Shown: positions 1-64,000 of the stretch, piece after piece
How positions within the stretch are numbered: position 1 is the stretch's first letter
Layout of the letters: each line of letters opens with the position of its first letter
Origin: Escherichia coli
GTDB taxonomy: Bacteria > Pseudomonadota > Gammaproteobacteria > Enterobacterales > Enterobacteriaceae
Length of the DNA stretch: 64,000 nt
NCBI RefSeq assembly: GCF_009931435.1
Contig: NZ_CP043414.1
Reading direction: 5' to 3' (one strand)
Program-made: the position numbers and the translations under genes
The notes under the pieces: generated by a model
What the model was told of the DNA's origin: nothing
Databases searched by the model: none
The model's input: only the letters and a program-made list of their open reading frames with translations

Positions 1-136
1 AGCACAGGCGATCAAAAACACCGATATTGCTGAAGAACTTGAACTGCCGCCGGTGAAAATTCACTGTTCTATTCTGGCAGAAGACGCGATCAAAGCCGCC
101 ATTGCGGACTATAAAAGCAAACGTGAAGCAAAATAA
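1..136 (+). CDS. iscU: Fe-S cluster scaffold protein IscU, 3' end only (5' part outside window)
   Basis: Frame 1 translates to ...EELELPPVKIHCSILAEDAIKAAIADYKSKREAK then TAA at 134-136; matches the conserved IscU C-terminus; followed 16 nt later by iscA. Confidence 0.85.
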   Translation, partial: AQAIKNTDIAEELELPPVKIHCSILAEDAIKAAIADYKSKREAK

Positions 137-152
137 GAGTTGAGGTTTGGTT

Positions 153-476
153 ATGTCGATTACACTGAGCGACAGTGCAGCAGCGCGAGTAAATACCTTT
201 CTGGCTAACCGCGGCAAAGGGTTTGGCCTGCGTCTGGGTGTGAGAACCTCCGGATGTTCAGGTATGGCTTATGTACTGGAATTTGTTGACGAACCGACGC
301 CGGAAGACATCGTGTTTGAAGACAAAGGCGTGAAAGTCGTGGTCGATGGCAAAAGCCTGCAATTTCTGGACGGTACGCAACTGGATTTCGTAAAAGAAGG
401 CCTGAACGAAGGGTTTAAATTTACCAACCCGAACGTCAAAGATGAGTGTGGTTGCGGCGAAAGCTTCCACGTTTGA
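153..476 (+). CDS. iscA: Iron-sulfur cluster assembly protein IscA (A-type carrier)
   Basis: ORF 147-476 (TTG at 147, ATG at 153 giving [13 protein letters not shown]...); C-terminal CGCGESF cysteine motif; position between iscU and hscB. Confidence 0.93.
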
Positions 477-571
477 TGCGCATACCGATAACCCCACCGT
501 GGTCAGCTGCGCGTGGGGTTTGTTTTACCTGATTCGTCGTTATTGCGGCGGATCGCAGCCCTGAGAATGTT

Positions 572-1087
572 ATGGATTACTTCACCCTCTTTGGCTTGCC
601 TGCCCGTTATCAACTCGATACCCAGGCACTGAGCCTGCGTTTTCAGGATCTACAACGTCAGTATCATCCTGATAAATTCGCCAGCGGAAGCCAGGCGGAA
701 CAACTCGCCGCCGTACAGCAATCTGCAACCATTAACCAGGCCTGGCAAACGCTGCGTCATCCGTTAATGCGCGCGGAATATTTACTTTCTTTGCACGGTT
801 TTGATCTCGCCAGCGAGCAGCATACTGTGCGCGACACCGCGTTCCTGATGGAACAGCTGGAGCTTCGCGAAGAACTGGACGAGATCGAACAGGCGAAAGA
901 TGAAGCACGGCTGGAAAGCTTTATCAAACGTGTGAAAAAGATGTTTGATACCCGCCATCAGTTGATGGTTGAACAGTTAGACAACGAGACGTGGGACGCG
1001 GCGGCGGATACCGTGCGTAAGCTGCGTTTTCTCGATAAACTGCGAAGCAGTGCCGAACAACTCGAAGAAAAACTGCTCGATTTTTAA
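572..1087 (+). CDS. hscB: Co-chaperone HscB (J-domain protein for Fe-S cluster biogenesis)
   Basis: 171-aa ORF with J-domain HPD motif (QYHPDKF); sits upstream of hscA. Confidence 0.93.
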
Positions 1088-1103
1088 TTTCTGGAAGCTA
1101 AAC

Positions 1104-2954
1104 ATGGCCTTATTACAAATTAGTGAACCTGGTTTGAGTGCTGCGCCGCATCAGCGTCGTCTGGCGGCCGGTATTGACCTGGGCACAACCAACTCGCTGG
1201 TGGCGACAGTACGCAGCGGTCAGGCCGAAACGTTAGCCGACCATGAAGGCCGTCACCTGCTGCCCTCTGTTGTTCACTATCAACAGCAGGGGCATTCGGT
1301 GGGTTATGACGCGCGCACTAACGCAGCGCTTGACACCGCCAACACCATTAGTTCTGTTAAACGCCTGATGGGGCGCTCGCTGGCTGATATCCAGCAACGC
1401 TACCCGCATTTGCCTTATCAATTCCAGGCCAGCGAAAACGGCTTGCCGATGATTGAAACAGCAGCGGGATTGCTGAATCCGGTGCGCGTTTCTGCGGACA
1501 TCCTCAAAGCACTGGCGGCGCGGGCAACTGAAGCCCTGGCAGGCGACTTGGATGGTGTCGTTATCACCGTTCCGGCGTACTTTGACGATGCCCAGCGTCA
1601 GGGCACCAAAGACGCGGCGCGTTTGGCTGGGCTGCATGTTCTGCGCTTGCTTAACGAACCGACCGCTGCGGCTATCGCCTACGGACTGGACTCCGGTCAG
1701 GAAGGCGTGATCGCTGTTTATGACCTCGGTGGCGGGACGTTTGATATTTCCATTCTTCGCTTAAGTCGCGGCGTGTTCGAAGTGCTGGCGACCGGCGGTG
1801 ATTCCGCGCTCGGCGGCGATGACTTTGACCATCTGTTAGCAGATTACATTCGCGAACAGGCGGGCATTCCTGACCGTAGCGATAACCGCGTTCAGCGTGA
1901 ACTGCTGGATGCCGCCATTGCGGCCAAAATCGCGCTGAGCGATGCGGACTCTGTGACCGTGAATGTTGCGGGCTGGCAGGGTGAAATCAGCCGTGAACAA
2001 TTCAATGAACTGATCGCGCCATTGGTAAAACGAACCTTACTGGCTTGTCGTCGTGCGCTGAAAGACGCGGGCGTTGAGGCTGACGACGTACTGGAAGTGG
2101 TGATGGTTGGTGGTTCTACCCGCGTGCCGCTGGTGCGTGAACGGGTGGGTGAATTTTTCGGTCGTCCACCGCTGACTTCCATCGACCCGGATAAAGTCGT
2201 CGCTATTGGCGCGGCGATTCAGGCGGATATTCTGGTGGGTAATAAGCCGGACAGCGAAATGCTGTTGCTTGATGTGATCCCGCTGTCGCTGGGCCTGGAA
2301 ACCATGGGCGGCCTGGTGGAGAAAGTGATCCCGCGTAACACCACAATTCCGGTGGCGCGCGCCCAGGATTTCACCACCTTTAAAGATGGTCAGACGGCGA
2401 TGTCTATCCATGTAATGCAGGGTGAGCGTGAGCTGGTGCAGGACTGCCGCTCGCTGGCGCGTTTTGCGCTGCGTGGTATTCCGGCGCTACCGGCTGGCGG
2501 CGCGCATATTCGCGTAACGTTTCAGGTCGATGCTGATGGTCTTTTGAGCGTGACGGCGATGGAGAAATCCACCGGCGTTGAGGCGTCTATTCAGGTTAAA
2601 CCGTCTTATGGTCTGACCGACAGTGAAATCGCTTCGATGATCAAAGACTCAATGAGCTATGCCGAGCAGGACGTAAAAGCCCGTATGCTGGCTGAACAAA
2701 AAGTAGAAGCAGCGCGTGTACTGGAAAGTTTGCACGGCGCGCTGGCTGCTGATGCCGCGCTGTTAAGCGCCGCAGAACGTCAGGTCATTGACGATGCTGC
2801 CGCTCACCTGAGTGAAGTGGCGCAGGGCGATGATGTTGACGCCATCGAACAAGCGATTAAAAACGTAGACAAACAAACCCAGGATTTCGCCGCTCGCCGC
2901 ATGGACCAGTCGGTTCGTCGTGCGCTGAAGGGCCATTCCGTGGACGAGGTTTAA
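1104..2954 (+). CDS. hscA: Hsp70-type chaperone HscA
   Basis: ORF 1050-2954; ATG at 1104 gives [10 protein letters not shown]... (616 aa); Hsp70 motifs IDLGTTNS and DLGGGTFD. Confidence 0.95.
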
Positions 2955-2955
2955 T

Positions 2956-3291
2956 ATGCCAAAGATTGTTATTTTACCTCATCAGGATCTCTGTCCTGAT
3001 GGCGCTGTTCTGGAAGCGAATAGCGGTGAAACCATTCTCGACGTTGCGCTGCGTAACGGCATCGAGATTGAACACGCCTGTGAAAAATCCTGTGCTTGCA
3101 CCACCTGCCACTGCATCGTTCGTGAAGGTTTTGATTCGCTGCCGGAAAGCTCAGAGCAGGAAGACGACATGCTGGACAAAGCCTGGGGGCTGGAGCCGGA
3201 AAGCCGTTTAAGCTGCCAGGCGCGCGTTACCGACGAAGATTTAGTGGTCGAAATTCCGCGTTACACTATCAACCATGCGCGTGAGCATTAA
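2956..3291 (+). CDS. fdx: [2Fe-2S] ferredoxin Fdx (isc operon)
   Basis: 111-aa ORF with cysteine cluster [12 protein letters not shown]; start 2 nt after hscA stop. Confidence 0.93.
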
Positions 3292-3302
3292 CAGAGGTTA
3301 GT

Positions 3303-3503
3303 ATGGGACTTAAGTGGACCGATAGCCGCGAAATTGGCGAAGCACTGTACGATGCATATCCCGATCTTGATCCGAAAACGGTTCGATTCACTGATATGCA
3401 TCAGTGGATTTGCGATCTGGAAGATTTCGACGACGACCCGCAGGCGTCCAACGAGAAAATCCTCGAAGCGATTTTATTAGTCTGGCTGGACGAAGCCGAG
3501 TGA
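3303..3503 (+). CDS. iscX: Fe-S assembly accessory protein IscX (YfhJ)
   Basis: 66-aa acidic ORF directly after fdx, typical isc operon position. Confidence 0.88.
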
Positions 3504-3680
3504 TTTCCGCGTCATGCTTCACGCCGCAGATGCGTTGGCTGCGCTCGTTCACCCCAGTCACATAGTTATCTATGTTCCTGAGGCTTCACTCACTTGCCGC
3601 CTTCCTGCAACGCGAATCATTTAGCGGAAAAATCCTGGGGCTGCCAACTGGTGGCCCTTTTACAAATAAGGATAACTAAA

Positions 3681-4964
3681 ATGACAGAAGCGATGAAGAT
3701 TACCCTCTCGACCCAACCTGCCGACGCGCGCTGGGGAGAAAAAGCAACTTACAGCATTAATAATGACGGCATTACCCTGCATTTGAACGGGGCAGACGAT
3801 CTGGGGCTGATCCAGCGTGCGGCGCGCAAGATTGATGGTCTGGGCATCAAGCATGTTCAGTTAAGCGGTGAAGGCTGGGATGCGGATCGTTGCTGGGCAT
3901 TCTGGCAAGGTTACAAAGCCCCGAAAGGCACGCGTAAAGTGGAGTGGCCGGATCTGGACGATGCCCAGCGTCAGGAACTGGATAACCGCCTGATGATCAT
4001 CGACTGGGTGCGTGACACCATCAACGCACCAGCAGAAGAACTGGGGCCATCGCAACTGGCACAGCGTGCTGTTGATCTGATCAGCAACGTCGCAGGCGAT
4101 CGTGTGACTTACCGGATCACCAAAGGTGAAGATCTGCGCGATCAAGATTATATGGGGCTGCACACTGTCGGGCGTGGTTCAGAACGTTCCCCGGTATTGC
4201 TGGCGCTGGATTACAACCCAACTGGCGATAAAGAAGCGCCGGTGTACGCGTGCCTGGTAGGTAAAGGCATCACCTTTGATTCCGGCGGCTACAGCATCAA
4301 ACAGACCGCGTTTATGGACTCAATGAAGTCTGACATGGGCGGTGCGGCAACGGTTACCGGGGCGCTGGCATTTGCCATTACGCGCGGTCTGAACAAGCGT
4401 GTGAAGCTGTTCCTCTGCTGTGCGGATAACCTGATTAGCGGCAACGCGTTCAAACTGGGCGATATCATTACCTATCGCAACGGTAAAAAAGTCGAAGTCA
4501 TGAACACCGATGCGGAAGGGCGTCTGGTTCTGGCAGATGGCCTGATTGACGCCAGTGCGCAGAAACCGGAACTGATTATCGATGCCGCGACACTCACCGG
4601 GGCGGCGAAAACCGCGCTGGGTAATGATTATCACGCATTGTTCAGTTTTGACGATGCGCTTGCCGGTCGCTTGCTGGCGAGTGCTACACAAGAGAACGAA
4701 CCGTTCTGGCGTCTGCCGCTGGCTGAATTCCACCGCAGCCAGCTGCCATCTAACTTTGCGGAACTGAACAATACCGGAAGCGCGGCGTATCCGGCGGGTG
4801 CAAGTACGGCGGCGGGCTTCCTGTCGCACTTTGTTGAGAACTATAAACAAGGTTGGCTGCATATCGACTGTTCGGCGACTTACCGTAAAGCACCAGTTGA
4901 ACAGTGGTCTGCGGGTGCGACCGGGCTGGGTGTGCGCACGATTGCTAATCTGTTAACGGCGTAA
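3681..4964 (+). CDS. pepB: Aminopeptidase B (M17 family peptidase)
   Basis: ORF 3594-4964; ATG at 3681 gives [10 protein letters not shown]... (427 aa); M17 active-site region NTDAEGRL. Confidence 0.93.
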
Positions 4965-4971
4965 ACTAATA

Positions 4972-5071
<100 letters not shown>

Positions 5072-5106
5072 CTTGTGCCCCGAACGTTGAATGAATTGTG
5101 GTTCTT

Positions 5107-5883
5107 ATGTCCGAAACAAAAAACGAACTTGAAGACCTGCTGGAAAAAGCAGCAACCGAACCGGCGCACCGCCCGGCCTTTTTCCGTACTCTACTGGAAT
5201 CCACTGTCTGGGTACCAGGTACGGCGGCGCAGGGCGAGGCAGTGGCTGAAGATAGCGCGCTTGATTTACAGCACTGGGAAAAAGAAGATGGCACCAGCGT
5301 TATTCCTTTTTTTACCTCGTTAGAAGCACTTCAACAGGCGGTTGAAGACGAACAGGCATTTGTCGTAATGCCCGTTCGCACATTGTTTGAGATGACCCTT
5401 GGCGAAACGCTCTTCCTTAATGCCAAACTGCCAACCGGTAAAGAATTTATGCCGCGTGAAATCAGTTTGCTGATTGGTGAAGAAGGGAATCCGCTGAGCA
5501 GTCAGGAAGTACTGGAAGGCGGTGAATCGCTGATATTATCGGAGGTCGCAGAGCCGCCAGCACAAATGATTGATTCACTTACCACCTTATTTAAAACCAT
5601 TAAGCCGGTGAAGCGTGCTTTTATTTGTTCAATTAAAGAGAACGAAGAGGCACAGCCTAATTTACTTATTGGCATTGAAGCTGATGGCGATATCGAAGAA
5701 ATTATTCAGGCGGCGGGAAGTGTAGCGACCGATACATTACCTGGTGATGAACCAATCGATATTTGCCAGGTGAAAAAAGGGGAAAAAGGAATTAGCCACT
5801 TTATTACCGAACATATTGCGCCATTCTATGAACGTCGCTGGGGTGGATTCCTGCGTGATTTTAAACAAAATCGGATAATTTAA
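5107..5883 (+). CDS. sseB: SseB (enhanced serine sensitivity protein B)
   Basis: ORF 5098-5883 (GTG at 5098); ATG at 5107 gives MSETKNELEDLLEKA... (258 aa); position between pepB and sseA. Confidence 0.85.
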   Translation: MSETKNELEDLLEKAATEPAHRPAFFRTLLESTVWVPGTAAQGEAVAEDSALDLQHWEKEDGTSVIPFFTSLEALQQAVEDEQAFVVMPVRTLFEMTLGETLFLNAKLPTGKEFMPREISLLIGEEGNPLSSQEVLEGGESLILSEVAEPPAQMIDSLTTLFKTIKPVKRAFICSIKENEEAQPNLLIGIEADGDIEEIIQAAGSVATDTLPGDEPIDICQVKKGEKGISHFITEHIAPFYERRWGGFLRDFKQNRII

Positions 5884-5887
5884 AATA

Positions 5888-5912
5888 TGCCGCCCAAAGG
5901 GCGGCATTCGGG
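5888..5912 (+). terminator. Possible sseB terminator hairpin (gccgcccaaagggcggc), weak T-tract
   Basis: Perfect GC-rich stem 5 nt after sseB stop; downstream T-run is poor. Confidence 0.4.
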
Positions 5913-5914
5913 CT

Positions 5915-6345
5915 TACTTGCTGTTCTGAAGGTTGTTAACCATCAGTAAATTGTTGCCGGAGGGACTCCGGTTATTATTTACCTCGGTTAACAGCGCACC
6001 AGAAACAATAAGTACGATACAGAAGTACCGTATCTTCATTGTGCGGTCCATGCGAAGACCGCATCACGACAGCACCACTGGCGATATTGCCGCGATAGCA
6101 AGCGCTGTGGGGTGCCTGCATTTACGGTCATGGAACATCCTTTCCTAAAGCCAGCGCCCGTTTGCGAGACGGCGAAAAGGGCCGTCACGAATAATACTCT
6201 CATATTTGAATAATTACTCTATTTATTATCTTGACTTGGCCAGGCATAAAAGAGAGTATTTCAACACTGTGGGGTGCCTGCGTTGCTCCGGCAACACAAG
6301 TCAACCTGCTGGAAAGGCCGCGAACCAGACCAGCAATAAAAAACC
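5915..6345. ncRNA. ryfA: ryfA small-RNA locus (approximate bounds, strand not resolved)
   Basis: Non-coding ~0.45 kb gap between sseB and sseA where I recall ryfA lying in E. coli; bounded by hairpins at 5888-5912 and 6347-6372; exact ends not determinable from sequence alone. Confidence 0.3.
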
Positions 6346-6346
6346 G

Positions 6347-6372
6347 CCAAATTCGGCGGTTTTTTATTGCCT
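6347..6372. terminator. Bidirectional rho-independent terminator (aaaaaaccgccaaattcggcggttttttatt)
   Basis: GC stem flanked by A-run and T-run, 10 nt downstream of the sseA stop on the minus strand. Confidence 0.65.
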
Positions 6373-6381
6373 GTAAAAAGC

Positions 6382-7227
6382 TTATTTCAATGGCTCAACC
6401 GGTAAATCTGCCCGTGCGCCCCATTCACTCCATGCGCCGTCGTACAGTTTCACGTTTGGCACATCCAGCGTCGCGAGTGCCAACAAAACCACGGCTGCCG
6501 TTACACCAGAACCGCAGCTGACGATAATTGGTTTGTCGTAGCTGACACCGCGACCAAAAAATATCGCATCCAGTTCATCGGTCGTTTTTAGTTCGCCTTC
6601 ACGGACCAGTTCCGTCCACGGAACGTTCAATGCACCGGGAATATGTCCGCGACGTAAACCTGGGCGAGGTTCATCAACTTCTGCGTTAAAACGTGTAGCC
6701 GGGCGGGCATCAATAATTTGCGCCGTATTTTCATGGCTTGCCAATAATACATCGGTTACTTTCACCACGGCTTCAGGATTAAACGCGGCGTTAAACTCTC
6801 CTTCCGGCAGCTCTACTGCGCCTTCTTCTAATAGCAGATCATCACGCTGCCAGCCTGCAAGTCCACCACCCAGAATCGACACTTTCTCTACACCAAAGGT
6901 GCGCAGCATCCACCATGCGCGTGGGGCTGAGAAAAGATTACCTTCGTCATAGACAATCAGGTGCTTATCCTGGTTAACGCCTAACTCACGCATCGCCACG
7001 GCGAACGTTTCCGGGCGCGGCAGCATGTGCGGAAGCGGGGAAGTGTGATCAGAAAGCGCTTCGATATCGAAAAACACTGCGCCGGGAATATGTCCATTCA
7101 GATACTCCTGGGCAACGTTACGATCTTCCTGTCCAGGCGGTGCCATGCGGGCATCGATAATCTGAATTTCCGGGTCATCAATATGTTCGGCGAGCCAGTC
7201 GGCTCCTACAAACCATGTCGTGGACAT
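6382..7227 (-). CDS. sseA: 3-mercaptopyruvate sulfurtransferase (tandem rhodanese)
   Basis: ORF 6382-7239; internal ATG gives MSTTWFVGADW... (281 aa); rhodanese active-site loop CGSGVTA. Confidence 0.9.
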   Translation of the reverse strand: MSTTWFVGADWLAEHIDDPEIQIIDARMAPPGQEDRNVAQEYLNGHIPGAVFFDIEALSDHTSPLPHMLPRPETFAVAMRELGVNQDKHLIVYDEGNLFSAPRAWWMLRTFGVEKVSILGGGLAGWQRDDLLLEEGAVELPEGEFNAAFNPEAVVKVTDVLLASHENTAQIIDARPATRFNAEVDEPRPGLRRGHIPGALNVPWTELVREGELKTTDELDAIFFGRGVSYDKPIIVSCGSGVTAAVVLLALATLDVPNVKLYDGAWSEWGARADLPVEPLK

Positions 7228-7432
7228 AGGCATCTCCATTTTTGCCGGGTTAGGCTAAATTGTCGGATGTTTAGTGAAAAGCGACAAGCAAAAGAGGCTG
7301 ATTTGGCTGTCTGAGCCACAATTCTCACTAAAATTCGGATTCCATGGGCGCGATACTGAATTACATAACGTAAATTCTCACGCATAATAATTATTCGACG
7401 TTGCTAACGGGCCATTGTGGCAGGGATGAAAA

Positions 7433-10400
7433 ATGAAAAAGTTACGCGTAGCCGCCTGCATGCTAATGCTGGCGCTGGCAGGGTGCGACAACGACAACAA
7501 CGATAACGCGCCAACAGCGGTGAAAAAAGATGCACCTTCTGAAGTTACTAAAGCGGCATCTTCAGAAAACGCGAGTTCAGCAAAACTCTCTGCACCGGAG
7601 CGACAAAAACTGGCACAACAGAGTGCCGGTAAGGCGCTGACATTGCTGGATCTCTCTGAAGTCCAACTCGATGGCGCAGCCACGCTGGTGCTGACCTTCT
7701 CTATCCCTCTCGACCCGGATCAGGATTTCTCGCGCGTTATTCACGTCGTTGATAAAAAAAGCGGCAAAGTGGATGGGGCCTGGGAGCTGTCAGATAATCT
7801 TAAAGAGCTGCGTTTACGCCACCTCGAGCCGAAACGTGATTTGATCGTTACTATTGGCAAGGAGGTCAAGGCACTCAACAACGCAACCTTCAGTAAAGAT
7901 TACGAAAAAACTATAACTACCCGCGATATCCAGCCCAGCGTCGGTTTTGCCAGCCGTGGTTCGCTGCTGCCTGGAAAAGTCATTGAAGGGCTGCCGGTAA
8001 TGGCGCTCAATGTTAACAATGTCGATGTTAACTTCTTCCGTGTTAAGCCAGAATCTCTGCCAGCATTTATTAGCCAATGGGAATACCGAAATTCGCTGGC
8101 GAACTGGCAGTCAGACAAACTGCTGCAAATGGCGGATCTGGTTTATACCGGACGTTTTGATCTCAATCCTGCGCGTAACACCCGTGAAAAATTATTGCTG
8201 CCGCTGGGTGATATCAAACCGCTTCAGCAGGCGGGTGTGTATCTGGCTGTGATGAATCAGGCTGGACGTTACGATTACAGTAATCCCGCGACGCTGTTTA
8301 CATTAAGTGATATCGGCGTATCGGCCCACCGTTATCACAATCGTCTGGATATCTTTACCCAAAGCCTGGAAAACGGCGCGGCCCAGCAAGGAGTTGAAGT
8401 CTCATTATTAAATGAGAAAGGGCAGACTCTGACTCAGGCAACCAGTGATGCCCAGGGGCATGTGCAGCTGGAAAATGATAAAAACGCGGCATTACTGTTG
8501 GCGCGTAAAGACGGTCAGACAACGCTACTCGATTTAAAACTTCCGGCGCTGGACTTAGCAGAATTTAACATTGCTGGCGCGCCAGGCTATAACAAACAGT
8601 TTTTCATGTTTGGCCCGCGCGATCTTTATCGCCCGGGTGAAACAGTCATCCTTAATGGTTTATTGCGTGATGCAGACGGTAAAGCGTTGCCCGATCAACC
8701 CATCAAGCTGGACGTAATTAAACCCGACGGGCAGGTACTCAGGAGCGTCGTTAGTCAGCCGGAGAATGGCCTCTATCACTTTACGTGGCCACTCGATAGT
8801 AATGCGGCCACCGGCATGTGGCATATCCGAGCCAATACGGGCGATAACCAGTATCGGATGTGGGATTTCCACGTCGAAGATTTTATGCCAGAGCGTATGG
8901 CGCTGAATCTGACCGGTGAGAAAACCCCGCTAACGCCGAAAGATGAAGTGAAATTCTCCGTGGTGGGTTACTACCTGTACGGGGCGCCTGCTAATGGTAA
9001 TACTTTGCAAGGGCAACTTTTCCTGCGCCCACTGCGTGAAGCTGTGTCAGCCTTACCTGGTTTCGAATTCGGCGATATAGCTGCTGAAAACCTTTCGCGC
9101 ACGCTGGATGAAGTTCAGTTGACGCTGGATGATAAAGGGCGCGGCGAAGTTTCTACAGAAAGCCAGTGGAAGGAAACGCATTCCCCATTACAGGTTATTT
9201 TCCAGGGCAGTTTGCTGGAGTCTGGCGGTCGCCCGGTGACGCGCCGTGCTGAGCAGGCTATCTGGCCTGCCGATGCATTGCCGGGGATCCGTCCGCAATT
9301 CGCCTCGAAATCGGTTTACGATTATCGCACTGACAGTACGGTAAAACAGCCCATTGTTGATGAAGGCAGTAACGCCGCTTTCGACATCGTTTATAGCGAT
9401 GCACAGGGCGTCAAAAAAGCTGTGTCTGGCTTACAAGTGCGCCTGATTCGCGAACGCCGCGATTACTACTGGAACTGGTCAGAAGATGAAGGCTGGCAGT
9501 CACAGTTTGATCAAAAAGATCTGATCGAAAATGAACAAACACTGGATCTTCAGGCTGATGAAACCGGTAAAGTCAGTTTCCCGGTAGAGTGGGGCGCTTA
9601 TCGTCTGGAAGTCAAAGCGCCGAATGAAGCGGTCAGTAGTGTGCGTTTCTGGGCTGGCTATAGCTGGCAGGACAATAGCGACGGTAGCGGTGCTGTGCGA
9701 CCAGACCGTGTCACGCTGAAACTGGATAAAGCCAGTTATCGCCCTGGTGATACCATTAAGTTGCACATTGCCGCACCAACGGCGGGTAAAGGCTATGCGA
9801 TGGTCGAGTCCAGTGAAGGGCCGCTGTGGTGGCAGGAGATTGATGTTCCGGCACAAGGGCTGGATCTGACGATTCCGGTCGATAAAACCTGGAATCGTCA
9901 TGATCTTTATTTAAGTACGCTGGTGGTACGTCCTGGCGATAAATCTCGCTCCGCGACGCCAAAACGCGCAGTTGGCGTGTTGCATTTGCCGCTTGGCGAT
10001 GAAAACCGTCGTCTCGATCTGGCGCTGGAAACTCCAGCGAAAATACGCCCCAATCAGCCATTAACCGTGAAAATTAAAGCCAGCAATAAAAATGGTGAGA
10101 TGCCAAAACAGGTGAATGTGCTGGTGTCTGCGGTTGATAGCGGTGTGTTGAATATTACTGATTATGTCACGCCAGATCCGTGGCAGGCATTCTTTGGTCA
10201 GAAACGCTATGGCGCAGATATTTACGATATTTACGGTCAGGTCATTGAAGGTCAGGGGCGTCTGGCAGCTCTGCGTTTTGGTGGCGATGGTGATGAACTG
10301 AAACGCGGTGGTAAACCGCCAGTAAATCACGTCAATATTGTTGCGCAACAGGCGCTACCGGTAACACTCAACGAACAGGGCGAAGGCACGGTTACATTGC

Positions 10401-12400
10401 CGATTGGTGATTTTAACGGTGAATTGCGCGTCATGGCACAAGCATGGACGGCAGATGATTTCGGTAGCAACGAAAGCAAAGTGGTTGTTGCCGCACCGGT
10501 GATAGCAGAACTGAATATGCCGCGCTTTATGGCCAGCGGTGACACCTCACGTCTGACGCTGGATATCACTAATCTTACCGATAAACCGCAAAAACTGAAC
10601 GTTGCTCTGACCGCCAGTGGCTTGCTTGAACTGGTTAGCGATTCACCCGCAGCCGTTGAATTAGCGCCGGGCGTGCGAACCACGCTGTTTATCCCGGTGC
10701 GAGCATTGCCGGGTTATGGTGATGGTGAAATTCAGGCCACTATTAGCGGGTTAGCGTTACCGGGCGAAACCGCTGCCGATCAGCATAAGCAGTGGAAAAT
10801 GGGTGTCCGTCCGGCATTTCCGGCACAAACCGTCAATTACGGTACGGCGTTGCAGCCTGGTGAGACATGGGCGATTCCAGCTGATGGATTGCAAAACTTC
10901 TCGCCTGTTACGCTGGAAGGGCAATTGTTGTTGAGCGGCAAACCACCGTTGAATATTGCACGTTATATCAAAGAGTTAAAAGCGTATCCGTACGGTTGTC
11001 TGGAGCAAACCGCCAGCGGCCTGTTCCCGTCACTTTACACCAACGCAGCCCAACTGCAGGCGTTGGGAATCAAAGGCGACAGTGATGAGAAGCGCCGTAC
11101 GGCAGTCGATATCGGCATTTCTCGTTTACTGCAAATGCAACGTGATAACGGTGGCTTTGCGCTGTGGGATAAAAACGGTGATGAAGAGTACTGGCTGACG
11201 GCTTACGTGATGGATTTTCTGGTCCGCGCAGGTGAGCAGGGTTACAGCGTGCCGACAGAAGCCATTAACCGGGGGAATGAGCGTCTACTGCGCTATTTAC
11301 AAGATCCGGGCATGATGTCGATTCCGTATGCGGATAATCTCAAAGCCAGTAAATTCGCCGTACAGTCTTACGCTGCGCTGGTGCTGGCCCGTCAGCAAAA
11401 GGCACCGCTGGGTGCGCTGCGTGAAATCTGGGAGCATCGTGCCGATGCTGCGTCTGGATTACCGCTGCTGCAACTTGGCGTTGCGCTGAAAACCATGGGC
11501 GATGCAACGCGTGGTGAAGAAGCGATTGTGCTGGCGCTGAAAACGCCGCGCAATAGTGATGAGCGGATATGGCTGGGTGATTACGGAAGTCCACTGCGCG
11601 ACAACGCATTGATGCTCTCCTTGCTGGAAGAGAACAAATTGCTACCCGATGAGCAGTACCCTCTGCTGAACACACTTTCGCAGCAGGCGTTCGGTGAACG
11701 CTGGTTATCAACTCAGGAAAGTAACGCGCTGTTCCTGGCTGCCCGTACGATTCAGGATTTACCGGGCAAATGGCAGGCGCAAACGTCTTTCTCTGCTGAG
11801 CTGCTGACAGGTGAGAAAGCGCAAACCAGCAATCTGAATAGCGATCAACTTGCCACCTTACAGGTGACCAACAGTGGCGATCAGCCGTTATGGCTGCGTG
11901 TGGATGCCAGCGGATATCCGCAATCCGCCCCTTTACCGGCGAGCAATGTGCTGCAAATCGAGCGCCATATTCTTGGCACTGACGGTAAGAGCAAATCGCT
12001 GGATTCGTTACGTAGCGGCGATCTGGTACTGGTCTGGTTGCAGGTCAAAGCCAGTAACAGCGTGCCGGATGCTTTGGTCGTTGATTTACTGCCTGCTGGC
12101 CTGGAACTGGAAAACCAGAACCTGGCTAACGGCAGCGCCAGCCTGGAGCAAAGTGGTAGCGAAGTGCAAAACCTACTCAGTCAAATGCAACAAGCGAACA
12201 TTAAGCATATTGAGTTTCGTGACGATCGCTTTGTGGCGGCGGTTGCCGTTGATGAATATCAACCAGTCACGCTGGTGTATCTGGCGCGGGCGGTAACGCC
12301 GGGAACATACAATGTTCCGCAACCAATGGTGGAATCGATGTATGTTCCCCACTGGCGGGCGACTGGCGCGGCTGAAGATCTGTTGATTGTCAGACCGTAA
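7433..12400 (+). CDS. yfhM: Alpha-2-macroglobulin family lipoprotein YfhM (ECAM)
   Basis: 1655-aa ORF; lipoprotein signal with lipobox LAGC; intact thioester motif CLEQ (YPYGCLEQTASG, ~10997-11008); stop directly abuts pbpC start. Confidence 0.9.
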   Translation: MKKLRVAACMLMLALAGCDNDNNDNAPTAVKKDAPSEVTKAASSENASSAKLSAPERQKLAQQSAGKALTLLDLSEVQLDGAATLVLTFSIPLDPDQDFSRVIHVVDKKSGKVDGAWELSDNLKELRLRHLEPKRDLIVTIGKEVKALNNATFSKDYEKTITTRDIQPSVGFASRGSLLPGKVIEGLPVMALNVNNVDVNFFRVKPESLPAFISQWEYRNSLANWQSDKLLQMADLVYTGRFDLNPARNTREKLLLPLGDIKPLQQAGVYLAVMNQAGRYDYSNPATLFTLSDIGVSAHRYHNRLDIFTQSLENGAAQQGVEVSLLNEKGQTLTQATSDAQGHVQLENDKNAALLLARKDGQTTLLDLKLPALDLAEFNIAGAPGYNKQFFMFGPRDLYRPGETVILNGLLRDADGKALPDQPIKLDVIKPDGQVLRSVVSQPENGLYHFTWPLDSNAATGMWHIRANTGDNQYRMWDFHVEDFMPERMALNLTGEKTPLTPKDEVKFSVVGYYLYGAPANGNTLQGQLFLRPLREAVSALPGFEFGDIAAENLSRTLDEVQLTLDDKGRGEVSTESQWKETHSPLQVIFQGSLLESGGRPVTRRAEQAIWPADALPGIRPQFASKSVYDYRTDSTVKQPIVDEGSNAAFDIVYSDAQGVKKAVSGLQVRLIRERRDYYWNWSEDEGWQSQFDQKDLIENEQTLDLQADETGKVSFPVEWGAYRLEVKAPNEAVSSVRFWAGYSWQDNSDGSGAVRPDRVTLKLDKASYRPGDTIKLHIAAPTAGKGYAMVESSEGPLWWQEIDVPAQGLDLTIPVDKTWNRHDLYLSTLVVRPGDKSRSATPKRAVGVLHLPLGDENRRLDLALETPAKIRPNQPLTVKIKASNKNGEMPKQVNVLVSAVDSGVLNITDYVTPDPWQAFFGQKRYGADIYDIYGQVIEGQGRLAALRFGGDGDELKRGGKPPVNHVNIVAQQALPVTLNEQGEGTVTLPIGDFNGELRVMAQAWTADDFGSNESKVVVAAPVIAELNMPRFMASGDTSRLTLDITNLTDKPQKLNVALTASGLLELVSDSPAAVELAPGVRTTLFIPVRALPGYGDGEIQATISGLALPGETAADQHKQWKMGVRPAFPAQTVNYGTALQPGETWAIPADGLQNFSPVTLEGQLLLSGKPPLNIARYIKELKAYPYGCLEQTASGLFPSLYTNAAQLQALGIKGDSDEKRRTAVDIGISRLLQMQRDNGGFALWDKNGDEEYWLTAYVMDFLVRAGEQGYSVPTEAINRGNERLLRYLQDPGMMSIPYADNLKASKFAVQSYAALVLARQQKAPLGALREIWEHRADAASGLPLLQLGVALKTMGDATRGEEAIVLALKTPRNSDERIWLGDYGSPLRDNALMLSLLEENKLLPDEQYPLLNTLSQQAFGERWLSTQESNALFLAARTIQDLPGKWQAQTSFSAELLTGEKAQTSNLNSDQLATLQVTNSGDQPLWLRVDASGYPQSAPLPASNVLQIERHILGTDGKSKSLDSLRSGDLVLVWLQVKASNSVPDALVVDLLPAGLELENQNLANGSASLEQSGSEVQNLLSQMQQANIKHIEFRDDRFVAAVAVDEYQPVTLVYLARAVTPGTYNVPQPMVESMYVPHWRATGAAEDLLIVRP

Positions 12401-14713
12401 ATGCCTCGCCTGTTAACCAAACGCGGCTGCTGGATAGCGCTGGCAGCTGCGCCTTTTCTCCTTTTTTTTGCCGCGTGGGGAGCAGATAAACTCTGGCCCC
12501 TGCCATTGCATGAAGTCAATCCCGCACGCGTAGTCGTGGCGCAGGATGGTACGCCACTCTGGCGTTTCGCCGATGCTGAGGGCATCTGGCGCTATCCGGT
12601 AACCATCGAAGATGTCTCTCCGCGTTACCTTGAAGCACTGATCAATTATGAAGATCGCTGGTTCTGGAAGCATCCGGGGGTGAATCCATTCTCGGTGGCG
12701 CGCGCAGCATGGCAAGATCTCACTTCGGGACGGGTTATTTCCGGCGGCAGCACACTCACCATGCAGGTTGCTCGTCTGCTTGATCCTCACCCCAAAACTT
12801 TTGGCGGCAAAATTCGCCAGCTCTGGCGCGCGTTTCAACTGGAATGGCACTTGTCTAAACGTGACATTCTGACCTTGTATCTTAATCGCGCTCCGTTTGG
12901 TGGTACGTTGCAGGGGATCGGTGCGGCAAGTTGGGCATATCTCGGAAAATCGCCTGCGAATTTAAGCTATTCCGAGGCGGCAATGCTGGCGGTGTTACCA
13001 CAAGCGCCCAGCCGACTGCGTCCGGATCGCTGGCCGGAACGTGCCGAGGCCGCACGTAATAAAGTGCTCAATCGGATGGCTGCGCAAGGTGTGTGGTCCC
13101 GTGAGCAGGTAAAAGAATCTAGTGAAGAGCCCATCTGGTTGGCACCCAGACAAATGCCGCAACTGGCACCGCTGTTTTCGCGCATGATGCTCGGTAAAAG
13201 CAAAAGCGACAAAATCGTTACTACGCTGGATGCTGGTTTACAGCGTCGTCTGGAAGAACTGGCGCAAAACTGGAAAGGACGATTGCCACCGCGCAGTTCG
13301 TTGGCAATGATCGTTGTTGATCATACTGATATGAGTGTGCGCGGCTGGATAGGATCGGTTGATCTTAATGATGATTCCCGCTTTGGGCATGTCGATATGG
13401 TCAATGCGATCCGATCGCCGGGATCGGTACTCAAACCGTTTGTTTATGGTCTGGCGCTGGATGAAGGCTTGATCCACCCTGCATCGCTGTTGCAAGACGT
13501 TCCCCGGCGCACTGGTGATTATCGACCAGGCAACTTTGACAGCGGTTTTCATGGCCCGATCAGCATGAGTGAGGCGCTGGTGCGCTCGCTGAATTTACCT
13601 GCTGTGCAGGTGCTGGAAGCCTATGGACCGAAACGGTTTGCGGCAAAGTTACGCAATGTTGGATTGCCGTTATATTTGCCCAACGGTGCTGCACCGAATC
13701 TTTCGCTCATTCTCGGCGGCGCAGGTGCAAAACTGGAGGATATGGCTGCAGCGTATACCGCATTTGCTCGCCACGGTAAGGCGGGTAAGTTGCGCTTACA
13801 GCCGGGGGACCCATTACTTGAGCGACCGTTAATGTCGCCGGGGGCCGCGTGGATTATCCGCCGTATTATGGCAGATGAAGCGCAGCCGCTTCCGGATGGC
13901 GCTTTGCCACGCGTCGTACCACTGGCGTGGAAAACAGGAACCAGTTATGGCTATCGCGATGCATGGGCTATTGGCGTTAACGCTCGTTACGTAATTGGGA
14001 TCTGGACTGGCAGACCGGACGGTACGCCCGTTGTCGGTCAGTTTGGCTTTGCCAGCGCCGTACCGCTGTTGAATCAGGTCAATAATATCTTACTGTCGCG
14101 CAGTGCGAATCTGCCGGAAGACCCGCGTCCTGATTCTGTAAGCCGTGGCGTTATCTGCTGGCCTGGTGGGCAATCATTGCCAGAAGGCGATAGCAATTGC
14201 CGCCGTCGTCTTGCCACCTGGCTGCTCGAAGATAGCCAGCCACCAACATTACTTTTACCGGAGCAAGAAGGAATAAGTGGGATTCGTTTCCCCATCTGGC
14301 TTGATGAGCAAGGCAAACGTGTTGCCGCTGATTGTCCTCAGGCTCGACAAGAAATGATTAATGTCTGGCCATTACCACTTGAACCCTGGCTACCTGCTGC
14401 TGAACGACGAGCAGCGCGCTTACCTGGGGCATCAACAAATTGCCCGCCGTATGGTCGTGATGCTCAGGTACCTTTACAGTTGATTGGTGTGCGTGATGGC
14501 GTAATTATCAAACGTCTGCCAGGAGCTACTGATGCGTCATTACCAGTACAATTAAGCGGAGGAACAGGCGAACGCTGGTGGTTTCTTAATGGTGAACCGT
14601 TAGCTGAACGCGGGCGTAACGTGACTCTGCATTTGACAGAGAAAGGCGATTATCAATTGCTGGTAATGGACGAAATGGGGCAGGTGGCGACAGTGAGATT
14701 TGTCATGCAGTAG
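12401..14713 (+). CDS. pbpC: Penicillin-binding protein 1C (bifunctional glycosyltransferase/transpeptidase)
   Basis: 770-aa ORF starting immediately after the yfhM stop; N-terminal TM segment; glycosyltransferase region RFWKHPGVNP and SXXK-type transpeptidase region. Confidence 0.9.
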   Translation: MPRLLTKRGCWIALAAAPFLLFFAAWGADKLWPLPLHEVNPARVVVAQDGTPLWRFADAEGIWRYPVTIEDVSPRYLEALINYEDRWFWKHPGVNPFSVARAAWQDLTSGRVISGGSTLTMQVARLLDPHPKTFGGKIRQLWRAFQLEWHLSKRDILTLYLNRAPFGGTLQGIGAASWAYLGKSPANLSYSEAAMLAVLPQAPSRLRPDRWPERAEAARNKVLNRMAAQGVWSREQVKESSEEPIWLAPRQMPQLAPLFSRMMLGKSKSDKIVTTLDAGLQRRLEELAQNWKGRLPPRSSLAMIVVDHTDMSVRGWIGSVDLNDDSRFGHVDMVNAIRSPGSVLKPFVYGLALDEGLIHPASLLQDVPRRTGDYRPGNFDSGFHGPISMSEALVRSLNLPAVQVLEAYGPKRFAAKLRNVGLPLYLPNGAAPNLSLILGGAGAKLEDMAAAYTAFARHGKAGKLRLQPGDPLLERPLMSPGAAWIIRRIMADEAQPLPDGALPRVVPLAWKTGTSYGYRDAWAIGVNARYVIGIWTGRPDGTPVVGQFGFASAVPLLNQVNNILLSRSANLPEDPRPDSVSRGVICWPGGQSLPEGDSNCRRRLATWLLEDSQPPTLLLPEQEGISGIRFPIWLDEQGKRVAADCPQARQEMINVWPLPLEPWLPAAERRAARLPGASTNCPPYGRDAQVPLQLIGVRDGVIIKRLPGATDASLPVQLSGGTGERWWFLNGEPLAERGRNVTLHLTEKGDYQLLVMDEMGQVATVRFVMQ

Positions 14714-14861
14714 TCTGTTTTGCTCATATTTGTTGCTTAAACTCGTTTTATTTTAAAAAAATGTTACCTTCATCAATAGTCAACGGCCCTGTTGCTCATT
14801 ATAATCCGCGCCATCTCGTACGCTGGTACAGACAACAACAGAATAATTTACAGAGGTAAAA

Positions 14862-15293
14862 ATGGCTATTGAACGTACTTTTTCCATCATCAAACCGAAC
14901 GCGGTAGCAAAAAACGTCATTGGCAATATCTTTGCGCGCTTTGAAGCTGCAGGGTTCAAAATTGTCGGCACCAAAATGCTGCACCTGACCGTTGAACAGG
15001 CTCGTGGCTTTTATGCTGAACACGATGGAAAACCGTTCTTTGATGGTCTGGTTGAATTCATGACCTCTGGCCCGATCGTGGTTTCCGTGCTGGAGGGTGA
15101 AAACGCCGTTCAGCGTCACCGCGATCTGCTGGGCGCGACCAATCCGGCAAACGCACTGGCCGGTACTCTGCGTGCTGATTACGCTGACAGCCTGACCGAA
15201 AATGGTACCCACGGTTCTGATTCCGTCGAATCTGCCGCTCGCGAAATCGCTTATTTCTTCGGCGAAGGCGAAGTGTGCCCGCGCACCCGTTAA
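14862..15293 (+). CDS. ndk: Nucleoside diphosphate kinase
   Basis: 143-aa [18 protein letters not shown]...; catalytic-histidine region NGTHGSDS. Confidence 0.95.
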
Positions 15294-15351
15294 TAATTTC
15301 GTAAATGCCGCGTGCAAACGTGGCATCCATGCGCCAGAATTTGTACAATGC

Positions 15352-15397
15352 AGCGCCCCCGGACGAGCAGCCGCTCACCGGGGCGTTTCTTTTTTCA
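15352..15397 (+). terminator. Probable ndk terminator (GC-rich hairpin then tttcttttttc)
   Basis: Stem-loop with T-tract about 60 nt after ndk stop. Confidence 0.5.
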
Positions 15398-15442
15398 ACC
15401 CTCCAGGGGCCATAACGTGTAATAACGAGGCCGGAATAGCAT

Positions 15443-16597
15443 ATGTCTGAACAATTAGTCACACCTGAAAACGTCACCACGAAAGATGGAAAAATCAACC
15501 TGCTGGATCTCAACCGTCAGCAGATGCGGGAGTTTTTTAAAGATTTAGGTGAAAAACCCTTCCGCGCCGATCAGGTGATGAAGTGGATGTATCACTATTG
15601 CTGCGACAACTTTGATGAGATGACCGACATCAACAAAGTGTTGCGCGGTAAACTAAAAGAGGTGGCGGAAATCCGCGCACCGGAAGTGGTTGAAGAACAG
15701 CGTTCATCTGACGGCACCATTAAATGGGCGATTGCCGTTGGCGATCAGCGCGTCGAAACGGTGTATATCCCGGAAGACGACCGTGCCACGCTTTGCGTTT
15801 CCTCGCAGGTGGGGTGTGCGCTGGAGTGTAAATTCTGTTCCACCGCCCAGCAGGGCTTTAACCGCAATCTGCGGGTGTCGGAAATTATCGGCCAGGTGTG
15901 GCGTGCAGCGAAAATCGTTGGCGCAGCAAAAGTCACCGGTCAGCGCCCAATCACTAACGTAGTGATGATGGGTATGGGCGAGCCGCTGCTCAACCTGAAC
16001 AACGTCGTTCCGGCGATGGAAATCATGCTCGATGATTTCGGTTTTGGTCTGTCTAAACGTCGCGTTACGCTCTCTACATCAGGCGTTGTTCCGGCGCTGG
16101 ATAAACTGGGCGATATGATCGACGTAGCGCTGGCAATTTCCCTGCATGCGCCGAACGACGAAATTCGTGACGAAATTGTGCCGATCAACAAAAAGTACAA
16201 TATCGAAACGTTCCTTGCTGCGGTGCGCCGCTATCTGGAGAAATCTAACGCCAATCAGGGCCGAGTCACTATTGAATACGTGATGCTTGATCACGTTAAC
16301 GACGGCACTGAACACGCGCACCAACTGGCGGAGCTGCTGAAAGATACGCCGTGTAAGATCAACCTGATCCCGTGGAACCCGTTCCCTGGCGCGCCGTATG
16401 GACGCAGCTCAAACAGTCGTATCGACCGTTTCTCTAAAGTGCTGATGAGCTACGGTTTCACCACTATTGTGCGTAAAACTCGTGGTGATGATATCGATGC
16501 TGCCTGTGGTCAGTTGGCGGGCGATGTTATCGACCGTACGAAACGTACCCTGCGTAAACGAATGCAGGGTGAGGCCATCGACATTAAAGCGGTCTGA
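15443..16597 (+). CDS. rlmN: Dual-specificity rRNA/tRNA adenosine C2 methyltransferase RlmN (radical SAM)
   Basis: 384-aa ORF; radical-SAM cysteine motif [14 protein letters not shown]. Confidence 0.95.
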
Positions 16598-16603
16598 TAG
16601 CCA

Positions 16604-16645
16604 TTACGCCACGGTTACTTTATGTACCGTGGCGTAATCTTTTAT
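16604..16645 (+). terminator. rlmN rho-independent terminator (ttacgccacggt ... accgtggcgtaa then tctttt)
   Basis: Perfect 12-bp inverted repeat 7 nt after rlmN stop followed by a T-run. Confidence 0.6.
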
Positions 16646-16881
16646 GAATGAAGTATTAAGTTGCAATTGTCTGGTCAATATTAACGGTGCGTTTTTGCTG
16701 ACTTTAAGGCAGTATGTAACGATGCAACAGTAAGTTAGCCTTAGTGAATGTGGGCTTTGTCACGAGCACACAGACGGTCTTATACTGTATGATAACGGTT
16801 AACTTAACGGATGTTTCGCGGTGTGGGTGAGCATGATGGTTCACCGGCATCTCAATTCTCATTTAAACGTACCTGCAGCGA

Positions 16882-17895
16882 ATGAATACTGAAGCCACGC
16901 ACGACCAAAATGAAGCACTTACTACCGGCGCTCGCCTGCGTAATGCTCGCGAACAACTAGGACTTAGTCAGCAGGCCGTTGCTGAGCGACTTTGCCTGAA
17001 GGTTTCCACGGTACGCGACATTGAAGAAGATAAGGCACCTGCCGATCTTGCTTCAACATTCCTGCGCGGATATATCCGCTCTTATGCGCGTCTGGTACAT
17101 ATTCCAGAAGAAGAACTGCTACCGGGGCTGGAAAAACAGGCTCCACTACGAGCTGCAAAAGTTGCGCCGATGCAGAGTTTTTCCCTCGGTAAACGCCGCA
17201 AAAAACGTGACGGCTGGCTGATGACCTTCACCTGGCTGGTGTTGTTTGTGGTTATTGGCCTGAGCGGTGCCTGGTGGTGGCAAGACCACAAAGCTCAGCA
17301 GGAAGAGATCACTACTATGGCCGATCAATCTTCTGCGGAACTGAGCAGTAATAACGAACAGGGGCAGAGTGTTCCGTTAGATACGTCGACAACCACAGAC
17401 CCGACTACGACGTCCACGCCGCCAGCGTCTGTGGATACTACCGCAACTAACACGCAAACACCTGCCATAACTTCGCCAGCACCAGCTGTTGATTCACAAC
17501 AGAATGCAGTTGTTTCACCTTCGCAGGCAAATGTTGATACCGCTGCGACCCCGGCACCAACGGCAACAACAACGCCAGATGGTGCTGCGCCGTTGCCAAC
17601 CGATCAGGCTGGCGTGACCACGCCGGCGGCTGACCCGAATGCGTTGGTGATGAACTTTACTGCCGATTGCTGGCTGGAAGTCACTGACGCTACCGGTAAA
17701 AAACTGTTTAGCGGTATGCAGCGTAAAGACGGTAATTTGAACTTAACCGGCCAGGCTCCGTACAAACTGAAAATTGGTGCGCCAGCCGCAGTACAGATCC
17801 AGTATCAAGGGAAACCTGTCGATCTGAGTCGTTTTATCAGAACTAACCAGGTTGCGCGTCTGACCCTAAATGCCGAACAATCACCGGCGCAGTAA
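16882..17895 (+). CDS. rodZ: Cytoskeleton protein RodZ (HTH-TM-periplasmic domain)
   Basis: 337-aa ORF; N-terminal HTH ([12 protein letters not shown]), single [24 protein letters not shown], Pro/Thr/Ala-rich linker. Confidence 0.9.
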
Positions 17896-17921
17896 CAGAC
17901 GGGTAACGCGGGAGATTTTTC

Positions 17922-19040
17922 ATGCATAACCAGGCTCCAATTCAACGTAGAAAATCAACACGTATTTACGTTGGGAATGTGCCGATTGGCGATGGTGCCC
18001 CCATCGCCGTACAGTCCATGACCAATACGCGTACGACAGACGTCGAAGCTACGGTCAATCAAATTAAGGCGCTGGAACGTGTTGGCGCTGATATCGTCCG
18101 TGTCTCCGTACCGACGATGGACGCGGCAGAAGCGTTCAAGCTCATCAAACAACAGGTTAACGTGCCGCTGGTGGCTGACATCCACTTCGACTATCGCATT
18201 GCGCTGAAAGTAGCGGAATACGGCGTCGATTGTCTGCGTATTAACCCTGGCAATATCGGCAATGAAGAACGCATCCGCATGGTGGTTGACTGTGCGCGCG
18301 ATAAAAACATTCCGATCCGTATTGGCGTTAACGCTGGATCGCTGGAAAAAGATCTGCAAGAAAAGTATGGCGAACCGACGCCGCAGGCGTTGCTGGAATC
18401 TGCCATGCGTCATGTTGATCATCTCGATCGCCTGAACTTCGATCAGTTCAAAGTCAGCGTGAAAGCGTCTGACGTCTTCCTCGCTGTTGAGTCTTATCGT
18501 TTGCTGGCAAAACAGATCGATCAACCGCTGCATCTTGGGATCACCGAAGCGGGTGGCGCACGTAGTGGGGCAGTAAAATCTGCCATTGGTTTAGGCCTGC
18601 TGCTGTCTGAAGGCATCGGCGACACGCTGCGCGTATCGCTGGCGGCCGATCCGGTCGAAGAGATCAAAGTCGGTTTCGATATTTTGAAATCGCTGCGTAT
18701 CCGTTCGCGCGGGATCAACTTCATCGCCTGCCCGACCTGTTCGCGTCAGGAGTTTGACGTTATCGGTACGGTTAACGCCCTGGAGCAACGCCTGGAAGAT
18801 ATCATCACCCCGATGGACGTTTCGATTATCGGCTGCGTGGTGAATGGACCAGGTGAGGCGCTGGTTTCTACACTCGGCGTCACCGGCGGCAACAAGAAAA
18901 GCGGCCTCTATGAAGATGGCGTGCGCAAAGACCGTCTGGACAACAACGATATGATCGACCAGCTGGAAGCGCGCATTCGTGCGAAAGCCAGCCAACTGGA
19001 TGAAGCGCGTCGAATTGACGTTCAGCAGGTTGAAAAATAA
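17922..19040 (+). CDS. ispG: 4-hydroxy-3-methylbut-2-enyl diphosphate synthase IspG (GcpE)
   Basis: 372-aa [31 protein letters not shown]...; conserved CPTCSR cysteine region. Confidence 0.95.
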
Positions 19041-19150
19041 TAACGTGATGGGAAGCGCCTCGCTTCCCGTGTATGATTGAACCCGCATGGCTCCCGAAAT
19101 ATTGAGGGGCGCGTTGAGGGTTCATTTTTATATTCAGAAAGAGAATAAAC

Positions 19151-20440
19151 GTGTCGAAGAAAATTCAGTCTGTACGCGGTATGAATGATTATTTGCCAGT
19201 GGAAACCGCTGTATGGCAACGCGTTGAGCGCATAATTAAAAGCGTTGTTGAGTCTTACGGATACAGTGAGATTCGCACACCTATTCTTGAGCAAACGCCA
19301 CTGTTTAAGCGCGCTATCGGTGAAGTTACCGATGTTGTTGAAAAGGAGATGTACACCTTCAACGATCGTGAGCGTGATGCAAAAGAGGTTGTCTCGTTAA
19401 CTCTTCGCCCTGAAGGTACAGCAGGATGTGTACGCGCCGGTATAGAGCATGGCCTTCTGTACAATCAGGAACAGCGTTTGTGGTATATGGGGCCGATGTT
19501 CCGTCACGAACGCCCGCAAAAAGGTCGTTATCGACAGTTCCACCAAATCGGTCTCGAAGTTTTTGGCCTACAGGGTCCAGATATCGACGCCGAACTCATT
19601 ATGCTTACTGCTCGTTGGTGGCGTGAACTGGGTATCTCTGAACACGTAACTCTTGAGCTGAACTCTATCGGTTCGCTGGAAGCACGCGCCAATTATCGCG
19701 ATGCGCTGGTTGCATTCCTTGAGCAGCATAAAGAAAAGCTGGACGAAGACTGCAAACGCCGCATGTACACTAACCCGCTGCGCGTGCTGGATTCCAAAAA
19801 TCCGGAAGTGCAGGCCCTTCTCAACGACGCCCCAGCATTAGGTGACTATCTTGACGAGGAATCTCGTGAGCACTTTGCTGGTCTGTGCAAACTGCTGGAG
19901 AGCGCGGGTATCGCTTACACCGTAAACCAGCGTCTGGTGCGTGGTCTGGATTACTATAACCGTACTGTTTTTGAGTGGGTGACTAACAGCCTCGGTTCCC
20001 AGGGCACCGTGTGCGCAGGCGGTCGTTATGACGGTCTGGTGGAACAACTGGGTGGTCGTGCAACACCGGCAGTCGGTTTCGCGATGGGCCTCGAACGTCT
20101 TGTATTGTTAGTTCAGGCCGTTAATCCGGAATTTAAAGCCGATCCTGTTGTCGATATATATCTGGTGGCTTCAGGTGCTGACACACAATCTGCGGCTATG
20201 GCATTAGCAGAGCGTCTGCGTGATGAATTACCGGGCGTGAAACTGATGACCAACCACGGCGGCGGCAACTTTAAGAAGCAGTTTGCCCGTGCTGATAAAT
20301 GGGGCGCCCGCGTTGCTGTGGTGCTGGGTGAGTCTGAAGTGGCTAACGGCACAGCAGTAGTGAAGGATTTGCGCTCTGGTGAGCAAACGGCAGTTGCGCA
20401 GGATAGCGTAGCCGCGCATTTGCGCACGTTACTGGGTTAA
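19151..20440 (+). CDS. hisS: Histidine--tRNA ligase
   Basis: 429-aa ORF with GTG start at 19151; class II aminoacyl-tRNA synthetase motifs. Confidence 0.95.
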
Positions 20441-20457
20441 GGAAGGAGAAGGACAGC

Positions 20458-21078
20458 GTGGAAATTTACGAGAACGAAAACGACCAGGTTGAAGCGGTTA
20501 AACGCTTTTTTGCTGAAAATGGCAAAGCACTGGCTGTTGGGGTGATTTTGGGCGTTGGCGCATTGATTGGCTGGCGCTACTGGAACAGCCATCAGGTTGA
20601 TTCTACACGCTCCGCTTCTCTTGCCTATCAAAATGCGGTTACCGCAGTGAGCGAAGGCAAACCGGATAGCATCCCGGCGGCGGAAAAATTTGCTGCTGAA
20701 AATAAAAATACCTATGGTGCGCTGGCTTCTTTGGAACTTGCGCAGCAATTTGTTGACAAAAATGAACTAGAGAAAGCTGCCACCCAGTTACAACAGGGAT
20801 TGGCAGACACGAGCGATGAAAATCTCAAAGCCGTGATAAATCTGCGTCTTGCCCGCGTTCAGGTACAGCTCAAGCAGGCTGATGCCGCGCTGAAAACCCT
20901 CGATACCATCAAAGGTGAAGGGTGGGCTGCCATTGTTGCCGACCTGCGTGGCGAAGCATTGCTGAGCAAAGGTGATAAGCAAGGTGCGCGTAGTGCATGG
21001 GAAGCTGGCGTGAAAAGCGATGTTACCCCGGCACTGAGCGAAATGATGCAGATGAAAATTAATAATTTGTCCATCTGA
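20458..21078 (+). CDS. yfgM: YfgM (membrane-anchored TPR-like ancillary protein)
   Basis: 206-aa ORF with GTG start at 20458; N-terminal TM (ALAVGVILGVGALIGW); conserved position between hisS and bamB. Confidence 0.85.
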   Translation: MEIYENENDQVEAVKRFFAENGKALAVGVILGVGALIGWRYWNSHQVDSTRSASLAYQNAVTAVSEGKPDSIPAAEKFAAENKNTYGALASLELAQQFVDKNELEKAATQLQQGLADTSDENLKAVINLRLARVQVQLKQADAALKTLDTIKGEGWAAIVADLRGEALLSKGDKQGARSAWEAGVKSDVTPALSEMMQMKINNLSI

Positions 21079-21088
21079 GAGGGACCCG

Positions 21089-22267
21089 ATGCAATTGCGT
21101 AAATTACTGCTGCCAGGACTGCTTTCCGTTACCCTTTTAAGCGGCTGTTCGCTGTTTAACAGCGAAGAAGATGTGGTAAAGATGTCCCCATTGCCGACCG
21201 TTGAAAACCAGTTTACGCCGACCACGGCGTGGAGCACTTCCGTGGGTAGCGGCATTGGCAACTTCTATTCCAATCTTCATCCGGCACTGGCGGACAACGT
21301 TGTCTATGCAGCAGACCGCGCTGGTTTAGTAAAAGCGCTGAATGCGGATGATGGCAAAGAAATCTGGTCTGTCAGTCTGGCCGAGAAAGATGGCTGGTTC
21401 TCTAAAGAGCCTGCATTACTTTCTGGCGGCGTGACCGTGTCTGGCGGACATGTCTACATTGGTAGCGAAAAGGCGCAGGTTTACGCGCTGAATACCAGTG
21501 ATGGTACTGTGGCATGGCAGACTAAAGTCGCGGGTGAAGCGCTTTCTCGCCCGGTGGTCAGCGACGGTCTGGTGTTAATCCACACCAGTAATGGTCAGTT
21601 GCAAGCCCTGAACGAAGCTGACGGCGCTGTCAAATGGACAGTTAACCTCGATATGCCTTCACTCTCTTTGCGTGGCGAGTCTGCGCCAGCAACGGCTTTT
21701 GGTGCGGCCGTCGTGGGTGGCGATAATGGTCGCGTCAGCGCAGTGCTAATGGAACAGGGCCAGATGATTTGGCAGCAGCGTATTTCCCAGGCGACCGGTT
21801 CTACCGAAATTGACCGCCTGAGCGATGTTGACACGACTCCCGTCATTGTTAACGGCGTTGTTTTCGCGCTGGCCTATAATGGTAACCTGACGGCGCTTGA
21901 TCTGCGCAGCGGTCAGATTATGTGGAAGCGCGAACTGGGTTCGGTGAATGATTTCATCGTCGACGGCAACCGCATCTATCTGGTCGATCAAAATGACCGG
22001 GTGATGGCGTTGACCATTGATGGCGGCGTTACGCTGTGGACACAAAGCGATCTGCTGCATCGCCTGTTGACTTCTCCGGTGCTGTATAATGGCAACCTGG
22101 TGGTAGGTGACAGTGAAGGTTATCTGCACTGGATCAACGTCGAAGATGGTCGTTTCGTTGCCCAGCAAAAAGTTGATAGCTCCGGTTTCCAGACTGAACC
22201 GGTTGCCGCTGACGGCAAACTGCTGATCCAGGCAAAAGACGGGACTGTGTACTCTATTACACGTTAA
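21089..22267 (+). CDS. bamB: Outer-membrane protein assembly factor BamB (beta-propeller lipoprotein)
   Basis: 392-aa ORF; lipoprotein signal with lipobox LLSGCS; repeated PQQ-like blades. Confidence 0.9.
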   Translation: MQLRKLLLPGLLSVTLLSGCSLFNSEEDVVKMSPLPTVENQFTPTTAWSTSVGSGIGNFYSNLHPALADNVVYAADRAGLVKALNADDGKEIWSVSLAEKDGWFSKEPALLSGGVTVSGGHVYIGSEKAQVYALNTSDGTVAWQTKVAGEALSRPVVSDGLVLIHTSNGQLQALNEADGAVKWTVNLDMPSLSLRGESAPATAFGAAVVGGDNGRVSAVLMEQGQMIWQQRISQATGSTEIDRLSDVDTTPVIVNGVVFALAYNGNLTALDLRSGQIMWKRELGSVNDFIVDGNRIYLVDQNDRVMALTIDGGVTLWTQSDLLHRLLTSPVLYNGNLVVGDSEGYLHWINVEDGRFVAQQKVDSSGFQTEPVAADGKLLIQAKDGTVYSITR

Positions 22268-22289
22268 TCGTCTCTGTCGTTCACTTTGA

Positions 22290-22330
22290 AAACGGCTCCT
22301 GGACAGGGGCCGTTTTCCTGTTTTTAACAA
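22290..22330 (+). terminator. Probable bamB terminator (aaacggc ... gccgttt then ttcctgttttt)
   Basis: Hairpin plus T-rich tract 23 nt after bamB stop. Confidence 0.5.
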
Positions 22331-22384
22331 CGACACGAATATAGCGTGCGTTGTCTGATGATTTATAAAAATGAGGCTTTAAAC

Positions 22385-23857
22385 ATGGTACCTGTGGTCG
22401 CGCTTGTCGGGCGCCCTAACGTAGGAAAATCCACGTTATTTAACCGTCTAACTCGCACCCGAGATGCGCTGGTTGCGGATTTCCCGGGTCTGACTCGTGA
22501 CCGTAAGTACGGTCGTGCGGAAATTGAAGGCCGCGAGTTTATCTGTATTGATACCGGCGGGATTGACGGAACAGAAGACGGTGTAGAAACCCGCATGGCG
22601 GAACAGTCGCTGCTGGCGATTGAAGAAGCGGACGTCGTACTGTTTATGGTGGATGCGCGCGCGGGCCTGATGCCTGCGGATGAAGCGATTGCTAAACATC
22701 TGCGCTCCCGCGAAAAACCGACCTTCCTGGTGGCAAACAAAACCGATGGTCTGGATCCGGATCAGGCCGTTGTTGATTTCTATTCGCTCGGTTTAGGTGA
22801 AATCTATCCTATCGCCGCGTCTCACGGTCGTGGCGTATTAAGTCTGCTGGAGCACGTGCTGTTGCCGTGGATGGAAGATATCGCACCACAAGAAGAAGTG
22901 GATGAAGACGCTGAATACTGGGCGCAATTTGAAGCAGAAGAAAACGGCGAAGAAGAAGAGGAAGATGACTTTGACCCGCAAAGTCTGCCAATCAAACTGG
23001 CGATAGTGGGTCGTCCTAACGTCGGTAAGTCGACACTCACTAACCGTATCCTTGGCGAAGAACGCGTCGTGGTTTACGACATGCCGGGCACTACGCGTGA
23101 CAGTATCTACATTCCAATGGAACGCGATGGGCGTGAGTATGTACTCATTGACACTGCGGGCGTACGTAAACGCGGCAAAATCACCGATGCGGTAGAGAAA
23201 TTCTCCGTAATCAAAACATTGCAGGCGATTGAAGATGCCAACGTGGTGATGTTGGTGATTGATGCTCGCGAGGGTATTTCCGATCAGGATCTCTCCTTAC
23301 TGGGCTTTATTCTCAATAGTGGGCGCTCACTTGTGATTGTAGTGAACAAGTGGGACGGCCTGAGCCAGGAAGTGAAAGAGCAAGTAAAAGAGACGCTGGA
23401 CTTCCGTCTGGGCTTTATCGACTTCGCCCGTGTGCATTTTATCTCTGCATTACACGGCAGCGGCGTTGGTAACCTGTTTGAGTCAGTACGTGAAGCGTAT
23501 GACAGCTCCACCCGTCGCGTGGGTACGTCAATGCTGACGCGTATCATGACCATGGCGGTTGAAGATCACCAGCCGCCGCTGGTTCGCGGGCGTCGTGTGA
23601 AGCTGAAATATGCCCACGCCGGGGGTTATAACCCGCCAATTGTGGTGATTCATGGCAACCAGGTGAAAGACCTGCCTGATTCCTATAAGCGTTATCTGAT
23701 GAACTACTTCCGCAAGTCTCTGGACGTGATGGGTACGCCGATTCGTATTCAGTTCAAAGAAGGGGAAAACCCATATGCGAACAAGCGTAACACCCTGACG
23801 CCGACCCAGATGCGCAAGCGTAAGCGTTTGATGAAGCATATTAAGAAAAGTAAGTAA
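22385..23857 (+). CDS. der: Ribosome-assembly GTPase Der (EngA), tandem GTPase domains
   Basis: ORF 22346-23857; ATG at 22385 gives [20 protein letters not shown]... (490 aa); two G-domains each with GRPNVGKST; acidic linker EEEEEDD. Confidence 0.95.
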
Positions 23858-23919
23858 TCACTTATCTGGTTTCCCTTTCCAAACGGAGAGGGAAACTGAA
23901 CAACAGGCGAGGAGTATTT

Positions 23920-24135
23920 ATGGAACTCAACTGCCCAACCTGCCATAACCCTCTCGAACGCAACGGTGAAACTGCCCACTGTGCAACTTGTGCCAAAGAT
24001 TTCACCATTCAGGCGCTTTGTCCTGACTGCCATCAGCCATTACAGGTGTTAAAAGCTTGTGGTGCAGTAGATTATTTCTGCCAGCATGGGCACGGTTTAA
24101 TATCCAAAAAGCGCGTTGAATTTATTGTTGCTTAA
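23920..24135 (+). CDS. yfgJ: Small zinc-ribbon protein YfgJ
   Basis: 71-aa ORF with paired CxxC motifs (CPTCH...CATC, CPDCH...); conserved position after der. Confidence 0.8.
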   Translation: MELNCPTCHNPLERNGETAHCATCAKDFTIQALCPDCHQPLQVLKACGAVDYFCQHGHGLISKKRVEFIVA

Positions 24136-24326
24136 TATTATTTAAATATATGGTGTAATCATTTGTATTCATAATATAAATGATTGCATCCTATTTTATT
24201 TGTTGAAACGCAAATGTAAGTGAGCGAAATCACTGTGTTATAAATTTAAGATTATATTTAGTTTTCCTGGCGTGCCTTTCTGAATAATCTGGAATAGAAT
24301 ATTAGAGCTAATTTTAAGCATTATTA
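24136..24326. promoter_or_regulatory. AT-rich leader/promoter region of the sinH-like island (left island boundary)
   Basis: About 190 nt of strongly AT-rich sequence (ttaatattatttaaatatatggtg...) directly upstream of the first island gene; contrasts with GC-rich flanking core genes. Confidence 0.4.
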
Positions 24327-26519
24327 ATGTCACAGGGGATGTGCATGCTGCGATGGAAACGCTGTATTATGCTAACATTTATCTCTGGAGCTGCTTTTGC
24401 GGCTCCAGAGATAAATGTTGAGCATAAAGAATCGTTACCTGATTTAGGTAGTCAGGCCGCACAACAGGAAGAGCAAACTAACAAGGGTAAATCGCTAAAA
24501 GAGCGTGGTGCCGATTACGTCATTAACTCTGCCACGCAAGGGTTTGAAAACCTCACACCCGAGGCGCTGGAGTCCCAGGCCAGAAGCTATCTGCAAAGTC
24601 AAATTACCTCTACGACACAATCTTATATTGAGGATACACTCTCCCCCTACGGTAAGGTCCGAACGAATCTTTCTCTTGGTCAGGGCGGCGATCTGGATGG
24701 CAGTTCCATCGACTATTTTGTTCCCTGGTATGATAATCAAACTACTGTTTATTTCAGCCAATTTTCTGCACAACGAAAAGAAGATCGTACGATCGGGAAT
24801 ATTGGGCTTGGTGTAAGACATAATTTTGATAGATGGTTATTGGGTGGAAATATATTTTATGATTATGATTTTACCCGTGGGCATCGCCGTTTAGGTTTAG
24901 GTGCCGAAGCCTGGACTGATTATTTAAAATTCTCTGGCAACTATTATCATCCGCTTTCTGACTGGAAAGACTCCGAAGATTTCGATTTTTATGAGGAGCG
25001 TCCTGCGCGCGGTTGGGATATTCGCGCCGAAGCCTGGCTACCTGCTTACCCGCAGCTTGGCGGTAAAATCGTTTTCGAACAGTATTACGGTGATGAAGTC
25101 GCGCTTTTTGGCACCGATAATCTGGAGAAAGATCCCTTCGCCGTCACGCTGGGTGTGAAATACCAGCCCGTACCGCTCATTGCCGTAGGAACGGATTTCA
25201 AAGCCGGCACTGGCGATAATACCGATCTTTCTGTTAACGCAACGCTGAACTACCAGTTTGGCGTCTCGCTCAAAGACCAGCTTGATCCTGACAAAGTAAG
25301 CGCGGCTCACTCGCTCATGGGCAGCCGTCACGACTTTGTTGAACGTAACAACTTTATTGTTCTGGAATACAAAGAGAAAGATCCCCTCGATGTCACTTTG
25401 TGGCTGAAAGCTGATGCGACGAATGAACATCCCGAGTGCGTGATTAAAGATACGCCAGAAGCAGCCATCGGGCTGGAAAAATGTAAGTGGACCATTAACG
25501 CGCTCATTAATCATCATTACAAAATCGTTGCTGCCTCCTGGCAGGCGAAAAACAATGCTGCACGTACGCTGGTGATGCCGGTTATCAAAGAAAATACGCT
25601 TACCGAAGGGAACAACAATCACTGGAATCTGGTGCTGCCTGCCTGGCAGTACAGCTCTGATAAAGCCGACCAGGAAAAACTCAATACCTGGCGGGTACGC
25701 CTGGCGCTGGAAGATGAAAAAGGCAATCGGCAGAACTCCGGCGTGGTGGAAATTACCGTTCAGCAGGACCGTAAAATTGAGCTCATTGTTAACAACATCG
25801 CCAATGTACCGGATGAGAACAATCACAGCCACGAAGCCAGCGCGCAAGCGGATGGTGTAGATGGTGTCGTCATGGATCTCGACGTTACCGATAGCTTTGG
25901 CGACAACACTGACCGTAACGGTAATGTCTTGCCGCAGGATAATCTCAGCCCGCAGCTGTTTGATGCCAACGATAAAAAAGTGACGCTGACGAATAAACCC
26001 TGCACCACCGAAGTGCCGTGCGTTTTTATCGTCAAACAAGATAAAGAAAAGGGGACCGTTACGCTCTCCAGTACGTTGCCCGGCACTTTCCGCTGGAAGG
26101 CGAAAGCCGCCCCTTATGATGACAGTAACTATGTTGACGTAACGTTCCTGGGTTCTGACATCGGCGGGCTGAATGCTTTTATCTACCGCGTTGGTGCAGC
26201 TAAGCCCGTCAATCTTATCGGCAACAAAGAACCGTTGCCTCTCAATAGCCGCTATCGCTTTGTGCTGTGGCGCGACGCTAACAAAGACGGCGTGTTCCAG
26301 CTTTCTGAGAAGCTCACTGACGATGAGATGAAACAGTATGACTATCAGTGGGAATTCACGGGGCATAGCGTAAATGGCAATACCGGTGCGCAAACCAATA
26401 CCACGAACGTCGATATAGAGATCCCGGCAACCAACAAGGAAGCGGCAGCAAAGTTTAGTGCCCAGGTAACCGATGGCGTGCAGGGATACGGTTTGCAGGT
26501 CAATTACAGCAAGAAATAG
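24327..26519 (+). CDS. sinH: Intimin/invasin-family outer-membrane protein (inverse autotransporter), SinH-like
   Basis: 730-aa ORF; signal-like N-terminus (alternative start at 24345, MLRWKRCIMLTFISGAAFA); central inverse-autotransporter-type beta-barrel region; located between yfgJ and xseA as in the Salmonella CS54-type island (from memory). Confidence 0.7.
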   Translation: MSQGMCMLRWKRCIMLTFISGAAFAAPEINVEHKESLPDLGSQAAQQEEQTNKGKSLKERGADYVINSATQGFENLTPEALESQARSYLQSQITSTTQSYIEDTLSPYGKVRTNLSLGQGGDLDGSSIDYFVPWYDNQTTVYFSQFSAQRKEDRTIGNIGLGVRHNFDRWLLGGNIFYDYDFTRGHRRLGLGAEAWTDYLKFSGNYYHPLSDWKDSEDFDFYEERPARGWDIRAEAWLPAYPQLGGKIVFEQYYGDEVALFGTDNLEKDPFAVTLGVKYQPVPLIAVGTDFKAGTGDNTDLSVNATLNYQFGVSLKDQLDPDKVSAAHSLMGSRHDFVERNNFIVLEYKEKDPLDVTLWLKADATNEHPECVIKDTPEAAIGLEKCKWTINALINHHYKIVAASWQAKNNAARTLVMPVIKENTLTEGNNNHWNLVLPAWQYSSDKADQEKLNTWRVRLALEDEKGNRQNSGVVEITVQQDRKIELIVNNIANVPDENNHSHEASAQADGVDGVVMDLDVTDSFGDNTDRNGNVLPQDNLSPQLFDANDKKVTLTNKPCTTEVPCVFIVKQDKEKGTVTLSSTLPGTFRWKAKAAPYDDSNYVDVTFLGSDIGGLNAFIYRVGAAKPVNLIGNKEPLPLNSRYRFVLWRDANKDGVFQLSEKLTDDEMKQYDYQWEFTGHSVNGNTGAQTNTTNVDIEIPATNKEAAAKFSAQVTDGVQGYGLQVNYSKK

Positions 26520-26574
26520 GGTCGGCGCCATGGCTGATCGGGCCACCGCTGAATATTAATCAAGGAGAGTGTTT

Positions 26575-27567
26575 ATGAAACCTGATATGAAACGTGGCCT
26601 GACAAAAGTCGCGCTCGCGTTGATGCTGGCTGGATACTGTGCCGTACCAGCCGCTATGGCGGAAGATGCCGCCTGGGTCGCCAGTGGAGCGACCGCTGAA
26701 TTCGAAGGGACTATACCCTGGCTCTATCGCGAAGGGGGGAATGCCACGATTAACTCGGAAGATGCGGATCACATTAAAGTGACGTCTGATGGTAAAGGGA
26801 CCCGCCCTGCAGGTAGCGAGACGGATAAACGCCTTTACTCAGGGGATACCATCACGCTGGGATGGGATATCGGCGATACCGAAGGGGATGTTGATGATGG
26901 TCCCGCAGGCATTGATGCGAAAACGACGGCCACTATCAAATGGTACAGCTACAGCAATAATGCGGGTGGCGATAAAACGGAGCTGACCGCAGCGGCAGGC
27001 AAGACGAGTTATAAACTCACTGATGACGATCGTGGGCGTTATATCGGTGTTGAAATCCAGCCCATCACCCAGACCGGTAATCCCTTCGAGGGAACGTCGC
27101 TGACTCTGCTGGATATTTCAACGGCCAGCGGTGGCGGCAGCGATACGGACAATGTCGATCCCGGCCCGGTTGTGAACCAGAATCTGAAAGTTGCCATCTT
27201 CGAGAAAGGCACCACTACCAACCTTATCGGTGGTAACACGGCCATTGCGCTTAATAAAACGTATGTGGCCAAACTGTACTCGGATGAAAACCAGAACGAT
27301 AAATACGACGCAGGTACGGATATGGACGTTACCGCTAACTATGACTTTGCATGGGTCTTTAACGGTAACAGTAAACAACTTGCTGCGGCGGGCGGTATTG
27401 CTAATGCCAGCTTCGATAACAATGACATTGTTATCCCGCAAACTAACGAAGAAGCAAGAACCAGCCTTAATGGTAGTGACCGTAATGGTAAGAGTGGTCT
27501 TGCGATCCCGGCAAACGGCGACGGCGTTCAGGGCTATACGCTGTCTATCATTTACAAACACCACTAA
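26575..27567 (+). CDS. sinI: Secreted SinI-like protein, homologous to the SinH C-terminal module
   Basis: ORF 26569-27567; ATG at 26575 preceded by aaggag RBS; signal peptide MKPDMKRGLTKVALALMLAGYCAVPAAMA; C-terminal DGVQGYTLSIIYKHH parallels SinH C-terminal DGVQGYGLQVNYSKK. Confidence 0.65.
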   Translation: MKPDMKRGLTKVALALMLAGYCAVPAAMAEDAAWVASGATAEFEGTIPWLYREGGNATINSEDADHIKVTSDGKGTRPAGSETDKRLYSGDTITLGWDIGDTEGDVDDGPAGIDAKTTATIKWYSYSNNAGGDKTELTAAAGKTSYKLTDDDRGRYIGVEIQPITQTGNPFEGTSLTLLDISTASGGGSDTDNVDPGPVVNQNLKVAIFEKGTTTNLIGGNTAIALNKTYVAKLYSDENQNDKYDAGTDMDVTANYDFAWVFNGNSKQLAAAGGIANASFDNNDIVIPQTNEEARTSLNGSDRNGKSGLAIPANGDGVQGYTLSIIYKHH

Positions 27568-27576
27568 TGCGCACAA

Positions 27577-27606
27577 CAGCATTCCCATATGGGAATGCTG
27601 TTTTCC
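27577..27606 (+). terminator. Hairpin plus T-tract after sinI (cagcattcccatatgggaatgctg then ttttcc)
   Basis: Perfect palindrome 10 nt after sinI stop, followed by a T-run; a second long palindrome follows at 27608-27642. Confidence 0.5.
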
Positions 27607-27676
27607 GCCTGTTTTGCTTAGCGACGCGTTAAGCAAAACAGGTTGATGTTTTGTTTATCATGCTGGAGTTTTCTAC

Positions 27677-30600
27677 ATGTCGGTATGTCTGAAACCAGGG
27701 AAAATCATTATGCTTCTGGGCATGTTGGCAGCTTTTATGCTGTCTGACTTTGCACGGGCAGGGGCGGAATGGCAGACATATCCTGATTCTACAGGCGAGT
27801 TTAACGGAACCGTTCCTTTTGCCGACAGCGCCAGCGTACCCGTCTATCAGGGCAGTGTTCAGCTTAATCCTGCTGAATCTCATGATGTCGGGTTTTCTGC
27901 TAAACCGAATGAATTTAGTGTTGACGATGACGCTGCTAACCTGATTGTTGCTAATCCTCAGGACAATGAAGGCGACCAGTTTTCCACACCACCTGCGCTG
28001 CGCTGGGAAAATCAAACACCCCCTACCGTCAGCCTGGTGTGGGCCGATGCCGCCACGCCCGATGTGCCCCTTAACCCACAACCCATTGCTAACCGTAGCT
28101 TTTGCGCTCAGGGGCTCGCCGGACGCTCGCTGGTGGCCTGGCCGCAGATTGATGCGCAGCAAACCCTCCCACTGCTCTACCTGCTGACCTCGACCGGGTA
28201 TCCCTATGCGGGGACGGTGGCGCTGGTGGACCAGAAAGTGACCCTGAACATCGCGCCCGCGCAGGGCGATTTAATCTCGGTGAGCGCCAGCGGTTATAAC
28301 GAAACGATCGCGGCGGCAAAAACCACCGTTGGCGACACCATCACGCTCACCGTCACCACTAAAGATTGTCAGGGCAACGTCGCGGGTAATATTCCGTTTA
28401 TTATCAAACGTAAAGATGCTGAAAATCGCCAGGGGGCAGTGAATAATAGTGCGCCAGTGGTACTGGATAGCACCGAGTTAACGACGACGGCTACCGAATA
28501 CCATGGCACCTCTGATTCCAACGGCACGGCCACCATCACGGTGAGCCAACCGAACGGCCCTGGTGTCAAAACGCCACTGGTGGTCAGCATTTCCGGCATT
28601 GCGCAAACCAGCGAAACCGCAGTGATTTTTACCGTACTCACCAGCCCGGACGTGGCGCAGGCTACGATGTGGGGCCATATGGCGGAGACGGTAGAAGCCC
28701 ACGGTTACACCTTCAGTCGACCAAAGCTGGCGGCAGAAGTCAGCAATGAAAGCGCCACGGTTGTCGATCATAACGAAACCTGGTCCACCTTCACCTGGAG
28801 CGGCGCAGATAGCCACTGCACCGTGCTGCCCGGCATGCGCCACTTCGGCGCGCTGGCGACCGTTATCCCCACGTCGGTGCAGACAGCCCTTGGCTGGCCG
28901 ATGCAGGGGGATTATTACTGGTCATCGCTGGCGGGCACCACCGGGCAGCACCATGCGGCGGATGTCTCTAACCGTAGTGAAACGCAAAAGCCGGATAGCA
29001 CCCCGTTTCTTGTGAGCTGCGTGGATAAACCCGCGCCTGATGTCGAACCGAAAATCGTCCTTACGCCCGAAAACTATGATGATACGGCACAGGCGATGAA
29101 ATCGCAGGTGGGCGAAGACGCCACGATGCGTCTGACGATCACCGACAATAAAAATAACGATCAACCACTGGCGTATTACTACTTCTCGCTGCATCTGGAT
29201 GACGGCGTTAACCGCAAAAATCAAACCGATTCCGCCTGGGAAGCCCATCCGGTGCAGATTACTGGTGGTTCGAATTTACAACAGGTTGATGCTCACACCT
29301 ATGAAGGCATGACCGATGTCAACGGTCAGGCTTCGCTAACCCTGAGTCAGCCCGACGGCGCAGGCGTGAAAACCCATATCACGGCGAAAATGCGCAGCAA
29401 TTTTACGGCTACAGATGCCAAAGACGTGATTTTTACTGTGATCACCAGCCCGGACAGCGACAAGGCGCGGATGTGGGGCCATATGCGCGGCATTGTTGTA
29501 TCTGGCAGTCTGTTCAAACGCCCAGTGCTGGCGGATGAAACTGAGCATGAACTGGGATCGGTGCGGGAAAATGACGAAGACTGGGCGCTGTTCGATCAAG
29601 ACACCAGTATGCAGGCTGAATGCGGCGTCGGCCATACGCCACGTCAGAGTGGGCTGGAAAGCCTGTTTTCAGCCCATCCCGGTAACGCGATTGGCACTGA
29701 GTATGGCTGGCCCACCGCCCAACAGAGCTACTTAAGCGCGGTGGAGCAAGCCACGCATTCATCGGTGAATCTGGGGAACGGAAACGTCGACAGCTACTCC
29801 GGCTTTAAGCAGAATTACCTCTCCTGTTCGGGCAATGAGATGGTAGCGAAGGTTGAAGTCAGCACCGATCACGATATCACCCCTGGCAGCAAAGCGCAGG
29901 CCAAAGTAGGTGACACCATCGTGATGACCGTGCGTACGATTAACGCGCTCAATAATACCCCGGTACCCTTTACTGCATTCACCATTACCAAAGGCATGGG
30001 GTATAACCGAGCGGGGCTGGTGAGCGGGTTTGATGACCCGAGCAGCGGCGCAATCTCGATGAATGGCACGCAATACGGCACATCACAGCCGTCGATGGTC
30101 TACACAGGTACGACAGATGCACAAGGCGTGGCAACGGTCGAAATAGAGCAACCCCAGGGGGTGGGGTTAAGAACCGTGCTGAGCATTACGCCGGTCAATT
30201 CCCATCTACCAAATGCCATTAATTACAATGTTATTTTTACCACCCCAACCAGCCCGGATGTTAGTGGGGCGCAGATGTGGGGCCATATGGATGAAACGAT
30301 TACCGTTGATTCATTAACCTTTACCCGGCCTAAGCTGGCAGCAGAAATCGCCAGTCCGGATGGCACACTAACGGAAAAAAACGAAGTCTGGGCGCGCGTT
30401 AGCCAGGCCAGTACGGCCATTACCAGTAAAGGCGGTTGCGGAACCAATATGCTGCCGCGCCGCTCCCAGCTCAGTGCGCTTTATGACGCTAATAACGGTA
30501 ATGCGGTGCAAGCCACACACGGCTGGCCGACGCAGCGTCAGCCCTACTGGAGCAGTTCCCCCGCGGATTTAACGCCGCACAATTACACCATTGCCCTGGA

Positions 30601-33600
30601 TAACGGCGCACAGGCCATCGGCGGCGATACGCCGGTTTACGTCAGTTGCCTGACGACGGCGAACAAACCTGCCAGCAGCATTACGCTGGATGTGGTTGAT
30701 AACGCACAGTGGGCTGCCGGAAATAACGCGGCGAAGCTGAAAAAAGGCGAAACGCTACGGGTTAAGGTAACGGTAAAAGATGCGCAGGGTAATCCGCTCA
30801 CGGATATGCCATTTAAACTGAGTCGCGGAGACGGTTATACCCGCACGGGCGAAAAACATATTGCCGGTAGTGGCGATGCGCTGGTGGCACCGGTGGTGAT
30901 TAACAGTGGGCTGGCGGATGAAACGACGTTGAACGACACCGCGGGATTTTATACTGCCATGACCGGTAGCGACGGCAGCAAAATCCTCAATATTACCCGC
31001 CCGGATACTCACGGCACCAAAACGGCGCTGACGGCGACGTTGTATTCCGATCCAACAAAAAAAGACAGCCTGGATACAATCTTTACTGTGGTCACCAGCC
31101 CGGATAGTAGCAAAGCGAAAATGTGGGGGCATATGCCGGAAACGGTGACGGCTGCGGACGGTACGGTATTTAAACGCCCGCTGTTGTTGAAGGAACTGGC
31201 CTATCAGACTGGGCGAACATCGACGTCTGAAGACAATGAAAACTGGGCGTTGTTTAACATTAATTATGCGAGTTCTTCCACGACGTATAGTGGCTGTGGA
31301 ACCAACTATATTCCGACTCAAGCCGGTCTGACGTCACTGTTTGCTAATAATGCGGGCAACACCATGAAAACCGTGCAGGGCTGGCCGGTGGCAACACGCT
31401 ATTTGTCCAACACGTCCGACAACGGCAGCATGGAGCAGCGTAACTACAAGGCGGTAGATCTCAGCAATGGCACGAGTGCGGCAGTGTCATCAACGGCGCT
31501 GCAACTGCTGACCTGCCAGACCACGCCGGTAACCACGGTGGGCCAAATTCTGCTGGAAGCGGCAGATCCGGCGACGCTGGATACCACCTATAACGTGGTA
31601 AAAGCGAAAAAAGGCGAAGAATCCGTGGTGCGCGTCACCACCAAAGATACGCAAGGCAACCTGGTGGGCAATACGGCATTTATCCTGACGCGTGCCAACA
31701 GCGTGAGTCGGGCTAACGCATCAGCAACCGCGAGCGTGGGCGCGCTGACGGTGACGGATGCTTGGGGAAATACGCGAAATAATTTCCAGTCGACGAGTGA
31801 AACGATTTACGGCGTGACTGGTGCAGACGGGTCAACGACATTTACCCTGAAACAGGATAACAGTACCGGGTTAAGAACCGATCTCACGGCAAAACTGGAT
31901 ACGTCCAGCAGCGTCAAGGCGACGCTACCGGTGGTCTTTACTGTCGTGACCAGCCCGGATTCGCCAAAAGCGAATTTTTGGGGACATATGGCCGAAACGG
32001 TGATGGCCTCCGACGGTACAATCTATAAACGACCACTGTTGTTGAAAGAGCTGAGTAACACCAGTGGTCGAAATTCTACGGCTGAAAACGGTGAAGATTG
32101 GGCAAGATTCACCTGGACTCAGTCGGCTGACACCAGCATGAATGGGTGTGGTACAGATTATATGCCGACGCTGGATGGACTGAAGTCTTTGTATGACGCC
32201 AATAGCGGTAATGTGATGAGTACGGTGCAGGGATGGCCGGTAAAAACGACCTATCTCACCAATACCCCGAGTGATACGCAAACAGGGAGCCGTTACTACA
32301 ATGTGGTGCAACTGAATACTGGTGCAGTCTCACAAATCTCGACGAACACAGTCGTGCAACAAACCTGCCGCACAACGCCGTTGACGGCTGCTAGCCAGAT
32401 TACGCTGGAGGCCTCAGACCCCTCGCAATTTGTCAGCATTGACAGTACGCTTAGCGCGATCAAAGTGCAGAAAGGCGATAGCGTGTCGATCCGCATTTCG
32501 ACTAAAGATGCACAGGGGAATTTAGTCGGCAATACGCCGTTTGCCCTGAAACACGCTAACCCGGTCAATCGCCAAAATGTGGCGTCAACATCGCAGAAAG
32601 TGTCGGTCACGACTGCGTCGGGTACGACGGTGGATACCACTGCATCGACCATTCTGTATGGCGTGACCGGGCCAGACGGAACCACCACGATGACACTCCG
32701 ACAGGATGTGTCTACTGGACTCAAAACCGACTTTTATGCTCTGTTGAACGATACCGGCGTGTCGTCGAACACCTTGCCAGTGATCTTCACCGTCGTCACC
32801 AGCCCGGATACACCGCTGGCGGCCAACTGGGGGCATATGGCGGAAACCTTTACCAGCAGCAAGGGCGTCACCTTCAAACGGCCTTTCCTCAAAGCTGAAC
32901 TTTCTGGTGGTACGGCGGTAACGACCAATAATGAAGTCTGGTCGCGCCTGACAGCAACGGAGAAAACGGATGCCAGCAAGGCTGGGTGTGATGAGAGTTA
33001 TCAACCGCTGATGACTGACATGCAGGGGTTGTATGCGGATTACCCTAACAACCAGTTGGGCACGGTGCTCGGCTTGCCGACTTCCGCCGGGTATATGTGG
33101 GCCTACGACATGATGACGGTTTCTGGCAGCAGCTGGAGCAACCAGGCATATTCGCTCGTTAATGGTCAGACAGTTCAGGCATCGTCCAGTTATACGGCGG
33201 TAGTGATGTGCCTGGTGGAACCGCATACCGTTCCGGCGATGATAGAGATCACTTCAACAGCACAGGATGCGGCAAAAACGGTCAGCAATGGTGGTCGACC
33301 GAGCGCCGTAGCGAAGAAAGGTGAGACGATTCCGCTGACGGTGACCGTACGTGATAGCACCGGGAATCCGGTACCCTACGCCGACTTTACCCTCACGCGT
33401 GGAACGACGCTGGATCGCTCGAAAGCAACCGTTAACTCGAGTGCGGACGATCTTACCGTGAAGTCATTGATACCCGCGAACAGCGACGCTGGGCTGACGG
33501 CAAATGGGGCAAAAGTGCTCAGAACAACGGGCAGTGATGGCACAGCCACCTTTGAAGTGAGCCAGAATGCCACGACAGGTCTGGCGACACCGATAACCGT

Positions 33601-35761
33601 CACGCTGGCGCGCGATACAACCAAAACCGCCACGCTGGATGTTATCTACACGGTGATAACCAGCCCGGACTCACCGAGCGCGAAATTCTGGGGATACATG
33701 CCGGACACCTTTACCAGTTCGGCAGGCGTCACCTTCAGACGACCGCTCCTGAAAGCCGAAGCGACTTCAGGGTCATCGATTAGCACTAACGGCAATGGTG
33801 AAGTGTGGTCGTATATGAGCAACGTTCAAAATTTAACATCGACAGATTGTCCGCTGGAGAATCAACCGCGCAGTAATGAATTGTTGGATTTGTATAATGA
33901 TCATCCCAACGGCGCGATAATGACTGACCTGGGGCTGCCGATATATGCAGGCAAGTGGTGGGCTTATGATATGGTCATGCCGGATTTATATACGTGGCAG
34001 TATCAGACTGTCAGCCTGAGCGCAGGAGATATCGCGAAGAGCTCGGCAAACAACGCGCTGATGCTTTGCCTGGCGAAGCCGCATCCGGCAGGCGTCAGCG
34101 TAATGTTGACGTCATCCGCAATGGATAACGCCAGAACCCTCAGTAATGGCGGGCGACCCAGCGCGTCAGTGAAAAAAGGTAACCCACTGCCAATTGTGGT
34201 GACGGTCAAAGATCGTGATGGCAACCCGCTGGCGGGAGAGGCCGTTACGCTCAGGCGTGGTTCAGCGATGAGCCGTTCAGGAGCAGGAGTGGGCACGCCG
34301 GCAAATGCAATGACGTTGACAGAGTTGACACCTGTGTCGGCGGAGTTTTCTCTGGCCGCACACGATACGCAATGGCAAGGTTTCACCGGCAGTGATGGTA
34401 CGGCCACTTTCAATGTTGAACAGCCTGAGACCATCGGCCTGGCCATTCCGTTCACCGCTATACTGGCGCGAGATGTCGCAACTACCAGCGTCCTTGATAC
34501 GATCTTTACCGTCGTCACCAGCCCGGATTCCGCAATGGCGACCTACTGGGGCCATATGCCGGATACGGTAACGGCGGAAAACGGCGTGGTCTTTGAACGG
34601 CCTAAATTGTTGAAAGAGCTGCCGTCGAGCGCCGGAGTCAGTCAGGTGACGGATAACAATGAAGTGTGGCCGTTGTTTAAGGCAACGCAAAGGGAAGATA
34701 GCAGCCTCAGTCCTTGTGAAGCGGCACGTCGGCCATTGAGCGATGATTTATTATCGCTCTACGCGCGCTATCCGGGGAACACGCTGACGACTCAAATCGG
34801 CTGGTCTACGAAGTATGCATGGTGGGCACTGGATAACAAGCAGGGGAATGCCCTGGTTGTCAGTCTGAATAATGGTTTTGAGTCGTCGACGGCGAGTACG
34901 GGGTATCAGGGATGTCTGGTCAATCCCCGCGCGACCGTCTCCAGCGTCACGCTGACATCGACGGTGATAGATGCCACTACGCAGGCGGCGAAGGTAAAAA
35001 AAGGTGAAGCCGCGCCCGTCGTTGTTACCGTAAAAGACAGCGCCGGGAAGCCGGTACCGAATGTCGCTTTCACCTTAAAACGTGGTGATGCCGTGCCGCG
35101 TAACAGCGGGGCGACGTTGTATGGTGATGTTGCGGCGATGGATGATATGACGGTACAACCTGCCAGCGGGACGGTGGTAACGCTGGCTGACAGTGGGAAT
35201 ACGATCGACGGTGTGACAGGGGCGGACGGTACGGCAAGTTTTGCCGTTCGTCAGGATAATACGCCAGGATATAAAACGCCGTTGACGGTGACGCTGACGG
35301 ATAACGCCACAATAACGGCGACGCTGGATACGATTTTCACCGTGCCGACCAGCCCGAATGTCGCCACGGCGTATTTCTGGGGGCATATGGCGGATACCGC
35401 CACCGTAAGTGGCAAGACGTTACATCGCCCGCTATTGCAATCAGAGTTGCCGTCAGGGGCTACAGCGGCAGTAGCGCCAACGGTGAATAATGAAATCTGG
35501 GCGCTGGCACATGTGATCGATGCTCAAAAATGGGATATTGCAAAGCAGTGCGGTGACTTTAGTAGAGCACCGAGCTATACCGATTTACAGTCGTTACATA
35601 GCAGCTTTAGCGCGCTGGGATGGCCATCATCGATAAGCTTCCCCTATTTCTCTACCGATCGGGCCGGTTCGTTCTATTGTGGCATGGATGAAGGGGCGGG
35701 GACACAAAACTGCGGTATTCAGGCATCCAGTACTGCGGGGTTTGCAACCTGTTTCCAGTAG
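27677..35761 (+). CDS. ratA: Giant RatA/RatB-like repetitive surface or secreted protein (Big_1-type Ig-like domains)
   Basis: 2694-aa uninterrupted ORF; N-terminal signal ([17 protein letters not shown]); nine tandem repeats each with a Big_1-like strand (e.g. [13 protein letters not shown]), a TSPD motif and a WGHM motif; last gene of island, convergent with xseA. Confidence 0.65.
28640..35400 (+). repeat. Nine tandem, divergent coding repeats (period 804-861 nt) inside the ratA-like gene
   Basis: The tgg-ggN-cat/tac-atg (WGHM/WGYM) motif recurs at 28670, 29474, 30278, 31124, 31979, 32828, 33689, 34547, 35378; each is preceded by accagcccgga (TSPD). Confidence 0.85.
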
Positions 35762-35816
35762 TCTTAACGGGTCTGTAAATGGGGGCCAAGATGTAAATAA
35801 GATTCGCAATACGTCA

Positions 35817-37214
<1,398 letters not shown>

Positions 37215-37261
37215 TTATTCAGTCGATAGTAACCCGCCCTCCGGGGATAGCAAGCATTTTT

Positions 37262-37310
37262 TGCAAAAAGGGGTAGATGCAATCGGTTACGCTCTGTATA
37301 ATGCCGCGGC
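37262..37310 (+). promoter_or_regulatory. Probable guaBA promoter (-10 tataat at 37297-37302, GC-rich discriminator gccgcggc)
   Basis: Consensus -10 hexamer about 45 nt upstream of guaB ATG with upstream A/T tract; the -35 element is not confidently placed. Confidence 0.45.
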
Positions 37311-37345
37311 AATATTTATTAACCACTCTGGTCGAGATATTGCCC

Positions 37346-38812
37346 ATGCTACGTATCGCTAAAGAAGCTCTGACGTTTGACGACGTTCTCCTCGTTCCTG
37401 CACATTCTACCGTTCTGCCGAATACCGCTGACCTCAGCACCCAGCTGACGAAAACTATTCGTCTGAATATCCCTATGCTCTCCGCAGCAATGGATACCGT
37501 AACGGAAGCGCGCCTGGCTATCGCCCTGGCTCAGGAAGGCGGTATCGGCTTTATCCACAAAAACATGTCCATTGAACGCCAGGCTGAAGAAGTTCGCCGC
37601 GTGAAAAAACACGAATCTGGCGTGGTAACCGATCCGCAGACTGTTCTGCCGACAACCACCCTGCGTGAAGTGAAAGAACTGACCGAGCGTAACGGCTTTG
37701 CAGGCTATCCGGTAGTTACCGAAGAAAACGAACTGGTCGGCATCATCACCGGTCGTGACGTGCGTTTTGTTACCGACCTGAACCAGCCGGTCAGCGTTTA
37801 CATGACGCCGAAAGAGCGTCTGGTAACCGTGCGTGAAGGCGAAGCCCGTGAAGTTGTGCTGGCAAAAATGCACGAAAAACGCGTTGAAAAAGCGCTGGTG
37901 GTTGATGATGAATTCCACCTGATCGGCATGATCACTGTGAAGGACTTCCAGAAAGCGGAGCGTAAACCGAACGCCTGTAAAGACGAGCAAGGCCGTCTGC
38001 GTGTTGGTGCAGCGGTTGGTGCAGGTGCGGGTAACGAAGAGCGTGTTGATGCGCTGGTTGCCGCAGGCGTTGACGTTCTGCTGATCGACTCCTCTCACGG
38101 TCACTCTGAAGGCGTTCTGCAGCGTATCCGTGAAACTCGCGCTAAATATCCTGATCTGCAAATCATCGGCGGCAACGTGGCAACAGCTGCAGGTGCCCGC
38201 GCGCTGGCAGAAGCCGGTTGCAGTGCCGTTAAAGTGGGTATCGGCCCTGGTTCTATTTGTACTACCCGCATTGTTACTGGCGTCGGTGTTCCGCAGATCA
38301 CCGCCGTTGCTGACGCAGTAGAAGCCCTGGAAGGCACCGGGATTCCGGTTATCGCAGACGGTGGTATTCGTTTCTCTGGCGATATCGCGAAAGCTATCGC
38401 TGCTGGTGCAAGCGCGGTGATGGTAGGCTCCATGCTGGCGGGTACTGAAGAATCCCCGGGTGAAATCGAACTCTACCAGGGCCGTTCTTACAAGTCTTAC
38501 CGTGGGATGGGCTCTCTGGGCGCGATGTCCAAAGGTTCTTCTGACCGTTACTTCCAGAGCGACAACGCTGCCGACAAACTGGTGCCGGAAGGTATCGAAG
38601 GCCGTGTAGCCTACAAAGGTCGTCTGAAAGAGATCATTCACCAGCAGATGGGCGGCCTGCGCTCCTGTATGGGCCTGACCGGCTGTGGTACTATCGACGA
38701 ACTGCGTACTAAAGCGGAGTTTGTACGTATCAGCGGTGCGGGCATTCAGGAAAGCCACGTTCACGACGTGACCATTACTAAAGAGTCCCCGAACTACCGT
38801 CTGGGCTCCTGA
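37346..38812 (+). CDS. guaB: IMP dehydrogenase
   Basis: ORF 37277-38812; ATG at 37346 gives [16 protein letters not shown]... (488 aa); catalytic Cys loop [11 protein letters not shown]. Confidence 0.97.
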
Positions 38813-38880
38813 TTCTCTTCGCCCGACTTCATGTCGGGCGATTTATATTATCTGTTTCACTTGCCTCGGAATAAGCGTCA

Positions 38881-40458
38881 ATGACGGAAAACATTCATAA
38901 GCATCGCATCCTCATTCTGGACTTCGGTTCTCAGTACACCCAACTGGTTGCGCGCCGCGTGCGTGAACTGGGTGTTTACTGCGAACTGTGGGCGTGGGAT
39001 GTGACAGAAGCACAAATTCGTGACTTCAATCCAAGCGGCATTATTCTTTCCGGCGGCCCGGAAAGCACCACCGAAGAAAACAGCCCGCGTGCGCCGCAGT
39101 ATGTCTTTGAAGCAGGCGTACCGGTATTCGGCGTTTGCTATGGTATGCAGACCATGGCAATGCAGTTGGGTGGTCATGTTGAAGCCTCTAACGAACGTGA
39201 ATTTGGCTATGCGCAGGTTGAAGTCGTAAACGACAGCGCACTGGTTCGCGGTATCGAAGATGCTCTGACAGCAGACGGTAAACCTCTGCTCGATGTCTGG
39301 ATGAGCCACGGCGATAAAGTTACCGCTATCCCGTCCGACTTCATCACCGTAGCCAGCACCGAAAGCTGCCCGTTCGCCATCATGGCAAATGAAGAAAAAC
39401 GCTTCTATGGCGTACAGTTCCACCCGGAAGTGACTCATACCCGCCAGGGGATGCGCATGCTGGAGCGTTTTGTGCGTGATATCTGCCAGTGTGAAGCCCT
39501 GTGGACGCCAGCGAAAATTATCGACGATGCAGTAGCCCGTATCCGCGAGCAGGTAGGCGACGATAAAGTGATCCTCGGCCTCTCTGGTGGCGTGGATTCC
39601 TCCGTGACTGCAATGCTGCTGCACCGCGCAATCGGCAAAAACCTGACTTGCGTATTCGTTGACAACGGCCTGCTGCGTCTCAACGAAGCAGAGCAGGTTC
39701 TGGATATGTTTGGCGATCACTTTGGTCTGAACATTGTTCACGTTCCGGCAGAAGATCGCTTCTTGTCAGCGCTGGCTGGTGAAAACGATCCGGAAGCAAA
39801 ACGTAAAATCATCGGTCGCGTTTTCGTTGAAGTATTCGATGAAGAAGCGCTGAAACTGGAAGATGTGAAGTGGCTGGCGCAGGGTACTATCTACCCTGAT
39901 GTTATCGAATCTGCCGCGTCTGCAACCGGTAAAGCTCACGTCATCAAATCTCACCACAACGTGGGCGGCCTGCCGAAAGAGATGAAGATGGGCCTGGTTG
40001 AACCGCTGAAAGAGCTGTTCAAAGACGAAGTGCGTAAAATTGGTCTGGAGCTGGGCCTGCCGTACGACATGCTGTACCGTCACCCGTTCCCGGGACCAGG
40101 GCTTGGCGTTCGTGTGCTGGGCGAAGTGAAGAAAGAGTACTGCGACCTGCTGCGCCGTGCTGATGCCATCTTCATTGAAGAACTGCGTAAAGCGGACCTG
40201 TACGACAAAGTTAGCCAGGCGTTTACCGTGTTCCTGCCGGTACGTTCTGTTGGCGTAATGGGCGATGGTCGTAAATACGACTGGGTTGTGTCTCTGCGTG
40301 CCGTCGAAACCATCGACTTTATGACCGCACACTGGGCACATCTGCCGTACGATTTCCTTGGTCGCGTTTCCAACCGCATTATCAATGAAGTGAACGGTAT
40401 TTCCCGCGTGGTGTATGACATCAGCGGCAAGCCGCCAGCGACTATTGAGTGGGAGTAG
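38881..40458 (+). CDS. guaA: GMP synthase (glutamine-hydrolysing)
   Basis: 525-aa ORF; GATase motif GVCYGMQ; PP-loop SGGVDSSV; C-terminal ...PPATIEWE. Confidence 0.97.
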
Positions 40459-40503
40459 GACTGGCTATAAATAGTAAATTAAGCCTTTCCAACTAACTTT
40501 AAT

Positions 40504-40536
40504 GCCAGTCAGTTTGCTGACTGGCATTTTTTATTG
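40504..40536 (+). terminator. guaA rho-independent terminator (gccagtcagtttgctgactggc then attttttatt)
   Basis: Perfect hairpin plus T-tract 45 nt after guaA stop. Confidence 0.7.
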
Positions 40537-40604
40537 GTTTTTCATTGAGTTTATGACTTCTATTTTTAAGGCCGTAACTCTATAACATCGGCTATGGCCT
40601 AAAG

Positions 40605-40632
40605 ATAAAAGCCATTACCAACAAAATGGCGG
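40605..40632 (-). terminator. Probable minus-strand terminator downstream of the membrane receiver-like gene
   Basis: Minus-strand reading gccattttgttggtaatggc followed by ttttatcttt; lies about 120 nt downstream of the ORF ending at 40753. Confidence 0.45.
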
Positions 40633-40752
40633 TATTCCAAAACAGTCTAGCCGGAAGTGCTTACAATGAGATCGATCAAATCGACAAATGAGATACTGGC
40701 CGTTGTGAGCGCCCGGCAACCGTAGCCGTAGGGGGCGAATTTAATGGCTTTG

Positions 40753-41529
40753 TTATGAGCCATTGGTAATCGCACCCATGACAATTTGAAAGAGTTCTTC
40801 TGCTCGATTAGTGGAGCCAATTGCACCTCTTTCTCTCGCCATTCTCTTGTGCTCTGGTAGATCTGAGGACGCATAGATCATAAAAGGAGTTTTGTCTCCC
40901 ATTGCGCGTAATCTTTCTAGTAAGACATAACCTTCTTGCGCCCCTTCTTTGCGATCCATATCCGAAATAATAGCTGCAAACTTATTTGTTTTTAACAATT
41001 CCAAGGCTTCGTCAGTTGAAAGAGCTAAAGCGAACTCTATTCCCTGTGCCTCAAATGCCTGTCTTTCGTAAACATTATTTTCTGGTCGATCATCCACCCA
41101 TAAAATACGATTTCGCCATTTTTCATGCTTACTCTGCCGTTTTGCATTGGATACAACGTTGACGATTTTTTGCAGTTGGCTTTCAGTGACCCCTGCACTA
41201 TTTTCAGGCTGTTTTGCTGTGGCGGCGGTCAATGATGCTGCTGTAGCTATTTGCGCTCTTAAAAAATTATTTTCATCTTTGAAATCTGACGGCCCGTAAA
41301 GCTTATTATGATGTTTCGCAACAAGCCAGAGAAAGCCAAGAAACACAATGACAGGAAAGAAAACCATGAAATAAATAAGGGGAGCTATATGCTCTGATAA
41401 GCCATTACCAAAGCCAACGACGAAAGAGGCAAATCCATAAACGAGAACAATAAAGAGTGCAATGATACCAAGAGGGCTTTTGGTAAATCCTATTGCAGTT
41501 TCAGCAAATTTCTCTGGTTCCATATCCAT
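40753..41529 (-). CDS. Hypothetical membrane protein: two N-terminal TM helices plus a C-terminal CheY-like receiver-like domain (accessory gene, not in K-12 layout)
   Basis: 258-aa ORF; TM segments GIIALFIVLVYGFASFVVGF and IAPLIYFMVFFPVIVFLGFLWLV; C-terminal REC-like pattern ILWVDDRPENN / AAIISDMDR / TPFMIYASSD / GAIGSTNRAEEL with N/R where the conserved REC Lys is expected; AT-rich codon usage. Confidence 0.7.
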   Translation of the reverse strand: MDMEPEKFAETAIGFTKSPLGIIALFIVLVYGFASFVVGFGNGLSEHIAPLIYFMVFFPVIVFLGFLWLVAKHHNKLYGPSDFKDENNFLRAQIATAASLTAATAKQPENSAGVTESQLQKIVNVVSNAKRQSKHEKWRNRILWVDDRPENNVYERQAFEAQGIEFALALSTDEALELLKTNKFAAIISDMDRKEGAQEGYVLLERLRAMGDKTPFMIYASSDLPEHKRMARERGAIGSTNRAEELFQIVMGAITNGS

Positions 41530-41616
41530 CCTCAGTATTGCTCATAACACAGTTAAGTTGTATTAGATCAGACCTGATCTGACAATTACCGGCTATTTAT
41601 AAAGGTATCTGTCAGA

Positions 41617-42012
41617 TTACATCTGGCTTAAGTTTTTCTCATCCCAGATGTGCTTTCCATCAAGTAACGTTTCCATCGGCGTTCGGCCACTGCACATTTT
41701 TCCCTGATGGGTTCGCTCATTATTATAGTGAACCCGCCATTCATCAAGAACCGATTGTAATGCTTCAAGATCATCATATAACTTTTTGCGGAACGTCACC
41801 TGATAAAACTCGTTCAGTATCGTTTTATGGAACTGCTCGCAGATACTATTGGTCTTAGATGACATTGCTTTCGTTTTCGTATGCTCAATATCATTTATCG
41901 CCAGATAAAGCTGGTAATCATGCTGCTCCACTTTACCGCAATCTCTTGGTGTATTGAGAGGCGGGTTATAAAATAAATACTGATACCATGAGGGCGGATC
42001 AATCGTGGTCAT
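41617..42012 (-). pseudogene. Truncated DDE (rve-type) transposase, C-terminal fragment only: IS remnant
   Basis: 131-aa ORF with integrase-core C-terminal signatures NSICEQFHKTILNEF and WRVHYNNERTHQG...GRTP; upstream DD catalytic region and DNA-binding N-terminus are absent. Confidence 0.6.
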
Positions 42013-42027
42013 AGTATCAGGTCATTC

Positions 42028-43542
42028 TCATGGGTTTATTGCGTCCCTGAAGATGACGTCGCTGACCATCTCTCCTCCAAGAAAATCGATCAACATATTC
42101 GAGTTTTCAAGGTCTTCTCTGGTCAATGCCCCGATTGCTTGTCCAACTACTACCTCCCAAGGTTTTTTACACTCAACAATAGCACAGACGAGTTGGCGGA
42201 TTTTCTTGATCTTCTTGTGACGCAATCGGTCGTTCGATTCCATTAGTTCTGCAATCAACGCTATGTCGGAGTGTGTTTGATTATCCTCAACCCATTTTTT
42301 GGCTGCGTCTACAAATTCCACCCATGTAACATTCATTACTGCAAGGCATGAATCAGTCAAAAGAACATTTTCGATAGCGTAGCATCGTAAGCGATAGCGT
42401 TTAAGAGGTAGGCGATGTTCAAGCGACTTGTTGATTACACCATCGCCATCACGAAGGGAAAAGGCGATTGGATTGTCATAGAGTGTACTAAGGAGGTCTA
42501 CGCAAAAATCCTCAAGTTGACTCTGTTGATCTACGCTACCTGCTAGTACGGGAAAGATTTTTATTCGACCCTGTGATGTTCTGGCCGCTTGTTGCCAGAC
42601 TCGTTCGTCGTCCTCTCCTTCCAAAATTAATGCAGCGTCTTCGCTAAGAGAAAGCGATAGGGGGTGCCCGAAGAATGGTGCAATCTTTCGAAGTTCATCG
42701 CTGGCCGGTATCAATGAGATTTCATTTACTGCAAAGCTCTTCGTGCCGATTGATACATATGGGGAGGCGGCAAGAGAACAGACGAGCGGGGAACTATGGG
42801 TGGATAAGCATATGGCAATACTGTTCGCGTGTGTTCTAAATTCGTCGAGCATACTGATTATCAGCTTGCCCAGTCTAGCTTGGAGGTCGGGGTGCAGATG
42901 TACATCAGGCTCATCGAGGAGGAGTACGTTGAATTTCTCCGGATCTATTGTGTCGAAGAAATAGATGATTTCCGCGGCTAATGCAACCGCTTCCGATTCA
43001 CCGCTACTGATTTGGGCCGGATCAATAATCTGACCATCTACAAGTGATCGAAACTCATAATCGACATTACCCATCTCGAGCGAAATGTTAGTGAGAAGCT
43101 GATTAATTTTACTTAATCGGTCTGTCTGAAAGTTTCGCGTTAGATCAGTTCGAATTTCCGGAGTATTGGCAAGTCGACGTAAGTAAAGCGTCTCGGCCTC
43201 GCGAAATAGCATAGCCGATGCAGCTTTGAAGTTGCTTGCCTGATTAACTGCCCGAGTGTGCCTCAGCCATTCGGGGTTGTCGCTCATATTTGTGAGGACG
43301 GTGCCATCACGCTTGAACGATCCTGCTCGCTCTGGACTTACATACCGGACATAAAATTGCTGCTTGTTCTGGCTGATTGTTTGTTCGATATCGCGAAGGA
43401 AACGACTTTTTCCCGCACCGTTTCGGCCCATAATTATGTTGATGTTGTTTAAGCCGTAAAGTCGGCCAATTTGGCTAGATAACTCGCTTACTTTCAAGAT
43501 TGTAACTCCATTTCTTGTTGCCACATACGGTAACAAATACAC
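42028..43542 (-). CDS. OLD-family-like ATPase-nuclease (ABC-type ATPase fused to TOPRIM-like domain); accessory gene
   Basis: 504-aa ORF with GTG start at 43542; Walker A GRNGAGKS (43405-43428), ABC-signature-like ISSGES, Walker B/D-loop VLLLDEPDVHLHP, H-loop STHS; C-terminal TOPRIM-like LILEGEDDE (~42610-42630) and RDGDG (~42440-42454). Confidence 0.75.
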   Translation of the reverse strand: MYLLPYVATRNGVTILKVSELSSQIGRLYGLNNINIIMGRNGAGKSRFLRDIEQTISQNKQQFYVRYVSPERAGSFKRDGTVLTNMSDNPEWLRHTRAVNQASNFKAASAMLFREAETLYLRRLANTPEIRTDLTRNFQTDRLSKINQLLTNISLEMGNVDYEFRSLVDGQIIDPAQISSGESEAVALAAEIIYFFDTIDPEKFNVLLLDEPDVHLHPDLQARLGKLIISMLDEFRTHANSIAICLSTHSSPLVCSLAASPYVSIGTKSFAVNEISLIPASDELRKIAPFFGHPLSLSLSEDAALILEGEDDERVWQQAARTSQGRIKIFPVLAGSVDQQSQLEDFCVDLLSTLYDNPIAFSLRDGDGVINKSLEHRLPLKRYRLRCYAIENVLLTDSCLAVMNVTWVEFVDAAKKWVEDNQTHSDIALIAELMESNDRLRHKKIKKIRQLVCAIVECKKPWEVVVGQAIGALTREDLENSNMLIDFLGGEMVSDVIFRDAINP

Positions 43543-43573
43543 TAACTGAATAGGTGCGTTGATGCCTCATTTT

Positions 43574-43606
43574 GTTCACATCTATGTTGAAATTAGTGAT
43601 GTGAAC
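43574..43606. promoter_or_regulatory. 9-bp perfect inverted repeat (gttcacatc N15 gatgtgaac) upstream of the ATPase gene: candidate operator
   Basis: Read directly: gttcacatc at 43574-43582 and gatgtgaac at 43598-43606, 32-64 nt upstream of the GTG start at 43542. Confidence 0.35.
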
Positions 43607-43802
43607 GAGCTAAGGACTCTATTAGGAGTAGAGCGGCCATATTGTTCGTCTGAACAGCCTGTAGACAGCTCTATTATTGAGACATGGTATTTTTCGTGGT
43701 ATCTGCTAAGTAGTTTGTTTCAAGGCATTGATTTATTTATATTTTATTTTCTCATTGATAGCTGAGTGGGAATGATTTGATCCCTGCACTATGAATTAGC
43801 AA

Positions 43803-43835
43803 AACCCTCTGTTACTACAGAGGGTTTTTTATACT
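43803..43835. terminator. Hairpin (aaaccctctgttactacagagggtttttt) downstream of yfgI at the right edge of the insertion
   Basis: 10-bp stem with T-run on the plus strand and TTTTGC on the minus strand; 34 nt beyond the yfgI stop. Confidence 0.5.
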
Positions 43836-43868
43836 CACGAATCATAGGATTGAAGTTACTGACATCGC

Positions 43869-44408
43869 TTAGTTAAACCAGCTGTCCGATTTGTTCTCTT
43901 CTGCTTTGCCCACGCTTTTCATCAGATCGCGACCGCCTTCAGTCATATTCCTGTTTGCGTCAGCTTCAGATTGCACCACATCGGTTTGCGCAGCTTTGTG
44001 CTTCAGTTCCTGATCGATAAATTCGTTTTCTCGCTTAACGCGGGCTTCTTCTTTCGCCAGCGCCAGTTTTTGTTTCTGAATCTCTAAGCTGCGTAGCTCA
44101 TCTTCATAACTTTGATCGCGTTTCTTGTCCGCAGTGGCTTCGGCGTCCAGTTTATCCTGACGAGCTTTCTTATTTGCCGCTGCCGTTGCCGCTCTTTTGT
44201 TAGCGGCGGCCTGGGCGTTTGCGCGACGTTGCTTCTCTTGCTGGATTTCCCTGTTGCGCTCCGCGACCCATTCGTCATGCTGCCTTTGCTCTTCATTTTT
44301 ACCTTGCTGTTCCGCTTCTGCGACAGCAGAGAGTTGATCCTGCAATGATGAGGCGATAGCCGGATAGCTTAAGGAGGCTAAGATGGCGCAAAGAAAAACT
44401 TTCTTCAT
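43869..44408 (-). CDS. yfgI: YfgI (secreted/periplasmic coiled-coil protein)
   Basis: 179-aa ORF with signal peptide MKKVFLCAILASLSYPAIA and charged low-complexity body; conserved position relative to yfgH. Confidence 0.8.
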   Translation of the reverse strand: MKKVFLCAILASLSYPAIASSLQDQLSAVAEAEQQGKNEEQRQHDEWVAERNREIQQEKQRRANAQAAANKRAATAAANKKARQDKLDAEATADKKRDQSYEDELRSLEIQKQKLALAKEEARVKRENEFIDQELKHKAAQTDVVQSEADANRNMTEGGRDLMKSVGKAEENKSDSWFN

Positions 44409-44423
44409 GACTCCTCCTGATTA

Positions 44424-44942
44424 TTAGCTCTTTTCAGGACATTTGGTATTTGGCTGAATACGCGTTTCGTTATACGTCGTGGTAATAACAACGGCTAAAC
44501 CTGTCGTAAACTGGCACTCTTTACCCACCTGGGTGGAGGTATACACTTTGGTGCCTTCCTTATACGTTAGAGAAACACCTTCCACTAAGGTTTTATCATT
44601 CACCATAGAACCTGCTGCCGCGCCAACAGCTCCGCCGCCAACTGCACCTGCCGTCGTTCCGGAATTGCTGCCAGACCCCACGTTGTGGCCGATAACACCG
44701 CCAGCGACTGCACCAATAAGCGCGCCGAAGGCTTGTGCGTTTCGTTTATTTTGGGAGTTGTCTACGGCAACTTTTGCGGGAAGAATGGAAATAATATTAA
44801 CGGTTTTAGTTTCTTGTTTGGTATTCAGTTGATCGGTTTGATAAACATCGGCGGCATGATCATCAGCATTTGACTGGCATCCTGCCAGAGTGAATGACGC
44901 TAACATTGCCACAGGCAGAAGACATTTTTTAAATTTCATCAC
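44424..44942 (-). CDS. yfgH: YfgH outer-membrane lipoprotein (glycine-zipper family)
   Basis: 172-aa ORF; lipobox LAGC; glycine-zipper GALIGAVAGGVIGHNVGSG...GAVGGGAVGAAAG. Confidence 0.8.
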   Translation of the reverse strand: MMKFKKCLLPVAMLASFTLAGCQSNADDHAADVYQTDQLNTKQETKTVNIISILPAKVAVDNSQNKRNAQAFGALIGAVAGGVIGHNVGSGSNSGTTAGAVGGGAVGAAAGSMVNDKTLVEGVSLTYKEGTKVYTSTQVGKECQFTTGLAVVITTTYNETRIQPNTKCPEKS

Positions 44943-45252
44943 TATTCCTTGTTATACACATTACGAAAAATAAGACATTTAAGATCATCAAAAGAGGAAA
45001 GTAAATGTATTGCGTATAAAGGAATAGATTAAATTTATTAAAATTCATGTGGAAAATAATTTATAAAAATACATCATTAAAACATATGTATTAATTTTAT
45101 ATTTATTTCGCAGCCAAACAGGATAAACATCAGTCAGGACAAAGACGTAAAATTTAAGATGAAAGAATATCTGCCGCTTTGATAATCTCAAAGAGCAACT
45201 GCATCCGACAGCGAGGTGCCGTTATGTTCAGTGAAGGTGGAGAAGGTAACCG

Positions 45253-45444
45253 CTAACGTTGTACCGGTGATTCGACGGAGAGTGTGGATTGTTGAGCTTC
45301 TTTTTTGCTCTGATGGTGCTGCCAGGCACCGACGGACGAGTAGATAAAGCGGCCAAAGAAGAAGATAAAGCTGATGAGCAGTACGATACGGGTCATGCGA
45401 CTGTTAAATCGGTGTCGTTTTCGCATACTGGTTGCCTGACTCAC
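45253..45444 (-). CDS. yfgG: YfgG small membrane protein
   Basis: 63-aa ORF with one hydrophobic helix (IVLLISFIFFFGRFIY); conserved position between yfgH and pdeF. Confidence 0.65.
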   Translation of the reverse strand: MSQATSMRKRHRFNSRMTRIVLLISFIFFFGRFIYSSVGAWQHHQSKKEAQQSTLSVESPVQR

Positions 45445-45795
45445 AAAAGGTTCCTTGAAGTATGTCCCACGCCGTGGACGGTACTTACATTAAGGCACAA
45501 CAGGACAAAATGGTCAATTCTTCGTTATGTAAAAAAGCGTCAGTGGATACATATTTTAATGTTATGGAAGTTAATTTAATTATTTACAATGATGATGTAA
45601 TAATGATGAATTAACATGATAAACGTAATAATTCATTAATCAGGGTTATTTTGTTTGATATATATCAATTGGAACTTTCATATGACACTTAGAATCAATG
45701 CTCTCTATAGTGATGAATAATCATCATTCGAAGTCAGGTGGGATGCCTGTCTGAATACACCTCCTTCACGATGTGGGGGATTCTGCTGAGCATCT

Positions 45796-48039
45796 ATGAA
45801 ACTGAATGCAACCTATATAAAAATACGTGATAAATGGTGGGGGCTTCCGCTGTTCCTGCCTTCTTTCATCTTGCCCATTTTCGCCCATATTAATACTTTC
45901 GCGCATATTTCTTCCGGTGAGGTTTTTCTCTTTTACCTGCCTTTGGCACTGATGATCAGCATGATGATGTTTTTCAGCTGGGCGGCATTGCCAGGGATCG
46001 CCTTAGGGATTTTTGTCCGCAAATATGCAGAGCTGGGTATTTACGAAACGCTCTCATTAACAGCTAATTTTATTATCATTATCATTCTCTGTTGGGGCGG
46101 TTACAGGGTCTTTACTCCCCGGCGTAACAACGTTTCACATGGTGATACCCGTTTAATTGCCCAGCGTATATTCTGGCAGATTGTATTTCCTGCAACGCTG
46201 TTTCTAATACTTTTCCAATTTGCTGCGTTTGTTGGATTACTGGCGAGCAGAGAAAATCTGGTCGGCGTCATGCCTTTTAACCTCGGGACCTTAATCAATT
46301 ATCAGGCCTTACTGGTGGGCAATCTGATTGGTGTTCCGCTGTGCTACTTCATCATTCGGGTGGTGCGAAATCCGTTTTATTTACGCAGCTATTATTCGCA
46401 ATTAAAACAGCAAGTTGATGTCAAAGTCACCAAAAAAGAGTTCGCGCTCTGGCTACTGGCATTAGGTGCGTTGTTGTTGCTGTTATGCATGCCGTTAAAT
46501 GAAAAAAGCACGATTTTCAGCACCAATTATACCTTGTCATTATTGCTACCCCTGATGATGTGGGGAGCCATGCGCTATGGTTATAAGTTGATTTCGCTGC
46601 TCTGGGCGGTCGTGCTGATGATCAGCATCCACAGCTATCAAAATTACATTCCCATTTATCCTGGCTATACCACGCAACTGACCATAACCTCCTCCAGTTA
46701 TCTGGTATTCTCTTTTATTGTCAATTATATGGTTGTACTGGCAACCCGTCAGCGAGCGGTAGTCAGACGCATTCAGCGGCTTGCGTATGTGGACCCGGTG
46801 GTTCATCTGCCAAATGTTCGCGCCCTGAATCGCGCGTTGCGTGATGCCCCCTGGTCTGCGCTTTGTTATTTACGCATCCCCGGCATGGAAATGCTGGTTA
46901 AGAACTATGGCATCATGCTACGGATTCAATACAAGCAAAAACTTTCTCACTGGCTGTCACCATTGCTGGAACCGGGTGAAGATGTTTATCAGCTTTCGGG
47001 TAACGATCTCGCGCTGCGACTGAATACAGAATCGCACCAGGAGCGCATTACCGCACTGGATAGCCATCTCAAGCAATTTCGTTTCTTTTGGGATGGAATG
47101 CCGATGCAACCGCAGATTGGCGTCAGTTACTGCTATGTGCGCTCGCCAGTGAATCATATCTACTTACTGCTGGGAGAGCTAAATACGGTCGCCGAACTTT
47201 CCATCGTGACCAACGCCCCGGAAAATATGCAGCGTCGCGGGGCAATGTATTTGCAACGCGAATTGAAAGATAAAGTCGCGATGATGAATCGGCTACAGCA
47301 GGCGCTGGAACACAACCATTTTTTCCTGATGGCCCAGCCGATTACCGGTATGCGTGGTGATGTCTACCATGAGATCCTTCTGCGCATGAAAGGTGATAAT
47401 GATGAACTGATCAGCCCCGACAGCTTCTTGCCGGTCGCGCACGAATTTGGTTTATCGTCGAGTATCGACATGTGGGTCATTGAGCATACGCTGCAATTTA
47501 TGGCTGAAAACAGAGCGAAGATGCCCGCTCACCGTTTTGCGATTAATCTGTCGCCAACCTCGGTATGTCAGGCTCGTTTTCCCGTTGAAGTCAGTCAGCT
47601 GCTGGCTAAATACCAGATTGAAGCGTGGCAACTTATTTTTGAAGTCACCGAAAGTAATGCGCTGACCAATGTTAAGCAGGCGCAAATCACCTTGCAGCAT
47701 CTTCAGGAATTAGGCTGCCAGATTGCGATTGATGATTTCGGCACCGGCTACGCCAGCTATGCGCGGCTTAAAAATGTGAATGCCGATCTCCTTAAAATTG
47801 ACGGCAGTTTTATCCGCAATATTGTGTCAAATAGTCTGGATTACCAGATAGTGGCGTCGATTTGTCACCTGGCGCGAATGAAGAAAATGCTGGTAGTGGC
47901 AGAGTACGTTGAAAACGAAGAGATCCGCGAGGCGGTGCTTTCTTTAGGGATAGATTATATGCAGGGTTATCTTATTGGTAAGCCGCAACCGTTAATTGAT
48001 ACGCTGAATGAAATCGAACCCATTCGCGAAAGTGCCTGA
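45796..48039 (+). CDS. pdeF: Cyclic-di-GMP phosphodiesterase PdeF (YfgF): MASE1 membrane domain, degenerate GGDEF, EAL
   Basis: 747-aa ORF; multi-TM N-terminus; no intact GG(D/E)EF (SGNDL at expected place); EAL-domain motifs EVTES and DDFGTGYAS. Confidence 0.85.
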   Translation: MKLNATYIKIRDKWWGLPLFLPSFILPIFAHINTFAHISSGEVFLFYLPLALMISMMMFFSWAALPGIALGIFVRKYAELGIYETLSLTANFIIIIILCWGGYRVFTPRRNNVSHGDTRLIAQRIFWQIVFPATLFLILFQFAAFVGLLASRENLVGVMPFNLGTLINYQALLVGNLIGVPLCYFIIRVVRNPFYLRSYYSQLKQQVDVKVTKKEFALWLLALGALLLLLCMPLNEKSTIFSTNYTLSLLLPLMMWGAMRYGYKLISLLWAVVLMISIHSYQNYIPIYPGYTTQLTITSSSYLVFSFIVNYMVVLATRQRAVVRRIQRLAYVDPVVHLPNVRALNRALRDAPWSALCYLRIPGMEMLVKNYGIMLRIQYKQKLSHWLSPLLEPGEDVYQLSGNDLALRLNTESHQERITALDSHLKQFRFFWDGMPMQPQIGVSYCYVRSPVNHIYLLLGELNTVAELSIVTNAPENMQRRGAMYLQRELKDKVAMMNRLQQALEHNHFFLMAQPITGMRGDVYHEILLRMKGDNDELISPDSFLPVAHEFGLSSSIDMWVIEHTLQFMAENRAKMPAHRFAINLSPTSVCQARFPVEVSQLLAKYQIEAWQLIFEVTESNALTNVKQAQITLQHLQELGCQIAIDDFGTGYASYARLKNVNADLLKIDGSFIRNIVSNSLDYQIVASICHLARMKKMLVVAEYVENEEIREAVLSLGIDYMQGYLIGKPQPLIDTLNEIEPIRESA

Positions 48040-48046
48040 ACAGCGA

Positions 48047-48069
48047 GGGCCGACATTTCTCGTCGGCCC
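48047..48069. terminator. Hairpin between convergent pdeF and ppx (gggccgac atttctc gtcggccc)
   Basis: 8-bp GC stem in the 38-nt gap between convergent stops; no strong T-run. Confidence 0.35.
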
Positions 48070-48077
48070 GCAAAGCA

Positions 48078-51690
<3,613 letters not shown>

Positions 51691-51819
51691 TACCACTTTT
51701 ACTCCGTTTTATTCACGGGACACTGCCTGGATATTATGGCGAGCAATATTGGCAGATGTCCAACTATGCCAGAAAAGGGGGAAAAAAACTGCTGGAGCTT
51801 GCGATTTACAGGTGAATTG

Positions 51820-51848
51820 AAAAACGCCAGCGGCAGAGCTGGCGCTTT
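51820..51848 (-). terminator. purN rho-independent terminator (minus strand: gcgccagctctgccgctggcg then tttttcaattc)
   Basis: Hairpin plus T-tract 15-40 nt downstream of purN stop. Confidence 0.55.
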
Positions 51849-51861
51849 AACTACGGGGGCA

Positions 51862-52499
51862 TTACTCGTCGGCAGCGTAGCCCTGCGGCGGCAGACGTTG
51901 ACCATCCAGCCACGCGGCGTTTTCGTGCATTTTCAGACGACCATCGGCAAACCAGCTAATCACCAGTGGATAAATAGCGTGTTCCTGGGTTTGCACGCGG
52001 GCGGTGATGTCATCCTCCGTATCACCAGCAAATACCGGGACTTTCGCCTGTAAAATAACCGGGCCACCGTCCAGTTCATCGGTGACGAAATGCACCGATG
52101 TACCGTGCTCTTCATCGCCATTTTCCAGCGCCTGACGATGGGTGTGTAATCCGGGATATTTCGGCAGCAGAGAAGGGTGAATGTTCAGCAAACGCCCGGC
52201 ATAGTGGGAGACAAACGCCGGGCTGAGAATGCGCATAAAACCAGCCAGCACGACCACATCGGGTGCGTACATGTCGATTTCATGAATCAACTCCCGGTCA
52301 TAGGCTTCACGACTGTCAAACGCGCTGGCGATGAGCGTATGCGTTGCAATACCCGCCTGGCGGGCGCGTTCAAGGCCGAACGCGTCGGCCTTATTGCTGA
52401 AAACTGCCCGTACGGTGCCTTTAATTTTATTGGTTTTGCAGGAGTCAATAATTGCCTGCAAATTACTTCCGTTGCCGGAAATAAGCACCACAATATTCA

Positions 52500-52500
<1 letters not shown>
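51862..52500 (-). CDS. purN: Phosphoribosylglycinamide formyltransferase
   Basis: 212-aa ORF MNIVVLISGNGSNLQAIIDSC...; start overlaps purM stop (TAATG). Confidence 0.95.
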
Positions 52501-53555
<1,055 letters not shown>

Positions 53556-53600
53556 TTACTTGCGGTAGAAAAATAAAATTCGGCGCAATTCTAACAGGGA

Positions 53601-53616
53601 AAGCAAACGTTTGCGA
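53601..53616. promoter_or_regulatory. PurR operator (pur box) aagcaaacgtttgcga in the purM control region
   Basis: Near-perfect match to the palindromic pur-box core GCAAACGTTTGC, about 65 nt upstream of the purM start. Confidence 0.7.
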
Positions 53617-53861
53617 GACTGCTTTACACAACCTTTTTGCACGTCTTTTCCCCAGGCGCGCGGCGAAAGAATACTTGTACCAGGGCAAAGGATCGTTTTC
53701 GGATGGAATAATCTTCTTCCATAACCATTTGAATACAAAATAACTTTATCTCAAACCGTTATCATTTTGACTAAAGTCAACGAAAATAATATTGCCGCCT
53801 TGAAGAAAGGAGGTATAATCCGTCGATTTTTTTTGTGGCTGCCCCTCAAAGGAGAAAGAGT

Positions 53862-54488
53862 ATGAAGATCGTGGAAGTCAAACACCCACTCGTCAAACAC
53901 AAGCTGGGACTGATGCGTGAGCAAGATATCAGCACCAAGCGCTTTCGCGAACTCGCTTCCGAAGTGGGTAGCCTGCTGACTTACGAAGCGACCGCCGACC
54001 TCGAAACGGAAAAAGTAACTATCGAAGGCTGGAACGGCCCGGTAGAAATCGACCAGATCAAAGGTAAGAAAATTACCGTGGTGCCAATTTTACGTGCCGG
54101 TCTGGGGATGATGGACGGTGTGCTGGAAAACGTTCCGAGCGCGCGCATCAGCGTCGTCGGTATGTACCGTAATGAAGAAACGCTGGAGCCGGTACCGTAC
54201 TTCCAGAAACTGGTTTCTAACATCGATGAGCGTATGGCGCTGATCGTTGACCCAATGCTGGCAACCGGTGGTTCCGTTATCGCGACCATCGACCTGCTGA
54301 AAAAAGCGGGCTGCAGCAGCATCAAAGTTCTGGTGCTGGTAGCTGCGCCAGAAGGTATCGCAGCGCTGGAAAAAGCGCACCCGGACGTCGAACTGTATAC
54401 TGCATCGATTGACCAGGGACTGAACGAGCACGGATACATTATTCCGGGCCTCGGCGATGCCGGTGACAAAATCTTTGGTACGAAATAA
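53862..54488 (+). CDS. upp: Uracil phosphoribosyltransferase
   Basis: ORF 53835-54488; ATG at 53862 gives [20 protein letters not shown]... (208 aa). Confidence 0.95.
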
Positions 54489-54504
54489 AGAATAAAAATT
54501 ATTA

Positions 54505-54534
54505 AAGCCGACTTTAAGAGTCGGCTTTTTTTTG
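54505..54534 (+). terminator. Hairpin plus T-tract after upp (gccgactttaagagtcggc then tttttttt), upp-uraA attenuator/terminator
   Basis: Perfect stem and 8-T run 17 nt after upp stop. Confidence 0.7.
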
Positions 54535-54573
54535 AGTAAAGCGCCTATAACACATAATACAGAGGAATATACT

Positions 54574-55863
54574 ATGACGCGCCGTGCTATCGGGGTGAGT
54601 GAAAGACCGCCACTTTTACAAACAATCCCGCTTAGTTTGCAACATTTGTTCGCCATGTTTGGTGCAACCGTCCTGGTGCCCGTCTTATTTCATATTAACC
54701 CGGCGACTGTACTGTTATTCAATGGTATCGGGACGCTGCTGTATCTCTTCATCTGTAAAGGGAAAATCCCGGCTTATCTTGGTTCCAGCTTTGCCTTTAT
54801 TTCACCGGTATTGTTACTGTTGCCGTTAGGGTATGAAGTCGCGCTGGGCGGCTTTATTATGTGCGGCGTGCTGTTCTGCCTGGTTTCTTTTATCGTGAAG
54901 AAAGCGGGGACCGGCTGGCTGGACGTGCTGTTTCCACCTGCGGCAATGGGCGCAATCGTTGCCGTCATCGGTCTGGAGTTGGCGGGCGTAGCTGCCGGTA
55001 TGGCAGGTTTACTCCCGGCTGAAGGGCAAACGCCAGACTCCAAAACCATCATCATCTCCATTACCACGCTGGCAGTCACGGTTTTAGGTTCCGTGCTGTT
55101 TCGTGGTTTCCTGGCAATTATCCCGATTTTAATTGGCGTGCTGGTGGGCTACGCGCTCTCTTTCGCAATGGGAATTGTCGATACTACGCCGATTATTAAT
55201 GCTCACTGGTTTGCGCTGCCAACTCTCTATACGCCGCGCTTCGAGTGGTTTGCCATTCTGACTATTCTGCCAGCGGCGTTAGTGGTTATTGCCGAACACG
55301 TAGGGCACCTGGTGGTAACGGCTAATATCGTCAAAAAAGATCTGCTGCGCGATCCAGGTCTGCACCGTTCGATGTTTGCTAACGGCTTGTCGACCGTGAT
55401 CTCCGGCTTCTTTGGCTCCACGCCAAATACTACCTACGGGGAAAACATTGGCGTGATGGCGATCACCCGTGTTTACAGTACCTGGGTTATCGGCGGGGCG
55501 GCGATTTTCGCTATCCTGCTTTCCTGCGTCGGTAAACTGGCTGCTGCTATCCAGATGATCCCATTGCCGGTGATGGGCGGCGTTTCGCTGCTGCTTTATG
55601 GTGTTATCGGTGCTTCCGGTATTCGTGTTTTGATCGAATCGAAAGTGGATTACAACAAAGCACAGAACCTGATCCTGACTTCTGTCATTTTGATCATCGG
55701 TGTCAGTGGCGCGAAGGTAAACATCGGCGCGGCGGAGCTGAAAGGTATGGCGCTGGCGACCATCGTCGGTATCGGCTTAAGTTTGATCTTCAAACTGATT
55801 AGTGTGCTGCGCCCTGAAGAAGTGGTGCTGGACGCAGAAGACGCGGATATAACAGACAAATAA
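54574..55863 (+). CDS. uraA: Uracil:proton symporter
   Basis: ORF 54532-55863; ATG at 54574 gives [20 protein letters not shown]... (429 aa); polytopic NCS2-family membrane protein. Confidence 0.95.
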
Positions 55864-55957
55864 TGTACCGACCGGGCAGTGTTGCTGCCCGGTTCAAACA
55901 TCATGGGATTCTGTGGTAAACTTCTCGCGATTTTGTGAAATCCTGGTTGAGGTATCT

Positions 55958-56659
55958 CTGAACACACCGGCACAGCTCTCTTTGCCACTTTATCTTCCTG
56001 ACGACGAAACCTTTGCAAGTTTCTGGCCGGGGGATAACTCCTCTTTACTGGCCGCGCTGCAAAACGTGCTGCGTCAGGAACATAGCGGTTACATCTATCT
56101 CTGGGCACGCGAAGGCGCGGGGCGCAGCCATCTGCTGCACGCGGCTTGCGCGGAATTGTCGCAGCGTGGCGATGCGGTGGGCTATGTCCCGCTGGATAAA
56201 CGCACCTGGTTTGTTCCGGAAGTGCTCGACGGTATGGAGCATTTGTCGCTGGTCTGTATCGACAACATTGAGTGTATTGCAGGCGATGAGTTGTGGGAGA
56301 TGGCGATTTTCGATCTCTACAATCGAATTCTGGAATCGGGTAAAACACGGTTGTTAATCACCGGCGATCGTCCACCGCGGCAGTTGAATCTGGGATTACC
56401 GGATCTCGCGTCGCGACTCGACTGGGGGCAGATCTACAAATTGCAGCCTCTTTCTGATGAAGATAAGTTGCAGGCGCTACAGTTACGCGCGCGTTTGCGT
56501 GGTTTTGAACTGCCGGAAGATGTGGGGCGTTTCTTGCTGAAGCGGCTCGACAGAGAGATGCGCACGTTATTTATGACGTTGGATCAGTTGGATCGTGCGT
56601 CGATTACCGCGCAACGTAAGCTGACCATTCCGTTTGTGAAAGAAATTCTGAAACTGTAG
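55958..56659 (+). CDS. hda: DnaA-inactivating protein Hda (RIDA); probable non-AUG (CTG) start
   Basis: ORF 55913-56659 (GTG at 55913); product ...[19 protein letters not shown]...; AAA+ core; CTG at 55958 would give the 233-aa form I recall. Confidence 0.85.
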
Positions 56660-56674
56660 ACAAGACGTTTATCG

Positions 56675-56736
56675 TCGGATGCGCGCCCATCGTATTCGTA
56701 GGCCGGATAAGACGCGGCAAGCGTCGTATCCGGCAA
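56675..56736. repeat. REP element(s) downstream of hda (gccggataagacgcggcaagcgtcgtatccggca)
   Basis: Canonical REP palindrome read directly in the hda-yfgD intergenic region. Confidence 0.75.
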
Positions 56737-56764
56737 CGTGACTTAACTCGCGAAAGGGCGCATA

Positions 56765-57124
56765 TTAACCCACGATTTCCAGTACCTGCTCCGGTGGACG
56801 ACCAATCCGCGCTTTGCCATTGGCGACCACAATTGGGCGCTCCATTAGCTTCGGATTATCCACCATTGCCTGAATCAGCGCCTCTTCGCTAAGCGAACTG
56901 TCAGTCAGGTTCAGCTCTTTATAAAGATCCTCTTTCTGGCGCATCAACTCACGGGCACTATTCATCCCAAGCATTTTAAGCAAATCGCGCAGCGTTGCCG
57001 CATCGGCGGGTGTCTCAAGGTAGAGCACCACTTCTGGCTCCACGCCGTTTTCTTTCAGCAGGTTCAGCGTTTCCCGGCTCTTTGAACAGCGTGGATTATG
57101 GTAGATTTTTACCTGTTTGGTCAT
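56765..57124 (-). CDS. yfgD: ArsC-family protein YfgD (Spx/ArsC-like thioredoxin fold)
   Basis: 119-aa ORF MTKQVKIYHNPRCSKSRETL...; conserved N-terminal Cys. Confidence 0.85.
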   Translation of the reverse strand: MTKQVKIYHNPRCSKSRETLNLLKENGVEPEVVLYLETPADAATLRDLLKMLGMNSARELMRQKEDLYKELNLTDSSLSEEALIQAMVDNPKLMERPIVVANGKARIGRPPEQVLEIVG

Positions 57125-57144
57125 GGTTCTTCCTTTAATGCGAA

Positions 57145-58608
57145 TTACATCTTGGTATAAGGCTTAAAGCGTTCCTGCAGCTGGCGCAACTGGTCGATGC
57201 GCGCATCGTAACGTGCTTGTTGCAGGCTGCCTAATTTCACCTGAGAACTGGCGCTACTCAACAAGGAAATGGCCTGATCGAGTCGCCCGGCGAGCGCATA
57301 ACCTTCTGCTCGCGCAGCCAGTTCCTGATCGCGGTTATTTAGTGCGGCTTCCGCCTGTGCCAGTAAATCCCAGCCGTTGCTGTCATCTTTATTGTTAAAA
57401 GTGTAGCGATTCAGAATATTGGCCGCTTCCTGTGGTTGCCCCCCTTGCAGATAAGCGTTCGCCAGGTTGAGCTGCAACACCGGATTGGTGCGCAAATCGC
57501 GGGCATTTTTCAGGCGATTGATAGCGTCATTGGCTTTGTTTTGCCCAAGGTCGATATCGGTAGCCAGATCGAGATACCATGCGTTGCCAGGTTCTGCCGC
57601 CAGTAACGGTTGCAGCGTTTTACGCGCTTCGTCGTATTTATTGGCTTCCATCGCCTGTAAAGCACGACCATATTGCGCCGCTCGTTGCTGACGAACGTTT
57701 CCTTTCGCCCATTCATCCAGCAAATCACTGGTGAGCTGATTACGTCCGGAATTATACATCCCCAGTGTGCGCGCTTTCGCCAGATAGAAATCCTCCGACG
57801 ACTGCACCACCATCGGGCGCATCTGATTAGCACGGTTGCGGGCATCTGCCAGACGACTTTCCGGCAACGGGTGAGTCAACAAAATTTCCGGTGGACGCGA
57901 GGAGTAACGTGCCTGATCGAGCAATTTTTCGAGGAAGGTCGGCATCGCCTGCGGATCGAATCCTGAGCGTTGCAGCACCTGAATACCAATGCGATCCGCT
58001 TCCTGTTCATTTTGCTGGGTGAAGCTGATCATCCCCTGGCGCGTTCCCGCCAGTGTACCGGTCAGCGCTGCCATCCCCGCCTGCGGACTGGCCATCGCCA
58101 GTAAAATAGAACCTAACGCGCCGACCCAGGTCAGCGGCGCGCTGCGCTGTTGATCTTCCATCGCTCGCGCCAGGTGACGTTGGGTGACGTGGGAGATTTC
58201 GTGCGCCATAACTGAAGCCAGTTGACTTTCGTTATCGGAATAACGGAACAGGGCAGAGTGCAGCACCACGTTGCCGCCAAAGAAAGCAAAGGCGTTAATT
58301 TCGTCGTTGTTGATCAGAAAAAAATGAAACGGTGTCTTAACCGAATTGGCATGCGAAACCAGACGCATTCCTAGTGAATTAATGTACTGCGTTAATAGTG
58401 GATCATTAATTAACGGCGCGCTACCGCGTAGCTGGCGGACATAATAGTCGCCCATCTGCATTTCCTGACCAATGGAAAGCGTGCTTCCTGCGGAGGTTCC
58501 CATATCCGGCAAGGTGTCTGCACTATCGGCAAACGCCGGGGCTACCTGACCAATGGTCATGGCAGCAATGAGGGTTGCAACCAGGTTTTTTTTCAACTGC
58601 CTGAACAT
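57145..58608 (-). CDS. bepA: Periplasmic beta-barrel assembly-enhancing protease BepA (M48 peptidase with TPR)
   Basis: 487-aa ORF; signal peptide; zinc-metalloprotease motif HEISHV; C-terminal TPR-like repeats. Confidence 0.9.
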
Positions 58609-58820
58609 AACCTCTGTCCTGTGTTTCTGGAGATAGTCATTTGACCGATACTGTGAAATATCGTTCCCACCGCGCCGCCTTTGAGTGTAACGGCGAAGAT
58701 TAGCCCACTCAAATGACTTTTCAGTTTCCTGAATTCGTCATAAAAAGCGAAGTCTTTTTTGTGACATTTCGATACAATTGCGGATCGCAATCCCGCTCTT
58801 GAGGTTCAGGGAAGGTCTTT

Positions 58821-59882
58821 ATGCTCGAAATGTTGATGCAATGGTATCGCCGCCGTTTTAGTGACCCGGAAGCGATTGCCTTGCTGGTTATTTTAGTTGC
58901 CGGATTTGGCATTATCTTTTTCTTTAGCGGCCTACTCGCACCGTTGCTGGTGGCGATTGTGCTGGCCTATTTACTGGAATGGCCAACCGTGCGCCTACAA
59001 TCAATAGGCTGCTCCCGACGTTGGGCGACATCGATTGTATTGGTCGTTTTCGTCGGTATTTTGCTGCTGATGGCGTTCGTGGTAATGCCTATCGCCTGGC
59101 AACAGGGCATCTACTTAATCCGTGATATGCCGGGGATGCTCAATAAGCTCTCTGATTTTGCCGCCACGTTGCCGCGCCGCTATCCGGCGTTAATGGATGC
59201 GGGGATTATTGATGCAATGGCCGAAAATATGCGCAGCCGAATGCTCACCATGGGCGATTCGGTGGTGAAAATTTCCCTCGCCTCGCTGGTCGGTTTGCTG
59301 ACCATTGCCGTCTATCTGGTGCTGGTGCCATTGATGGTCTTCTTCCTGCTGAAAGACAAAGAGCAAATGTTGAACGCCGTTCGCCGGGTGCTGCCGCGTA
59401 ACCGTGGTCTGGCAGGCCAGGTGTGGAAGGAGATGAATCAACAAATCACCAACTATATCCGTGGGAAAGTGCTGGAGATGATCGTGGTGGGGATTGCCAC
59501 CTGGCTGGGATTCTTACTCTTCGGGCTGAACTATTCGCTGCTGCTGGCGGTGCTGGTCGGCTTCTCGGTACTTATTCCGTACATTGGTGCATTTGTGGTG
59601 ACCATTCCGGTGGTTGGCGTGGCGCTATTCCAGTTTGGTGCTGGCACGGAATTCTGGAGCTGCTTCGCGGTGTATCTGATCATTCAGGCGCTGGACGGCA
59701 ACCTGTTAGTACCTGTGTTGTTCTCCGAAGCGGTTAACCTGCATCCGCTGGTCATTATTTTATCAGTAGTGATCTTCGGTGGTTTGTGGGGATTCTGGGG
59801 CGTATTCTTCGCCATTCCATTGGCGACGCTGATCAAAGCCGTGATTCACGCCTGGCCCGATGGGCAAATCGCGCAAGAATAA
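58821..59882 (+). CDS. perM: AI-2E-family transporter PerM (YfgO)
   Basis: 353-aa polytopic membrane ORF; conserved position between bepA and focB. Confidence 0.85.
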   Translation: MLEMLMQWYRRRFSDPEAIALLVILVAGFGIIFFFSGLLAPLLVAIVLAYLLEWPTVRLQSIGCSRRWATSIVLVVFVGILLLMAFVVMPIAWQQGIYLIRDMPGMLNKLSDFAATLPRRYPALMDAGIIDAMAENMRSRMLTMGDSVVKISLASLVGLLTIAVYLVLVPLMVFFLLKDKEQMLNAVRRVLPRNRGLAGQVWKEMNQQITNYIRGKVLEMIVVGIATWLGFLLFGLNYSLLLAVLVGFSVLIPYIGAFVVTIPVVGVALFQFGAGTEFWSCFAVYLIIQALDGNLLVPVLFSEAVNLHPLVIILSVVIFGGLWGFWGVFFAIPLATLIKAVIHAWPDGQIAQE

Positions 59883-59886
59883 TCTT

Positions 59887-59925
59887 CAGCCCGACGAACT
59901 GTTTCGCCGGGCTGATTTTTAGGGT
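59887..59925. terminator. Hairpin (cagcccg ... cgggctg then atttttagg) between perM and focB
   Basis: Inverted repeat with T-run in the 36-nt gap between convergent perM and focB. Confidence 0.55.
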
Positions 59926-60767
59926 TCCTGACGTAAATAAATAGCCCGATAACAAATACTCACCAGCACTGCACCGCCGATAATATTACCCAGCATCACC
60001 GGGAGCAGATTGGCGGTAATAAAATGGCTGACCGTCAGTGCCGGAAAATTGTCTGCGCTACTGTGCGCCAGTTGCCAGAAGGAGGTAGGGGCGAAATGGC
60101 GAATGGCAATGGCGAACGGAATCACAAACAAATTGGCGATACAGTGCTCAAAGCCACTGGCGACAAACAGGGTGATGGGCAAAATCATGGCGACGATTTT
60201 GTCGCATAATGAACGTCCGCAATAACTCATCCACAGCGCCAGACAAACCATCAGATTGCACATAATGCCGAGGCTGACTGATTCAGTAAATGTATGATGC
60301 ATTTTGCCCTCGGCGCAGTGTAAAACCGCGACTCCCCACATCGCGTTTTCACTCATCACCAGCCCGGAAAACCAGATTAACAAACTGAAACAGGCAATAC
60401 CTGCCAGATTACCGCAGGCCACCAGAAGTGCATTAATCAGCCATGTTCGCAAGCTAATAACGCCCCGACTTTTTGCCATCACCGTCATTACCGACGAGGT
60501 GAACAGGCTGGTGCCGCAAACCGCCAGCAAAATAAAGCCGAGTGTAAAGCAAAGGCCACCCACCAGATGGGTTAATGCCTGTGAAGACGGGGCATCGGCG
60601 ATAACGGTAAGGTAAAAAGTAAATCCGATCGCCATAAACACGCCTGCGGACATCGCCATTAAAAAGACCGACACTTTGCTGCGGGCAATTTTATGGGCGG
60701 CAATCCGTTCAGCGATTGCCGCTTTTCTGGCGCTCAACTGCAAGTCGAAAGAGAGTTTGTTTCTCAT
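59919..60767 (-). CDS. focB: Formate channel FocB (formate/nitrite transporter family)
   Basis: 282-aa polytopic ORF downstream of hyfR on the same strand. Confidence 0.85.
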   Translation of the reverse strand: MRNKLSFDLQLSARKAAIAERIAAHKIARSKVSVFLMAMSAGVFMAIGFTFYLTVIADAPSSQALTHLVGGLCFTLGFILLAVCGTSLFTSSVMTVMAKSRGVISLRTWLINALLVACGNLAGIACFSLLIWFSGLVMSENAMWGVAVLHCAEGKMHHTFTESVSLGIMCNLMVCLALWMSYCGRSLCDKIVAMILPITLFVASGFEHCIANLFVIPFAIAIRHFAPTSFWQLAHSSADNFPALTVSHFITANLLPVMLGNIIGGAVLVSICYRAIYLRQEP

Positions 60768-60788
60768 GCATACTCCTGCAAAAACAGA

Positions 60789-62804
60789 TTACAACACCTC
60801 GCGAACCGAGATCCCCAGCCGCTGCATTCGTGACAGCAGCGTGGTGCGCTTCATCCCTAATCGCGTCGCCGCGCCACGGGGCCCGGCAACAATGCCATTG
60901 GTTTCTCGCAATACCTGAACAATGCGCTGACGTTCTTCTTCGTCATTCTCTGGCGTCGTCGGGTGCAGTAACTGCGCCATTGAACTGCGAAGCGCCGAAT
61001 TTTCATTTAACGTCGGCAGTAAACGGCTTTGTCGGACATTAAGATGTAAATTCAGACTGTTACCGCGAGTCAGTAGTACCGCTCGCTCAATCACGTTTTC
61101 CAGCTCGCGCACGTTGCCCGGCCAGTCCCACGACATCAACTGGCGTAGCGCCTCGGTCGGGATGGCGTCAATTGCGCGATTCATATGGCGCGCCATTTTT
61201 TGCGTGAAATGCTTTGCTAAAAGAGGGATATCTTCCGGACGGTCGCGCAGTGGCGGCAGTTCCAGTGGGAAGACATTCAGGCGATAAAAGAGATCGCTGC
61301 GAAACTGGCGATCTTCAACCATTTGCCACAAATCACGGTTGGTGGCGGCAATGACTCTGACATTCACCGGGATCGTTCTACTCCCACCGAGACGCTCAAT
61401 TTCCCGCTCCTGTAATACGCGTAGCAGTTTGGGCTGAAGTTCTAACGGCAGATCGCCAATTTCATCGAGAAATAACGTGCCGCCATCGGCAATTTCAAAA
61501 CGACCACGATGAGTGTTAATCGCGCCAGTAAATGCCCCTTTGTCGTGACCGAATAACTCACTTTCCAGAAGACTGGCGGGGATAGCGGCGCAGTTGATTT
61601 TGACCAGCGGCTTGTCGCGTCGCGGGCTCAGTTGATGGATCGCCCTGGCGATCACCTCTTTGCCGGTTCCGGTTTCACCACAAATCAACACCGTACTGTC
61701 GCTCTTCGCCACAATATCTACCTGCTGGAGTAAATCTTCCATTGCCTGGCTTTGGTAGATAATGTCACCGACGCCCAGATTCGAAAGGAGCTGCTCGCTA
61801 AGCTGGTGGTTTTCTTGCTGCAAGCTTTCCTGCAAATCGGTCATGCTGCGCCAGGCATCGGCATTGCCAACGGCAATAGCGATGCGATCGGCAATATGTT
61901 GTAGTAGCTGGCAGTTTTCCTCACTAAAGAGAGTGGGAGAGGTATGCGCCAGCAACAATGCACCCGGTGTATGGTTGCCAAAGGTGAGCGGTATAAGGAG
62001 CGCAGATTCGCAGCCGTTAGATGCAAGTAAGTGTAATAACGGGTCGCGTTGCCAGAGAAACAGATCGTCTGCACGGTGCGTCAAGGTCGGTTGTCGGGTT
62101 TGTAGCGTTTGTGTCAGCAATACACTTTCGCCAGGCATACAGCGTGGCAGACACGCACAATGTGAGGCAGAAAGATCGCTGCACCACAGGCTGAACTTCT
62201 CGTTCTTTCGATGATCGCCCAGTACCATACTGACTGAAGCCAGACCGAAAAAATGATGGATCTCACGAGCGACGTCAGCGATCAGATCGTCGAGATCAAG
62301 ATGTGACAACACTGCATTAGTGATATCCACCAGTACCCGATGATGATCGCGATCTTTCTCCAGCAAACGCAGCGCCACCTGCTGTTCTTCATCATTGAGC
62401 CATGATTGCAGAACCGGAGTGATTATGTGTGCCAGCCAGTTAAACAGTGTGCAATCCTGGGGAGTAAAACGACTGCCGTGGGTGCGAATAAAGCGTAGCT
62501 CCGCCATTCCACTACTGCCGAGAAGGACGGCGTGGCGCGAATAATCGACCATCTCGCCCTGATACTCTGTTGTTGCCGTCACATCGCTGCCATCATCATG
62601 GTAGCGGTAATAGAAGTTGCTTTTGAGAACATGCAGTTCAATAAGTTGTACCGGGCTGAACGGCGGCGGCAGCGGGATGAAGGCGCGTAATAAAGACGCC
62701 TTGCCGTGTTTCTGCGCTAACCGCTCCGCGAGCATTCCGTTTACCGCTTCAATTGTTATTCCTTGTGGCGGGGCAAACATCGCCTCGTCTGACATAGCCA
62801 TCAA
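60789..62804 (-). CDS. hyfR: Sigma-54-dependent transcriptional activator HyfR (formate-sensing)
   Basis: 671-aa ORF (tandem Met start, MMAMSDEAMF...); AAA+ sigma-54 activator motifs GETGTGKE and GAFTGA; C-terminal HTH. Confidence 0.9.
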   Translation of the reverse strand: MMAMSDEAMFAPPQGITIEAVNGMLAERLAQKHGKASLLRAFIPLPPPFSPVQLIELHVLKSNFYYRYHDDGSDVTATTEYQGEMVDYSRHAVLLGSSGMAELRFIRTHGSRFTPQDCTLFNWLAHIITPVLQSWLNDEEQQVALRLLEKDRDHHRVLVDITNAVLSHLDLDDLIADVAREIHHFFGLASVSMVLGDHRKNEKFSLWCSDLSASHCACLPRCMPGESVLLTQTLQTRQPTLTHRADDLFLWQRDPLLHLLASNGCESALLIPLTFGNHTPGALLLAHTSPTLFSEENCQLLQHIADRIAIAVGNADAWRSMTDLQESLQQENHQLSEQLLSNLGVGDIIYQSQAMEDLLQQVDIVAKSDSTVLICGETGTGKEVIARAIHQLSPRRDKPLVKINCAAIPASLLESELFGHDKGAFTGAINTHRGRFEIADGGTLFLDEIGDLPLELQPKLLRVLQEREIERLGGSRTIPVNVRVIAATNRDLWQMVEDRQFRSDLFYRLNVFPLELPPLRDRPEDIPLLAKHFTQKMARHMNRAIDAIPTEALRQLMSWDWPGNVRELENVIERAVLLTRGNSLNLHLNVRQSRLLPTLNENSALRSSMAQLLHPTTPENDEEERQRIVQVLRETNGIVAGPRGAATRLGMKRTTLLSRMQRLGISVREVL

Positions 62805-62830
62805 CAGTCCTTATTAATGAGAAATCCTTC

Positions 62831-63244
62831 TCATGCAATTTTTCTGGCCATCATATAGATGGCCGGTTCCTGCACAATTTCATCCAACAGATGAATGAAT
62901 TGAATGCTACGCGCCTGCCACACAGACGTCGCGTCATCTGCCAGTGGCGCGAATGCCCGGGTCAACAGGGCGGTGTGGCTGGCGTCAATAACAATCTCAC
63001 CAAAGGTCATCACCCCCAGCATCTTACGTCGGGCTTGCTCCTCTTCGACCTGTGCAAGCCAATCTTCGTATTCCGTCTGTGGGCAGCGGAAGGCGACATT
63101 CAGACAATCAATCACGCCAACGTGATGACCGATAGCCAACGAGTAATACATTACCTGGGAGCTGTGTTCCGGCATCTCGTCGCTACTGGCGATAAATTTT
63201 TTTCGCAGCGTCCAGAAAACAATTTCCCCGCACTCCTCAGCCAT
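62831..63244 (-). CDS. hyfJ: Hydrogenase-4 component J (HycH-like maturation factor)
   Basis: 137-aa ORF; start overlaps hyfI stop by 8 nt; position in the hyf operon. Confidence 0.85.
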
Positions 63245-63995
63245 GTAACCCCCGGAGAACGCGAAAGAGTTGCTGAACGATACTATTGAGACGCGGATCG
63301 TCGGCTTCGCGCAACCAGGTGTTAACCCGATTTCCTGTAGGATCGTCGCTTAAATGGCGCAGGAGCCGATCGCAAATTTCTCGCCCCTGACGATAGCCCG
63401 CCAGCCGCCTCGCTTCTCGCTCAATGGCGATACGCTGTGATGGCGGGATCTGCGGCCACAGCGGTTGCATGGTCACCCCGGTGGGATCGCGATAATCCAC
63501 CGCGTGAATCTTCTGTTGTAGCAAACCGAGCGCCACGGCGAAACCGTGAATGGTGGCGGCCGGTGTTGGCGGGCAGCCGGGGATCCAAACATCAATGGGG
63601 ACAATGGTGTCGCTGCCGCCCCAGACGCTGTAGAGATCGTGGAAAATACCGCCGCCGACACCGCACGCGCCGTAGGAAACACAGATTTTATGATCGGGGG
63701 CAGACTCATATGCCCGAAGTGCAGGCATACGCATCGCCCGGGTGACTGCGCCAGTAAATAACAAAATATCGGCGTGACGCGGTGATGAAACAACCTTAAT
63801 GCCAAAACGTTCTGCGTCGAATACTGGTGTGATGGCGGCAAAAATTTCGATTTCGCAGGCGTTGCAGCCGCCGCAATCGACGCGATAAACGTAGGCCGAG
63901 CGACGGATATCCTGTAACAAATGCTGCTTCATCTTTTGCGTTTGTTCGTCCAGCGTGATGGGCTGGCTGACATGTTGCGTAAGCACTGGACTCAT
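63237..63995 (-). CDS. hyfI: Hydrogenase-4 small subunit I (NuoB-like Fe-S subunit)
   Basis: 252-aa ORF with cysteine ligand motifs CGGC...C and GCPP; remaining 5 nt of window belong to the upstream hyf gene. Confidence 0.85.
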
Positions 63996-64000
63996 AGCTG

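What the first reader, a model, noticed from the sequence alone, without database searches (positions are those of the whole stretch)
42028..43542. 504-aa ABC-ATPase fused to TOPRIM-like domain (OLD-family architecture), apparently without a helicase or separate nuclease partner
Seen in sequence: Walker A GRNGAGKS, signature-like ISSGES, Walker B VLLLDEPDVHLHP and H-loop STHS, followed by LILEGEDDE and about 55 aa later RDGDG, the order and spacing expected for a TOPRIM glutamate and DxD metal site. Established knowledge: this ATPase-then-TOPRIM order defines OLD-family nucleases. Inference: class assignment is open; it could be a single-gene OLD, an orphaned Gabija GajA-like gene (no UvrD-like GajB is adjacent), or a compact fused PARIS-like protein. 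The start codon is GTG at 43542, so the true start may differ.
Basis: partly seen in the sequence, partly recalled or inferred. Interest (0 to 1): 0.7.

Follow-up and report, generated by a model that had tools for sequence, protein, structure and literature searches.

The report
Compact single-gene PARIS-like ATPase–nuclease
This is an intact gene for one protein that joins an ATP-driven switch to a metal-dependent nuclease; it is an untested, unusually small relative of the PARIS and OLD anti-phage suicide nucleases, and it works without a partner gene.

Summary
The ORF is real and intact. Its start is almost certainly TTG at 43497 (489 aa), not GTG at 43542.

The protein has a minimal ABC ATPase (aa 1-265) with all catalytic motifs. 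This is fused to a TOPRIM domain (aa 286-381; E293, D350xD352, E376-N377) and a helical tail.

It belongs to a distinct family of about 485-aa fusion proteins found across Bacteria and in a few Archaea:
- E293, D350, D352 and K30 are invariant down to 25% identity.
- dN/dS is 0.05-0.14.
- No neighbouring gene is conserved across 65 loci, and there is no GajB/UvrD helicase, so it is a single-gene module.

By structure it is OLD-superfamily: GajA and the retron Eco8 OLD nuclease are the top matches. By sequence its closest relatives are PARIS proteins:
- The C-terminal domain alone hits only AriB.
- DUF4435 matches 8 of 76 members; OLD-like_TOPRIM matches 1 of 76.
- hhalign against a merged AriAB gives E 9e-20, with E/DxD/EN aligned.

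It is about 200 aa shorter than known AriAB and lacks AriA's inserts. No PADLOC model covers its full length.

Distant members lie inside or beside restriction-modification and Dsr1-like loci.

Most likely it is a self-contained abortive-infection nuclease. This is a new variant of a known kind, of moderate interest.

The parts
42028..43497 (-). Coding sequence of the 489-aa ABC-ATPase-TOPRIM fusion protein (TTG start at 43497-43495; stop at 42030-42028)
   Evidence: ORF. PGAP annotates a 489-aa 'AAA family ATPase' WP_000868467.1. The TTG start is conserved in 8 taxa. Homologues are 480-495 aa. dN/dS is 0.05-0.14.
43506..43509 (-). Shine-Dalgarno GGAG, 8 nt upstream of the TTG start
   Evidence: Read from the sequence. 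It is invariant in five gamma-proteobacterial loci. A purine-rich equivalent is present in three further taxa.
43498..43790 (-). Conserved non-coding leader of about 290 nt that travels with the gene.
   Evidence: Nucleotide identity is 67-85% among E. coli, Klebsiella, Serratia, Enterobacter and Pseudomonas, although dS of the CDS is saturated. Indels are not multiples of three and the ORFs are broken. There is no covariation support and no Rfam match.
42703..43497 (-). Minimal ABC ATPase domain (aa 1-265), with only about 100 aa of helical insert between the Q-loop region and the signature motif
   Evidence: Pfam AAA_15, AAA_21 and ABC_tran. The PDB profile search ranks AriA first at 1.2e-15. 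AF2 secondary structure.
43405..43428 (-). Walker A GRNGAGKS (K30 and S31 invariant)
42994..43011 (-). ABC signature motif ISSGES (S164 invariant)
42904..42927 (-). Walker B and D-loop VLLLDEPD (D195 and P197 invariant; catalytic E196 conserved in at least 90%)
42793..42804 (-). H-loop STHS (H234 and S235 invariant)
42355..42642 (-). TOPRIM nuclease domain of AriB/DUF4435 type (aa 286-381). Strands are 288-292, 314-318, 345-349 and 365-369.
   Evidence: AF2 model. PADLOC AriB 1.1e-5 for the C-terminal part alone. DUF4435 matches 8 of 76 members. hhalign against merged AriAB.
42619..42621 (-). Invariant TOPRIM glutamate E293 (in LILEGEDDE)
42442..42450 (-). Invariant DxD metal-binding motif D350-G-D352
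42367..42372 (-). E376-N377 ('IEN' motif). It is near-invariant and aligns with the 'LENY' motif of merged AriAB.
42031..42354 (-). C-terminal all-helical domain (aa 382-489), family-specific
   Evidence: The AF2 model has helices 382-487 at pLDDT above 90. No significant PDB sequence match.

Best explanation
The gene encodes a self-contained, single-polypeptide immune nuclease of the OLD/PARIS superfamily. A minimal ABC ATPase head, the sensor and switch, is fused to an AriB-type (DUF4435-like) TOPRIM two-metal nuclease and a helical tail.

Shown here:
- Both active sites are intact and invariant across the family.
- The fusion is the universal state of the family.
- There is no conserved partner gene.
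- The gene is under strong purifying selection.
- It sits in a horizontally acquired islet at the guaA 3' end.
- Distant members lie inside or beside restriction-modification and Dsr1-like loci.

Inferred by analogy with PARIS (AriA/AriB) and P2 Old:
- In uninfected cells the ATPase holds the nuclease inactive within a dimer or higher oligomer.
- A phage-derived trigger, either a protein such as an anti-restriction factor or an aberrant nucleic-acid structure, changes the ATP-dependent conformation and exposes the TOPRIM site.
- The nuclease then cuts host tRNA (or another nucleic acid). Translation and growth stop, and the infection is aborted.

The protein lacks the roughly 190-aa inserts that let AriA form its hexameric cage. 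Its gating must therefore be intramolecular or within a small homo-oligomer, not by release of a separate AriB.

The conserved weak TTG start and the conserved 290-nt leader suggest tightly limited expression of a potentially toxic protein.
For: Architecture and catalytic residues:
- Motifs and domains.
- K30, D195, H234, E293, D350 and D352 are invariant in 76 sequences down to 25% identity.

OLD-superfamily fold:
- Foldseek: GajA and retron Eco8 OLD nuclease at 4.5e-8, with alignments spanning both domains.

PARIS affinity:
- The PDB profile search ranks AriA first, 1.2e-15.
- PADLOC AriA 3e-15 and fused AriAB 2.7e-14, the latter spanning aa 85-396 of the 504-aa ORF as first called from GTG 43542.
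- The C-terminal domain alone hits only AriB, 1.1e-5.
- AriAB is the top PADLOC hit for three of six distant members tested.
- DUF4435 matches 8 of 76 members at E<=1e-3; OLD-like_TOPRIM matches 1 of 76.
- hhalign of the family against a bona fide merged AriAB (itself 2.3e-59 to the AriAB model) gives 8.8e-20 with E, DxD and EN aligned. P2 Old gives 1.6e-10. The C-terminal profile finds AriAB (4.7e-5) but not Old.

Single-gene status: no conserved neighbour in 65 loci.

Defence context:
- One member is embedded between hsdS and hsdR of a type I R-M operon, next to a HEC-05/GmrSD-like gene (L035).
- One is appended to a type I R-M operon (L030).
- Others sit next to a type IIG R-M gene (L073), a type III methyltransferase (L032) and a Dsr1-like gene (L047).
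- Serine recombinases occur in 6 loci.

This window:
- The gene lies in a 3.3-kb islet present in 27 of 5,426 complete E. coli genomes.
- The islet's left boundary is 4 nt before the guaA stop.

Selection: dN/dS is 0.05-0.14.

Precedents:
- AriB cleaves tRNA after release from AriA (PMC11464382, PMC12409363).
- P2 Old is reported to be a tRNase (bioRxiv 10.64898/2026.07.10.737580).
- The 490-aa single-gene ABC ATPase-TOPRIM HEC-04 defends E. coli and needs both its Walker A and its E/DxD residues (bioRxiv 10.1101/2024.01.29.577857).
Against: - No member of this family has been tested. No paper mentions WP_000868467.
- This protein's own DUF4435 score is 11.4 bits (E 0.28), below the 27-bit rule used to define PARIS (PMC9122126).
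- The C-terminal profile does not retrieve the solved AriB chain by sequence.
- A domain-only structural comparison with AriB could not be run.
- Its best PADLOC hit is the ATPase part of a candidate family, PDC-M01A. No model covers it end to end.
- It was not found on any phage or true plasmid record, unlike PARIS, which often rides on satellites.
- The very high conservation (66-94% identity across proteobacterial classes) is unusual for arms-race genes.
- The defence neighbours were examined in a few loci chosen for their large neighbouring genes, not systematically.
- Substrate, trigger and oligomeric state are all inferred.
Confidence: 0.6

Rival explanations
1. It is a Class 1 OLD-type enzyme acting on DNA. 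On this reading it is a stand-alone ATPase-TOPRIM that nicks or degrades phage or plasmid DNA, like Thermus scotoductus OLD or the Vibrio cholerae Class 1 OLD nickase, rather than a PARIS-like tRNase.
For: - It is a single gene with no partner, which is the operational definition of Class 1 (PMC10568477).
- The full-length structural matches are OLD-type nucleases.
- hhalign against P2 Old gives 1.6e-10 with the TOPRIM glutamate aligned.
- A DNA-nicking Class 1 OLD that defends V. cholerae has been described (PMC12392090, abstract seen).
Against: - The C-terminal profile does not find P2 Old.
- OLD-like_TOPRIM matches only 1 of 76 members.
- The PADLOC 'Old' model is not among the top hits.
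- The closest relatives whose similarity extends into the TOPRIM are AriAB-like.
- P2 Old itself is now reported to be a tRNase, which blurs the DNA-versus-RNA distinction between these two readings.
Confidence: 0.2
2. It is not an anti-phage gene. On this reading it is a conserved ATPase-nuclease with a cellular or element-maintenance role, for example a stabilising addiction function for islets at integration hotspots, or a housekeeping role like the archaeal OLD-family ATPase Cran1.
For: - Sequence conservation is unusually high and dN/dS is low across distant taxa.
- The position at the distal edge of guaA-linked islets is fixed in six genera.
- It is absent from the phage and plasmid collections.
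- An OLD-family ATPase with a non-defence role exists (PMC12796447, abstract seen).
Against: - The distribution is patchy: 0.5% of complete E. coli genomes carry it, so it is not essential.
- Several members are embedded in R-M or defence loci.
- The nearest characterised relatives are all immune nucleases.
Confidence: 0.1
3. It is half of a two-gene system with the adjacent membrane-anchored receiver-domain protein (40753-41529). That protein would sense a signal and control the nuclease.
For: The two genes are adjacent and co-oriented in this window and in Klebsiella aerogenes. The whole islet is 91% identical between the two.
Against: - The receiver gene is absent next to the ATPase gene in Serratia, Enterobacter, Pseudomonas, Vreelandella, Mesorhizobium and about 60 other loci.
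- It is itself a widespread stand-alone family found without the ATPase.
- A transposase fragment lies between the two genes.
Confidence: 0.03
4. It is an orphaned Gabija GajA that has lost its GajB helicase.
For: GajA is the top Foldseek hit, and GajA HMMs match at 1e-10.
Against: - GajA HMM matches cover only the ATPase.
- No UvrD-like gene occurs in any of 65 family loci.
- The protein is about 90-190 aa shorter than GajA, judged from chain and model lengths.
- The model shows no helical insert in the TOPRIM.
- AriAB and AriB score better on the nuclease domain.
Confidence: 0.02

Closest known systems
Merged PARIS (single-gene AriAB; PADLOC PDLC02981/02982; 'merged 1/2' clades of Burman et al. 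2024)
   Same: - One polypeptide with an AAA_15/AAA_21-type ABC ATPase followed by a DUF4435-type TOPRIM.
- The E, DxD and (I/L)EN motifs align.
- It is the best profile-profile match (8.8e-20) and the top PADLOC hit for several family members.
   Different: - The family is about 485 aa, against AriAB models of about 570-694 positions.
- Only 44% of the AriAB model is matched.
- The ATPase inserts are missing.
- The DUF4435 score of this protein is below threshold.
- The C-terminal helical domain is family-specific.
- Whether merged AriAB itself has been tested functionally was not established here.
PARIS two-gene system (AriA + AriB, E. coli B185; PDB 8UX9, 8V45)
   Same: - The nuclease domain matches the AriB model.
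- The expected logic is the same: an ATPase sensor gating a TOPRIM effector.
   Different: - Here there is one gene, not two.
- AriA residues 58-303 correspond to only about 55 residues here. The IS1, IS2 and coiled-coil elements that build the AriA hexamer are therefore absent.
- The effector cannot be released as a free AriB dimer.
- It is not carried on a P4-like satellite.
Class 1 OLD nucleases (P2 Old, Thermus scotoductus OLD 6P74, V. cholerae OLD)
   Same: - Single gene, with an N-terminal ABC ATPase and a C-terminal TOPRIM.
- Same overall fold.
- hhalign against P2 Old gives 1.6e-10.
   Different: - It is about 40-100 aa shorter.
- OLD-like_TOPRIM (PF20469) is essentially not matched.
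- The C-terminal profile does not find P2 Old.
- The DxD region does not align with P2 Old.
HEC-04 (Payne et al. 2024 preprint; PADLOC PDLC04149)
   Same: - A 490-aa single-gene ABC ATPase-TOPRIM from E. coli.
- The spacing of Walker A, TOPRIM Glu and DxD is almost identical (K62/E319/D375,D377 versus K30/E293/D350,D352).
- It is experimentally shown to defend and to need both active sites.
   Different: - It is a different family. HEC-04 hits its own model at 3.7e-192, and that model is not among the top hits of the target.
- hhalign similarity is limited to the ATPase (7.4e-10).
- The PADLOC search with the target's C-terminal part alone returned AriB as its only hit, not HEC-04.
Gabija GajA (Class 2 OLD) and retron Eco8 OLD nuclease (Class 3)
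   Same: These are the top structural matches covering both domains.
   Different: - They need partners (GajB helicase; reverse transcriptase plus ncRNA) that are absent from all family loci.
- They are larger proteins.
- Sequence similarity is confined to the ATPase and the TOPRIM glutamate.

Membership tests
OLD superfamily (ABC ATPase + TOPRIM nucleases, all classes) | N-terminal ABC-type ATPase with Walker A, signature, Walker B and H-loop | tested here: met
   All motifs are present and invariant in the family. Pfam AAA_15, AAA_21 and ABC_tran match. The structure matches ABC heads.
OLD superfamily (ABC ATPase + TOPRIM nucleases, all classes) | C-terminal TOPRIM domain with a conserved Glu and a DxD metal site | tested here: met
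   E293 and D350xD352 are invariant. The AF2 model shows a four-stranded beta-alpha unit. Foldseek alignments to GajA and the Eco8 OLD nuclease span both domains. An isolated-domain structural superposition could not be run.
Class 1 OLD (P2 Old type) | Stand-alone gene without a conserved partner | tested here: met
   No neighbour family is shared by more than 6 of 65 loci, and those shared are recombinases.
Class 1 OLD (P2 Old type) | OLD-type TOPRIM sequence family (Pfam PF20469; PADLOC 'Old' model) | tested here: not met
   PF20469 matches 1 of 76 members. 'Old' is not among the target's top PADLOC hits. The C-terminal profile does not align to the P2 Old TOPRIM.
Class 1 OLD (P2 Old type) | Dimerisation domain inserted in the ATPase | tested here: inconclusive
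   The model shows only a helical insert of about 100 aa (aa 60-160). Whether it mediates dimerisation cannot be told from a monomer model.
Gabija GajA (Class 2 OLD) | Adjacent UvrD/PcrA-like helicase GajB | tested here: not met
   It is absent in the window and in all 65 family loci.
PARIS (AriA/AriB or merged AriAB) | AAA_15 or AAA_21 ATPase above the published thresholds (32 and 27 bits; PMC9122126) | tested here: met
   AAA_15 scores 41.5 bits and AAA_21 38.3 bits.
PARIS (AriA/AriB or merged AriAB) | DUF4435 (PF14491) domain at 27 bits or more | tested here: not met
   This protein scores 11.4 bits (E 0.28). At family level 8 of 76 members reach E<=1e-3 and 20 of 76 reach E<=0.1. PADLOC AriB matches the C-terminal part at 1.1e-5. 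The relationship is supported, but the formal threshold is not reached.
PARIS (AriA/AriB or merged AriAB) | Full-length match to a merged AriAB model | tested here: inconclusive
   PDLC02981 matches at 2.7e-14 and 50.8 bits, but covers only model positions 220-523 of 694. That score lies between the two published score cut-offs for fused proteins (80 and 20 bits; PMC9122126). Which profile PADLOC's model corresponds to is unknown.
PARIS (AriA/AriB or merged AriAB) | AriA insert sequences and coiled coil that build the hexameric scaffold | tested here: not met
   The AriA region 58-303 corresponds to about 55 residues here. The ATPase is 265 aa, against 464 aa for AriA.
PARIS (AriA/AriB or merged AriAB) | Activation by anti-restriction proteins (Ocr, Ptr) and cleavage of the tRNA anticodon stem | not testable with these tools
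   This requires phage assays and tRNA sequencing.
HEC-04 | Match to the HEC-04 HMM (PDLC04149) | tested here: not met
   It is not among the target's top 25 PADLOC hits (lowest listed E 3e-9). The PADLOC search with the C-terminal part alone returned only AriB. hhalign similarity covers only the ATPase.
ABC transporter NBD / RecF-SMC housekeeping ATPases | Score above curated family cut-offs; transporter or DNA-repair gene context | tested here: not met
   All NCBIfam transporter, FtsE and ABC-F matches score 15-27 bits against cut-offs of 190-480. There is no permease or repair context.

The most novel reading that the evidence does not exclude
The family may be a minimal PARIS. It would be a roughly 485-aa protein that has kept the AriA-like ATPase core and the AriB-like nuclease but lost the inserts that build the AriA hexamer cage. 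Sensing and release of the nuclease would then happen within one chain or a small homo-oligomer. Dosage would be held down by a conserved TTG start and a conserved 290-nt leader. If so, this would be the simplest natural version of the ABC-ATPase-gated tRNase logic. It would be widespread from Proteobacteria to candidate-phyla bacteria, and probably missed or mislabelled by current defence finders.
Probability: 0.35. Interest if true: 0.6.

Novelty: new variant of a known kind. Interest (0 to 1): 0.45.

Why it matters
ABC-ATPase-gated TOPRIM nucleases (OLD, Gabija, PARIS, retron effectors) are a major theme in bacterial immunity. How the ATPase senses infection and unleashes the nuclease is known for only a few large multi-subunit examples.

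A compact, partner-free version with both sites invariant would be a tractable minimal model for that coupling, because it is small enough for straightforward biochemistry and structure work.

It would also add a widespread family to defence-system catalogues. In the search of 50%-identity cluster representatives, 148 matched at E<=1e-30, across many phyla. At present these genes are annotated only as 'AAA family ATPase' or even as a transporter ATPase.

If instead it turns out not to be a defence gene, its extreme conservation and its fixed position at guaA-linked islets would need another explanation.

Tried and rejected
1. Orphaned GajA and a two-gene system with the neighbouring response regulator were both rejected by the neighbourhood survey of 65 loci plus five close-relative loci.

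2. ABC transporter or RecF/SMC: scores are far below the curated cut-offs.

3. HEC-04 membership looked tempting because of the identical size and motif spacing. It was rejected by HMM and hhalign.

4. Sequence search of the PDB with the C-terminal-domain profile, and with a merged-AriAB C-terminus, to reach the solved AriB chain. Neither gave a meaningful hit, so a direct comparison with canonical AriB was not obtained.

5. PHROGs: only uncharacterised ATPase families match, and nothing matches the C-terminal domain.

6. Phage and plasmid collections:
   - There was no phage hit.
   - The single 'plasmid' hit is a 4.9-Mb record, evidently a chromosome.

7. Direct or inverted repeats flanking the islet (possible att sites): only short, chance-level matches.

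8. Conserved leader:
   - Tested for Rfam families, consensus structure and small ORFs, all negative.
   - Promoter-like sites in 40400-43900 numbered 4, fewer than in shuffled sequence (mean 8.0), and none lay within the leader (43498-43790) itself.

9. The first AlphaFold run, with 26 close homologues, gave a poor TOPRIM region (pLDDT 73). It was superseded by the 76-sequence run.

10. Six attempts at a third fold search (afdb50 or viral) failed for technical reasons.
Full report
**Setting.** The window is Escherichia chromosome: xseA, guaB, guaA, then yfgI, yfgH, yfgG, pdeF, ppx and ppk. In most E. coli genomes guaA is followed directly by yfgI. Here a 3.3-kb islet lies between them. It carries three things:
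- a 258-aa membrane-anchored receiver-domain protein (40753-41529, minus strand);
- the C-terminal fragment of an IS481-type transposase (41617-42012);
- the ORF in question.

The same islet, at 99.3% identity, is present in 27 of 5,426 complete E. coli genomes. There PGAP calls the ORF a 489-aa 'AAA family ATPase', WP_000868467.1. Similarity to islet-free genomes ends 4 nt before the guaA stop codon.

The start codon needs correcting. The ORF can be extended to GTG 43542, but several lines point to TTG 43497:
- the PGAP annotation;
- the narrow length range of homologues, 480-495 aa;
- a TTG preceded by a GGAG-like ribosome-binding site, conserved in E. coli, Klebsiella, Serratia, Enterobacter, Pseudomonas, Vreelandella, Mesorhizobium and Rhodoplanes.

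I use the 489-aa numbering below.

**The family.**
- A word-indexed search found 856 homologues. The best 120 share 66-99% identity although they come from Enterobacteriaceae, Pseudomonas and many alpha-proteobacteria.
- An exhaustive search of 50%-identity cluster representatives found 613 at E<=1e-3 and 148 at E<=1e-30. Nearly all are full-length, 470-500 aa, and align from about residue 12 to about 480.
- A scan of one genome per species returned about 65 full-length loci. They come from Proteobacteria, Bacteroidota, Cyanobacteria, Chloroflexi, Actinomycetota, Verrucomicrobia, Acidobacteria, candidate-phyla bacteria and a Micrarchaeota archaeon.
- In a 76-sequence alignment reaching 25% identity the invariant residues are K30, S31, R57, S164, D195, P197, Q206, H234, S235, E293, D350 and D352. 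E196, E376 and N377 are conserved in at least 90%.
- Both the ATPase and the nuclease sites are therefore under selection.
- dN/dS against six to seven orthologues is 0.05-0.14. dS is saturated between E. coli and Pseudomonas.

**Structure.** The first AlphaFold run, with close homologues only, was mediocre (pLDDT 73). With the 76-sequence alignment the model reached pLDDT 93.5 and pTM 0.81. It shows four parts:
- an ABC head (aa 1-265) with only about 100 residues of helical insert;
- a short linker;
- a beta-alpha-beta-alpha-beta-beta-alpha unit (aa 286-381), with E293 after strand 1 and D350xD352 after strand 3, which is the TOPRIM topology;
- a helical bundle (aa 382-489).

**Which branch of the superfamily.** Sequence evidence consistently favours PARIS.
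- The family profile finds AriA as the best solved chain (1.2e-15), ahead of retron PtuA-type ATPases and GajA.
- In PADLOC the target hits PDC-M01A (ATPase part only), then AriA (3e-15). It also hits the fused AriAB model at 2.7e-14, a match that runs from the ATPase into the nuclease.
- For three of six distant family members AriAB is the top hit, up to 6.5e-27.
- The C-terminal 224 residues alone hit exactly one PADLOC model, AriB (1.1e-5).
- Scanning each of 76 members against Pfam, DUF4435 is found in 8 at E<=1e-3 and in 20 at E<=0.1. OLD-like_TOPRIM is found in 1 and 3 respectively.
- Outgroup proteins came from the genome scan. Those whose similarity to the query extends through the TOPRIM are themselves AriAB-like, and one of them matches the AriAB model at 2.3e-59.
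- hhalign of the family against that protein gives 99.2% probability and E 8.8e-20, with the Glu, the DxD and the (I/L)EN motif aligned.
- Against P2 Old it gives 1.6e-10, with the DxD region unaligned.
- The C-terminal profile alone finds AriAB (4.7e-5) but not P2 Old.

**Limits of the PARIS assignment.**
- This protein's own DUF4435 score (11.4 bits) is below the 27-bit rule used to define PARIS (PMC9122126).
- Only 44% of the AriAB model is covered.
- The C-terminal profile does not retrieve the solved AriB chain.
- The ATPase is about 200 residues shorter than AriA. AriA residues 58-303 correspond to about 55 residues here. The insert sequences and coiled coil that build the AriA hexamer (PMC11464382) are therefore absent.

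**Partners.** ORFs were clustered from all fetched loci.
- No neighbour family occurs in more than 6 of about 65 loci. The one that occurs in 6 is a set of serine recombinases.
- There is no UvrD-like helicase, no separate DUF4435 gene and no reverse transcriptase.
- The receiver-domain gene next to the ORF is shared only with Klebsiella aerogenes, where the whole islet is 91% identical.
- That gene is itself a widespread stand-alone family found elsewhere without the ATPase.

The gene is a single-gene module.

**Context.** Several distant members lie in defence loci:
- L035 sits between hsdS and hsdR of a type I restriction-modification operon, next to a HEC-05/GmrSD-like gene.
- L030 follows hsdR-hsdM-hsdS.
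- L073 follows a type IIG enzyme.
- L032 follows a type III methyltransferase.
- L047 follows a Dsr1-like protein.

These loci were picked because they had large neighbouring genes. They show association but not a measured enrichment.

The close clade (at least 80% identity) always sits at the far edge of a variable islet downstream of guaA, convergent with guaA. This holds in E. coli, Klebsiella, Serratia, Enterobacter, Pseudomonas aeruginosa and Vreelandella. In some P. aeruginosa strains a conjugative element is inserted between the gene and guaA.

No copy was found on a phage or a true plasmid.

**Mechanism.** The following is shown:
- an intact, selected ATPase;
- an intact, selected two-metal TOPRIM site;
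- obligate fusion of the two;
- no partner gene;
- horizontal mobility;
- some defence-locus embedding.

The rest is inferred from relatives. In PARIS, AriA cages AriB until a phage anti-restriction protein binds. Released AriB then cuts tRNA-Lys, Thr and Asn (PMC11464382, PMC12409363). P2 Old is reported to be an auto-inhibited tetramer that becomes a tRNase on sensing DNA structures (bioRxiv 10.64898/2026.07.10.737580). HEC-04 is an unrelated-in-sequence but equally compact 490-aa ABC ATPase-TOPRIM from E. coli. It protects against phages and needs both its Walker A lysine and its E/DxD residues (bioRxiv 10.1101/2024.01.29.577857).

I therefore propose a self-gated abortive-infection nuclease, most likely an RNase acting on tRNA. 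DNA cleavage is the main alternative.

**Comparison and novelty.** The protein works like, and is related to, merged PARIS. Genetically it fits the Class 1 OLD definition. It fails formal membership tests for PF20469/Old, for GajA and for HEC-04. It only partly meets those for PARIS. No PADLOC 2.0 model covers it end to end, and no paper in the library mentions it. I class it as a new variant of a known kind: plausible and testable, but not surprising to a specialist.

Noticed in passing
window 43498-43790 (minus strand): A leader of about 290 nt upstream of the gene is 67-85% identical among E. coli, Klebsiella, Serratia, Enterobacter and Pseudomonas, although synonymous sites of the gene are saturated between E. 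coli and Pseudomonas. It is non-coding (frames are broken and indels are not multiples of three). It has no Rfam match and no covariation-supported structure. Its function is unknown; it may be regulatory.
   Followed up: partly
window 43495-43497 and homologous loci L005, L006, L008, L009, L010, L091, L093: The start codon is TTG in all eight taxa examined, from Enterobacteria to alpha-proteobacteria. A conserved weak start suggests that low expression is selected, as would be expected for a potentially toxic nuclease.
   Followed up: partly
window 40753-41529 (minus strand): The 258-aa 'response regulator' has an N-terminal membrane segment and a receiver domain but no output domain. It belongs to a large, very conserved family of 256-aa stand-alone proteins (67-99% identity in Klebsiella, Dickeya, Vibrio, Pseudomonas, Acidithiobacillus and others). 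These sit in variable regions beside toxin-antitoxin genes and IS elements. Its function is unknown, and it is not linked to the ATPase gene.
   Followed up: partly
window 41617-42012 (minus strand): This is the C-terminal fragment (131 aa) of an IS481-type transposase, starting 15 nt after the ATPase stop codon. The same fragment, with the same 499-bp gap between the ATPase and receiver genes, is present in Klebsiella aerogenes (L008). It is therefore an old part of the islet, not a recent insertion.
   Followed up: partly
window 40454-40530; loci L002-L005, L009, L091, L093: The 3' end of guaA is an insertion hotspot in several genera.
- Similarity to islet-free E. coli ends 4 nt before the guaA stop.
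- The strong terminator hairpin after guaA (40501-40528) is islet sequence.
- Between guaA and the ATPase gene, Serratia carries a HipA-like kinase plus unknown genes.
- Enterobacter carries a 302-aa unknown protein there.
- Some P. aeruginosa strains carry a whole conjugative element there, with Trb/VirB genes and a 1,341-aa HTH-STAND NTPase.
No integrase or att repeats were found in the window.
   Followed up: partly
window 40000-47000: The drop in G+C to 0.42-0.45 is not confined to the islet. It continues through the core genes yfgI, yfgH, yfgG and the start of pdeF, so low G+C alone does not mark the foreign segment here.
   Followed up: no
locus L035 (Flavobacteriaceae MAG) 3176-12386: This type I restriction-modification operon has two genes embedded between hsdS and hsdR: a member of this ATPase-TOPRIM family and a DUF262/GmrSD-like (HEC-05-like) gene. 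It is a compact example of defence genes nested within an R-M operon.
   Followed up: partly
PLSDB record NZ_CP134663.1 (hit H38): The only 'plasmid' carrying the gene is a 4.9-Mb record typed as non-mobilizable. It is evidently a chromosome filed as a plasmid in that collection.
   Followed up: no

Follow-up and report, generated by a model that had tools for sequence, protein, structure and literature searches.

The AT-rich intergenic regions flanking yfgG of Escherichia coli: a probable divergent control region and a conserved hairpin pair in the pdeF leader

Gene arrangement and base composition of the locus

The locus was analysed within a window of 64,000 nt of an Escherichia coli genome (contig NZ_CP043414.1), to which all positions refer. 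The gene yfgG, whose product was reported to be important for the tolerance of nickel and cobalt (PMC6338753), is separated from yfgH by a first intergenic region (gap 1) and from the divergently oriented pdeF by a second one (gap 2). The features of the locus are compiled in Table 1.

Table 1. Features of the yfgH-yfgG-pdeF locus
Feature	Position	Strand	Remarks
yfgH	44424-44942	-	
Gap 1, yfgH-yfgG spacer	44943-45252		310 nt, GC 0.306
Candidate yfgHI promoter	44977-45005	-	-35 TTTACT (45005-45000), 17-nt spacer, -10 TTAAAT (44982-44977)
AT-rich core of gap 1, poorly conserved	45006-45130		from alignment; no recognisable element
Weak AT-rich hairpin 3' of yfgG	45172-45197	-	GCUCUUUGAGAUUAUCAAAGCGGC; in MFE and centroid folds
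yfgG	45253-45444	-	63-aa DUF2633 membrane protein
yfgG 5' UTR	45445-45482	-	about 38 nt; SD AAGGAA (45456-45451); CCC...GGG hairpin near the 5' end; conserved blocks
yfgG promoter	45489-45536	-	-10 CTTAAT (45494-45489), -35 TTGACC (45517-45512), A/T block TTTTTTACAT (45536-45527)
Gap 2, divergent yfgG/pdeF control region	45445-45795		351 nt, GC 0.345
50-aa ORF	45462-45614	+	RefSeq hypothetical protein WP_000017552.1; overlaps the yfgG 5' UTR and promoter on the opposite strand
Conserved blocks between the promoters	45549-45589		ACAT...ATGTTAT (45549-45566) and TATTTACA (45582-45589); per-column information content, 66 distinct spacers
FNR box	45655-45668	+	TTGATATATATCAA; zero mismatches to TTGAT-N4-ATCAA
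pdeF -10 hexamer	45690-45695	+	TAGAAT; starts 21 nt after the FNR box; PMC3718329
5'-proximal hairpin of the pdeF leader	45709-45728	+	GUGAUGA-AUAA-UCAUCAU; hairpin kept, sequence varies between genera
Conserved 3' domain of the pdeF leader	45728-45798	+	covariance model R1; includes the near-invariant GAGCAUCU-AUG initiation region
Leader hairpin A	45735-45749	+	CAGGU-GGGAU-GCCUG; first GGA (45741-45743) in the loop
Leader hairpin B	45760-45779	+	CCUCC-[UUCA(G>C)GAUGU]-GGGGG; position of the second GGA 45769-45771
G-to-C substitution	45769	+	destroys the second GGA (reads CGA)
pdeF (yfgF)	45796-48039	+	anaerobically expressed c-di-GMP phosphodiesterase; PMC3718329

The initial annotation had described both gaps as strongly AT-rich, with lengths of 310 and 351 nt, and its coordinates, gene names and statement on composition were all confirmed, the GC content of the whole window being 0.514. 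The A/T string quoted there was located at positions 45572-45618 in gap 2. An equally low GC content was found in 0.25% (gap 1) and 0.9% (gap 2) of all 310-nt segments, and each gap contains a particularly AT-rich core, which comprises positions 44943-45130 in gap 1 (188 nt, GC 0.218) and 45541-45700 in gap 2 (160 nt, GC 0.231). Other intergenic DNA provides the fairer baseline. An annotated 50-kb segment from a related genome contains 29 gaps that measure 40 nt or more (GC 0.31 to 0.65), among which the two gaps rank second and fifth lowest; they are low in GC but no outliers. Gap 1 differs from its counterpart in strain K-12 at 17 of 310 positions (5.5%) and gap 2 at 3 of 351 (0.85%), which corresponds to an approximately sixfold faster evolution of gap 1 within E. 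coli.

Gap 1 and the candidates for hidden genes

Among 80 yfgG loci, yfgH and yfgI were detected only in those of Escherichia and in one Pseudocitrobacter MAG; a patchy distribution resembling that of horizontally transferred genes has been reported for yfgHI (PMC11619404). Gap 1 occurs only where this cassette is present. Its conservation is confined to the approximately 100 nt adjoining yfgH, in which the sole blocks conserved in every Escherichia clade as well as in the Pseudocitrobacter MAG are a candidate yfgHI promoter, with a predicted transcription start near 44970, and the SD sequence AAGGAA of yfgH at 44950-44945 on the minus strand. The assignment of this putative promoter is based on its sequence and conservation; it was not among the sites returned by the simple promoter scan. 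The core of gap 1 shows almost no invariant columns, and sequences of the E. albertii type could not be aligned there. Gap 1 may represent lineage-specific DNA that arrived together with the yfgHI cassette, the yfgH-proximal 100 nt of which would carry the yfgHI promoter and the SD sequence while the remainder would be fast-evolving AT-rich filler. The hairpin detected 3' of yfgG (z-score -0.05; one compensatory change, in locus L005) is not a canonical intrinsic terminator.

The possibility of unannotated small ORFs, raised in the initial annotation, found no support in either gap. The core region of gap 1 holds or overlaps ORFs of 48, 39 and 27 aa, and a further ORF of 25 aa (45179-45256) lies outside the core. 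The 48-aa and the 39-aa ORF on the minus strand are interrupted by stop codons in relatives, whereas the 27-aa and the 25-aa ORF on the plus strand are unsupported rather than broken, being intact in K-12, the only genome compared.

The 50-aa ORF of gap 2 is annotated in essentially all RefSeq genomes of E. coli, and its frame is open in E. coli, the cryptic Escherichia clades and E. albertii, as would be expected of a real Escherichia-specific small protein. An open frame of 50 codons is furthermore somewhat unlikely at approximately 30% GC (a rough 20-30% chance somewhere in such a gap), and similarly placed ORFs occur in some genomes of Citrobacter, Enterobacter and Leclercia. However, its pN/pS ratio of 0.38-1.0 in four Escherichia comparisons (ignoring values beyond about 70 nt for the E. 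albertii locus L003, whose contig ends inside the spacer) was indistinguishable from those of out-of-frame and antisense controls, whereas yfgG showed ratios of 0.04-0.29. The residues with the strongest conservation map to DNA blocks that are conserved for other reasons, and these blocks are kept in Klebsiella, Kluyvera, Trabulsiella, Pseudocitrobacter and other genera in which the ORF is missing or shortened. Homologs were detected in Escherichia only, no family match reached the threshold, its SD sequence is weak, its promoter would have to lie inside yfgG, and it runs antisense to the promoter and the 5' UTR of that gene. In its shortness, its restriction to one genus, the lack of a family and of purifying selection and the overlap with regulatory elements of a neighbour it resembles spurious small ORF calls, from which it differs in a frame that stays open across several Escherichia species. 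We consider a real small protein very unlikely and the ORF probably not a gene. The hypothetical protein that RefSeq lists for thousands of E. coli genomes probably stems from a false gene call over the yfgG promoter.

It appears highly improbable that one or both gaps encode a small RNA that has a promoter and a 3' end of its own, as the initial annotation had also considered. Both gaps are longer than the typical E. coli spacer, AT-rich DNA contains many promoter-like hexamers and a weak conserved hairpin is located 3' of yfgG. However, a permissive Rfam scan of positions 43500-47000 (E <= 10) yielded no real match: the six matches represent eukaryotic or unrelated families at chance level, the best of them reaching 25 bits (threshold 60, E = 1.1). 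Prediction of promoter and terminator pairs, the suggested check, revealed no pair in either gap, with no terminator-like site in either of them and five promoter-like sites versus 4.1 expected from shuffled sequences, i.e. no enrichment. Both AT-rich cores are poorly conserved, that of gap 1 even within Escherichia, and the two mRNA promoters with their leaders account for every conserved block of gap 2. Folding energies were no better than those of shuffled sequence, without any significant z-score in the single-sequence folding of the yfgG 3' region, the yfgG 5' UTR, the pdeF leader and the yfgH 5' UTR.

The divergent control region of yfgG and pdeF

The TTGACC-17-CTTAAT promoter of yfgG has been published from genomic SELEX with sigma70 (PMC3946193). 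A sigmaS ChIP peak was furthermore reported together with a yfgG start site in the spacer (PMC4447067), which agrees with the position of the -10 hexamer. GGTCAATT and ATTAAGGCACA of this promoter are nearly invariant between genera, and the A/T block upstream of it occupies the position of an UP element and may act as such. On the minus strand, this sigma70/sigmaS promoter with its upstream A/T block would drive yfgG through the 38-nt leader. The hairpin in this leader is weak in the single-sequence fold (-5.3 kcal/mol), and covariation is uninformative here because the paired bases never vary.

On the plus strand, transcription of yfgF in E. coli has been reported to depend on FNR and anaerobiosis (PMC3718329; PMC4207228), and its promoter was classified as a class II FNR promoter with the site centred at -41.5 (PMC3718329). 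The position of the -10 hexamer agrees with this published site, and the transcription start is predicted at approximately 45702-45703. The window contains two matches to the FNR consensus versus 0.06 expected by chance. A TTGA-N6-TCA(A/T) box was found in all of the 78 distinct spacers, with a hexamer of the TAnAAT type at a constant distance from it across genera. ORFs starting from the TTG of the box (at about +208 in the spacers) were dismissed as an artefact of the box sequence. In class II FNR promoters, a box centred near -41.5 overlaps the -35 region, and the -10 hexamer follows about 21-22 bp downstream. The perfect box and the reported anaerobic induction are shared with these promoters, and the -10 hexamer TAGAAT lies at the spacing expected for -41.5; this is the known yfgF/pdeF promoter (Lacey et al. 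2010, as cited in PMC3718329), and no difference from the class is apparent. It would drive pdeF under anaerobiosis. The present analysis adds that all genera examined have retained the box and the -10 hexamer, at a distance of 139-143 bp from the divergent yfgG promoter.

The divergent pair of yfgG and pdeF is conserved in about 25 enterobacterial genera, in most of which the spacer measures 346-356 nt. In 77 of the 78 distinct spacers with an FNR-type box the -35 motif of yfgG was likewise recognised, which allowed the distance between this hexamer and the box to be measured; 70 of these 77 show 139-143 bp. The constraint on the control region is much stronger than would be expected from its composition, the spacing being fixed within about 2 bp across these genera. 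Between the promoters, the block ACAT...ATGTTAT forms the palindrome ACATTAATTAATGT in other genera. By-eye comparison of the central blocks with the consensus sequences of TyrR, ArcA, Fur, NarL, IHF, BasR/PmrA and NsrR gave no convincing agreement, and therefore no regulator is claimed. The spacer was bound by the sigma70 holoenzyme in genomic SELEX, in which it was also marked with an H-NS site (PMC3946193), and BasR shifted a "yfgF promoter" fragment in an EMSA (PMC12419081). Gap 2 most probably represents an ancient, tightly organised divergent control region. The length of the approximately 140 bp of AT-rich DNA between the promoters is conserved more strongly than its sequence, and this stretch probably serves as the platform on which H-NS and further repressors or architectural proteins bind.

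The AT-rich cores may, on the other hand, be spacers without any sequence-specific function whose composition attracts silencing of the H-NS type, including the xenogeneic silencing of the acquired yfgHI genes. We regard this as a possible explanation, though not the probable one. The low sequence conservation of the cores, the H-NS site assigned in vitro to the yfgF-yfgG spacer (PMC3946193), the patchy distribution of yfgHI (PMC11619404) and the faster evolution of gap 1 are consistent with it. However, the core of gap 2 has kept its length within about 2 bp across genera and contains conserved blocks, neither of which can be explained by composition alone. As expected of H-NS-bound DNA both gaps are AT-rich, and the reported site concerns the gap 2 spacer only. 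The scan with the 10-bp high-affinity H-NS motif TCGATAAATT (up to 2 mismatches) was uninformative, giving 74 matches versus 61 expected, with two loose ones in gap 1. Gap 2 shares its AT-richness, the back-to-back promoters and the listed H-NS site with the H-NS-bound type-A divergent spacers, such as csgD-csgB, which are labelled "HNS" in the sigma70 SELEX catalogue. It differs from xenogeneic H-NS targets in being flanked by vertically inherited core genes and in a length conserved across the family; gap 1, located beside the acquired yfgHI cassette, would fit such targets better.

Taken together, both AT-rich gaps most probably consist of transcription-control DNA without hidden genes, gap 2 being the divergent control region and gap 1 being linked to yfgHI. 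This view is based on the coordinates, composition, motif presence, conservation, covariation and absent coding signature observed here. For gap 2, the regulatory role considered in the initial annotation is supported by the perfect FNR box as well as by the literature on FNR dependence, on the binding of sigma70, sigmaS, H-NS and BasR and on the yfgG start site. For Fis, which had been considered there as well, no evidence was found. In the conservation analysis suggested there, the two promoters and the structured pdeF leader emerged as the conserved content; they lie in the flanks of gap 2, where AT-richness is lower, and not in the AT tracts.

The pdeF leader and a possible link to CsrA

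The leader of pdeF has a predicted length of approximately 93 nt. It is predicted to form a hairpin at its 5' end and, downstream of it, the two short hairpins A and B, each with an invariant GGA in its loop. At the place of the 5'-proximal hairpin other genera possess different stems. The hairpin pair is conserved and apparently has not been described before. In hairpin A, 94% of the cells of the alignment were paired and three of six pairs had changed on both sides. All five pairs of hairpin B had done so, its stem variants including ACCC/GGGT, GCCTC/GAGGC, AGCC/GGCT and ACCTTC/GAAGGT. The first GGA was found in 70 of 71 distinct leaders and the second in all 71 leaders of alignment A4, which omits three divergent leaders without the second GGA (two of the Citrobacter youngae type and one of Cedecea). 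The flanks of the GGAs vary while the triplets stay, at a distance of 23-30 nt from each other (mode 26), and the second one is located 25-29 nt 5' of the pdeF start codon.

In an alignment not fitted to the structure, 84% of the cells of the two-hairpin leader were paired versus 32-60% in slid controls. Changes on both sides affected 8 of 11 pairs versus 4.0 in shuffled alignments, and none of 500 shuffles reached 8, a control that related sequences without structure can also exceed; the model-fitted alignment gave the same picture. Each locus gave a single match to covariance model R1, located immediately 5' of pdeF in all cases, and the window contains no other. Single-sequence folding of the leader, in the versions of the window and of K-12, was no better than that of shuffled sequence (z = -0.3 to -0.6), and RNAalifold recovered only three pairs, all of them invariant, from the raw alignment. 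Since this shortfall is due to the misalignment of the variable stems by MAFFT, the method was replaced by explicit pair counts and the covariance model. A mini-uORF in hairpin A (AUG-CCU-GUC-UGA) was rejected, since about 8 of 37 sequences have no AUG there and the Enterobacter group lacks the stop codon.

A 61-mer of the leader is identical to that of K-12 in 5,360 of 5,407 E. coli genomes, and the version of the window has an exact match in none of the 5,407. The substitution G45769C, which is the sole difference from the nearest genome over 1,601 nt, lowers the score of the covariance model from 75.4 to 67.8 bits.

CsrA sites are characterised by a GGA in a hairpin loop, with two sites per dimer, and by similarity to the CsrB repeat CAGGA(U/A/C)G and the SELEX consensus RUACARGGAUGU (PMC7652899). 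In the pdeF leaders counted above both GGAs are located in the loops of short hairpins, with CGA instead at the second site in the window. Loop B of K-12 (CAGGAUG) is an exact CsrB-type repeat and takes the form N-GGA-N with variable flanks in other genera, while loop A, (U/G)GGAUG, lacks the upstream ACA of the SELEX consensus. The spacing of the two sites lies in the range bridged by one CsrA dimer, which Mercante et al. are said to have placed at about 10-63 nt in 2009. No site overlaps the SD sequence or the start codon, the initiation region GAGCAUCUAUG being devoid of GGA, and in this the leader differs from classic CsrA-repressed leaders. The activating or stabilising modes of CsrA, as in flhDC and ymdA, do not need an SD-overlapping site.

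Compared with the CsrA/RsmA leaders of glgC, flhDC, ymdA and dgcT/dgcZ, the pdeF leader shares two loop GGAs in hairpins of 4-6 bp at a distance of 23-30 nt and likewise belongs to a c-di-GMP gene with sites in its 5' leader. Its possible alternative helix occluding the initiation region recalls ymdA, whereas the mutated second GGA sets the leader of the window strain apart. We infer from these features that the GGA hairpins could be binding sites for a CsrA dimer, through which the phosphodiesterase would be subject to post-transcriptional control. Activation by CsrA, achieved by preventing the pairing of GGAUGC (45741-45747) with GCAUCU (45790-45795) beside the AUG, would fit the pro-motility role of the protein. 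As a tentative proposal, the leader would represent an undescribed cis-regulatory RNA of the Enterobacteriaceae in which the CsrA dimer decides on the GGAUGC/GCAUCU pairing and links the Csr system for carbon metabolism and lifestyle to the FNR-controlled anaerobic breakdown of c-di-GMP.

The hairpins may also be real and yet unrelated to CsrA, with GGAUGC/GCAUCU acting as a translational switch (a thermosensor, the target of an sRNA or another RNA-binding protein, or an RNA stability element), which we regard as possible but rather doubtful. In many genera the minimum-energy folds pair UGGAUGCC with GGCAUCUA and sequester the initiation region, the long-range helix GGAUGCC/GGCAUCU is pairable in 79% of the cells versus 27-45% in slid controls, and the spacer between SD sequence and AUG (CAUCU) is unusually conserved. 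However, covariation in this helix equals the shuffle mean, i.e. there is none beyond chance, and the helix was retained only as a possible alternative fold. Three independent G-to-A changes break it while improving hairpin A. In favour of a function unrelated to CsrA, the search for an experimental record of CsrA binding to the leader gave no result, with pdeF/yfgF being absent from the (possibly incomplete) supplementary tables of the papers on CsrA CLIP and transcriptomics in E. coli and Salmonella and of two papers on CsrA binding models. To our knowledge, the CLIP and transcriptomics experiments were not performed anaerobically. Against a function unrelated to CsrA stands the combination of an invariant GGA with variable neighbours, two loops and a dimer-compatible spacing, which is a specific CsrA/RsmA signature. 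A switch and the binding of CsrA would furthermore not contradict each other if it is CsrA that selects one of the two folds.

The AT-rich DNA itself appears to be ordinary, consisting of published FNR and sigma70/sigmaS promoters, sites for nucleoid proteins and fast-evolving filler beside an acquired cassette. The fixed spacing of the promoters points to an unexplored nucleoprotein architecture coupling a gene for nickel and cobalt tolerance to an anaerobic c-di-GMP phosphodiesterase. If CsrA binds the pdeF leader, this phosphodiesterase would be added to the few direct targets of Csr within c-di-GMP signalling, and its anaerobic expression would explain why it was missed by standard aerobic CLIP experiments. 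G45769C would in that case be a natural loss-of-site mutation uncoupling pdeF from Csr control, and as a private SNP in the second GGA it offers a ready-made natural test allele.

Base composition and the yfgHI cassette

The window is a stretch of the E. coli chromosome. The initial annotation had proposed that two strongly AT-rich gaps flanking yfgG might hold small RNAs, small ORFs or H-NS/Fis-bound regulatory DNA. The gaps have exactly the extents claimed, 310 nt between yfgH and yfgG (gap 1, 44943-45252) and 351 nt between yfgG and pdeF (gap 2, 45445-45795), and with a GC content of 0.306 and 0.345, respectively, versus 0.514 in the whole window their strong AT-richness was confirmed. The AT-rich string quoted there maps to 45572-45618, and the AT-richness is concentrated in one core per gap. 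An equally low GC content was found in just 0.25% (gap 1) and 0.9% (gap 2) of 310-nt windows; set against 29 intergenic gaps in an annotated relative, they rank second and fifth lowest, inside the intergenic range. AT-rich DNA as such is ordinary here and largely explained already. A small RNA in the gaps was not supported.

Features of the yfgI-pdeF region
Feature	Position	Strand	Remark
yfgI	43869-44408	-	
yfgH	44424-44942	-	
AT-rich core of gap 1	44943-45130		GC 0.218
Candidate yfgHI promoter	45005..44977	-	TTTACT-17-TTAAAT
Weak AT-rich hairpin	45172-45197		3' of yfgG
yfgG	45253-45444	-	
50-aa ORF	45462-45614	+	RefSeq hypothetical protein
yfgG -10	45494..45489	-	CTTAAT; published promoter
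yfgG -35	45517..45512	-	TTGACC; published promoter
AT-rich core of gap 2	45541-45700		GC 0.231
FNR box of pdeF	45655-45668		published promoter
pdeF -10	45690-45695		TAGAAT; published promoter
5' hairpin of pdeF leader	45709-45728		sequence differs by genus, always a hairpin
Hairpin A of pdeF leader	45735-45749		CAGGU-GGGAU-GCCUG
Hairpin B of pdeF leader	45760-45779		CCUCC-loop-GGGGG
pdeF (yfgF)	45796-48039	+	AUG at 45796

As to conservation, which the initial annotation had named as a check, gap 2 retains blocks across genera and gap 1 is conserved for ~100 nt adjoining yfgH, its remainder being poorly conserved even inside the genus Escherichia. Within E. coli, 17 of 310 positions of gap 1 and 3 of 351 of gap 2 differ from K-12. 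The conserved part of gap 1 contains the SD AAGGAA and the putative yfgHI promoter, so read from its sequence. In relatives, stop codons break up the 48-aa and 39-aa ORFs of the poorly conserved remainder; the 27-aa and 25-aa ORFs of gap 1 are intact in K-12, the sole genome compared for them. No canonical terminator was detected after yfgG in gap 1, and the sole published binding event found for this gap is a weak peak of FlhDC in genomic SELEX (PMC9962212).

Among 80 loci (one genome per species) fetched with an alignment of YfgG homologs, yfgH and yfgI were restricted to Escherichia (L003-L007) and one Pseudocitrobacter MAG (L033); both genes are known from S. Typhi, not S. Typhimurium (PMC11619404). 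Gap 1 thus belongs to a cassette of patchy distribution that has been inserted between yfgG and guaA. The yfgH/yfgI products of the Pseudocitrobacter MAG show ~85% protein identity, far closer than its PdeF (61%), which suggests that the cassette was horizontally transferred along with its promoter.

Between guaA and yfgI sits a ~3.4-kb insert (~40455-43800) with genes for a response regulator, a fragment of an integrase core and an AAA-family ATPase of 504 aa (42028-43542, minus strand). It is missing from the otherwise nearest genome and present in 27 of 5,426 E. coli genomes. In strain KC-Dl-1 its neighbour is a complete prophage, so the insert resembles the remains of a prophage or island and may carry defence cargo. 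The yfhM/pbpC segment (11600-12900) shares just 90-95% identity with 5,407 of 5,425 E. coli genomes, the other 18 reaching 99% or more, whereas the yfgG region (44400-46000) shares 95-99% with nearly all; thus, either the source strain represents a rare lineage or the segment is a recombinant import.

Divergent promoters in the yfgG-pdeF spacer

Regulatory DNA was the option that proved right. For gap 2, published evidence concerns FNR, sigma70, sigmaS, H-NS and BasR. The class II FNR promoter of pdeF comprises TTGAT-N4-ATCAA at -41.5 and the -10 TAGAAT (PMC3718329); in the window its FNR box is a perfect consensus match (chance expectation 0.06 matches). A second perfect FNR consensus, TTGATGAATATCAA at 12249-12262 within the yfhM/pbpC coding region, is probably coincidental. 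Genomic SELEX with the sigma70 holoenzyme lists the spacer, gives the yfgG promoter as TTGACC-17-CTTAAT and marks the spacer as holding an H-NS site (PMC3946193). Furthermore, a sigmaS ChIP-seq peak and a yfgG start site have been assigned to the spacer (PMC4447067), and a “yfgF promoter” fragment was shifted by BasR in EMSA (PMC12419081). The yfgG gene has been reported to be important for Ni/Co tolerance (PMC6338753).

The divergent pair occurs in ~25 enterobacterial genera (80 loci), with a spacer of 346-356 nt in most genera despite PdeF identities down to 52-60%. Based on alignment and per-column information content, the conserved blocks are the SD and the CCC...GGG hairpin of the yfgG 5' UTR, the yfgG -10 (plus-strand ATTAAGGCACA), the yfgG -35 (GGTCAATT, invariant across aligned spacers), an A/T block at the UP-element position of this promoter, two blocks with no regulator assigned (45549-45566 and 45582-45589), the FNR box, the pdeF -10 and most of the pdeF leader. 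In other genera the first of the blocks in 45549-45589 is perfectly palindromic, ACATTAATTAATGT, and the next reads TATTTACA. Since the yfgG -35 and the FNR box are 139-143 bp apart in 70 of 77 distinct spacers, the AT-rich core is under stronger constraint in length than in sequence. The sole large length change among the genera compared is a ~60-nt insertion between the yfgG 5' UTR hairpin and the yfgG -10 in Salmonella enterica subsp. diarizonae/arizonae (L010/L011; spacer 413-415 nt).

The small-ORF option was not borne out in gap 2 either. The annotated 50-aa ORF runs antisense over the promoter and 5' UTR of yfgG, had no family match at threshold and has homologs in Escherichia only, being missing or truncated in most other genera while the underlying DNA blocks are retained. 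Against four Escherichia relatives its pN/pS (0.38-1.0) equalled that of out-of-frame and antisense controls, versus 0.04-0.29 for yfgG; judged by its sequence, the annotated gene is most likely spurious. Databases hold two start models for yfgG, 63 aa from GTG 45444 and 57 aa from ATG 45426, of which the longer is favoured because the N-terminal MSQ(A/T)TS is shared between genera and an SD AAGGAA lies 6 nt upstream of the GTG.

The twin-GGA leader of pdeF

Between a start site that we infer at ~45702 and the AUG, the pdeF leader holds three hairpins, the last of which, hairpin B, is followed by a near-invariant GAGCAUCU-AUG. Pair counts came from 71 distinct leaders, aligned with MAFFT and fitted to no structure: the two-hairpin model left 84% of cells paired versus 32-60% with slid partners, both sides had changed in 8 of 11 pairs (4.0 in shuffles), and the observed covariation score was reached by 0 of 500 shuffles. 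A covariance model made from this alignment matched each locus once, in every case immediately 5' of pdeF, and had a single match in the window (45728-45798); refitting the alignment left the pair counts unchanged. Leaving out three divergent leaders without one or both motifs (two Citrobacter youngae-type, one Cedecea), GGA occupies loop A in 70 and loop B in all 71 leaders with variable flanking bases. The GGAs are spaced 23-30 nt apart, the second 25-29 nt upstream of the AUG.

Between 44400 and 46000, the sole difference from the nearest complete genome is C instead of G at 45769, which changes loop B from CAGGAU to CACGAU and removes this invariant second GGA. The 61-mer around it had an exact match in none of 5,407 E. 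coli genomes, 5,360 of which are identical to K-12 there; the change may be real and specific to the strain, or it may stem from a sequencing error.

By accepted criteria, CsrA sites are marked by GGA in the loop of a short hairpin, one dimer taking two sites (PMC7652899), and the CsrB repeat, CAGGA(U/A/C)G, is equalled by the K-12 loop B, CAGGAUG. No GGA site overlaps the pdeF SD, and pdeF/yfgF is absent from the supplementary tables examined from E. coli and Salmonella CsrA CLIP and transcriptomic studies and from two CsrA binding-model papers. Many minimum-energy folds contain a long-range GGAUGCC/GGCAUCU pairing instead, which would occlude the start region; this helix is pairable in 79% of cells and shows no covariation among pdeF leaders. 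By analogy with ymdA, it may be the state prevented by a bound protein. The twin-GGA leader is apparently the one new element of both gaps, and its two conserved GGA loops together with the CsrB-type loop B of K-12 point to predicted binding of CsrA, by which the pdeF leader would be of the CsrA type.

Follow-up and report, generated by a model that had tools for sequence, protein, structure and literature searches.

Sequence and fold analysis of Escherichia coli PdeF (YfgF) supports a phosphodiesterase with a degenerate GGDEF domain and an FNR-dependent promoter

The 64,000-nt stretch of Escherichia coli DNA analysed here (the window) contains, at 45796..48039 on the plus strand, an open reading frame of 747 aa with an ATG start. 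In a 99.9%-identical genome, RefSeq labels the same coding sequence 'cyclic-guanylate-specific phosphodiesterase PdeF'. The protein is equal in length to K-12 PdeF (b2503; NP_416998.1) and identical to it at 741 of the 747 residues. The six differences (L24F, F82I, S122A, A209V, A313V and E534D) are conservative, and none lies inside a motif. The SGNDL, EILLR, EVTES and DDFGTGYAS motifs, the FNR box and the TAGAAT -10 hexamer are the same in K-12 and in the window, as are the neighbours of pdeF, namely guaA, yfgI, yfgH, yfgG, ppx and ppk. According to the open reading frames and annotation, yfgG is divergent and lies upstream of pdeF, while ppx-ppk is convergent and lies downstream. By these comparisons the gene is the orthologue of pdeF (yfgF), which encodes one of the 29 catalogued E. 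coli GGDEF/EAL proteins and belongs to the core genes of the species; it is annotated in 5425 of 5426 complete genomes. The 2.9-kb segment that carries it has a copy of at least 99% identity in only 2 of 5425 complete genomes. The gene and its domains are as follows:

45796..48039, plus strand: pdeF (yfgF) coding sequence, MASE1, degenerate GGDEF and EAL, 747 aa (open reading frame, RefSeq annotation)
45838..46755, plus strand: MASE1 membrane domain, aa 15-320 (Pfam PF05231)
46699..46788, plus strand: long helix connecting the GGDEF-like domain with the final membrane segment, aa 302-331 (AlphaFold2 model)
46768..47271, plus strand: degenerate GGDEF-fold domain, tested as aa 325-492 (family profile, AlphaFold2 and Foldseek)
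47287..47985, plus strand: EAL domain, c-di-GMP phosphodiesterase by prediction, aa 498-730 (Pfam PF00563)

The two ends of the protein were readily assigned. Pfam matched MASE1 with 237.2 bits (E 3e-70, gathering cut-off 29.8, profile positions 1-299 of 299), and a Kyte-Doolittle scan showed several hydrophobic segments in this region. The EAL model matched with 238.7 bits (E 7e-71, cut-off 31.3, profile positions 2-236 of 236). Sequence matches in the PDB included the EAL domains of RbdA, MucR, MorA and PA3825, and Foldseek superposed the PdeF EAL domain on EAL crystal structures with TMt 0.87–0.91 and an rmsd of about 2 Å. The domain HMM check proposed in a first-pass annotation of this DNA thus recovered MASE1 and EAL and missed GGDEF, for which profile and fold tests were needed.

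The middle of the protein is invisible to standard models. Pfam GGDEF (PF00990) gave no match to the whole of PdeF at E ≤ 1, and no family was found with aa 321-497 alone at E ≤ 10; likewise, Seshasayee (2010) reported no Pfam GGDEF match for YfgF. A phmmer search of aa 321-497 alone against the PDB returned nothing significant, the best GGDEF match being MorA (E 1.3), and the homologues retrieved with the middle region were mostly gene fragments from close relatives. NCBIfam yielded 16 partial matches to PdeF (DibA, PRK10060, DosP and others), all far under their cut-offs, and no PdeF-specific model. A single sequence thus does not suffice to establish a GGDEF domain here, which is why a family profile and a model of the structure were required. 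The family profile of this domain alone matched only GGDEF structures (RbdA, 7.6e-6; 3mtk, 1.3e-4; DgcZ, 1.9e-4). The AlphaFold2 model of the domain had a pLDDT of 92.5, and all of its top 50 Foldseek matches in the PDB were GGDEF domains, with TMq of about 0.6–0.77. A model of the tandem (aa 301-747) matched the GGDEF-EAL crystal structures of RbdA, MorA, PA0575, DosP and LapD. On the strength of the profile and the predicted fold, the middle region is assigned as a GGDEF-fold domain that is not a cyclase; a domain that Pfam does not see can still be firmly assigned in this way. In the same tandem model, residues 2-31 form a helix (pLDDT ~96), and this stretch, aa 302-331, may act as a signalling helix.

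The motifs on which the functional reading depends are listed here:

46996..47010, plus strand: SGNDL, degenerate counterpart of GG(D/E)EF, aa 401-405 (alignments; Spurbeck 2012)
47371..47385, plus strand: EILLR (within HEILLR), the eponymous EAL signature, EIL being aa 526-528, with E526 and R530 (near-invariant alignment columns)
47641..47655, plus strand: EVTES, metal-binding and catalysis motif, aa 616-620, with E616, T618 and E619 (near-invariant columns)
47731..47757, plus strand: DDFGTGYAS, D646 and D647 plus loop 6, aa 646-654 (near-invariant columns)

The first-pass annotation had read SGNDL at the place expected for GG(D/E)EF, and column-for-column alignment bears this out. In the phmmer alignment to RbdA/PA0861 (5xgb), SGNDL lies opposite GGDEF ('yqlsgndlalrl' against 'arlggdefgill'), and in a MAFFT alignment of 136 sequences it occupies the block where canonical members read ARLGGDEF. 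In the AlphaFold2 model it sits in the hairpin that joins strands aa 396-399 and 405-410. The finding that would have overturned this reading, an intact GGDEF elsewhere, did not appear: neither GG[DE]EF nor a near-variant occurs elsewhere in PdeF or in the six frames of 45401-48100.

Active-site mapping showed that the losses extend well beyond the signature. We used the residue numbers of PleD, which we take to be D327, K332, N335, D344 and R366. In the columns of the 136-sequence alignment, the Mg-binding D327 is replaced by R360, the catalytic K332 by E365, the guanine-binding N335 and D344 by V368 and I377, R366 by Q399, and GGEEF by SGNDL. The column of the inhibitory RxxD (I) site, five residues ahead of the signature, holds E392-P-G-E395, and no R..D pattern is present anywhere in the protein. 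By this mapping, the GGDEF-like domain is without every residue that a cyclase requires. Since the signature, the Mg2+- and guanine-binding residues and RxxD are all lost, it should be incapable of c-di-GMP synthesis, and it is predicted to bind neither GTP nor c-di-GMP. The same degeneracy is seen in each of the 28 PdeF-like family representatives, including those with as little as 20% identity. Compared with K-12 b2503, pdeF has a pN of 0.0035 and a pS of 0.108 (a synonymous divergence of 10.8%), hence a pN/pS of ~0.03, and aa 314-533 are free of any amino-acid change; the degenerate domain is therefore under purifying selection. In line with these results, the GGDEF domain of YfgF was reported to be catalytically inactive (PMC3718329). 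This inactive domain was also reported to enhance phosphodiesterase activity at physiological Mg2+, a role that had been left out of the first reading of the sequence. We also considered the near-invariant Cys357 of the GGDEF-like domain as a family-specific redox sensor, and rejected this because canonical GGDEF-EAL relatives have the same cysteine ('ALCFLDLDQFK').

The EAL domain, by comparison, kept its catalytic positions, as the earlier reading of intact EVTES and DDFGTGYAS motifs had held. One detail needs correction: EVTES is indeed the E-x-T-E motif of metal binding and catalysis, but the eponymous EAL is the EIL of E526-I-L528. The near-invariant columns are E226, L228 and R230 at EILLR, E316, T318 and E319 at EVTES, and D346, D347, F348, G349 and G351 at DDFGTGYAS (+300 for PdeF numbering). 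The family-wide near-invariant residues Q514, E526, R530, N584, E616, E619, D646 and D647 are kept in PdeF, and so are K667, D669, E703, E706 and Q723. A competent EAL domain, as defined in RocR, has E175, N233, E265, E268, D295, K316 and E352 for metal binding and catalysis, and Q161, R179, D296 and D318 for the substrate (PMC2952852); with the correspondence made through motif context, all of these positions are retained in PdeF. Loop 6 reads DFGTGYAS against the motif DFG(T/A)GYSS, so that the first Ser of GYSS is Ala. The GYAS variant is also found in several other PdeF-like family members in the alignment, and K-12 YfgF, which has the GYAS loop, was reported to be active. Table 1 of Spurbeck et al. 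(2012) gives the motifs of yfgF as SGNDL / EILR / QRDD / TE / ENEEDKEQ.

Published enzymology agrees with this mapping. The enzymology of YfgF was reportedly described by Lacey and co-workers in 2010 (doi 10.1099/mic.0.037887-0), as cited in PMC3718329 and PMC12419081. Hydrolysis of c-di-GMP to pGpG is reported for YfgF of both K-12 and Salmonella, with pGpG acting as an inhibitor, and K-12 YfgF reportedly formed no c-di-GMP from GTP. The E526A substitution abolished the phosphodiesterase activity of Salmonella YfgF, and in CFT073 the deletion phenotypes of yfgF were complemented by a heterologous phosphodiesterase (Spurbeck et al., 2012). The residue pattern, with GGDEF functional residues replaced and EAL residues kept, together with the published work on K-12 and Salmonella YfgF, supports the earlier view that PdeF of the window would be a phosphodiesterase only.

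Upstream of pdeF, the AT-rich region that had been taken as a sign of complex regulation contains the following elements:

45445..45795, no strand: AT-rich divergent spacer between yfgG and pdeF, 351 nt, 34.5% GC (composition)
45489..45517, minus strand: predicted yfgG promoter, TTGACC-17-CTTAAT (hexamers as in PMC3946193)
45655..45668, plus strand: FNR box TTGATATATATCAA, matching TTGAT-N4-ATCAA perfectly (consensus scan)
45682..45711, plus strand: putative overlapping sigma-70-like promoter, ATGACA-18-TATAGT (consensus scan, 10/12 matches)
45690..45695, plus strand: TAGAAT, the -10 hexamer belonging to the FNR-dependent class II promoter of pdeF (position; hexamer named in PMC3718329)

The spacer runs from the yfgG start (45444, minus strand) to the pdeF ATG. 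Its GC content compares with 51.4% for the window and places it in the lowest 0.9% among all 351-nt stretches. Only 3 differences separate it from K-12, versus 37.8 expected at the synonymous rate, which makes it ~12-fold better conserved than the synonymous sites of pdeF, and 4534 of 5422 E. coli genomes carry it at 99% identity or more. It has the layout of a class II FNR promoter, with the FNR box centred ~41.5 bp ahead of the start and a -10 hexamer unaccompanied by a good -35 element; transcription probably starts near 45703, as judged from the spacing to the FNR box centre at 45661.5. The box is the published FNR box of E. coli yfgF at -41.5, and transcription of K-12 yfgF was reported to be FNR-dependent and induced anaerobically (PMC3718329). 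The perfect FNR consensus occurs twice in the 64 kb; the second occurrence, at 12249-12262, falls at the yfhM/pbpC coding junction and was set aside. With one mismatch allowed there are 5 sites versus 2.35 expected; the FNR consensus by itself is therefore weak, and the pdeF site rests on position and literature.

Other regulators may also act on this spacer. The RpoD SELEX table of PMC3946193 includes it as a site with an H-NS flag and gives the hexamers ATGACA and TATAGT for yfgF. BasR was shown by EMSA to bind the yfgF promoter. The best candidate for a BasR/PmrA-type direct repeat (YTTAAK-N5-YTTAAK) in the spacer, at 45624-45640, has 2 mismatches in very AT-rich DNA and is unconvincing. 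Rfam found no credible structured RNA in the leader and spacer, the only match being a human lncRNA model (E 0.38), and the putative 5' leader of pdeF folds no better than shuffled sequences (z = -0.63). The suggestion of complex regulation is thus borne out in part, by the class II FNR promoter, the RpoD SELEX listing with its H-NS flag, the BasR EMSA and the conservation of the spacer.

Taken together, PdeF is very probably an inner-membrane c-di-GMP phosphodiesterase with MASE1, degenerate GGDEF and EAL domains, expressed from an FNR-activated promoter. The EAL domain, in which no metal-binding or catalytic residue is missing, would convert c-di-GMP to pGpG. The GGDEF-fold domain would not synthesize c-di-GMP, and its likely role is that of a scaffold, structural or for dimerisation, by which the EAL domain is positioned and stimulated. 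The long helix would join this domain to the MASE1 membrane module and might relay a signal. Transcription would proceed mainly from the class II promoter in the AT-rich spacer, and because this promoter is FNR-activated, PdeF should be made when oxygen is absent; binding of H-NS and BasR in the spacer may add further control. The SGNDL motif, the active EAL domain and the FNR promoter have all been published before. The observation is correct and ordinary, and it carries little weight as a discovery, as both the PdeF protein and its promoter are in print.

An alternative explanation might be that the main role of PdeF is independent of c-di-GMP. MASE1 would then modulate aspartate taxis in response to redox state, and phosphodiesterase activity would be secondary. 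Salmonella YfgF suppressed the aspartate ring even in a strain without c-di-GMP, or as the E526A variant. This effect on aspartate chemotaxis, which the first reading of the sequence had not mentioned, needed a motif in MASE1 (PMC3718329) that is present in PdeF of the window:

46432..46440, plus strand: MASE1 loop motif K213-K214-E215 (same residue numbers as Salmonella YfgF)

However, the phenotype required sustained ectopic aerobic expression (PMC3718329), strong purifying selection acts on the catalytic residues of the EAL domain, and the CFT073 phenotypes could be complemented by a phosphodiesterase from another source. A main role of this kind is unlikely, and it would add to the phosphodiesterase explanation and not replace it.

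Two further ideas are, even when taken jointly, quite improbable. The conservation of the spacer might reflect an undescribed element beyond FNR, H-NS and BasR, for instance the product of a 50-aa ORF annotated by PGAP at 45462-45614. Alternatively, the conserved, nucleotide-blind GGDEF domain might have gained a partner- or ligand-binding role that couples redox sensing by MASE1 to the EAL domain.

Comparison with characterized relatives bears on another possibility, that the degenerate domain senses GTP and activates EAL allosterically, in the manner of PdeA (CC3396) from Caulobacter or RbdA from Pseudomonas. RbdA of P. aeruginosa (PA0861; 5xgb, 5xgd, 5xge) is the best solved-structure match to PdeF (E 1.9e-47 over aa 343-733), also by fold, and like PdeF it pairs a GGDEF domain in tandem with an EAL domain that is active. 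Its GGDEF domain was crystallised with GTP (5xgd), and the enhancement of activity by the YfgF GGDEF domain would also fit a sensor. Yet RbdA has an intact GTP-binding GGDEF motif and a PAS input, whereas PdeF has lost the nucleotide-binding residues and has a MASE1 input. Caulobacter crescentus PdeA (CC3396; EAL structures 3s83, 3u2e, 4hjf) is a phosphodiesterase with a non-catalytic GGDEF domain, and its EAL fold matches that of PdeF with TMt ~0.88. With its variant motif GEDEF, the CC3396 GGDEF domain is still able to bind GTP, which acts as an allosteric activator, and the GGDEF-like domain of PdeF is far more degenerate, to the point where the Pfam model fails on it completely. All Mg2+-GTP positions are replaced (R360, E365, V368, I377, Q399 and SGNDL), and the reported stimulation is related to Mg2+ and was not described as GTP-dependent. 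GTP sensing is therefore very unlikely in our assessment; unlike for the GTP-sensing degenerate GGDEF of CC3396 or that of RbdA, there are residue-by-residue grounds to expect no nucleotide binding.

That PdeF both makes and breaks c-di-GMP, as the GGDEF-EAL tandem common to bifunctional or dual-active relatives such as MorA might suggest, is hardly credible given the absence of GG(D/E)EF everywhere, the lost catalytic residues, the family-wide degeneracy and the literature on an inactive GGDEF domain. It is just as implausible that the EAL domain serves as a c-di-GMP receptor without enzyme activity, like LapD or FimX, whose GGDEF-EAL modules are among the structural and sequence matches, since all catalytic and metal-binding positions are retained and phosphodiesterase activity, with its loss in E526A, has been reported.

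Among the E. coli proteins, the paralogue PdeA (YfeA) resembles PdeF in having MASE1, a degenerate GGDEF (PGSEL) and a consensus EAL domain; family representatives with PGSEL or PGNEL have ~33–37% identity with PdeF in the alignment. PdeA is expressed aerobically, and PdeF was proposed to replace it under anaerobiosis. YfeA, in contrast to YfgF, did not reproduce the aspartate-ring phenotype (PMC3718329).

Downstream of pdeF, we read one more feature from the sequence:

48047..48069, no strand: GC-rich hairpin GGGCCGAC-7 nt-GTCGGCCC, flanked by the stop codons of the convergent genes pdeF and ppx

The hairpin is absent from the terminator-scan list because it has no T-run; it might serve as a terminator.

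The pdeF (yfgF) reading frame is the lone long ORF in its place, and every string that the first-pass annotation had quoted from its product was located:

45796-48039, + strand: pdeF ORF, ATG start, 747 aa
aa 15-320, + strand: MASE1 (Pfam, 237 bits)
aa 401-405 (nt 46996-47010), + strand: SGNDL
aa 498-730, + strand: EAL (Pfam, 239 bits, whole profile length)
aa 616-620, + strand: EVTES
aa 646-654, + strand: DDFGTGYAS

The Pfam scan of the full-length protein thus recovered MASE1 and EAL but gave no GGDEF match, and the middle region scanned alone matched no family at E ≤ 10. YfgF likewise lacked a GGDEF match in an earlier study (Seshasayee et al., 2010). Hence, the claim that SGNDL occupies the position expected to carry GG(D/E)EF required separate testing, and the fold had to be shown by other means.

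Four agreeing lines of evidence show that the middle domain (tested as aa 325-492) is a GGDEF domain with SGNDL at its signature position, as the first-pass annotation had read it. First, a phmmer search of whole PdeF against the PDB paired aa 343-733 with the GGDEF-EAL portion of RbdA/PA0861, PdeF 'yqlsgndlalrl' facing 'arlggdefgill'; the MorA and DosP alignments begin at aa 306-322. The EAL match could drive these alignments, and phmmer found nothing significant in the PDB for the middle region by itself, so a wider homologue set was gathered (150 representatives from an exhaustive HMMER search, 136 of them aligned). Second, in this alignment the canonical GGDEF-EAL relatives have ARLGGDEF in one gap-free block, where PdeF has YQLSGNDL. 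All 28 sequences representing the MASE1-type PdeF-like family have a degenerate signature (SGASL, SGHDL, PGYDL, PGSEL etc.). Third, a profile built from aa 325-492 of the PdeF-like family only (alignment A3) gave significant E-values exclusively for GGDEF structures: RbdA (7.6e-6), 3mtk (1.3e-4) and DgcZ (1.9e-4 and 6.3e-4; 3tvk, 4h54), followed by DosC and others. Fourth, AlphaFold2 models of aa 301-747 (pLDDT 94.8) and of aa 325-492 alone (pLDDT 92.5) adopt this fold. The tandem model fits the crystallised GGDEF-EAL modules of RbdA, MorA, PA0575, DosP and LapD over ~430–450 columns, and the top 50 of 50 Foldseek matches of the isolated domain are GGDEF domains (E 3e-9 to 6e-7, TMq ~0.6–0.77). 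SGNDL lies in the modelled hairpin that joins the strand at aa 396-399 to the one at aa 405-410, the place of the GGDEF hairpin. An intact GGDEF motif elsewhere would contradict this reading; PdeF contains neither GG[DE]EF nor a close variant, and no frame of 45401-48100 encodes one.

The functional residues of the diguanylate cyclase PleD include D327, K332, N335, D344, R359xxD362, R366 and GGEEF. With these roles assigned from PleD and the columns taken from the family alignment, the correspondence is as follows:

Mg-binding Asp (PleD D327): PdeF R360
catalytic Lys (PleD K332): PdeF E365
guanine-binding Asn (PleD N335): PdeF V368
guanine-binding Asp (PleD D344): PdeF I377
inhibitory site (PleD R359xxD362): PdeF E392-P-G-E395
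phosphate-binding Arg (PleD R366): PdeF Q399
signature (PleD GGEEF): PdeF SGNDL

Because these canonical residues are replaced, the middle domain is predicted to be non-catalytic and to bind neither GTP nor c-di-GMP. In this it would differ from the degenerate GGDEF domain of CC3396, which senses GTP. Though degenerate, the domain is conserved: between aa 314 and 533 no amino acid differs from K-12, against a synonymous divergence of 10.8%. This fits a reported non-catalytic role, since the GGDEF domain of YfgF raises phosphodiesterase activity at physiological Mg2+ according to a later summary of Lacey (2010).

At every strongly conserved EAL column, judged in two alignments (A1 and A2), PdeF has the near-invariant residue of the family: Q514, E526, L528, R530, N584, E616, T618, E619, D646, D647, K667, D669, E703, E706 and Q723. 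These are the positions that define an intact EAL site (the RocR set, PMC2952852). For yfgF, Table 1 of Spurbeck et al. (2012) gives SGNDL for GGDEF, EILR for EALxR and the consensus QRDD / TE / ENEEDKEQ. The EAL catalytic positions are intact, as had been claimed, but EVTES is the downstream E-x-T-E motif, and the eponymous EAL is E526-I-L528. Loop 6 deviates slightly, with GYAS in place of GYSS; several family members share GYAS, which does not conflict with the reported activity of the K-12 protein. Salmonella YfgF loses activity in E526A, and its numbering is collinear with that of PdeF here (E526 is the Glu of EILLR; K213-K214-E215 hold the same positions). The view of PdeF as a phosphodiesterase only is well founded, given a middle domain without cyclase residues, the retained EAL positions and the published E526A effect; both the observation and its interpretation were correct.

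In PdeF, MASE1 is the membrane module, the long helix at aa 302-331 of the AlphaFold2 model a connector, the GGDEF-fold domain predicted to be nucleotide-blind, and the EAL domain catalytically complete. Helix and GGDEF-like domain may form a dimer scaffold relaying the state of MASE1 to EAL. Expression is reported to be anaerobic and driven by FNR. Phosphodiesterase activity and product inhibition by pGpG are reported as well. The effect of MASE1 on aspartate taxis is c-di-GMP-independent and requires K213-K214-E215 (PMC3718329), and MASE1 has been proposed to confer proteolytic turnover.

The gene order guaA, yfgI, yfgH, yfgG, pdeF, ppx, ppk1 is that of K-12, where pdeF is b2503. By megablast, segment 45200-48100 was found in 5425 of 5426 complete E. 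coli genomes, chromosomal every time, and is annotated there as 'pdeF: cyclic-guanylate-specific phosphodiesterase PdeF' between yfgG and ppx. Relative to K-12, the codons show 54 synonymous and 6 non-synonymous differences (pS 0.108, pN 0.0035; L24F, F82I, S122A, A209V, A313V, E534D), so the orthologue is intact, and the purifying selection on it is strong. Identity of at least 99% over these 2.9 kb occurs in just two of the 5426 genomes, strain 2020CK-00188 (human rectal swab, USA) and strain R32_14_1F (goat). The allele lineage is thus uncommon and, since the remaining genomes are 95–99% identical, the lineage behind the window has been sampled sparsely.

Upstream, the spacer between the divergent yfgG and pdeF contains the following features:

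45445-45795: pdeF spacer, 351 nt, 34.5% GC
45517->45489, - strand: predicted yfgG promoter TTGACC-17-CTTAAT
45655-45668, + strand: FNR box TTGATATATATCAA, perfect consensus
45682-45711, + strand: candidate sigma-70-like promoter ATGACA-18-TATAGT, overlapping the FNR promoter
45690-45695, + strand: -10 hexamer TAGAAT of the pdeF promoter

Its GC content ranks in the bottom 0.9% among windows of equal size. Complex regulation was a fair inference from this AT-rich DNA, and FNR, H-NS and BasR inputs are largely documented already; gene and promoter are both known. The published class II FNR-dependent yfgF promoter has exactly this box, at -41.5, and TAGAAT (PMC3718329), which would place the transcription start near 45703 with a leader of ~93 nt. 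The RpoD genomic-SELEX table gives ATGACA-18-TATAGT for yfgF, supplies the yfgG promoter located here and flags H-NS in the spacer (PMC3946193). BasR bound the yfgF promoter in EMSA and repressed it 2.3-fold; no convincing BasR box was found in the spacer. Rfam gave no family match in spacer or leader, and the leader fold was nothing unusual.

The spacer differs from K-12 at only 3 of 351 positions, where the synonymous rate of pdeF would predict 37.8 differences (Poisson P ~4e-13) and the rate of the whole CDS 9.5 (P = 0.014). In 4534 of 5422 genomes its identity is at least 99%. It is unusually conserved, much more so than flanking coding DNA, and the constraint over its entire length may go beyond what the known FNR, H-NS and BasR sites explain.

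Within it, RefSeq/PGAP calls a 50-aa 'hypothetical protein' (WP_000017552.1, 45462-45614, + strand), placed upstream of the FNR box. No corresponding gene is annotated in the K-12 RefSeq record, and the single K-12 difference inside this ORF, a synonymous GCT to GCC, is uninformative either way. A second very AT-rich spacer, yfgH-yfgG (44943-45252, ~310 nt, GC ~23–26%), is less conserved, with only ~95.5% identity to K-12. Just one more perfect FNR consensus occurs in the window, TTGATGAATATCAA at 12249-12262. It lies at the yfhM/pbpC junction, in a 700-nt stretch that shares only 80–95% identity with almost every other E. coli genome and is much more divergent than the pdeF region.

Between the convergent stop codons of pdeF and ppx, a 38-nt gap holds a perfect, GC-rich 8-bp inverted repeat (GGGCCGAC-7 nt-GTCGGCCC, 48047-48069), which the terminator scan missed because neither side has a T-run. 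Over 43734-43900, in the guaA-yfgI spacer, the ungapped K-12 alignment runs out of register, indicating an indel; this spacer also carries a hairpin with a T-run behind it (CTCTGTTACTACAGAGGGTTTTTT, ~43807-43830), likely a terminator.

Follow-up and report, generated by a model that had tools for sequence, protein, structure and literature searches.

The window analyzed here, a stretch of 64,000 nucleotides of Escherichia coli DNA, contains the purMN operon and the divergently transcribed upp gene, together with the following neighbors:

49624-51696, minus strand: ppk, assigned from its open reading frame and annotated E. coli genomes.
51862-52500, minus strand: purN (212 aa), the second gene of the operon, whose ATG shares one base with the purM stop codon.
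52500-53537, minus strand: purM (345 aa, GTG start), the first gene of the purMN operon, assigned from its open reading frame and the b2499 annotation of NC_000913.
53862-54488, plus strand: upp, with its ATG at 53862.
Downstream of upp, plus strand: uraA and hda, assigned from their open reading frames and annotated genomes.

Both purM and upp were identified through 99.9% DNA identity to annotated E. coli genomes, and the start of purM was placed at the GTG at 53537 because this codon lies at the same distance from the pur box described below as the annotated K-12 start; an in-frame GTG further upstream, at 53552, only opens the mechanical open reading frame. The GTG start and a GGGGA ribosome-binding site are kept across a 22-sequence Enterobacterales alignment. 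A gap of 324 bp separates the purM and upp starts, and the earlier note was thus correct in placing its site in the purM-upp divergent region. Of the 5426 complete E. coli genomes searched, 5424 matched the 701 bp around the site over at least 80% of its length, at 95-100% identity. On the upp side of the intergenic region, positions 53792-53835 contain the upp promoter (TTGCCG, a 16-bp spacer, and TATAAT), followed at 53825-53835 by a G, an A, eight T residues, and a G. This long T tract is the known element for UTP-sensitive start-site selection and reiterative transcription, phenomena reportedly described at upp by Tu and Turnbough in 1997 and by Cheng et al. in 2001.

On the purM side, an operator and a predicted promoter are arranged as follows:

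53601-53616, minus strand: 16-bp PurR operator (pur box), reading TCGCAAACGTTTGCTT in the direction of purM.
53603-53614, no strand assigned: perfect 12-bp palindromic core GCAAACGTTTGC with a central CpG, located by exact-match search.
53611-53616, minus strand: weak -35-like hexamer TCGCAA, a candidate from sequence inspection that matches TTGACA at 3 of 6 positions and lies inside the pur box.
53588-53597, minus strand: predicted extended -10 element of purM, CTGTTAGAAT (TG at 53596-53595, hexamer TAGAAT at 53593-53588), recognized by its invariance in the alignment.
53580-53581, minus strand: predicted purM transcription start, G at 53581 or A at 53580, placed by a spacing of 7-8 nt after the -10 hexamer.

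The plus-strand letters at 53601-53616 are AAGCAAACGTTTGCGA, and the pur box with a perfect palindromic core that had been proposed at these positions is real: the exact core occurs once in the 64 kb, at 53603-53614, against a chance expectation of 0.01 copies per window in dinucleotide-preserving shuffles. In the purM direction, the 16-mer fits all specified positions of the consensus CGCAAACGTTTNCNT and departs from the consensus ACGNAAACGTTTGCNT at position 1 alone. The box lies upstream of purM, with 64 nt between its last base and the GTG.

To score the site, a PurR position weight matrix (PWM) was built in leave-one-out fashion from the 27 other PurR motifs in the ChIP-chip table of Cho et al. 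(2011; PMC3159470), with the purMN site excluded. The purM box scores 17.16 bits, which ranks third among 127,970 positions and falls within the 12.1-24.9 bits spanned by the published sites, compared with a window background of -22.8 bits on average (sd 8.2). From the exact score distribution, such a score has a probability of 7.8e-7 per position, corresponding to 0.10 expected matches in the whole window (both strands) and 5e-4 in the intergenic region; the low matrix score that the earlier note had named as grounds for refutation was accordingly not obtained.

Five sites in the window reach at least 15 bits, namely the purM box, one site each in the guaBA and yfgO/bepA regions, and two sites internal to open reading frames. 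The guaBA motif, GCGTAACCGATTGCAT, located upstream of guaB, and the motif of the yfgO/bepA (yfgC) region, CCGGAAGCGATTGCCT, are both identical to published PurR ChIP-chip motifs (positions 37277-37292 and 58866-58881 hold this pair) and belonged to the training set of the matrix. One of the internal sites, ACGGCAACGATTGCGC at 54950-54965 on the minus strand, lies within the uraA coding sequence, scores above the purM operator at 17.9 bits, and maps about 1 kb outside the published purM-purN ChIP-chip region; it represents an unoccupied look-alike or else a weak site within the gene. The other, AGGTAACCGATGGCGT at 26464-26479 on the plus strand, scores 17.6 bits and is found about 40 nt before the stop codon of a 730-aa open reading frame (24327-26519) and about 90 nt upstream of another (26569-27567), in a neighborhood that in another strain codes for the intimin-like protein SinH and an adhesin. 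Both internal sites are missing from the PurR site table of Cho et al. (PMC3159470). A PWM score is by itself no proof of binding and is insufficient to call an operator; as the matrix alone would flag two internal sites that lack ChIP support, genomic context and conservation are needed for such a call.

The purM promoter was placed from sequence conservation. The element CTGnTAGAAT fits the extended -10 type TGnTAnnnT and probably acts as the purM -10, with a spacer of 17 bp between TCGCAA and TAGAAT. A consensus promoter scanner run over 53450-53950 reported no promoter on the minus (purM) strand and gave that of upp as its sole promoter, the purM promoter having been missed because its -35 hexamer has only 3 of the 6 consensus bases. 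Relative to the predicted start, the pur box extends from about -36 to -20, with its center at -27.5 or -28.5, in agreement with the general location of PurR sites between -35 and -10 (Cho et al., 2011; PMC3159470). The earlier note had also considered that the site might fall inside the transcribed leader in a way incompatible with repression; judged by the predicted start, the box instead ends 7 nt upstream of the invariant -10 element.

This arrangement, in which the box covers the -35 and the spacer of the predicted promoter, fits a repression mechanism based on the blocking of RNA polymerase. The PurR dimer has been described to bind its boxes only when loaded with hypoxanthine or guanine, and to block RNA polymerase in doing so (PMC10912719). 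At purM, abundant hypoxanthine or guanine would thus yield corepressor-loaded PurR dimers that bind the 16-bp pseudo-palindrome; the bound repressor would cover the weak -35 and most of the spacer of the extended -10 promoter, excluding RNA polymerase, and transcription of purM and purN, which account for steps 5 and 3 of de novo IMP synthesis, would then drop. Given that the transcription start is itself a prediction, promoter occlusion carries the same conditional standing.

Conservation was considered both within the species and across the gamma-proteobacteria. The 44 bp that comprise the box and the -10 element occur once, at an identity of at least 99%, which for a 44-base query is effectively exact, in 5415 of the 5426 complete genomes, whereas the surrounding 701 bp reach only 95-99% identity in 3598 records. 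For the wider comparison, loci were gathered by the PurM protein rather than by the box, with one genome for each of 80 gamma-proteobacterial species; a box was called at 12 bits or more on a symmetrized matrix within at most 300 bp upstream of purM, and 900 nt of purM coding sequence served as the control. A box was found upstream of purM in 66 of the 80 species, versus 1 of 80 in the coding-sequence control, with representatives in Enterobacterales, Pasteurellaceae, Vibrionaceae, and Aeromonas. At this threshold and distance, the Alteromonadales, Shewanella, Rheinheimera, and Orbaceae loci had no box, and neither did one Pasteurellaceae locus (L078).

At finer resolution, the alignment of 22 Enterobacterales sequences (21 species and the window) shows 11 of the 12 core positions to be invariant and the remaining one to be at least 90% conserved. 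Within the promoter region, conservation forms two islands, the box and the invariant CTGnTAGAAT, and the stretch upstream of the box is unconserved. Moreover, the gap between box and hexamer is exactly 7 nt in all 40 of the 40 Enterobacterales loci in which the box pattern matched. A divergent upp neighbor was present at 50 of the 80 loci.

Published binding data bear directly on the site. The purM-purN motif listed under a PurR ChIP-chip peak in Table 1 of Cho et al. (2011; PMC3159470) is letter-for-letter the 16-mer of the window, and the log2 enrichment of PurR at purM-purN in K-12 was 2.08 with adenine versus 0.98 without it. In addition, Liu et al. (2011; PMC3266220) cloned the purM-upp intergenic region on a high-copy plasmid and found that removal of AAACGTTTGCTT from this clone weakened the protection it confers, which they ascribe to PurR titration. 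The comparison with mapped PurR sites that the earlier note had suggested therefore returns a match on two counts, to the ChIP-chip motif (PMC3159470) and to the deleted site (PMC3266220). The upp side of the same intergenic region holds a further palindrome, TTGACTAAAGTCAA at 53767-53780, which corresponds to an FNR site (TTGACTTTAGTCAA on the other strand), and deletion of the FNR site from a multicopy plasmid likewise shifts drug tolerance (PMC3266220). The references for PurR sites in the RegulonDB evidence paper include He 1990, Liu 2011, and Meng 1990.

Taken with its PWM score, its identity to a mapped site, and its promoter position, all of which support the proposed assignment to the purMN control region, the element at 53601-53616 is almost certainly the purMN operator for the LacI-family purine repressor PurR, and promoter occlusion goes with the best explanation of it. 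It is a classical and already known site of the PurR regulon, and nothing is new at the operator itself. As part of the K-12 regulon, it reportedly goes back to He et al. and to Meng et al., both of 1990.

Several other readings of the element were weighed against a PurR operator for purMN. As LacI-family operators have the AANCGNTT center in common and are palindromes with a central CG, the box could in principle serve another family member, such as GalR/GalS, Cra, CytR, or RbsR, and cross-recognition does occur, given the overlap between PurR operators and the sites found by GalR ChIP-chip at the purR gene (PMC5110547). When GalR, the one regulator of this group that was scored, was represented by a PWM from 17 ChIP-chip sites, however, the purM box scored no higher than 4.7 bits, whereas the training sites span 16.4-22.1 bits, and a GalR/GalS operator of the GTGnAAnCGnTTnCAC type was rejected for falling so far below the training minimum of 16.4 bits. 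The purM/upp region is also absent from the list of 15 GalR-bound regions (PMC5110547), and it is PurR itself that has been chromatin-immunoprecipitated on the purM-purN site (PMC3159470); an operator dedicated to one of these relatives is accordingly highly improbable. The view of the box as a chance palindrome or a structural element (a cruciform or an RNA hairpin) without a repressor role draws on the ease with which short palindromes arise by chance and on the lack of enrichment of the core in the window when two mismatches are allowed (3 seen versus 5.7 expected), a search that is uninformative. Against it stand the rarity with which the exact core is expected per window, the retention of the site across gamma-proteobacterial orders but not of its upstream flank, the absence of a terminator-like site from 53450-53950 according to the scanner, the predicted start, which puts the pur box upstream of the transcript, and the published occupancy by PurR in vivo (PMC3159470). 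Conservation and ChIP data have already effectively refuted this reading, and its likelihood is vanishingly small.

A somewhat less remote, but still unlikely, alternative is that of a shared operator, from which PurR bound at the purM box would also repress or modulate upp. The box does lie within the shared 324-bp intergenic region, and some pyrimidine genes, carAB, pyrD, and codBA among them, are under PurR regulation (PMC3159470). Nevertheless, the purM box is located about 200 bp upstream of the -10 hexamer of upp (53814-53819), too far for occlusion, and upp goes unmentioned throughout Cho et al. (0 occurrences; PMC3159470). The spacing of the box, furthermore, is fixed to the -10 element of purM and not to upp, and where upp does not occur within 1.5 kb, as in eight Enterobacteriaceae loci, the position of the box relative to purM is unchanged; the operator therefore belongs to purM. 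The description of the site as lying in the divergent region stands, the one correction being that the operator is that of purM rather than of the shared region.

The purMN operator of PurR can be compared with those of other genes and strains. In E. coli K-12, the operator has the identical 16-mer, the same 64 nt to the GTG, and matching flanking genes, and the operator and core promoter of the window show no differences from it; the strain of the window is not K-12 and is 99.9% identical to several E. coli isolates over the 701 bp. The boxes of purF, purT, purHD, purL, purC, and purEK are, like that of purM, 16-bp pseudo-palindromes with a central CG and a AAACGTTTGC core, and they sit, as the purM box does, at the promoters of de novo purine genes. 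The purM box differs from these six in starting with T instead of A and in ending with CTT instead of CGT, which explains its 17.2 bits in comparison to the 19.6-24.9 bits of the others. The purB and purR sites have the repressor and the motif in common with the purM site, but they are roadblock sites within the open reading frame, at which elongation is blocked, whereas the purM site is upstream of the predicted start.

The cross-species set also revealed a shift in spacing. In Vibrionaceae and Aeromonas, the box is located about 17-25 nt upstream of CTGnTAGAAT, as opposed to 7 nt in Enterobacterales (shifted loci L045, L051, L058, L060, L062, L067, L068, L071-L073, L075, and L076, at about 1400-1450 in each). 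The box is therefore some 10-18 nt further upstream than its Enterobacterales counterpart, with the -10 element unchanged, and in several Vibrio loci the gap of 18 nt amounts to an 11-nt shift, or roughly one helical turn. Most Pasteurellaceae resemble Enterobacterales in having 7 nt between the end of the box and the -10 hexamer, and in these two groups the box may double as the -35 element. That the shift represents a lineage-specific re-phasing of repressor versus polymerase is a tentative and rather doubtful proposal, and one that may already have been described in comparative work on the purine regulon.

Elsewhere in the window, two further features deserve mention. Directly after the guaA stop codon, about 3.3 kb (40455-43762) are present that are absent from strain 2016C-3878; this insertion has three minus-strand open reading frames of 258, 131, and 504 aa, which are annotated in other genomes as an AAA ATPase, a response regulator, and an integrase-core protein, and its organization is an IS21-like layout with an extra gene. 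Only 27 of the 5426 complete genomes cover at least 80% of the interval 40400-43800. Adjacent to it, positions 31973-40454 are only 89% identical to strain 2016C-3878, compared with 97.6% for positions 43763-64000; the equivalent region of that strain contains the end of an adhesin gene, followed by xseA, guaB, and guaA. Such divergence is unusual for core genes within a species, and the adhesin gene may be its driver.

In terms of the biology of E. coli, the finding ties the expression of purMN to purine availability via a PurR operator, its significance being confined to correct annotation. The purM operator is among the strongest PurR-occupied sites of the E. coli genome, and its pur box is useful as a positive control in motif scanning. 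When present in multicopy, the operator appears able to titrate PurR and thereby to alter drug tolerance (PMC3266220). Finally, the re-phasing of the box in Vibrionaceae and Aeromonas, if true, would alter the strength or mechanism of repression between orders.

What the first reader, a model, noticed from the sequence alone, without database searches (positions are those of the whole stretch)
55913..55960. hda probably initiates at a non-AUG (CTG) codon
Seen in sequence: the long ORF opens with GTG at 55913 and there is no in-frame ATG near the conserved N-terminus (...[16 protein letters not shown]...). A CTG at 55958 would give a 233-aa protein, which is the length I recall for E. coli Hda and its reported CUG start. 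This is a known oddity that automated callers often mis-annotate as a 248-aa product.
Basis: partly seen in the sequence, partly recalled or inferred. Interest (0 to 1): 0.3.

Follow-up and report, generated by a model that had tools for sequence, protein, structure and literature searches.

The report
hda gene's known CTG start codon
The E. coli replication-control gene hda in this window does begin at a rare CTG start codon; this is already documented and annotated, and a comparison of 80 related species confirms it.

Summary
A 248-codon ORF opens at GTG 55913, there is no nearby in-frame ATG, and the in-frame CTG at 55958 gives a 233-aa product.

RefSeq starts the hda CDS exactly at the CTG. 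UniProt HDA_ECOLI is the 233-aa form. [quoted passage not shown]

My independent evidence comes from 81 Enterobacterales sequences:
- **Start codon:** the aligned codon is CTG in all 81. It is the only invariant codon among 126 invariant, degenerate amino-acid columns.
- **Ribosome-binding site:** GAGG(T) lies 5-7 nt upstream in all 81.
- **Codon periodicity:** it begins at the CTG.
- **No upstream alternative:** 33 species have no ATG, GTG or TTG between the nearest in-frame stop and the CTG.
it is in frame in only 4 of 81. It sits inside a conserved TGnTAnnnT block that looks like hda's extended -10 promoter element. That is an inference, because I found no transcription-start data.

The likely role is a weak start (CUG is about 1-2% of AUG) that keeps dosage-sensitive Hda scarce, at about 50 monomers per cell.

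Verdict: real, ordinary and already known, so low interest. The order-wide invariance of the CTG is a modest addition.

The parts
55958..56659 (+). hda coding sequence as it is most likely translated (233 codons plus TAG stop), encoding DnaA inactivator Hda
   Evidence: The RefSeq CDS maps exactly here. NCBIfam NF005982 scores 476.6 bits against a cutoff of 268. Residues are identical to PDB 5X06 Hda. 80 of 81 orthologues are ungapped 233-codon CDSs.
55958..55960 (+). CTG initiation codon
   Evidence: CTG in 81/81 Enterobacterales sequences. It is the only invariant codon among 126 invariant degenerate amino-acid columns, while the 24 other invariant Leu columns use 4-6 codons each. Literature.
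55949..55953 (+). Shine-Dalgarno sequence GAGGT, 4 nt before the CTG (5 nt counted from GAGG)
   Evidence: GAGG is 100% conserved and the following T 99%. The GAGG-to-CTG spacer is 5 nt in 74 species, 6 in 2 and 7 in 5. The spacer bases 55954-55956 are variable.
55973..55990 (+). Codons 6-11, QLSLPL, the beta-clamp-binding motif
   Evidence: Invariant at the amino-acid level with synonymous variation. [quoted passage not shown]
55913..55915 (+). GTG, the formerly and automatically annotated start of the 248-aa ORF; most likely not a start codon
   Evidence: An in-frame GTG at -15 occurs in only 4/81 species. The sequence between it and the CTG shows no codon periodicity, and the ORF is broken by indels or stops in other species. 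It lies within the conserved promoter-like block.
55912..55922 (+). Conserved block TGTGgTAAACT, a putative extended -10 promoter element (TGn + TAAACT) for hda. This is an inference.
   Evidence: Conservation is 0.80-0.99 except at the 'n' position (0.38) and hexamer position 3 (0.64). TGnTAnnnT is found 25-80 nt upstream of the CTG in 81/81 species. In 74 of the 81, where the block was placed correctly, its distance to the CTG is 34-41 nt. The block is also present in outgroup L085. The consensus scanner does not call a promoter here, and no TSS data was found.
55893..55898 (+). Weak -35-like hexamer TTCAAA, 18 nt upstream of the -10 hexamer. This is an inference.
   Evidence: TTC at 55893-55895 is 0.88-0.99 conserved, and it matches TTGACA at 4/6 by eye. 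It is below the scanner's threshold.
55929..55957 (+). Predicted 5' untranslated leader (about 29 nt), assuming transcription starts about 7 nt after the -10 hexamer. It includes the conserved U-rich block CGaTTTTgTG (55928-55937).
   Evidence: Conserved C-G at 55928/55929 (0.85/0.98) and the T-run at 55931-55934. The region is not more structured than shuffled sequence, z = +0.59. The TSS position is inferred, not measured.
55870..55894 (+). Stable GC-rich hairpin just after the uraA stop codon (55861-55863), with no U-tract
   Evidence: -20.4 kcal/mol, z = -4.03. The stem positions are moderately conserved and the loop is variable. The scanner does not call it an intrinsic terminator.

Best explanation
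This is the E. coli hda gene, lying between uraA and arsC/yfgD. Translation starts at the CTG at 55958. Initiator tRNA decodes it as fMet, positioned by the GAGGT Shine-Dalgarno 4 nt upstream, and the product is the 233-aa DnaA inactivator Hda. Its beta-clamp-binding motif QLSLPL sits at residues 6-11. The upstream GTG at 55913 is not the start. It lies in non-coding sequence that most likely forms the extended -10 element of hda's own promoter, and so upstream of the hda transcript (this step is inferred). Because CUG initiates at only a few percent of AUG efficiency, the codon probably serves to keep Hda very scarce. The invariance of CTG across Enterobacterales, when one base change would give TTG, GTG or ATG, indicates selection for this particular weak codon.
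For: Shown here:
- The RefSeq CDS starts at 55958, and the 233-aa sequence is HDA_ECOLI.
- EcoGene 3.0 reports experimental demonstration of the CTG start.
- The structure paper numbers Hda 1-233 with the motif at 6-11, and 5X06 is the MNTPAQ form.
- CTG is present in 81/81 species, and it is the only invariant codon of 126 invariant degenerate columns.
- GAGG is 100% conserved at 5-7 nt, with a variable spacer.
- Three-base periodicity starts at the CTG.
- 33/81 species have no canonical start between the upstream in-frame stop and the CTG, and 5 have TGA at -4.
- Upstream candidate starts are scattered and not conserved.
- In distant orthologues the clamp motif lies 1-12 residues from the N-terminus. 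It is at index 5 with the CTG start and index 20 with the GTG start.

From the literature:
- CUG initiates at about 1-2% of AUG (10.1101/063800).
- Hda is present at about 50 monomers per cell, and excess Hda is harmful (PMC5397184).

Inferred:
- The promoter assignment of TGTGnTAAACT.
- The dosage-limiting rationale.
Against: - The primary experimental paper (Su'etsugu 2008) was not readable here, so the direct proof is second-hand.
- I could retrieve no Ribo-seq initiation-site, N-terminomics or TSS data for hda.
- In E. coli itself the 248-codon ORF is open in about 99% of complete genomes. Within-species data therefore cannot exclude some initiation at GTG on uraA read-through transcripts.
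- The promoter scanner finds no sigma-70 promoter at its threshold.
- The 81 sequences share ancestry. The other codons of the same gene on the same tree serve as an internal control for that.
Confidence: 0.93

Rival explanations
1. Translation starts at the GTG at 55913 and yields a 248-aa Hda, the original and automated annotation.
For: The GTG is the first canonical start of the ORF. The ORF is open in 5394 of 5426 E. coli records, which match the region exactly. 248-aa entries exist in GenBank, IMG, ENA and Logan.
Against: There is no good Shine-Dalgarno before the GTG; the upstream sequence is TTCAAACATCATGGGATTCT. An in-frame GTG at -15 occurs in only 4/81 species. The 15 upstream codons show no periodicity and are broken by stops or indels elsewhere. 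The GTG lies in a conserved TGnTAnnnT block that falls in all three frames relative to the CTG. Curated databases and the literature reject this start. It would also place the clamp motif unusually far from the N-terminus.
Confidence: 0.03
2. Dual initiation: CTG is the main start, but a minor 248-aa isoform is made from GTG on transcripts reading through from uraA.
For: The uraA-hda hairpin has no U-tract and is not called a terminator, so read-through mRNA containing the GTG is plausible. GUG is intrinsically a stronger start codon than CUG. The ORF is open in E. coli and E. albertii.
Against: There is no SD for the GTG and no conservation of the extension outside Escherichia. No report of a long isoform turned up in the searchable literature.
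Confidence: 0.08
3. Translation starts at a different in-frame codon: the TTG at codon 9 (55982, giving 225 aa) or the other CTG at 55943 (giving 238 aa).
For: Some public annotations start at the TTG, giving 225-aa [11 protein letters not shown]... forms. The TTG at codon 9 is the first downstream canonical start in 26 species. The CTG at 55943 is in frame.
Against: Codons 2-8 are conserved as protein with synonymous changes, so they are translated. A TTG-9 start would delete half of the clamp-binding motif. Codon 9 is CTG in 48/80 species. The codon at -5 is CTG in only 12/81, lacks an SD and is poorly conserved at 0.43-0.52.
Confidence: 0.01

Closest known systems
E. coli K-12 hda (b2496; UniProt P69931 HDA_ECOLI; RefSeq NP_416991.2 / WP_001307333.1)
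   Same: Same gene. The start region is identical in sequence to MG1655. The synteny upp-uraA-hda / arsC(yfgD)-bepA is the same. The 233-aa product is identical, and so is the documented CTG start.
   Different: Nothing in the feature itself. The window's strain is closest to strain 2017-02-2CC (99.8% over 901 nt) rather than K-12 (98.6%), and it differs downstream of hda in the REP-like intergenic region.
Other E. coli genes with non-AUG/GUG/UUG starts: infC and pcnB (AUU), yfjD (CTG)
   Same: A near-cognate start codon gives low initiation efficiency. EcoGene lists yfjD as the second confirmed CTG start, and Hecht et al. list infC and pcnB.
   Different: For infC the AUU start underlies IF3 autoregulation (my own knowledge). 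No such regulatory loop is shown for hda. Here the evidence is only strict codon conservation plus the known dosage sensitivity of Hda.
Hda orthologues outside Enterobacterales (e.g. Shewanella amazonensis Hda, PDB 3BOS; metagenomic relatives P0122, P0130, P0131, P0153)
   Same: The same family and a short N-terminal leader before the Q-L-x-L-x-L clamp motif. Several use weak starts (GTG, GTG, TTG, GTG) with an in-frame stop just upstream.
   Different: None of the 8 sampled uses CTG, and 3 of the 4 more distant ones use ATG. The CTG appears specific to Enterobacterales.

Membership tests
Hda, DnaA regulatory inactivator (NCBIfam NF005982 / TIGR03420) | Scores above the curated equivalog cut-offs | tested here: met
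   NF005982 scores 476.6 bits against 268; TIGR03420 scores 281.4 against 194.8.
Hda, DnaA regulatory inactivator (NCBIfam NF005982 / TIGR03420) | N-terminal beta-clamp-binding motif QL[SD]LPL close to the N-terminus | tested here: met
   QLSLPL at residues 6-11 of the CTG-initiated protein. It is invariant in 20 orthologues and identified as the motif in PMC5397184.
Hda, DnaA regulatory inactivator (NCBIfam NF005982 / TIGR03420) | AAA+ domain related to DnaA domain III, with the Box VII arginine finger (Arg153) | tested here: met
   R153 is invariant. The protein hits DnaA models and structures over the AAA+ region. Arg153 is named the arginine finger in PMC5397184.
Hda, DnaA regulatory inactivator (NCBIfam NF005982 / TIGR03420) | Stimulates clamp-dependent DnaA-ATP hydrolysis (RIDA) | not testable with these tools
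   Biochemical activity. It is inferred from sequence identity to the characterised E. coli protein.
Bacterial genes initiating at CUG | Shine-Dalgarno at functional spacing upstream of the proposed codon | tested here: met
   GAGGT at 55949-55953, with 5 nt from GAGG to the CTG. It is 100% conserved.
Bacterial genes initiating at CUG | No conserved canonical start that could serve instead | tested here: met
   33/81 species have none upstream within the ORF. The others are scattered at -2, -5, -8, -15, -24 and beyond. There is no conserved downstream alternative either.
Bacterial genes initiating at CUG | Codon conserved at the nucleotide level beyond what the amino acid requires, with coding periodicity beginning there | tested here: met
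   81/81 are CTG, and it is the only invariant codon of 126. The periodicity onset is at 55958.
Bacterial genes initiating at CUG | Direct experimental proof (N-terminal sequence, start-codon mutagenesis) | not testable with these tools
   Reported by EcoGene 3.0 citing Su'etsugu 2008. The primary paper is not held.
Sigma-70 extended -10 promoter (for block 55912-55922) | TGn immediately upstream of a TAnnnT hexamer | tested here: met
   TG at 55914-15, n at 55916, TAAACT at 55917-22. TGnTAnnnT is present in 81/81 species.
Sigma-70 extended -10 promoter (for block 55912-55922) | Overall match to the promoter consensus | tested here: inconclusive
   By eye it matches 8/12 plus the TG. The scanner requires 9/12 and reports none.
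Sigma-70 extended -10 promoter (for block 55912-55922) | A transcription start mapped about 7 nt downstream | not tested
   No TSS table containing hda could be retrieved.

The most novel reading that the evidence does not exclude
The CTG start of hda is not a K-12 curiosity. It is an order-wide trait under strict selection in Enterobacterales: 81/81 species, never TTG, GTG or ATG, each of which is one mutation away. It acts as a fixed translational throttle on a dosage-sensitive replication regulator, and possibly makes Hda synthesis responsive to IF3 or initiation fidelity. The long-annotated GTG 'start' is actually part of hda's conserved extended -10 promoter. As a corollary, the many 235-aa Hda annotations that start at the GTG inside GAGGTG (and the 235-position NCBIfam model) are two codons too long.
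Probability: 0.45. Interest if true: 0.35.

Novelty: already known. Interest (0 to 1): 0.15.

Why it matters
For annotation, it confirms that the 233-aa CTG-initiated form is the right one. The 248-, 235- and 225-aa forms still circulating in automated gene calls are mis-starts. The 225-aa form even removes part of the clamp-binding motif.

Biologically, Hda sets the DnaA-ATP/ADP balance and is harmful when over- or under-produced. A start codon worth about 1-2% of AUG, held invariant across a whole bacterial order, is a plausible hard-wired dosage control. That can be tested simply by swapping the codon. None of this changes what is already known about E. coli hda.

Tried and rejected
- **Primary paper:** Su'etsugu 2008 is not held by PMC id or DOI.
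- **TSS data for hda:** I looked in the Cappable-seq, Rend-seq, dRNA-seq, Shigella TSS and ROSE supplements. Nothing was held or matched, and no paper mentions an 'hda promoter'.
- **Initiation-site and N-terminomics evidence:** the TRAINSPOTTER supplements and the Ribo-RET and INRI-seq texts do not mention hda.
- **Consensus promoter/terminator scan of 55780-56020:** it found nothing, so the promoter reading rests on conservation alone.
- **DnaA-box reading of TGTGGTAAA** (reverse complement TGTGNAWAA): rejected as the main explanation. No species matches perfectly, 33 have one mismatch and 41 have two. The -10 invariants TGnTAnnnT are met in 81/81, and conservation extends to the hexamer's final CT.
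- **The 1-nt insertion in E. coli L003** that puts the GTG out of frame: I first took it as within-species evidence, but no complete E. coli genome carries it, so I set it aside.
- **RNA structure masking the start region:** none beyond chance.

Full report
**1. What is in the window.**
Positions 55700-56800 carry the end of uraA (stop at 55861-55863) and a 94-nt intergenic region. Then comes an ORF that opens at GTG 55913 and ends at TAG 56657-56659 (248 codons). arsC/yfgD and bepA follow on the minus strand.

The ORF frame reads GTG GTA AAC TTC TCG CGA TTT TGT GAA ATC CTG GTT GAG GTA TCT CTG AAC ACA CCG... The CTG at 55958 is therefore in frame, 15 codons after the GTG, and 55958-56659 is 702 nt (233 codons plus stop).

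The GTG is the only ATG/GTG/TTG between the upstream in-frame stop (36 codons before the CTG) and the CTG. The first in-frame ATG is codon 107 of the 248-codon ORF.

A CTG in frame near an N-terminus means nothing on its own, since CTG is a very common Leu codon. A second in-frame CTG lies at 55943.

**2. Identity of the gene.**
The region matches 5425 of 5426 complete E. coli genomes at 97.7-99.8% identity, annotated 'hda: DnaA inactivator Hda' next to uraA.

The product scores 476.6 bits on NCBIfam NF005982 (cutoff 268) and 281.4 on TIGR03420 (cutoff 194.8). From the CTG onward it is residue-for-residue identical to the crystallised E. coli Hda, 5X06.

**3. What curated sources say about the start.**
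- RefSeq/PGAP places the hda CDS at locus positions that map exactly to window 55958-56659, as WP_001307333.1.
- In MG1655 the CDS is 2618075..2618776 (complement), NP_416991.2, also 702 nt. The start region of the window is identical to MG1655.
- The exact 233-aa sequence is UniProt HDA_ECOLI and occurs on at least 1000 contigs.
[quoted passage not shown] I could not read the 2008 paper itself. The experimental proof is therefore cited second-hand.

**4. Independent comparative test.**
I collected hda loci from 80 species-representative genomes across Enterobacterales, from Escherichia, Citrobacter and Klebsiella out to Yersinia, Serratia, Erwinia, Pantoea, Pectobacterium, Xenorhabdus and Photorhabdus. 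The results are as follows.

- **(a) The start codon.** The codon aligned to 55958 is CTG in 81 of 81 sequences and never ATG, GTG or TTG.
- **(b) An internal control.** In 80 ungapped 233-codon CDSs there are 126 columns with an invariant amino acid that has degenerate codons. Exactly one of them has an invariant codon, and it is this CTG. The 24 other invariant Leu columns each use 4-6 synonymous codons, with the most uniform at 71/80. Those columns share the same tree, so shared ancestry does not explain the result. The constraint is on the nucleotides, not on leucine.
- **(c) The ribosome-binding site.** GAGG at 55949-55952 is 100% conserved and the following T 99%. The three spacer bases 55954-55956 are variable. 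The GAGG-to-CTG spacer is 5 nt in 74 species, 6 in 2 and 7 in 5. The apparently conserved 'EV' seen in over-extended protein calls is simply GAG-GTn, the Shine-Dalgarno read in frame.
- **(d) Periodicity.** Three-base periodicity of conservation begins at the CTG and is absent upstream.
- **(e) No upstream alternative.** 33 of 81 species have no canonical start at all between the nearest upstream in-frame stop and the CTG. Five (four Serratia species and Yersinia aleksiciae) have an in-frame TGA four codons upstream. The remaining candidates are scattered at -2, -5, -8, -15, -24 and beyond.
- **(f) No downstream alternative.** None is conserved. The TTG at codon 9 is CTG in 48/80 species, and starting there would remove half of the clamp motif.
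- **(g) Position of the clamp motif.** In 150 distant family representatives the clamp motif begins 1-12 residues from the called N-terminus, most often at 3. The CTG start puts E. coli's at index 5. The GTG start would put it at index 20, which is seen only in E. coli-derived entries.

**5. Limits of the comparative evidence.**
Within E. coli, 5394 of 5426 records match the 60-nt start region exactly, so the 248-codon ORF is open in essentially every strain. One draft genome (L003) has a 1-nt insertion that frameshifts the GTG. No complete genome shares it, so I give it no weight.

Sequence alone cannot exclude a minor long isoform made from uraA read-through transcripts.

**6. What the GTG probably is.**
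The alignment shows a second conserved block at 55912-55922, TGTGgTAAACT. The 'n' position (55916, 0.38) and hexamer position 3 (55919, 0.64) are variable, and the rest is 0.80-0.99 conserved.

Species variants (TAAACT, TAGACT, TACACT, TAGAAT, TAATAT) keep T1, A2 and T6 and the upstream TG. TGnTAnnnT is present 25-80 nt upstream of the CTG in 81/81. Together with the scattered in-frame stops, that variable spacing means it is not coding.

This is the signature of an extended -10 promoter element. There is a weak -35-like TTCAAA at 55893-55898 and a conserved C-G at 55928/55929, where transcription would start. The predicted leader is about 29 nt.

The same block (CGTGTTACACT) appears 38 nt upstream of the GTG start of an outgroup hda whose upstream neighbour is a different gene.

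This step is inference:
- The consensus scanner finds no promoter at its 9/12 threshold.
- I found no TSS data.
- A DnaA-box reading (TGTGNAWAA) fits less well: no species matches perfectly, 33 have one mismatch and 41 have two.

**7. Mechanism and rationale.**
Shown or documented: a strong, well-spaced SD and an unstructured initiation region (z = +0.59) position the 30S subunit on a near-cognate CUG.

From the literature:
- CUG initiates at about 1-2% of AUG in E. coli reporters (bioRxiv 10.1101/063800).
- Hda is present at about 50 monomers per cell.
- Elevated Hda delays initiation, induces SOS or impairs viability, while its loss causes over-initiation (PMC5397184).

Inferred: the CTG is retained as a translational throttle on a dosage-sensitive regulator. 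This fits the observation that a single transition to TTG, a better start, is never seen in 81 species.

Outside Enterobacterales the four nearest relatives I sampled start at GTG, GTG, TTG and GTG. Four more distant ones start at ATG, ATG, ATG and GTG. The CTG therefore looks specific to Enterobacterales, within a family that often uses weak starts. Eight loci is a small sample and only indicative.

**8. Verdict.**

The additions from this analysis are modest:
- The order-wide, codon-level invariance of the CTG.
- The likely promoter identity of the old GTG 'start'.
- The note that 235-, 248- and 225-aa annotations of this family are probable mis-starts.

Interest is low.

Noticed in passing
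window 55912-55922: Conserved block TGTGnTAAACT (TGnTAnnnT in 81/81 species, and in one outgroup with a different upstream gene). It looks like an extended -10 promoter for hda and contains the formerly annotated GTG start. It also resembles a DnaA box with 1-2 mismatches. No TSS data found.
   Followed up: partly
window 55928-55937: Conserved U-rich block CGnTTTTnTG in the predicted hda 5' leader (T-run 0.84-0.96 conserved). Its function is unexplained; it might be a ribosomal protein S1-binding enhancer that compensates for the weak start.
   Followed up: no
window 55870-55894: Stable GC-rich hairpin right after the uraA stop (-20.4 kcal/mol, z = -4.0), with conserved stems but no U-tract, and not called a terminator. 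It leaves open how much uraA transcription reads into hda.
   Followed up: partly
loci L046-L081 (e.g. L047, L051, L076), codon -2 relative to the CTG: In 21/81 species the codon two before the CTG is GTG, inside the GAGGTG Shine-Dalgarno. Many public Hda entries (235 aa, 'MLLNTPAQ...') and the 235-position NCBIfam model NF005982 start there. This is probably a two-codon over-extension, since that GTG overlaps the SD itself.
   Followed up: partly
proteins P0070, P0111, P0112, P0125: Some public annotations start Hda at the TTG of codon 9 (225 aa, '[11 protein letters not shown]...'), which removes half of the beta-clamp-binding motif. This is typical of genomes with no canonical start upstream.
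   Followed up: no
L084-L091 (non-Enterobacterales hda loci): Start codons of eight outgroup hda genes are GTG, GTG, TTG, GTG, ATG, ATG, ATG, GTG. That is 5 of 8 non-ATG against roughly 18% genome-wide, which suggests a family-wide tendency to weak starts. The sample is too small to conclude.
   Followed up: partly
bioRxiv 10.1101/063800: A widely cited survey of start codons states that only infC and pcnB are confirmed non-canonical starts in E. coli, overlooking hda (and yfjD). The hda CTG is documented but not universally known.
   Followed up: no
window ~56675-56745: REP-like palindromic sequence (GCCGGATAAGACGCG...CGTCGTATCCGGC) between hda and arsC/yfgD. Most E. coli genomes stop aligning with the window near 56686, and the hda-arsC spacer is 105 nt in the closest strain against 137 nt in a K-12-like strain. 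The intergenic repeat content varies between strains.
   Followed up: no
L003 1448-1508 (E. coli SCPM-O-B-8794 draft): A single-base insertion (ATCCCTGG against ATCCTGG) between the GTG and the CTG frameshifts the 248-codon ORF. It is absent from all 5426 complete E. coli genomes, so it is either a rare allele or an assembly error.
   Followed up: yes
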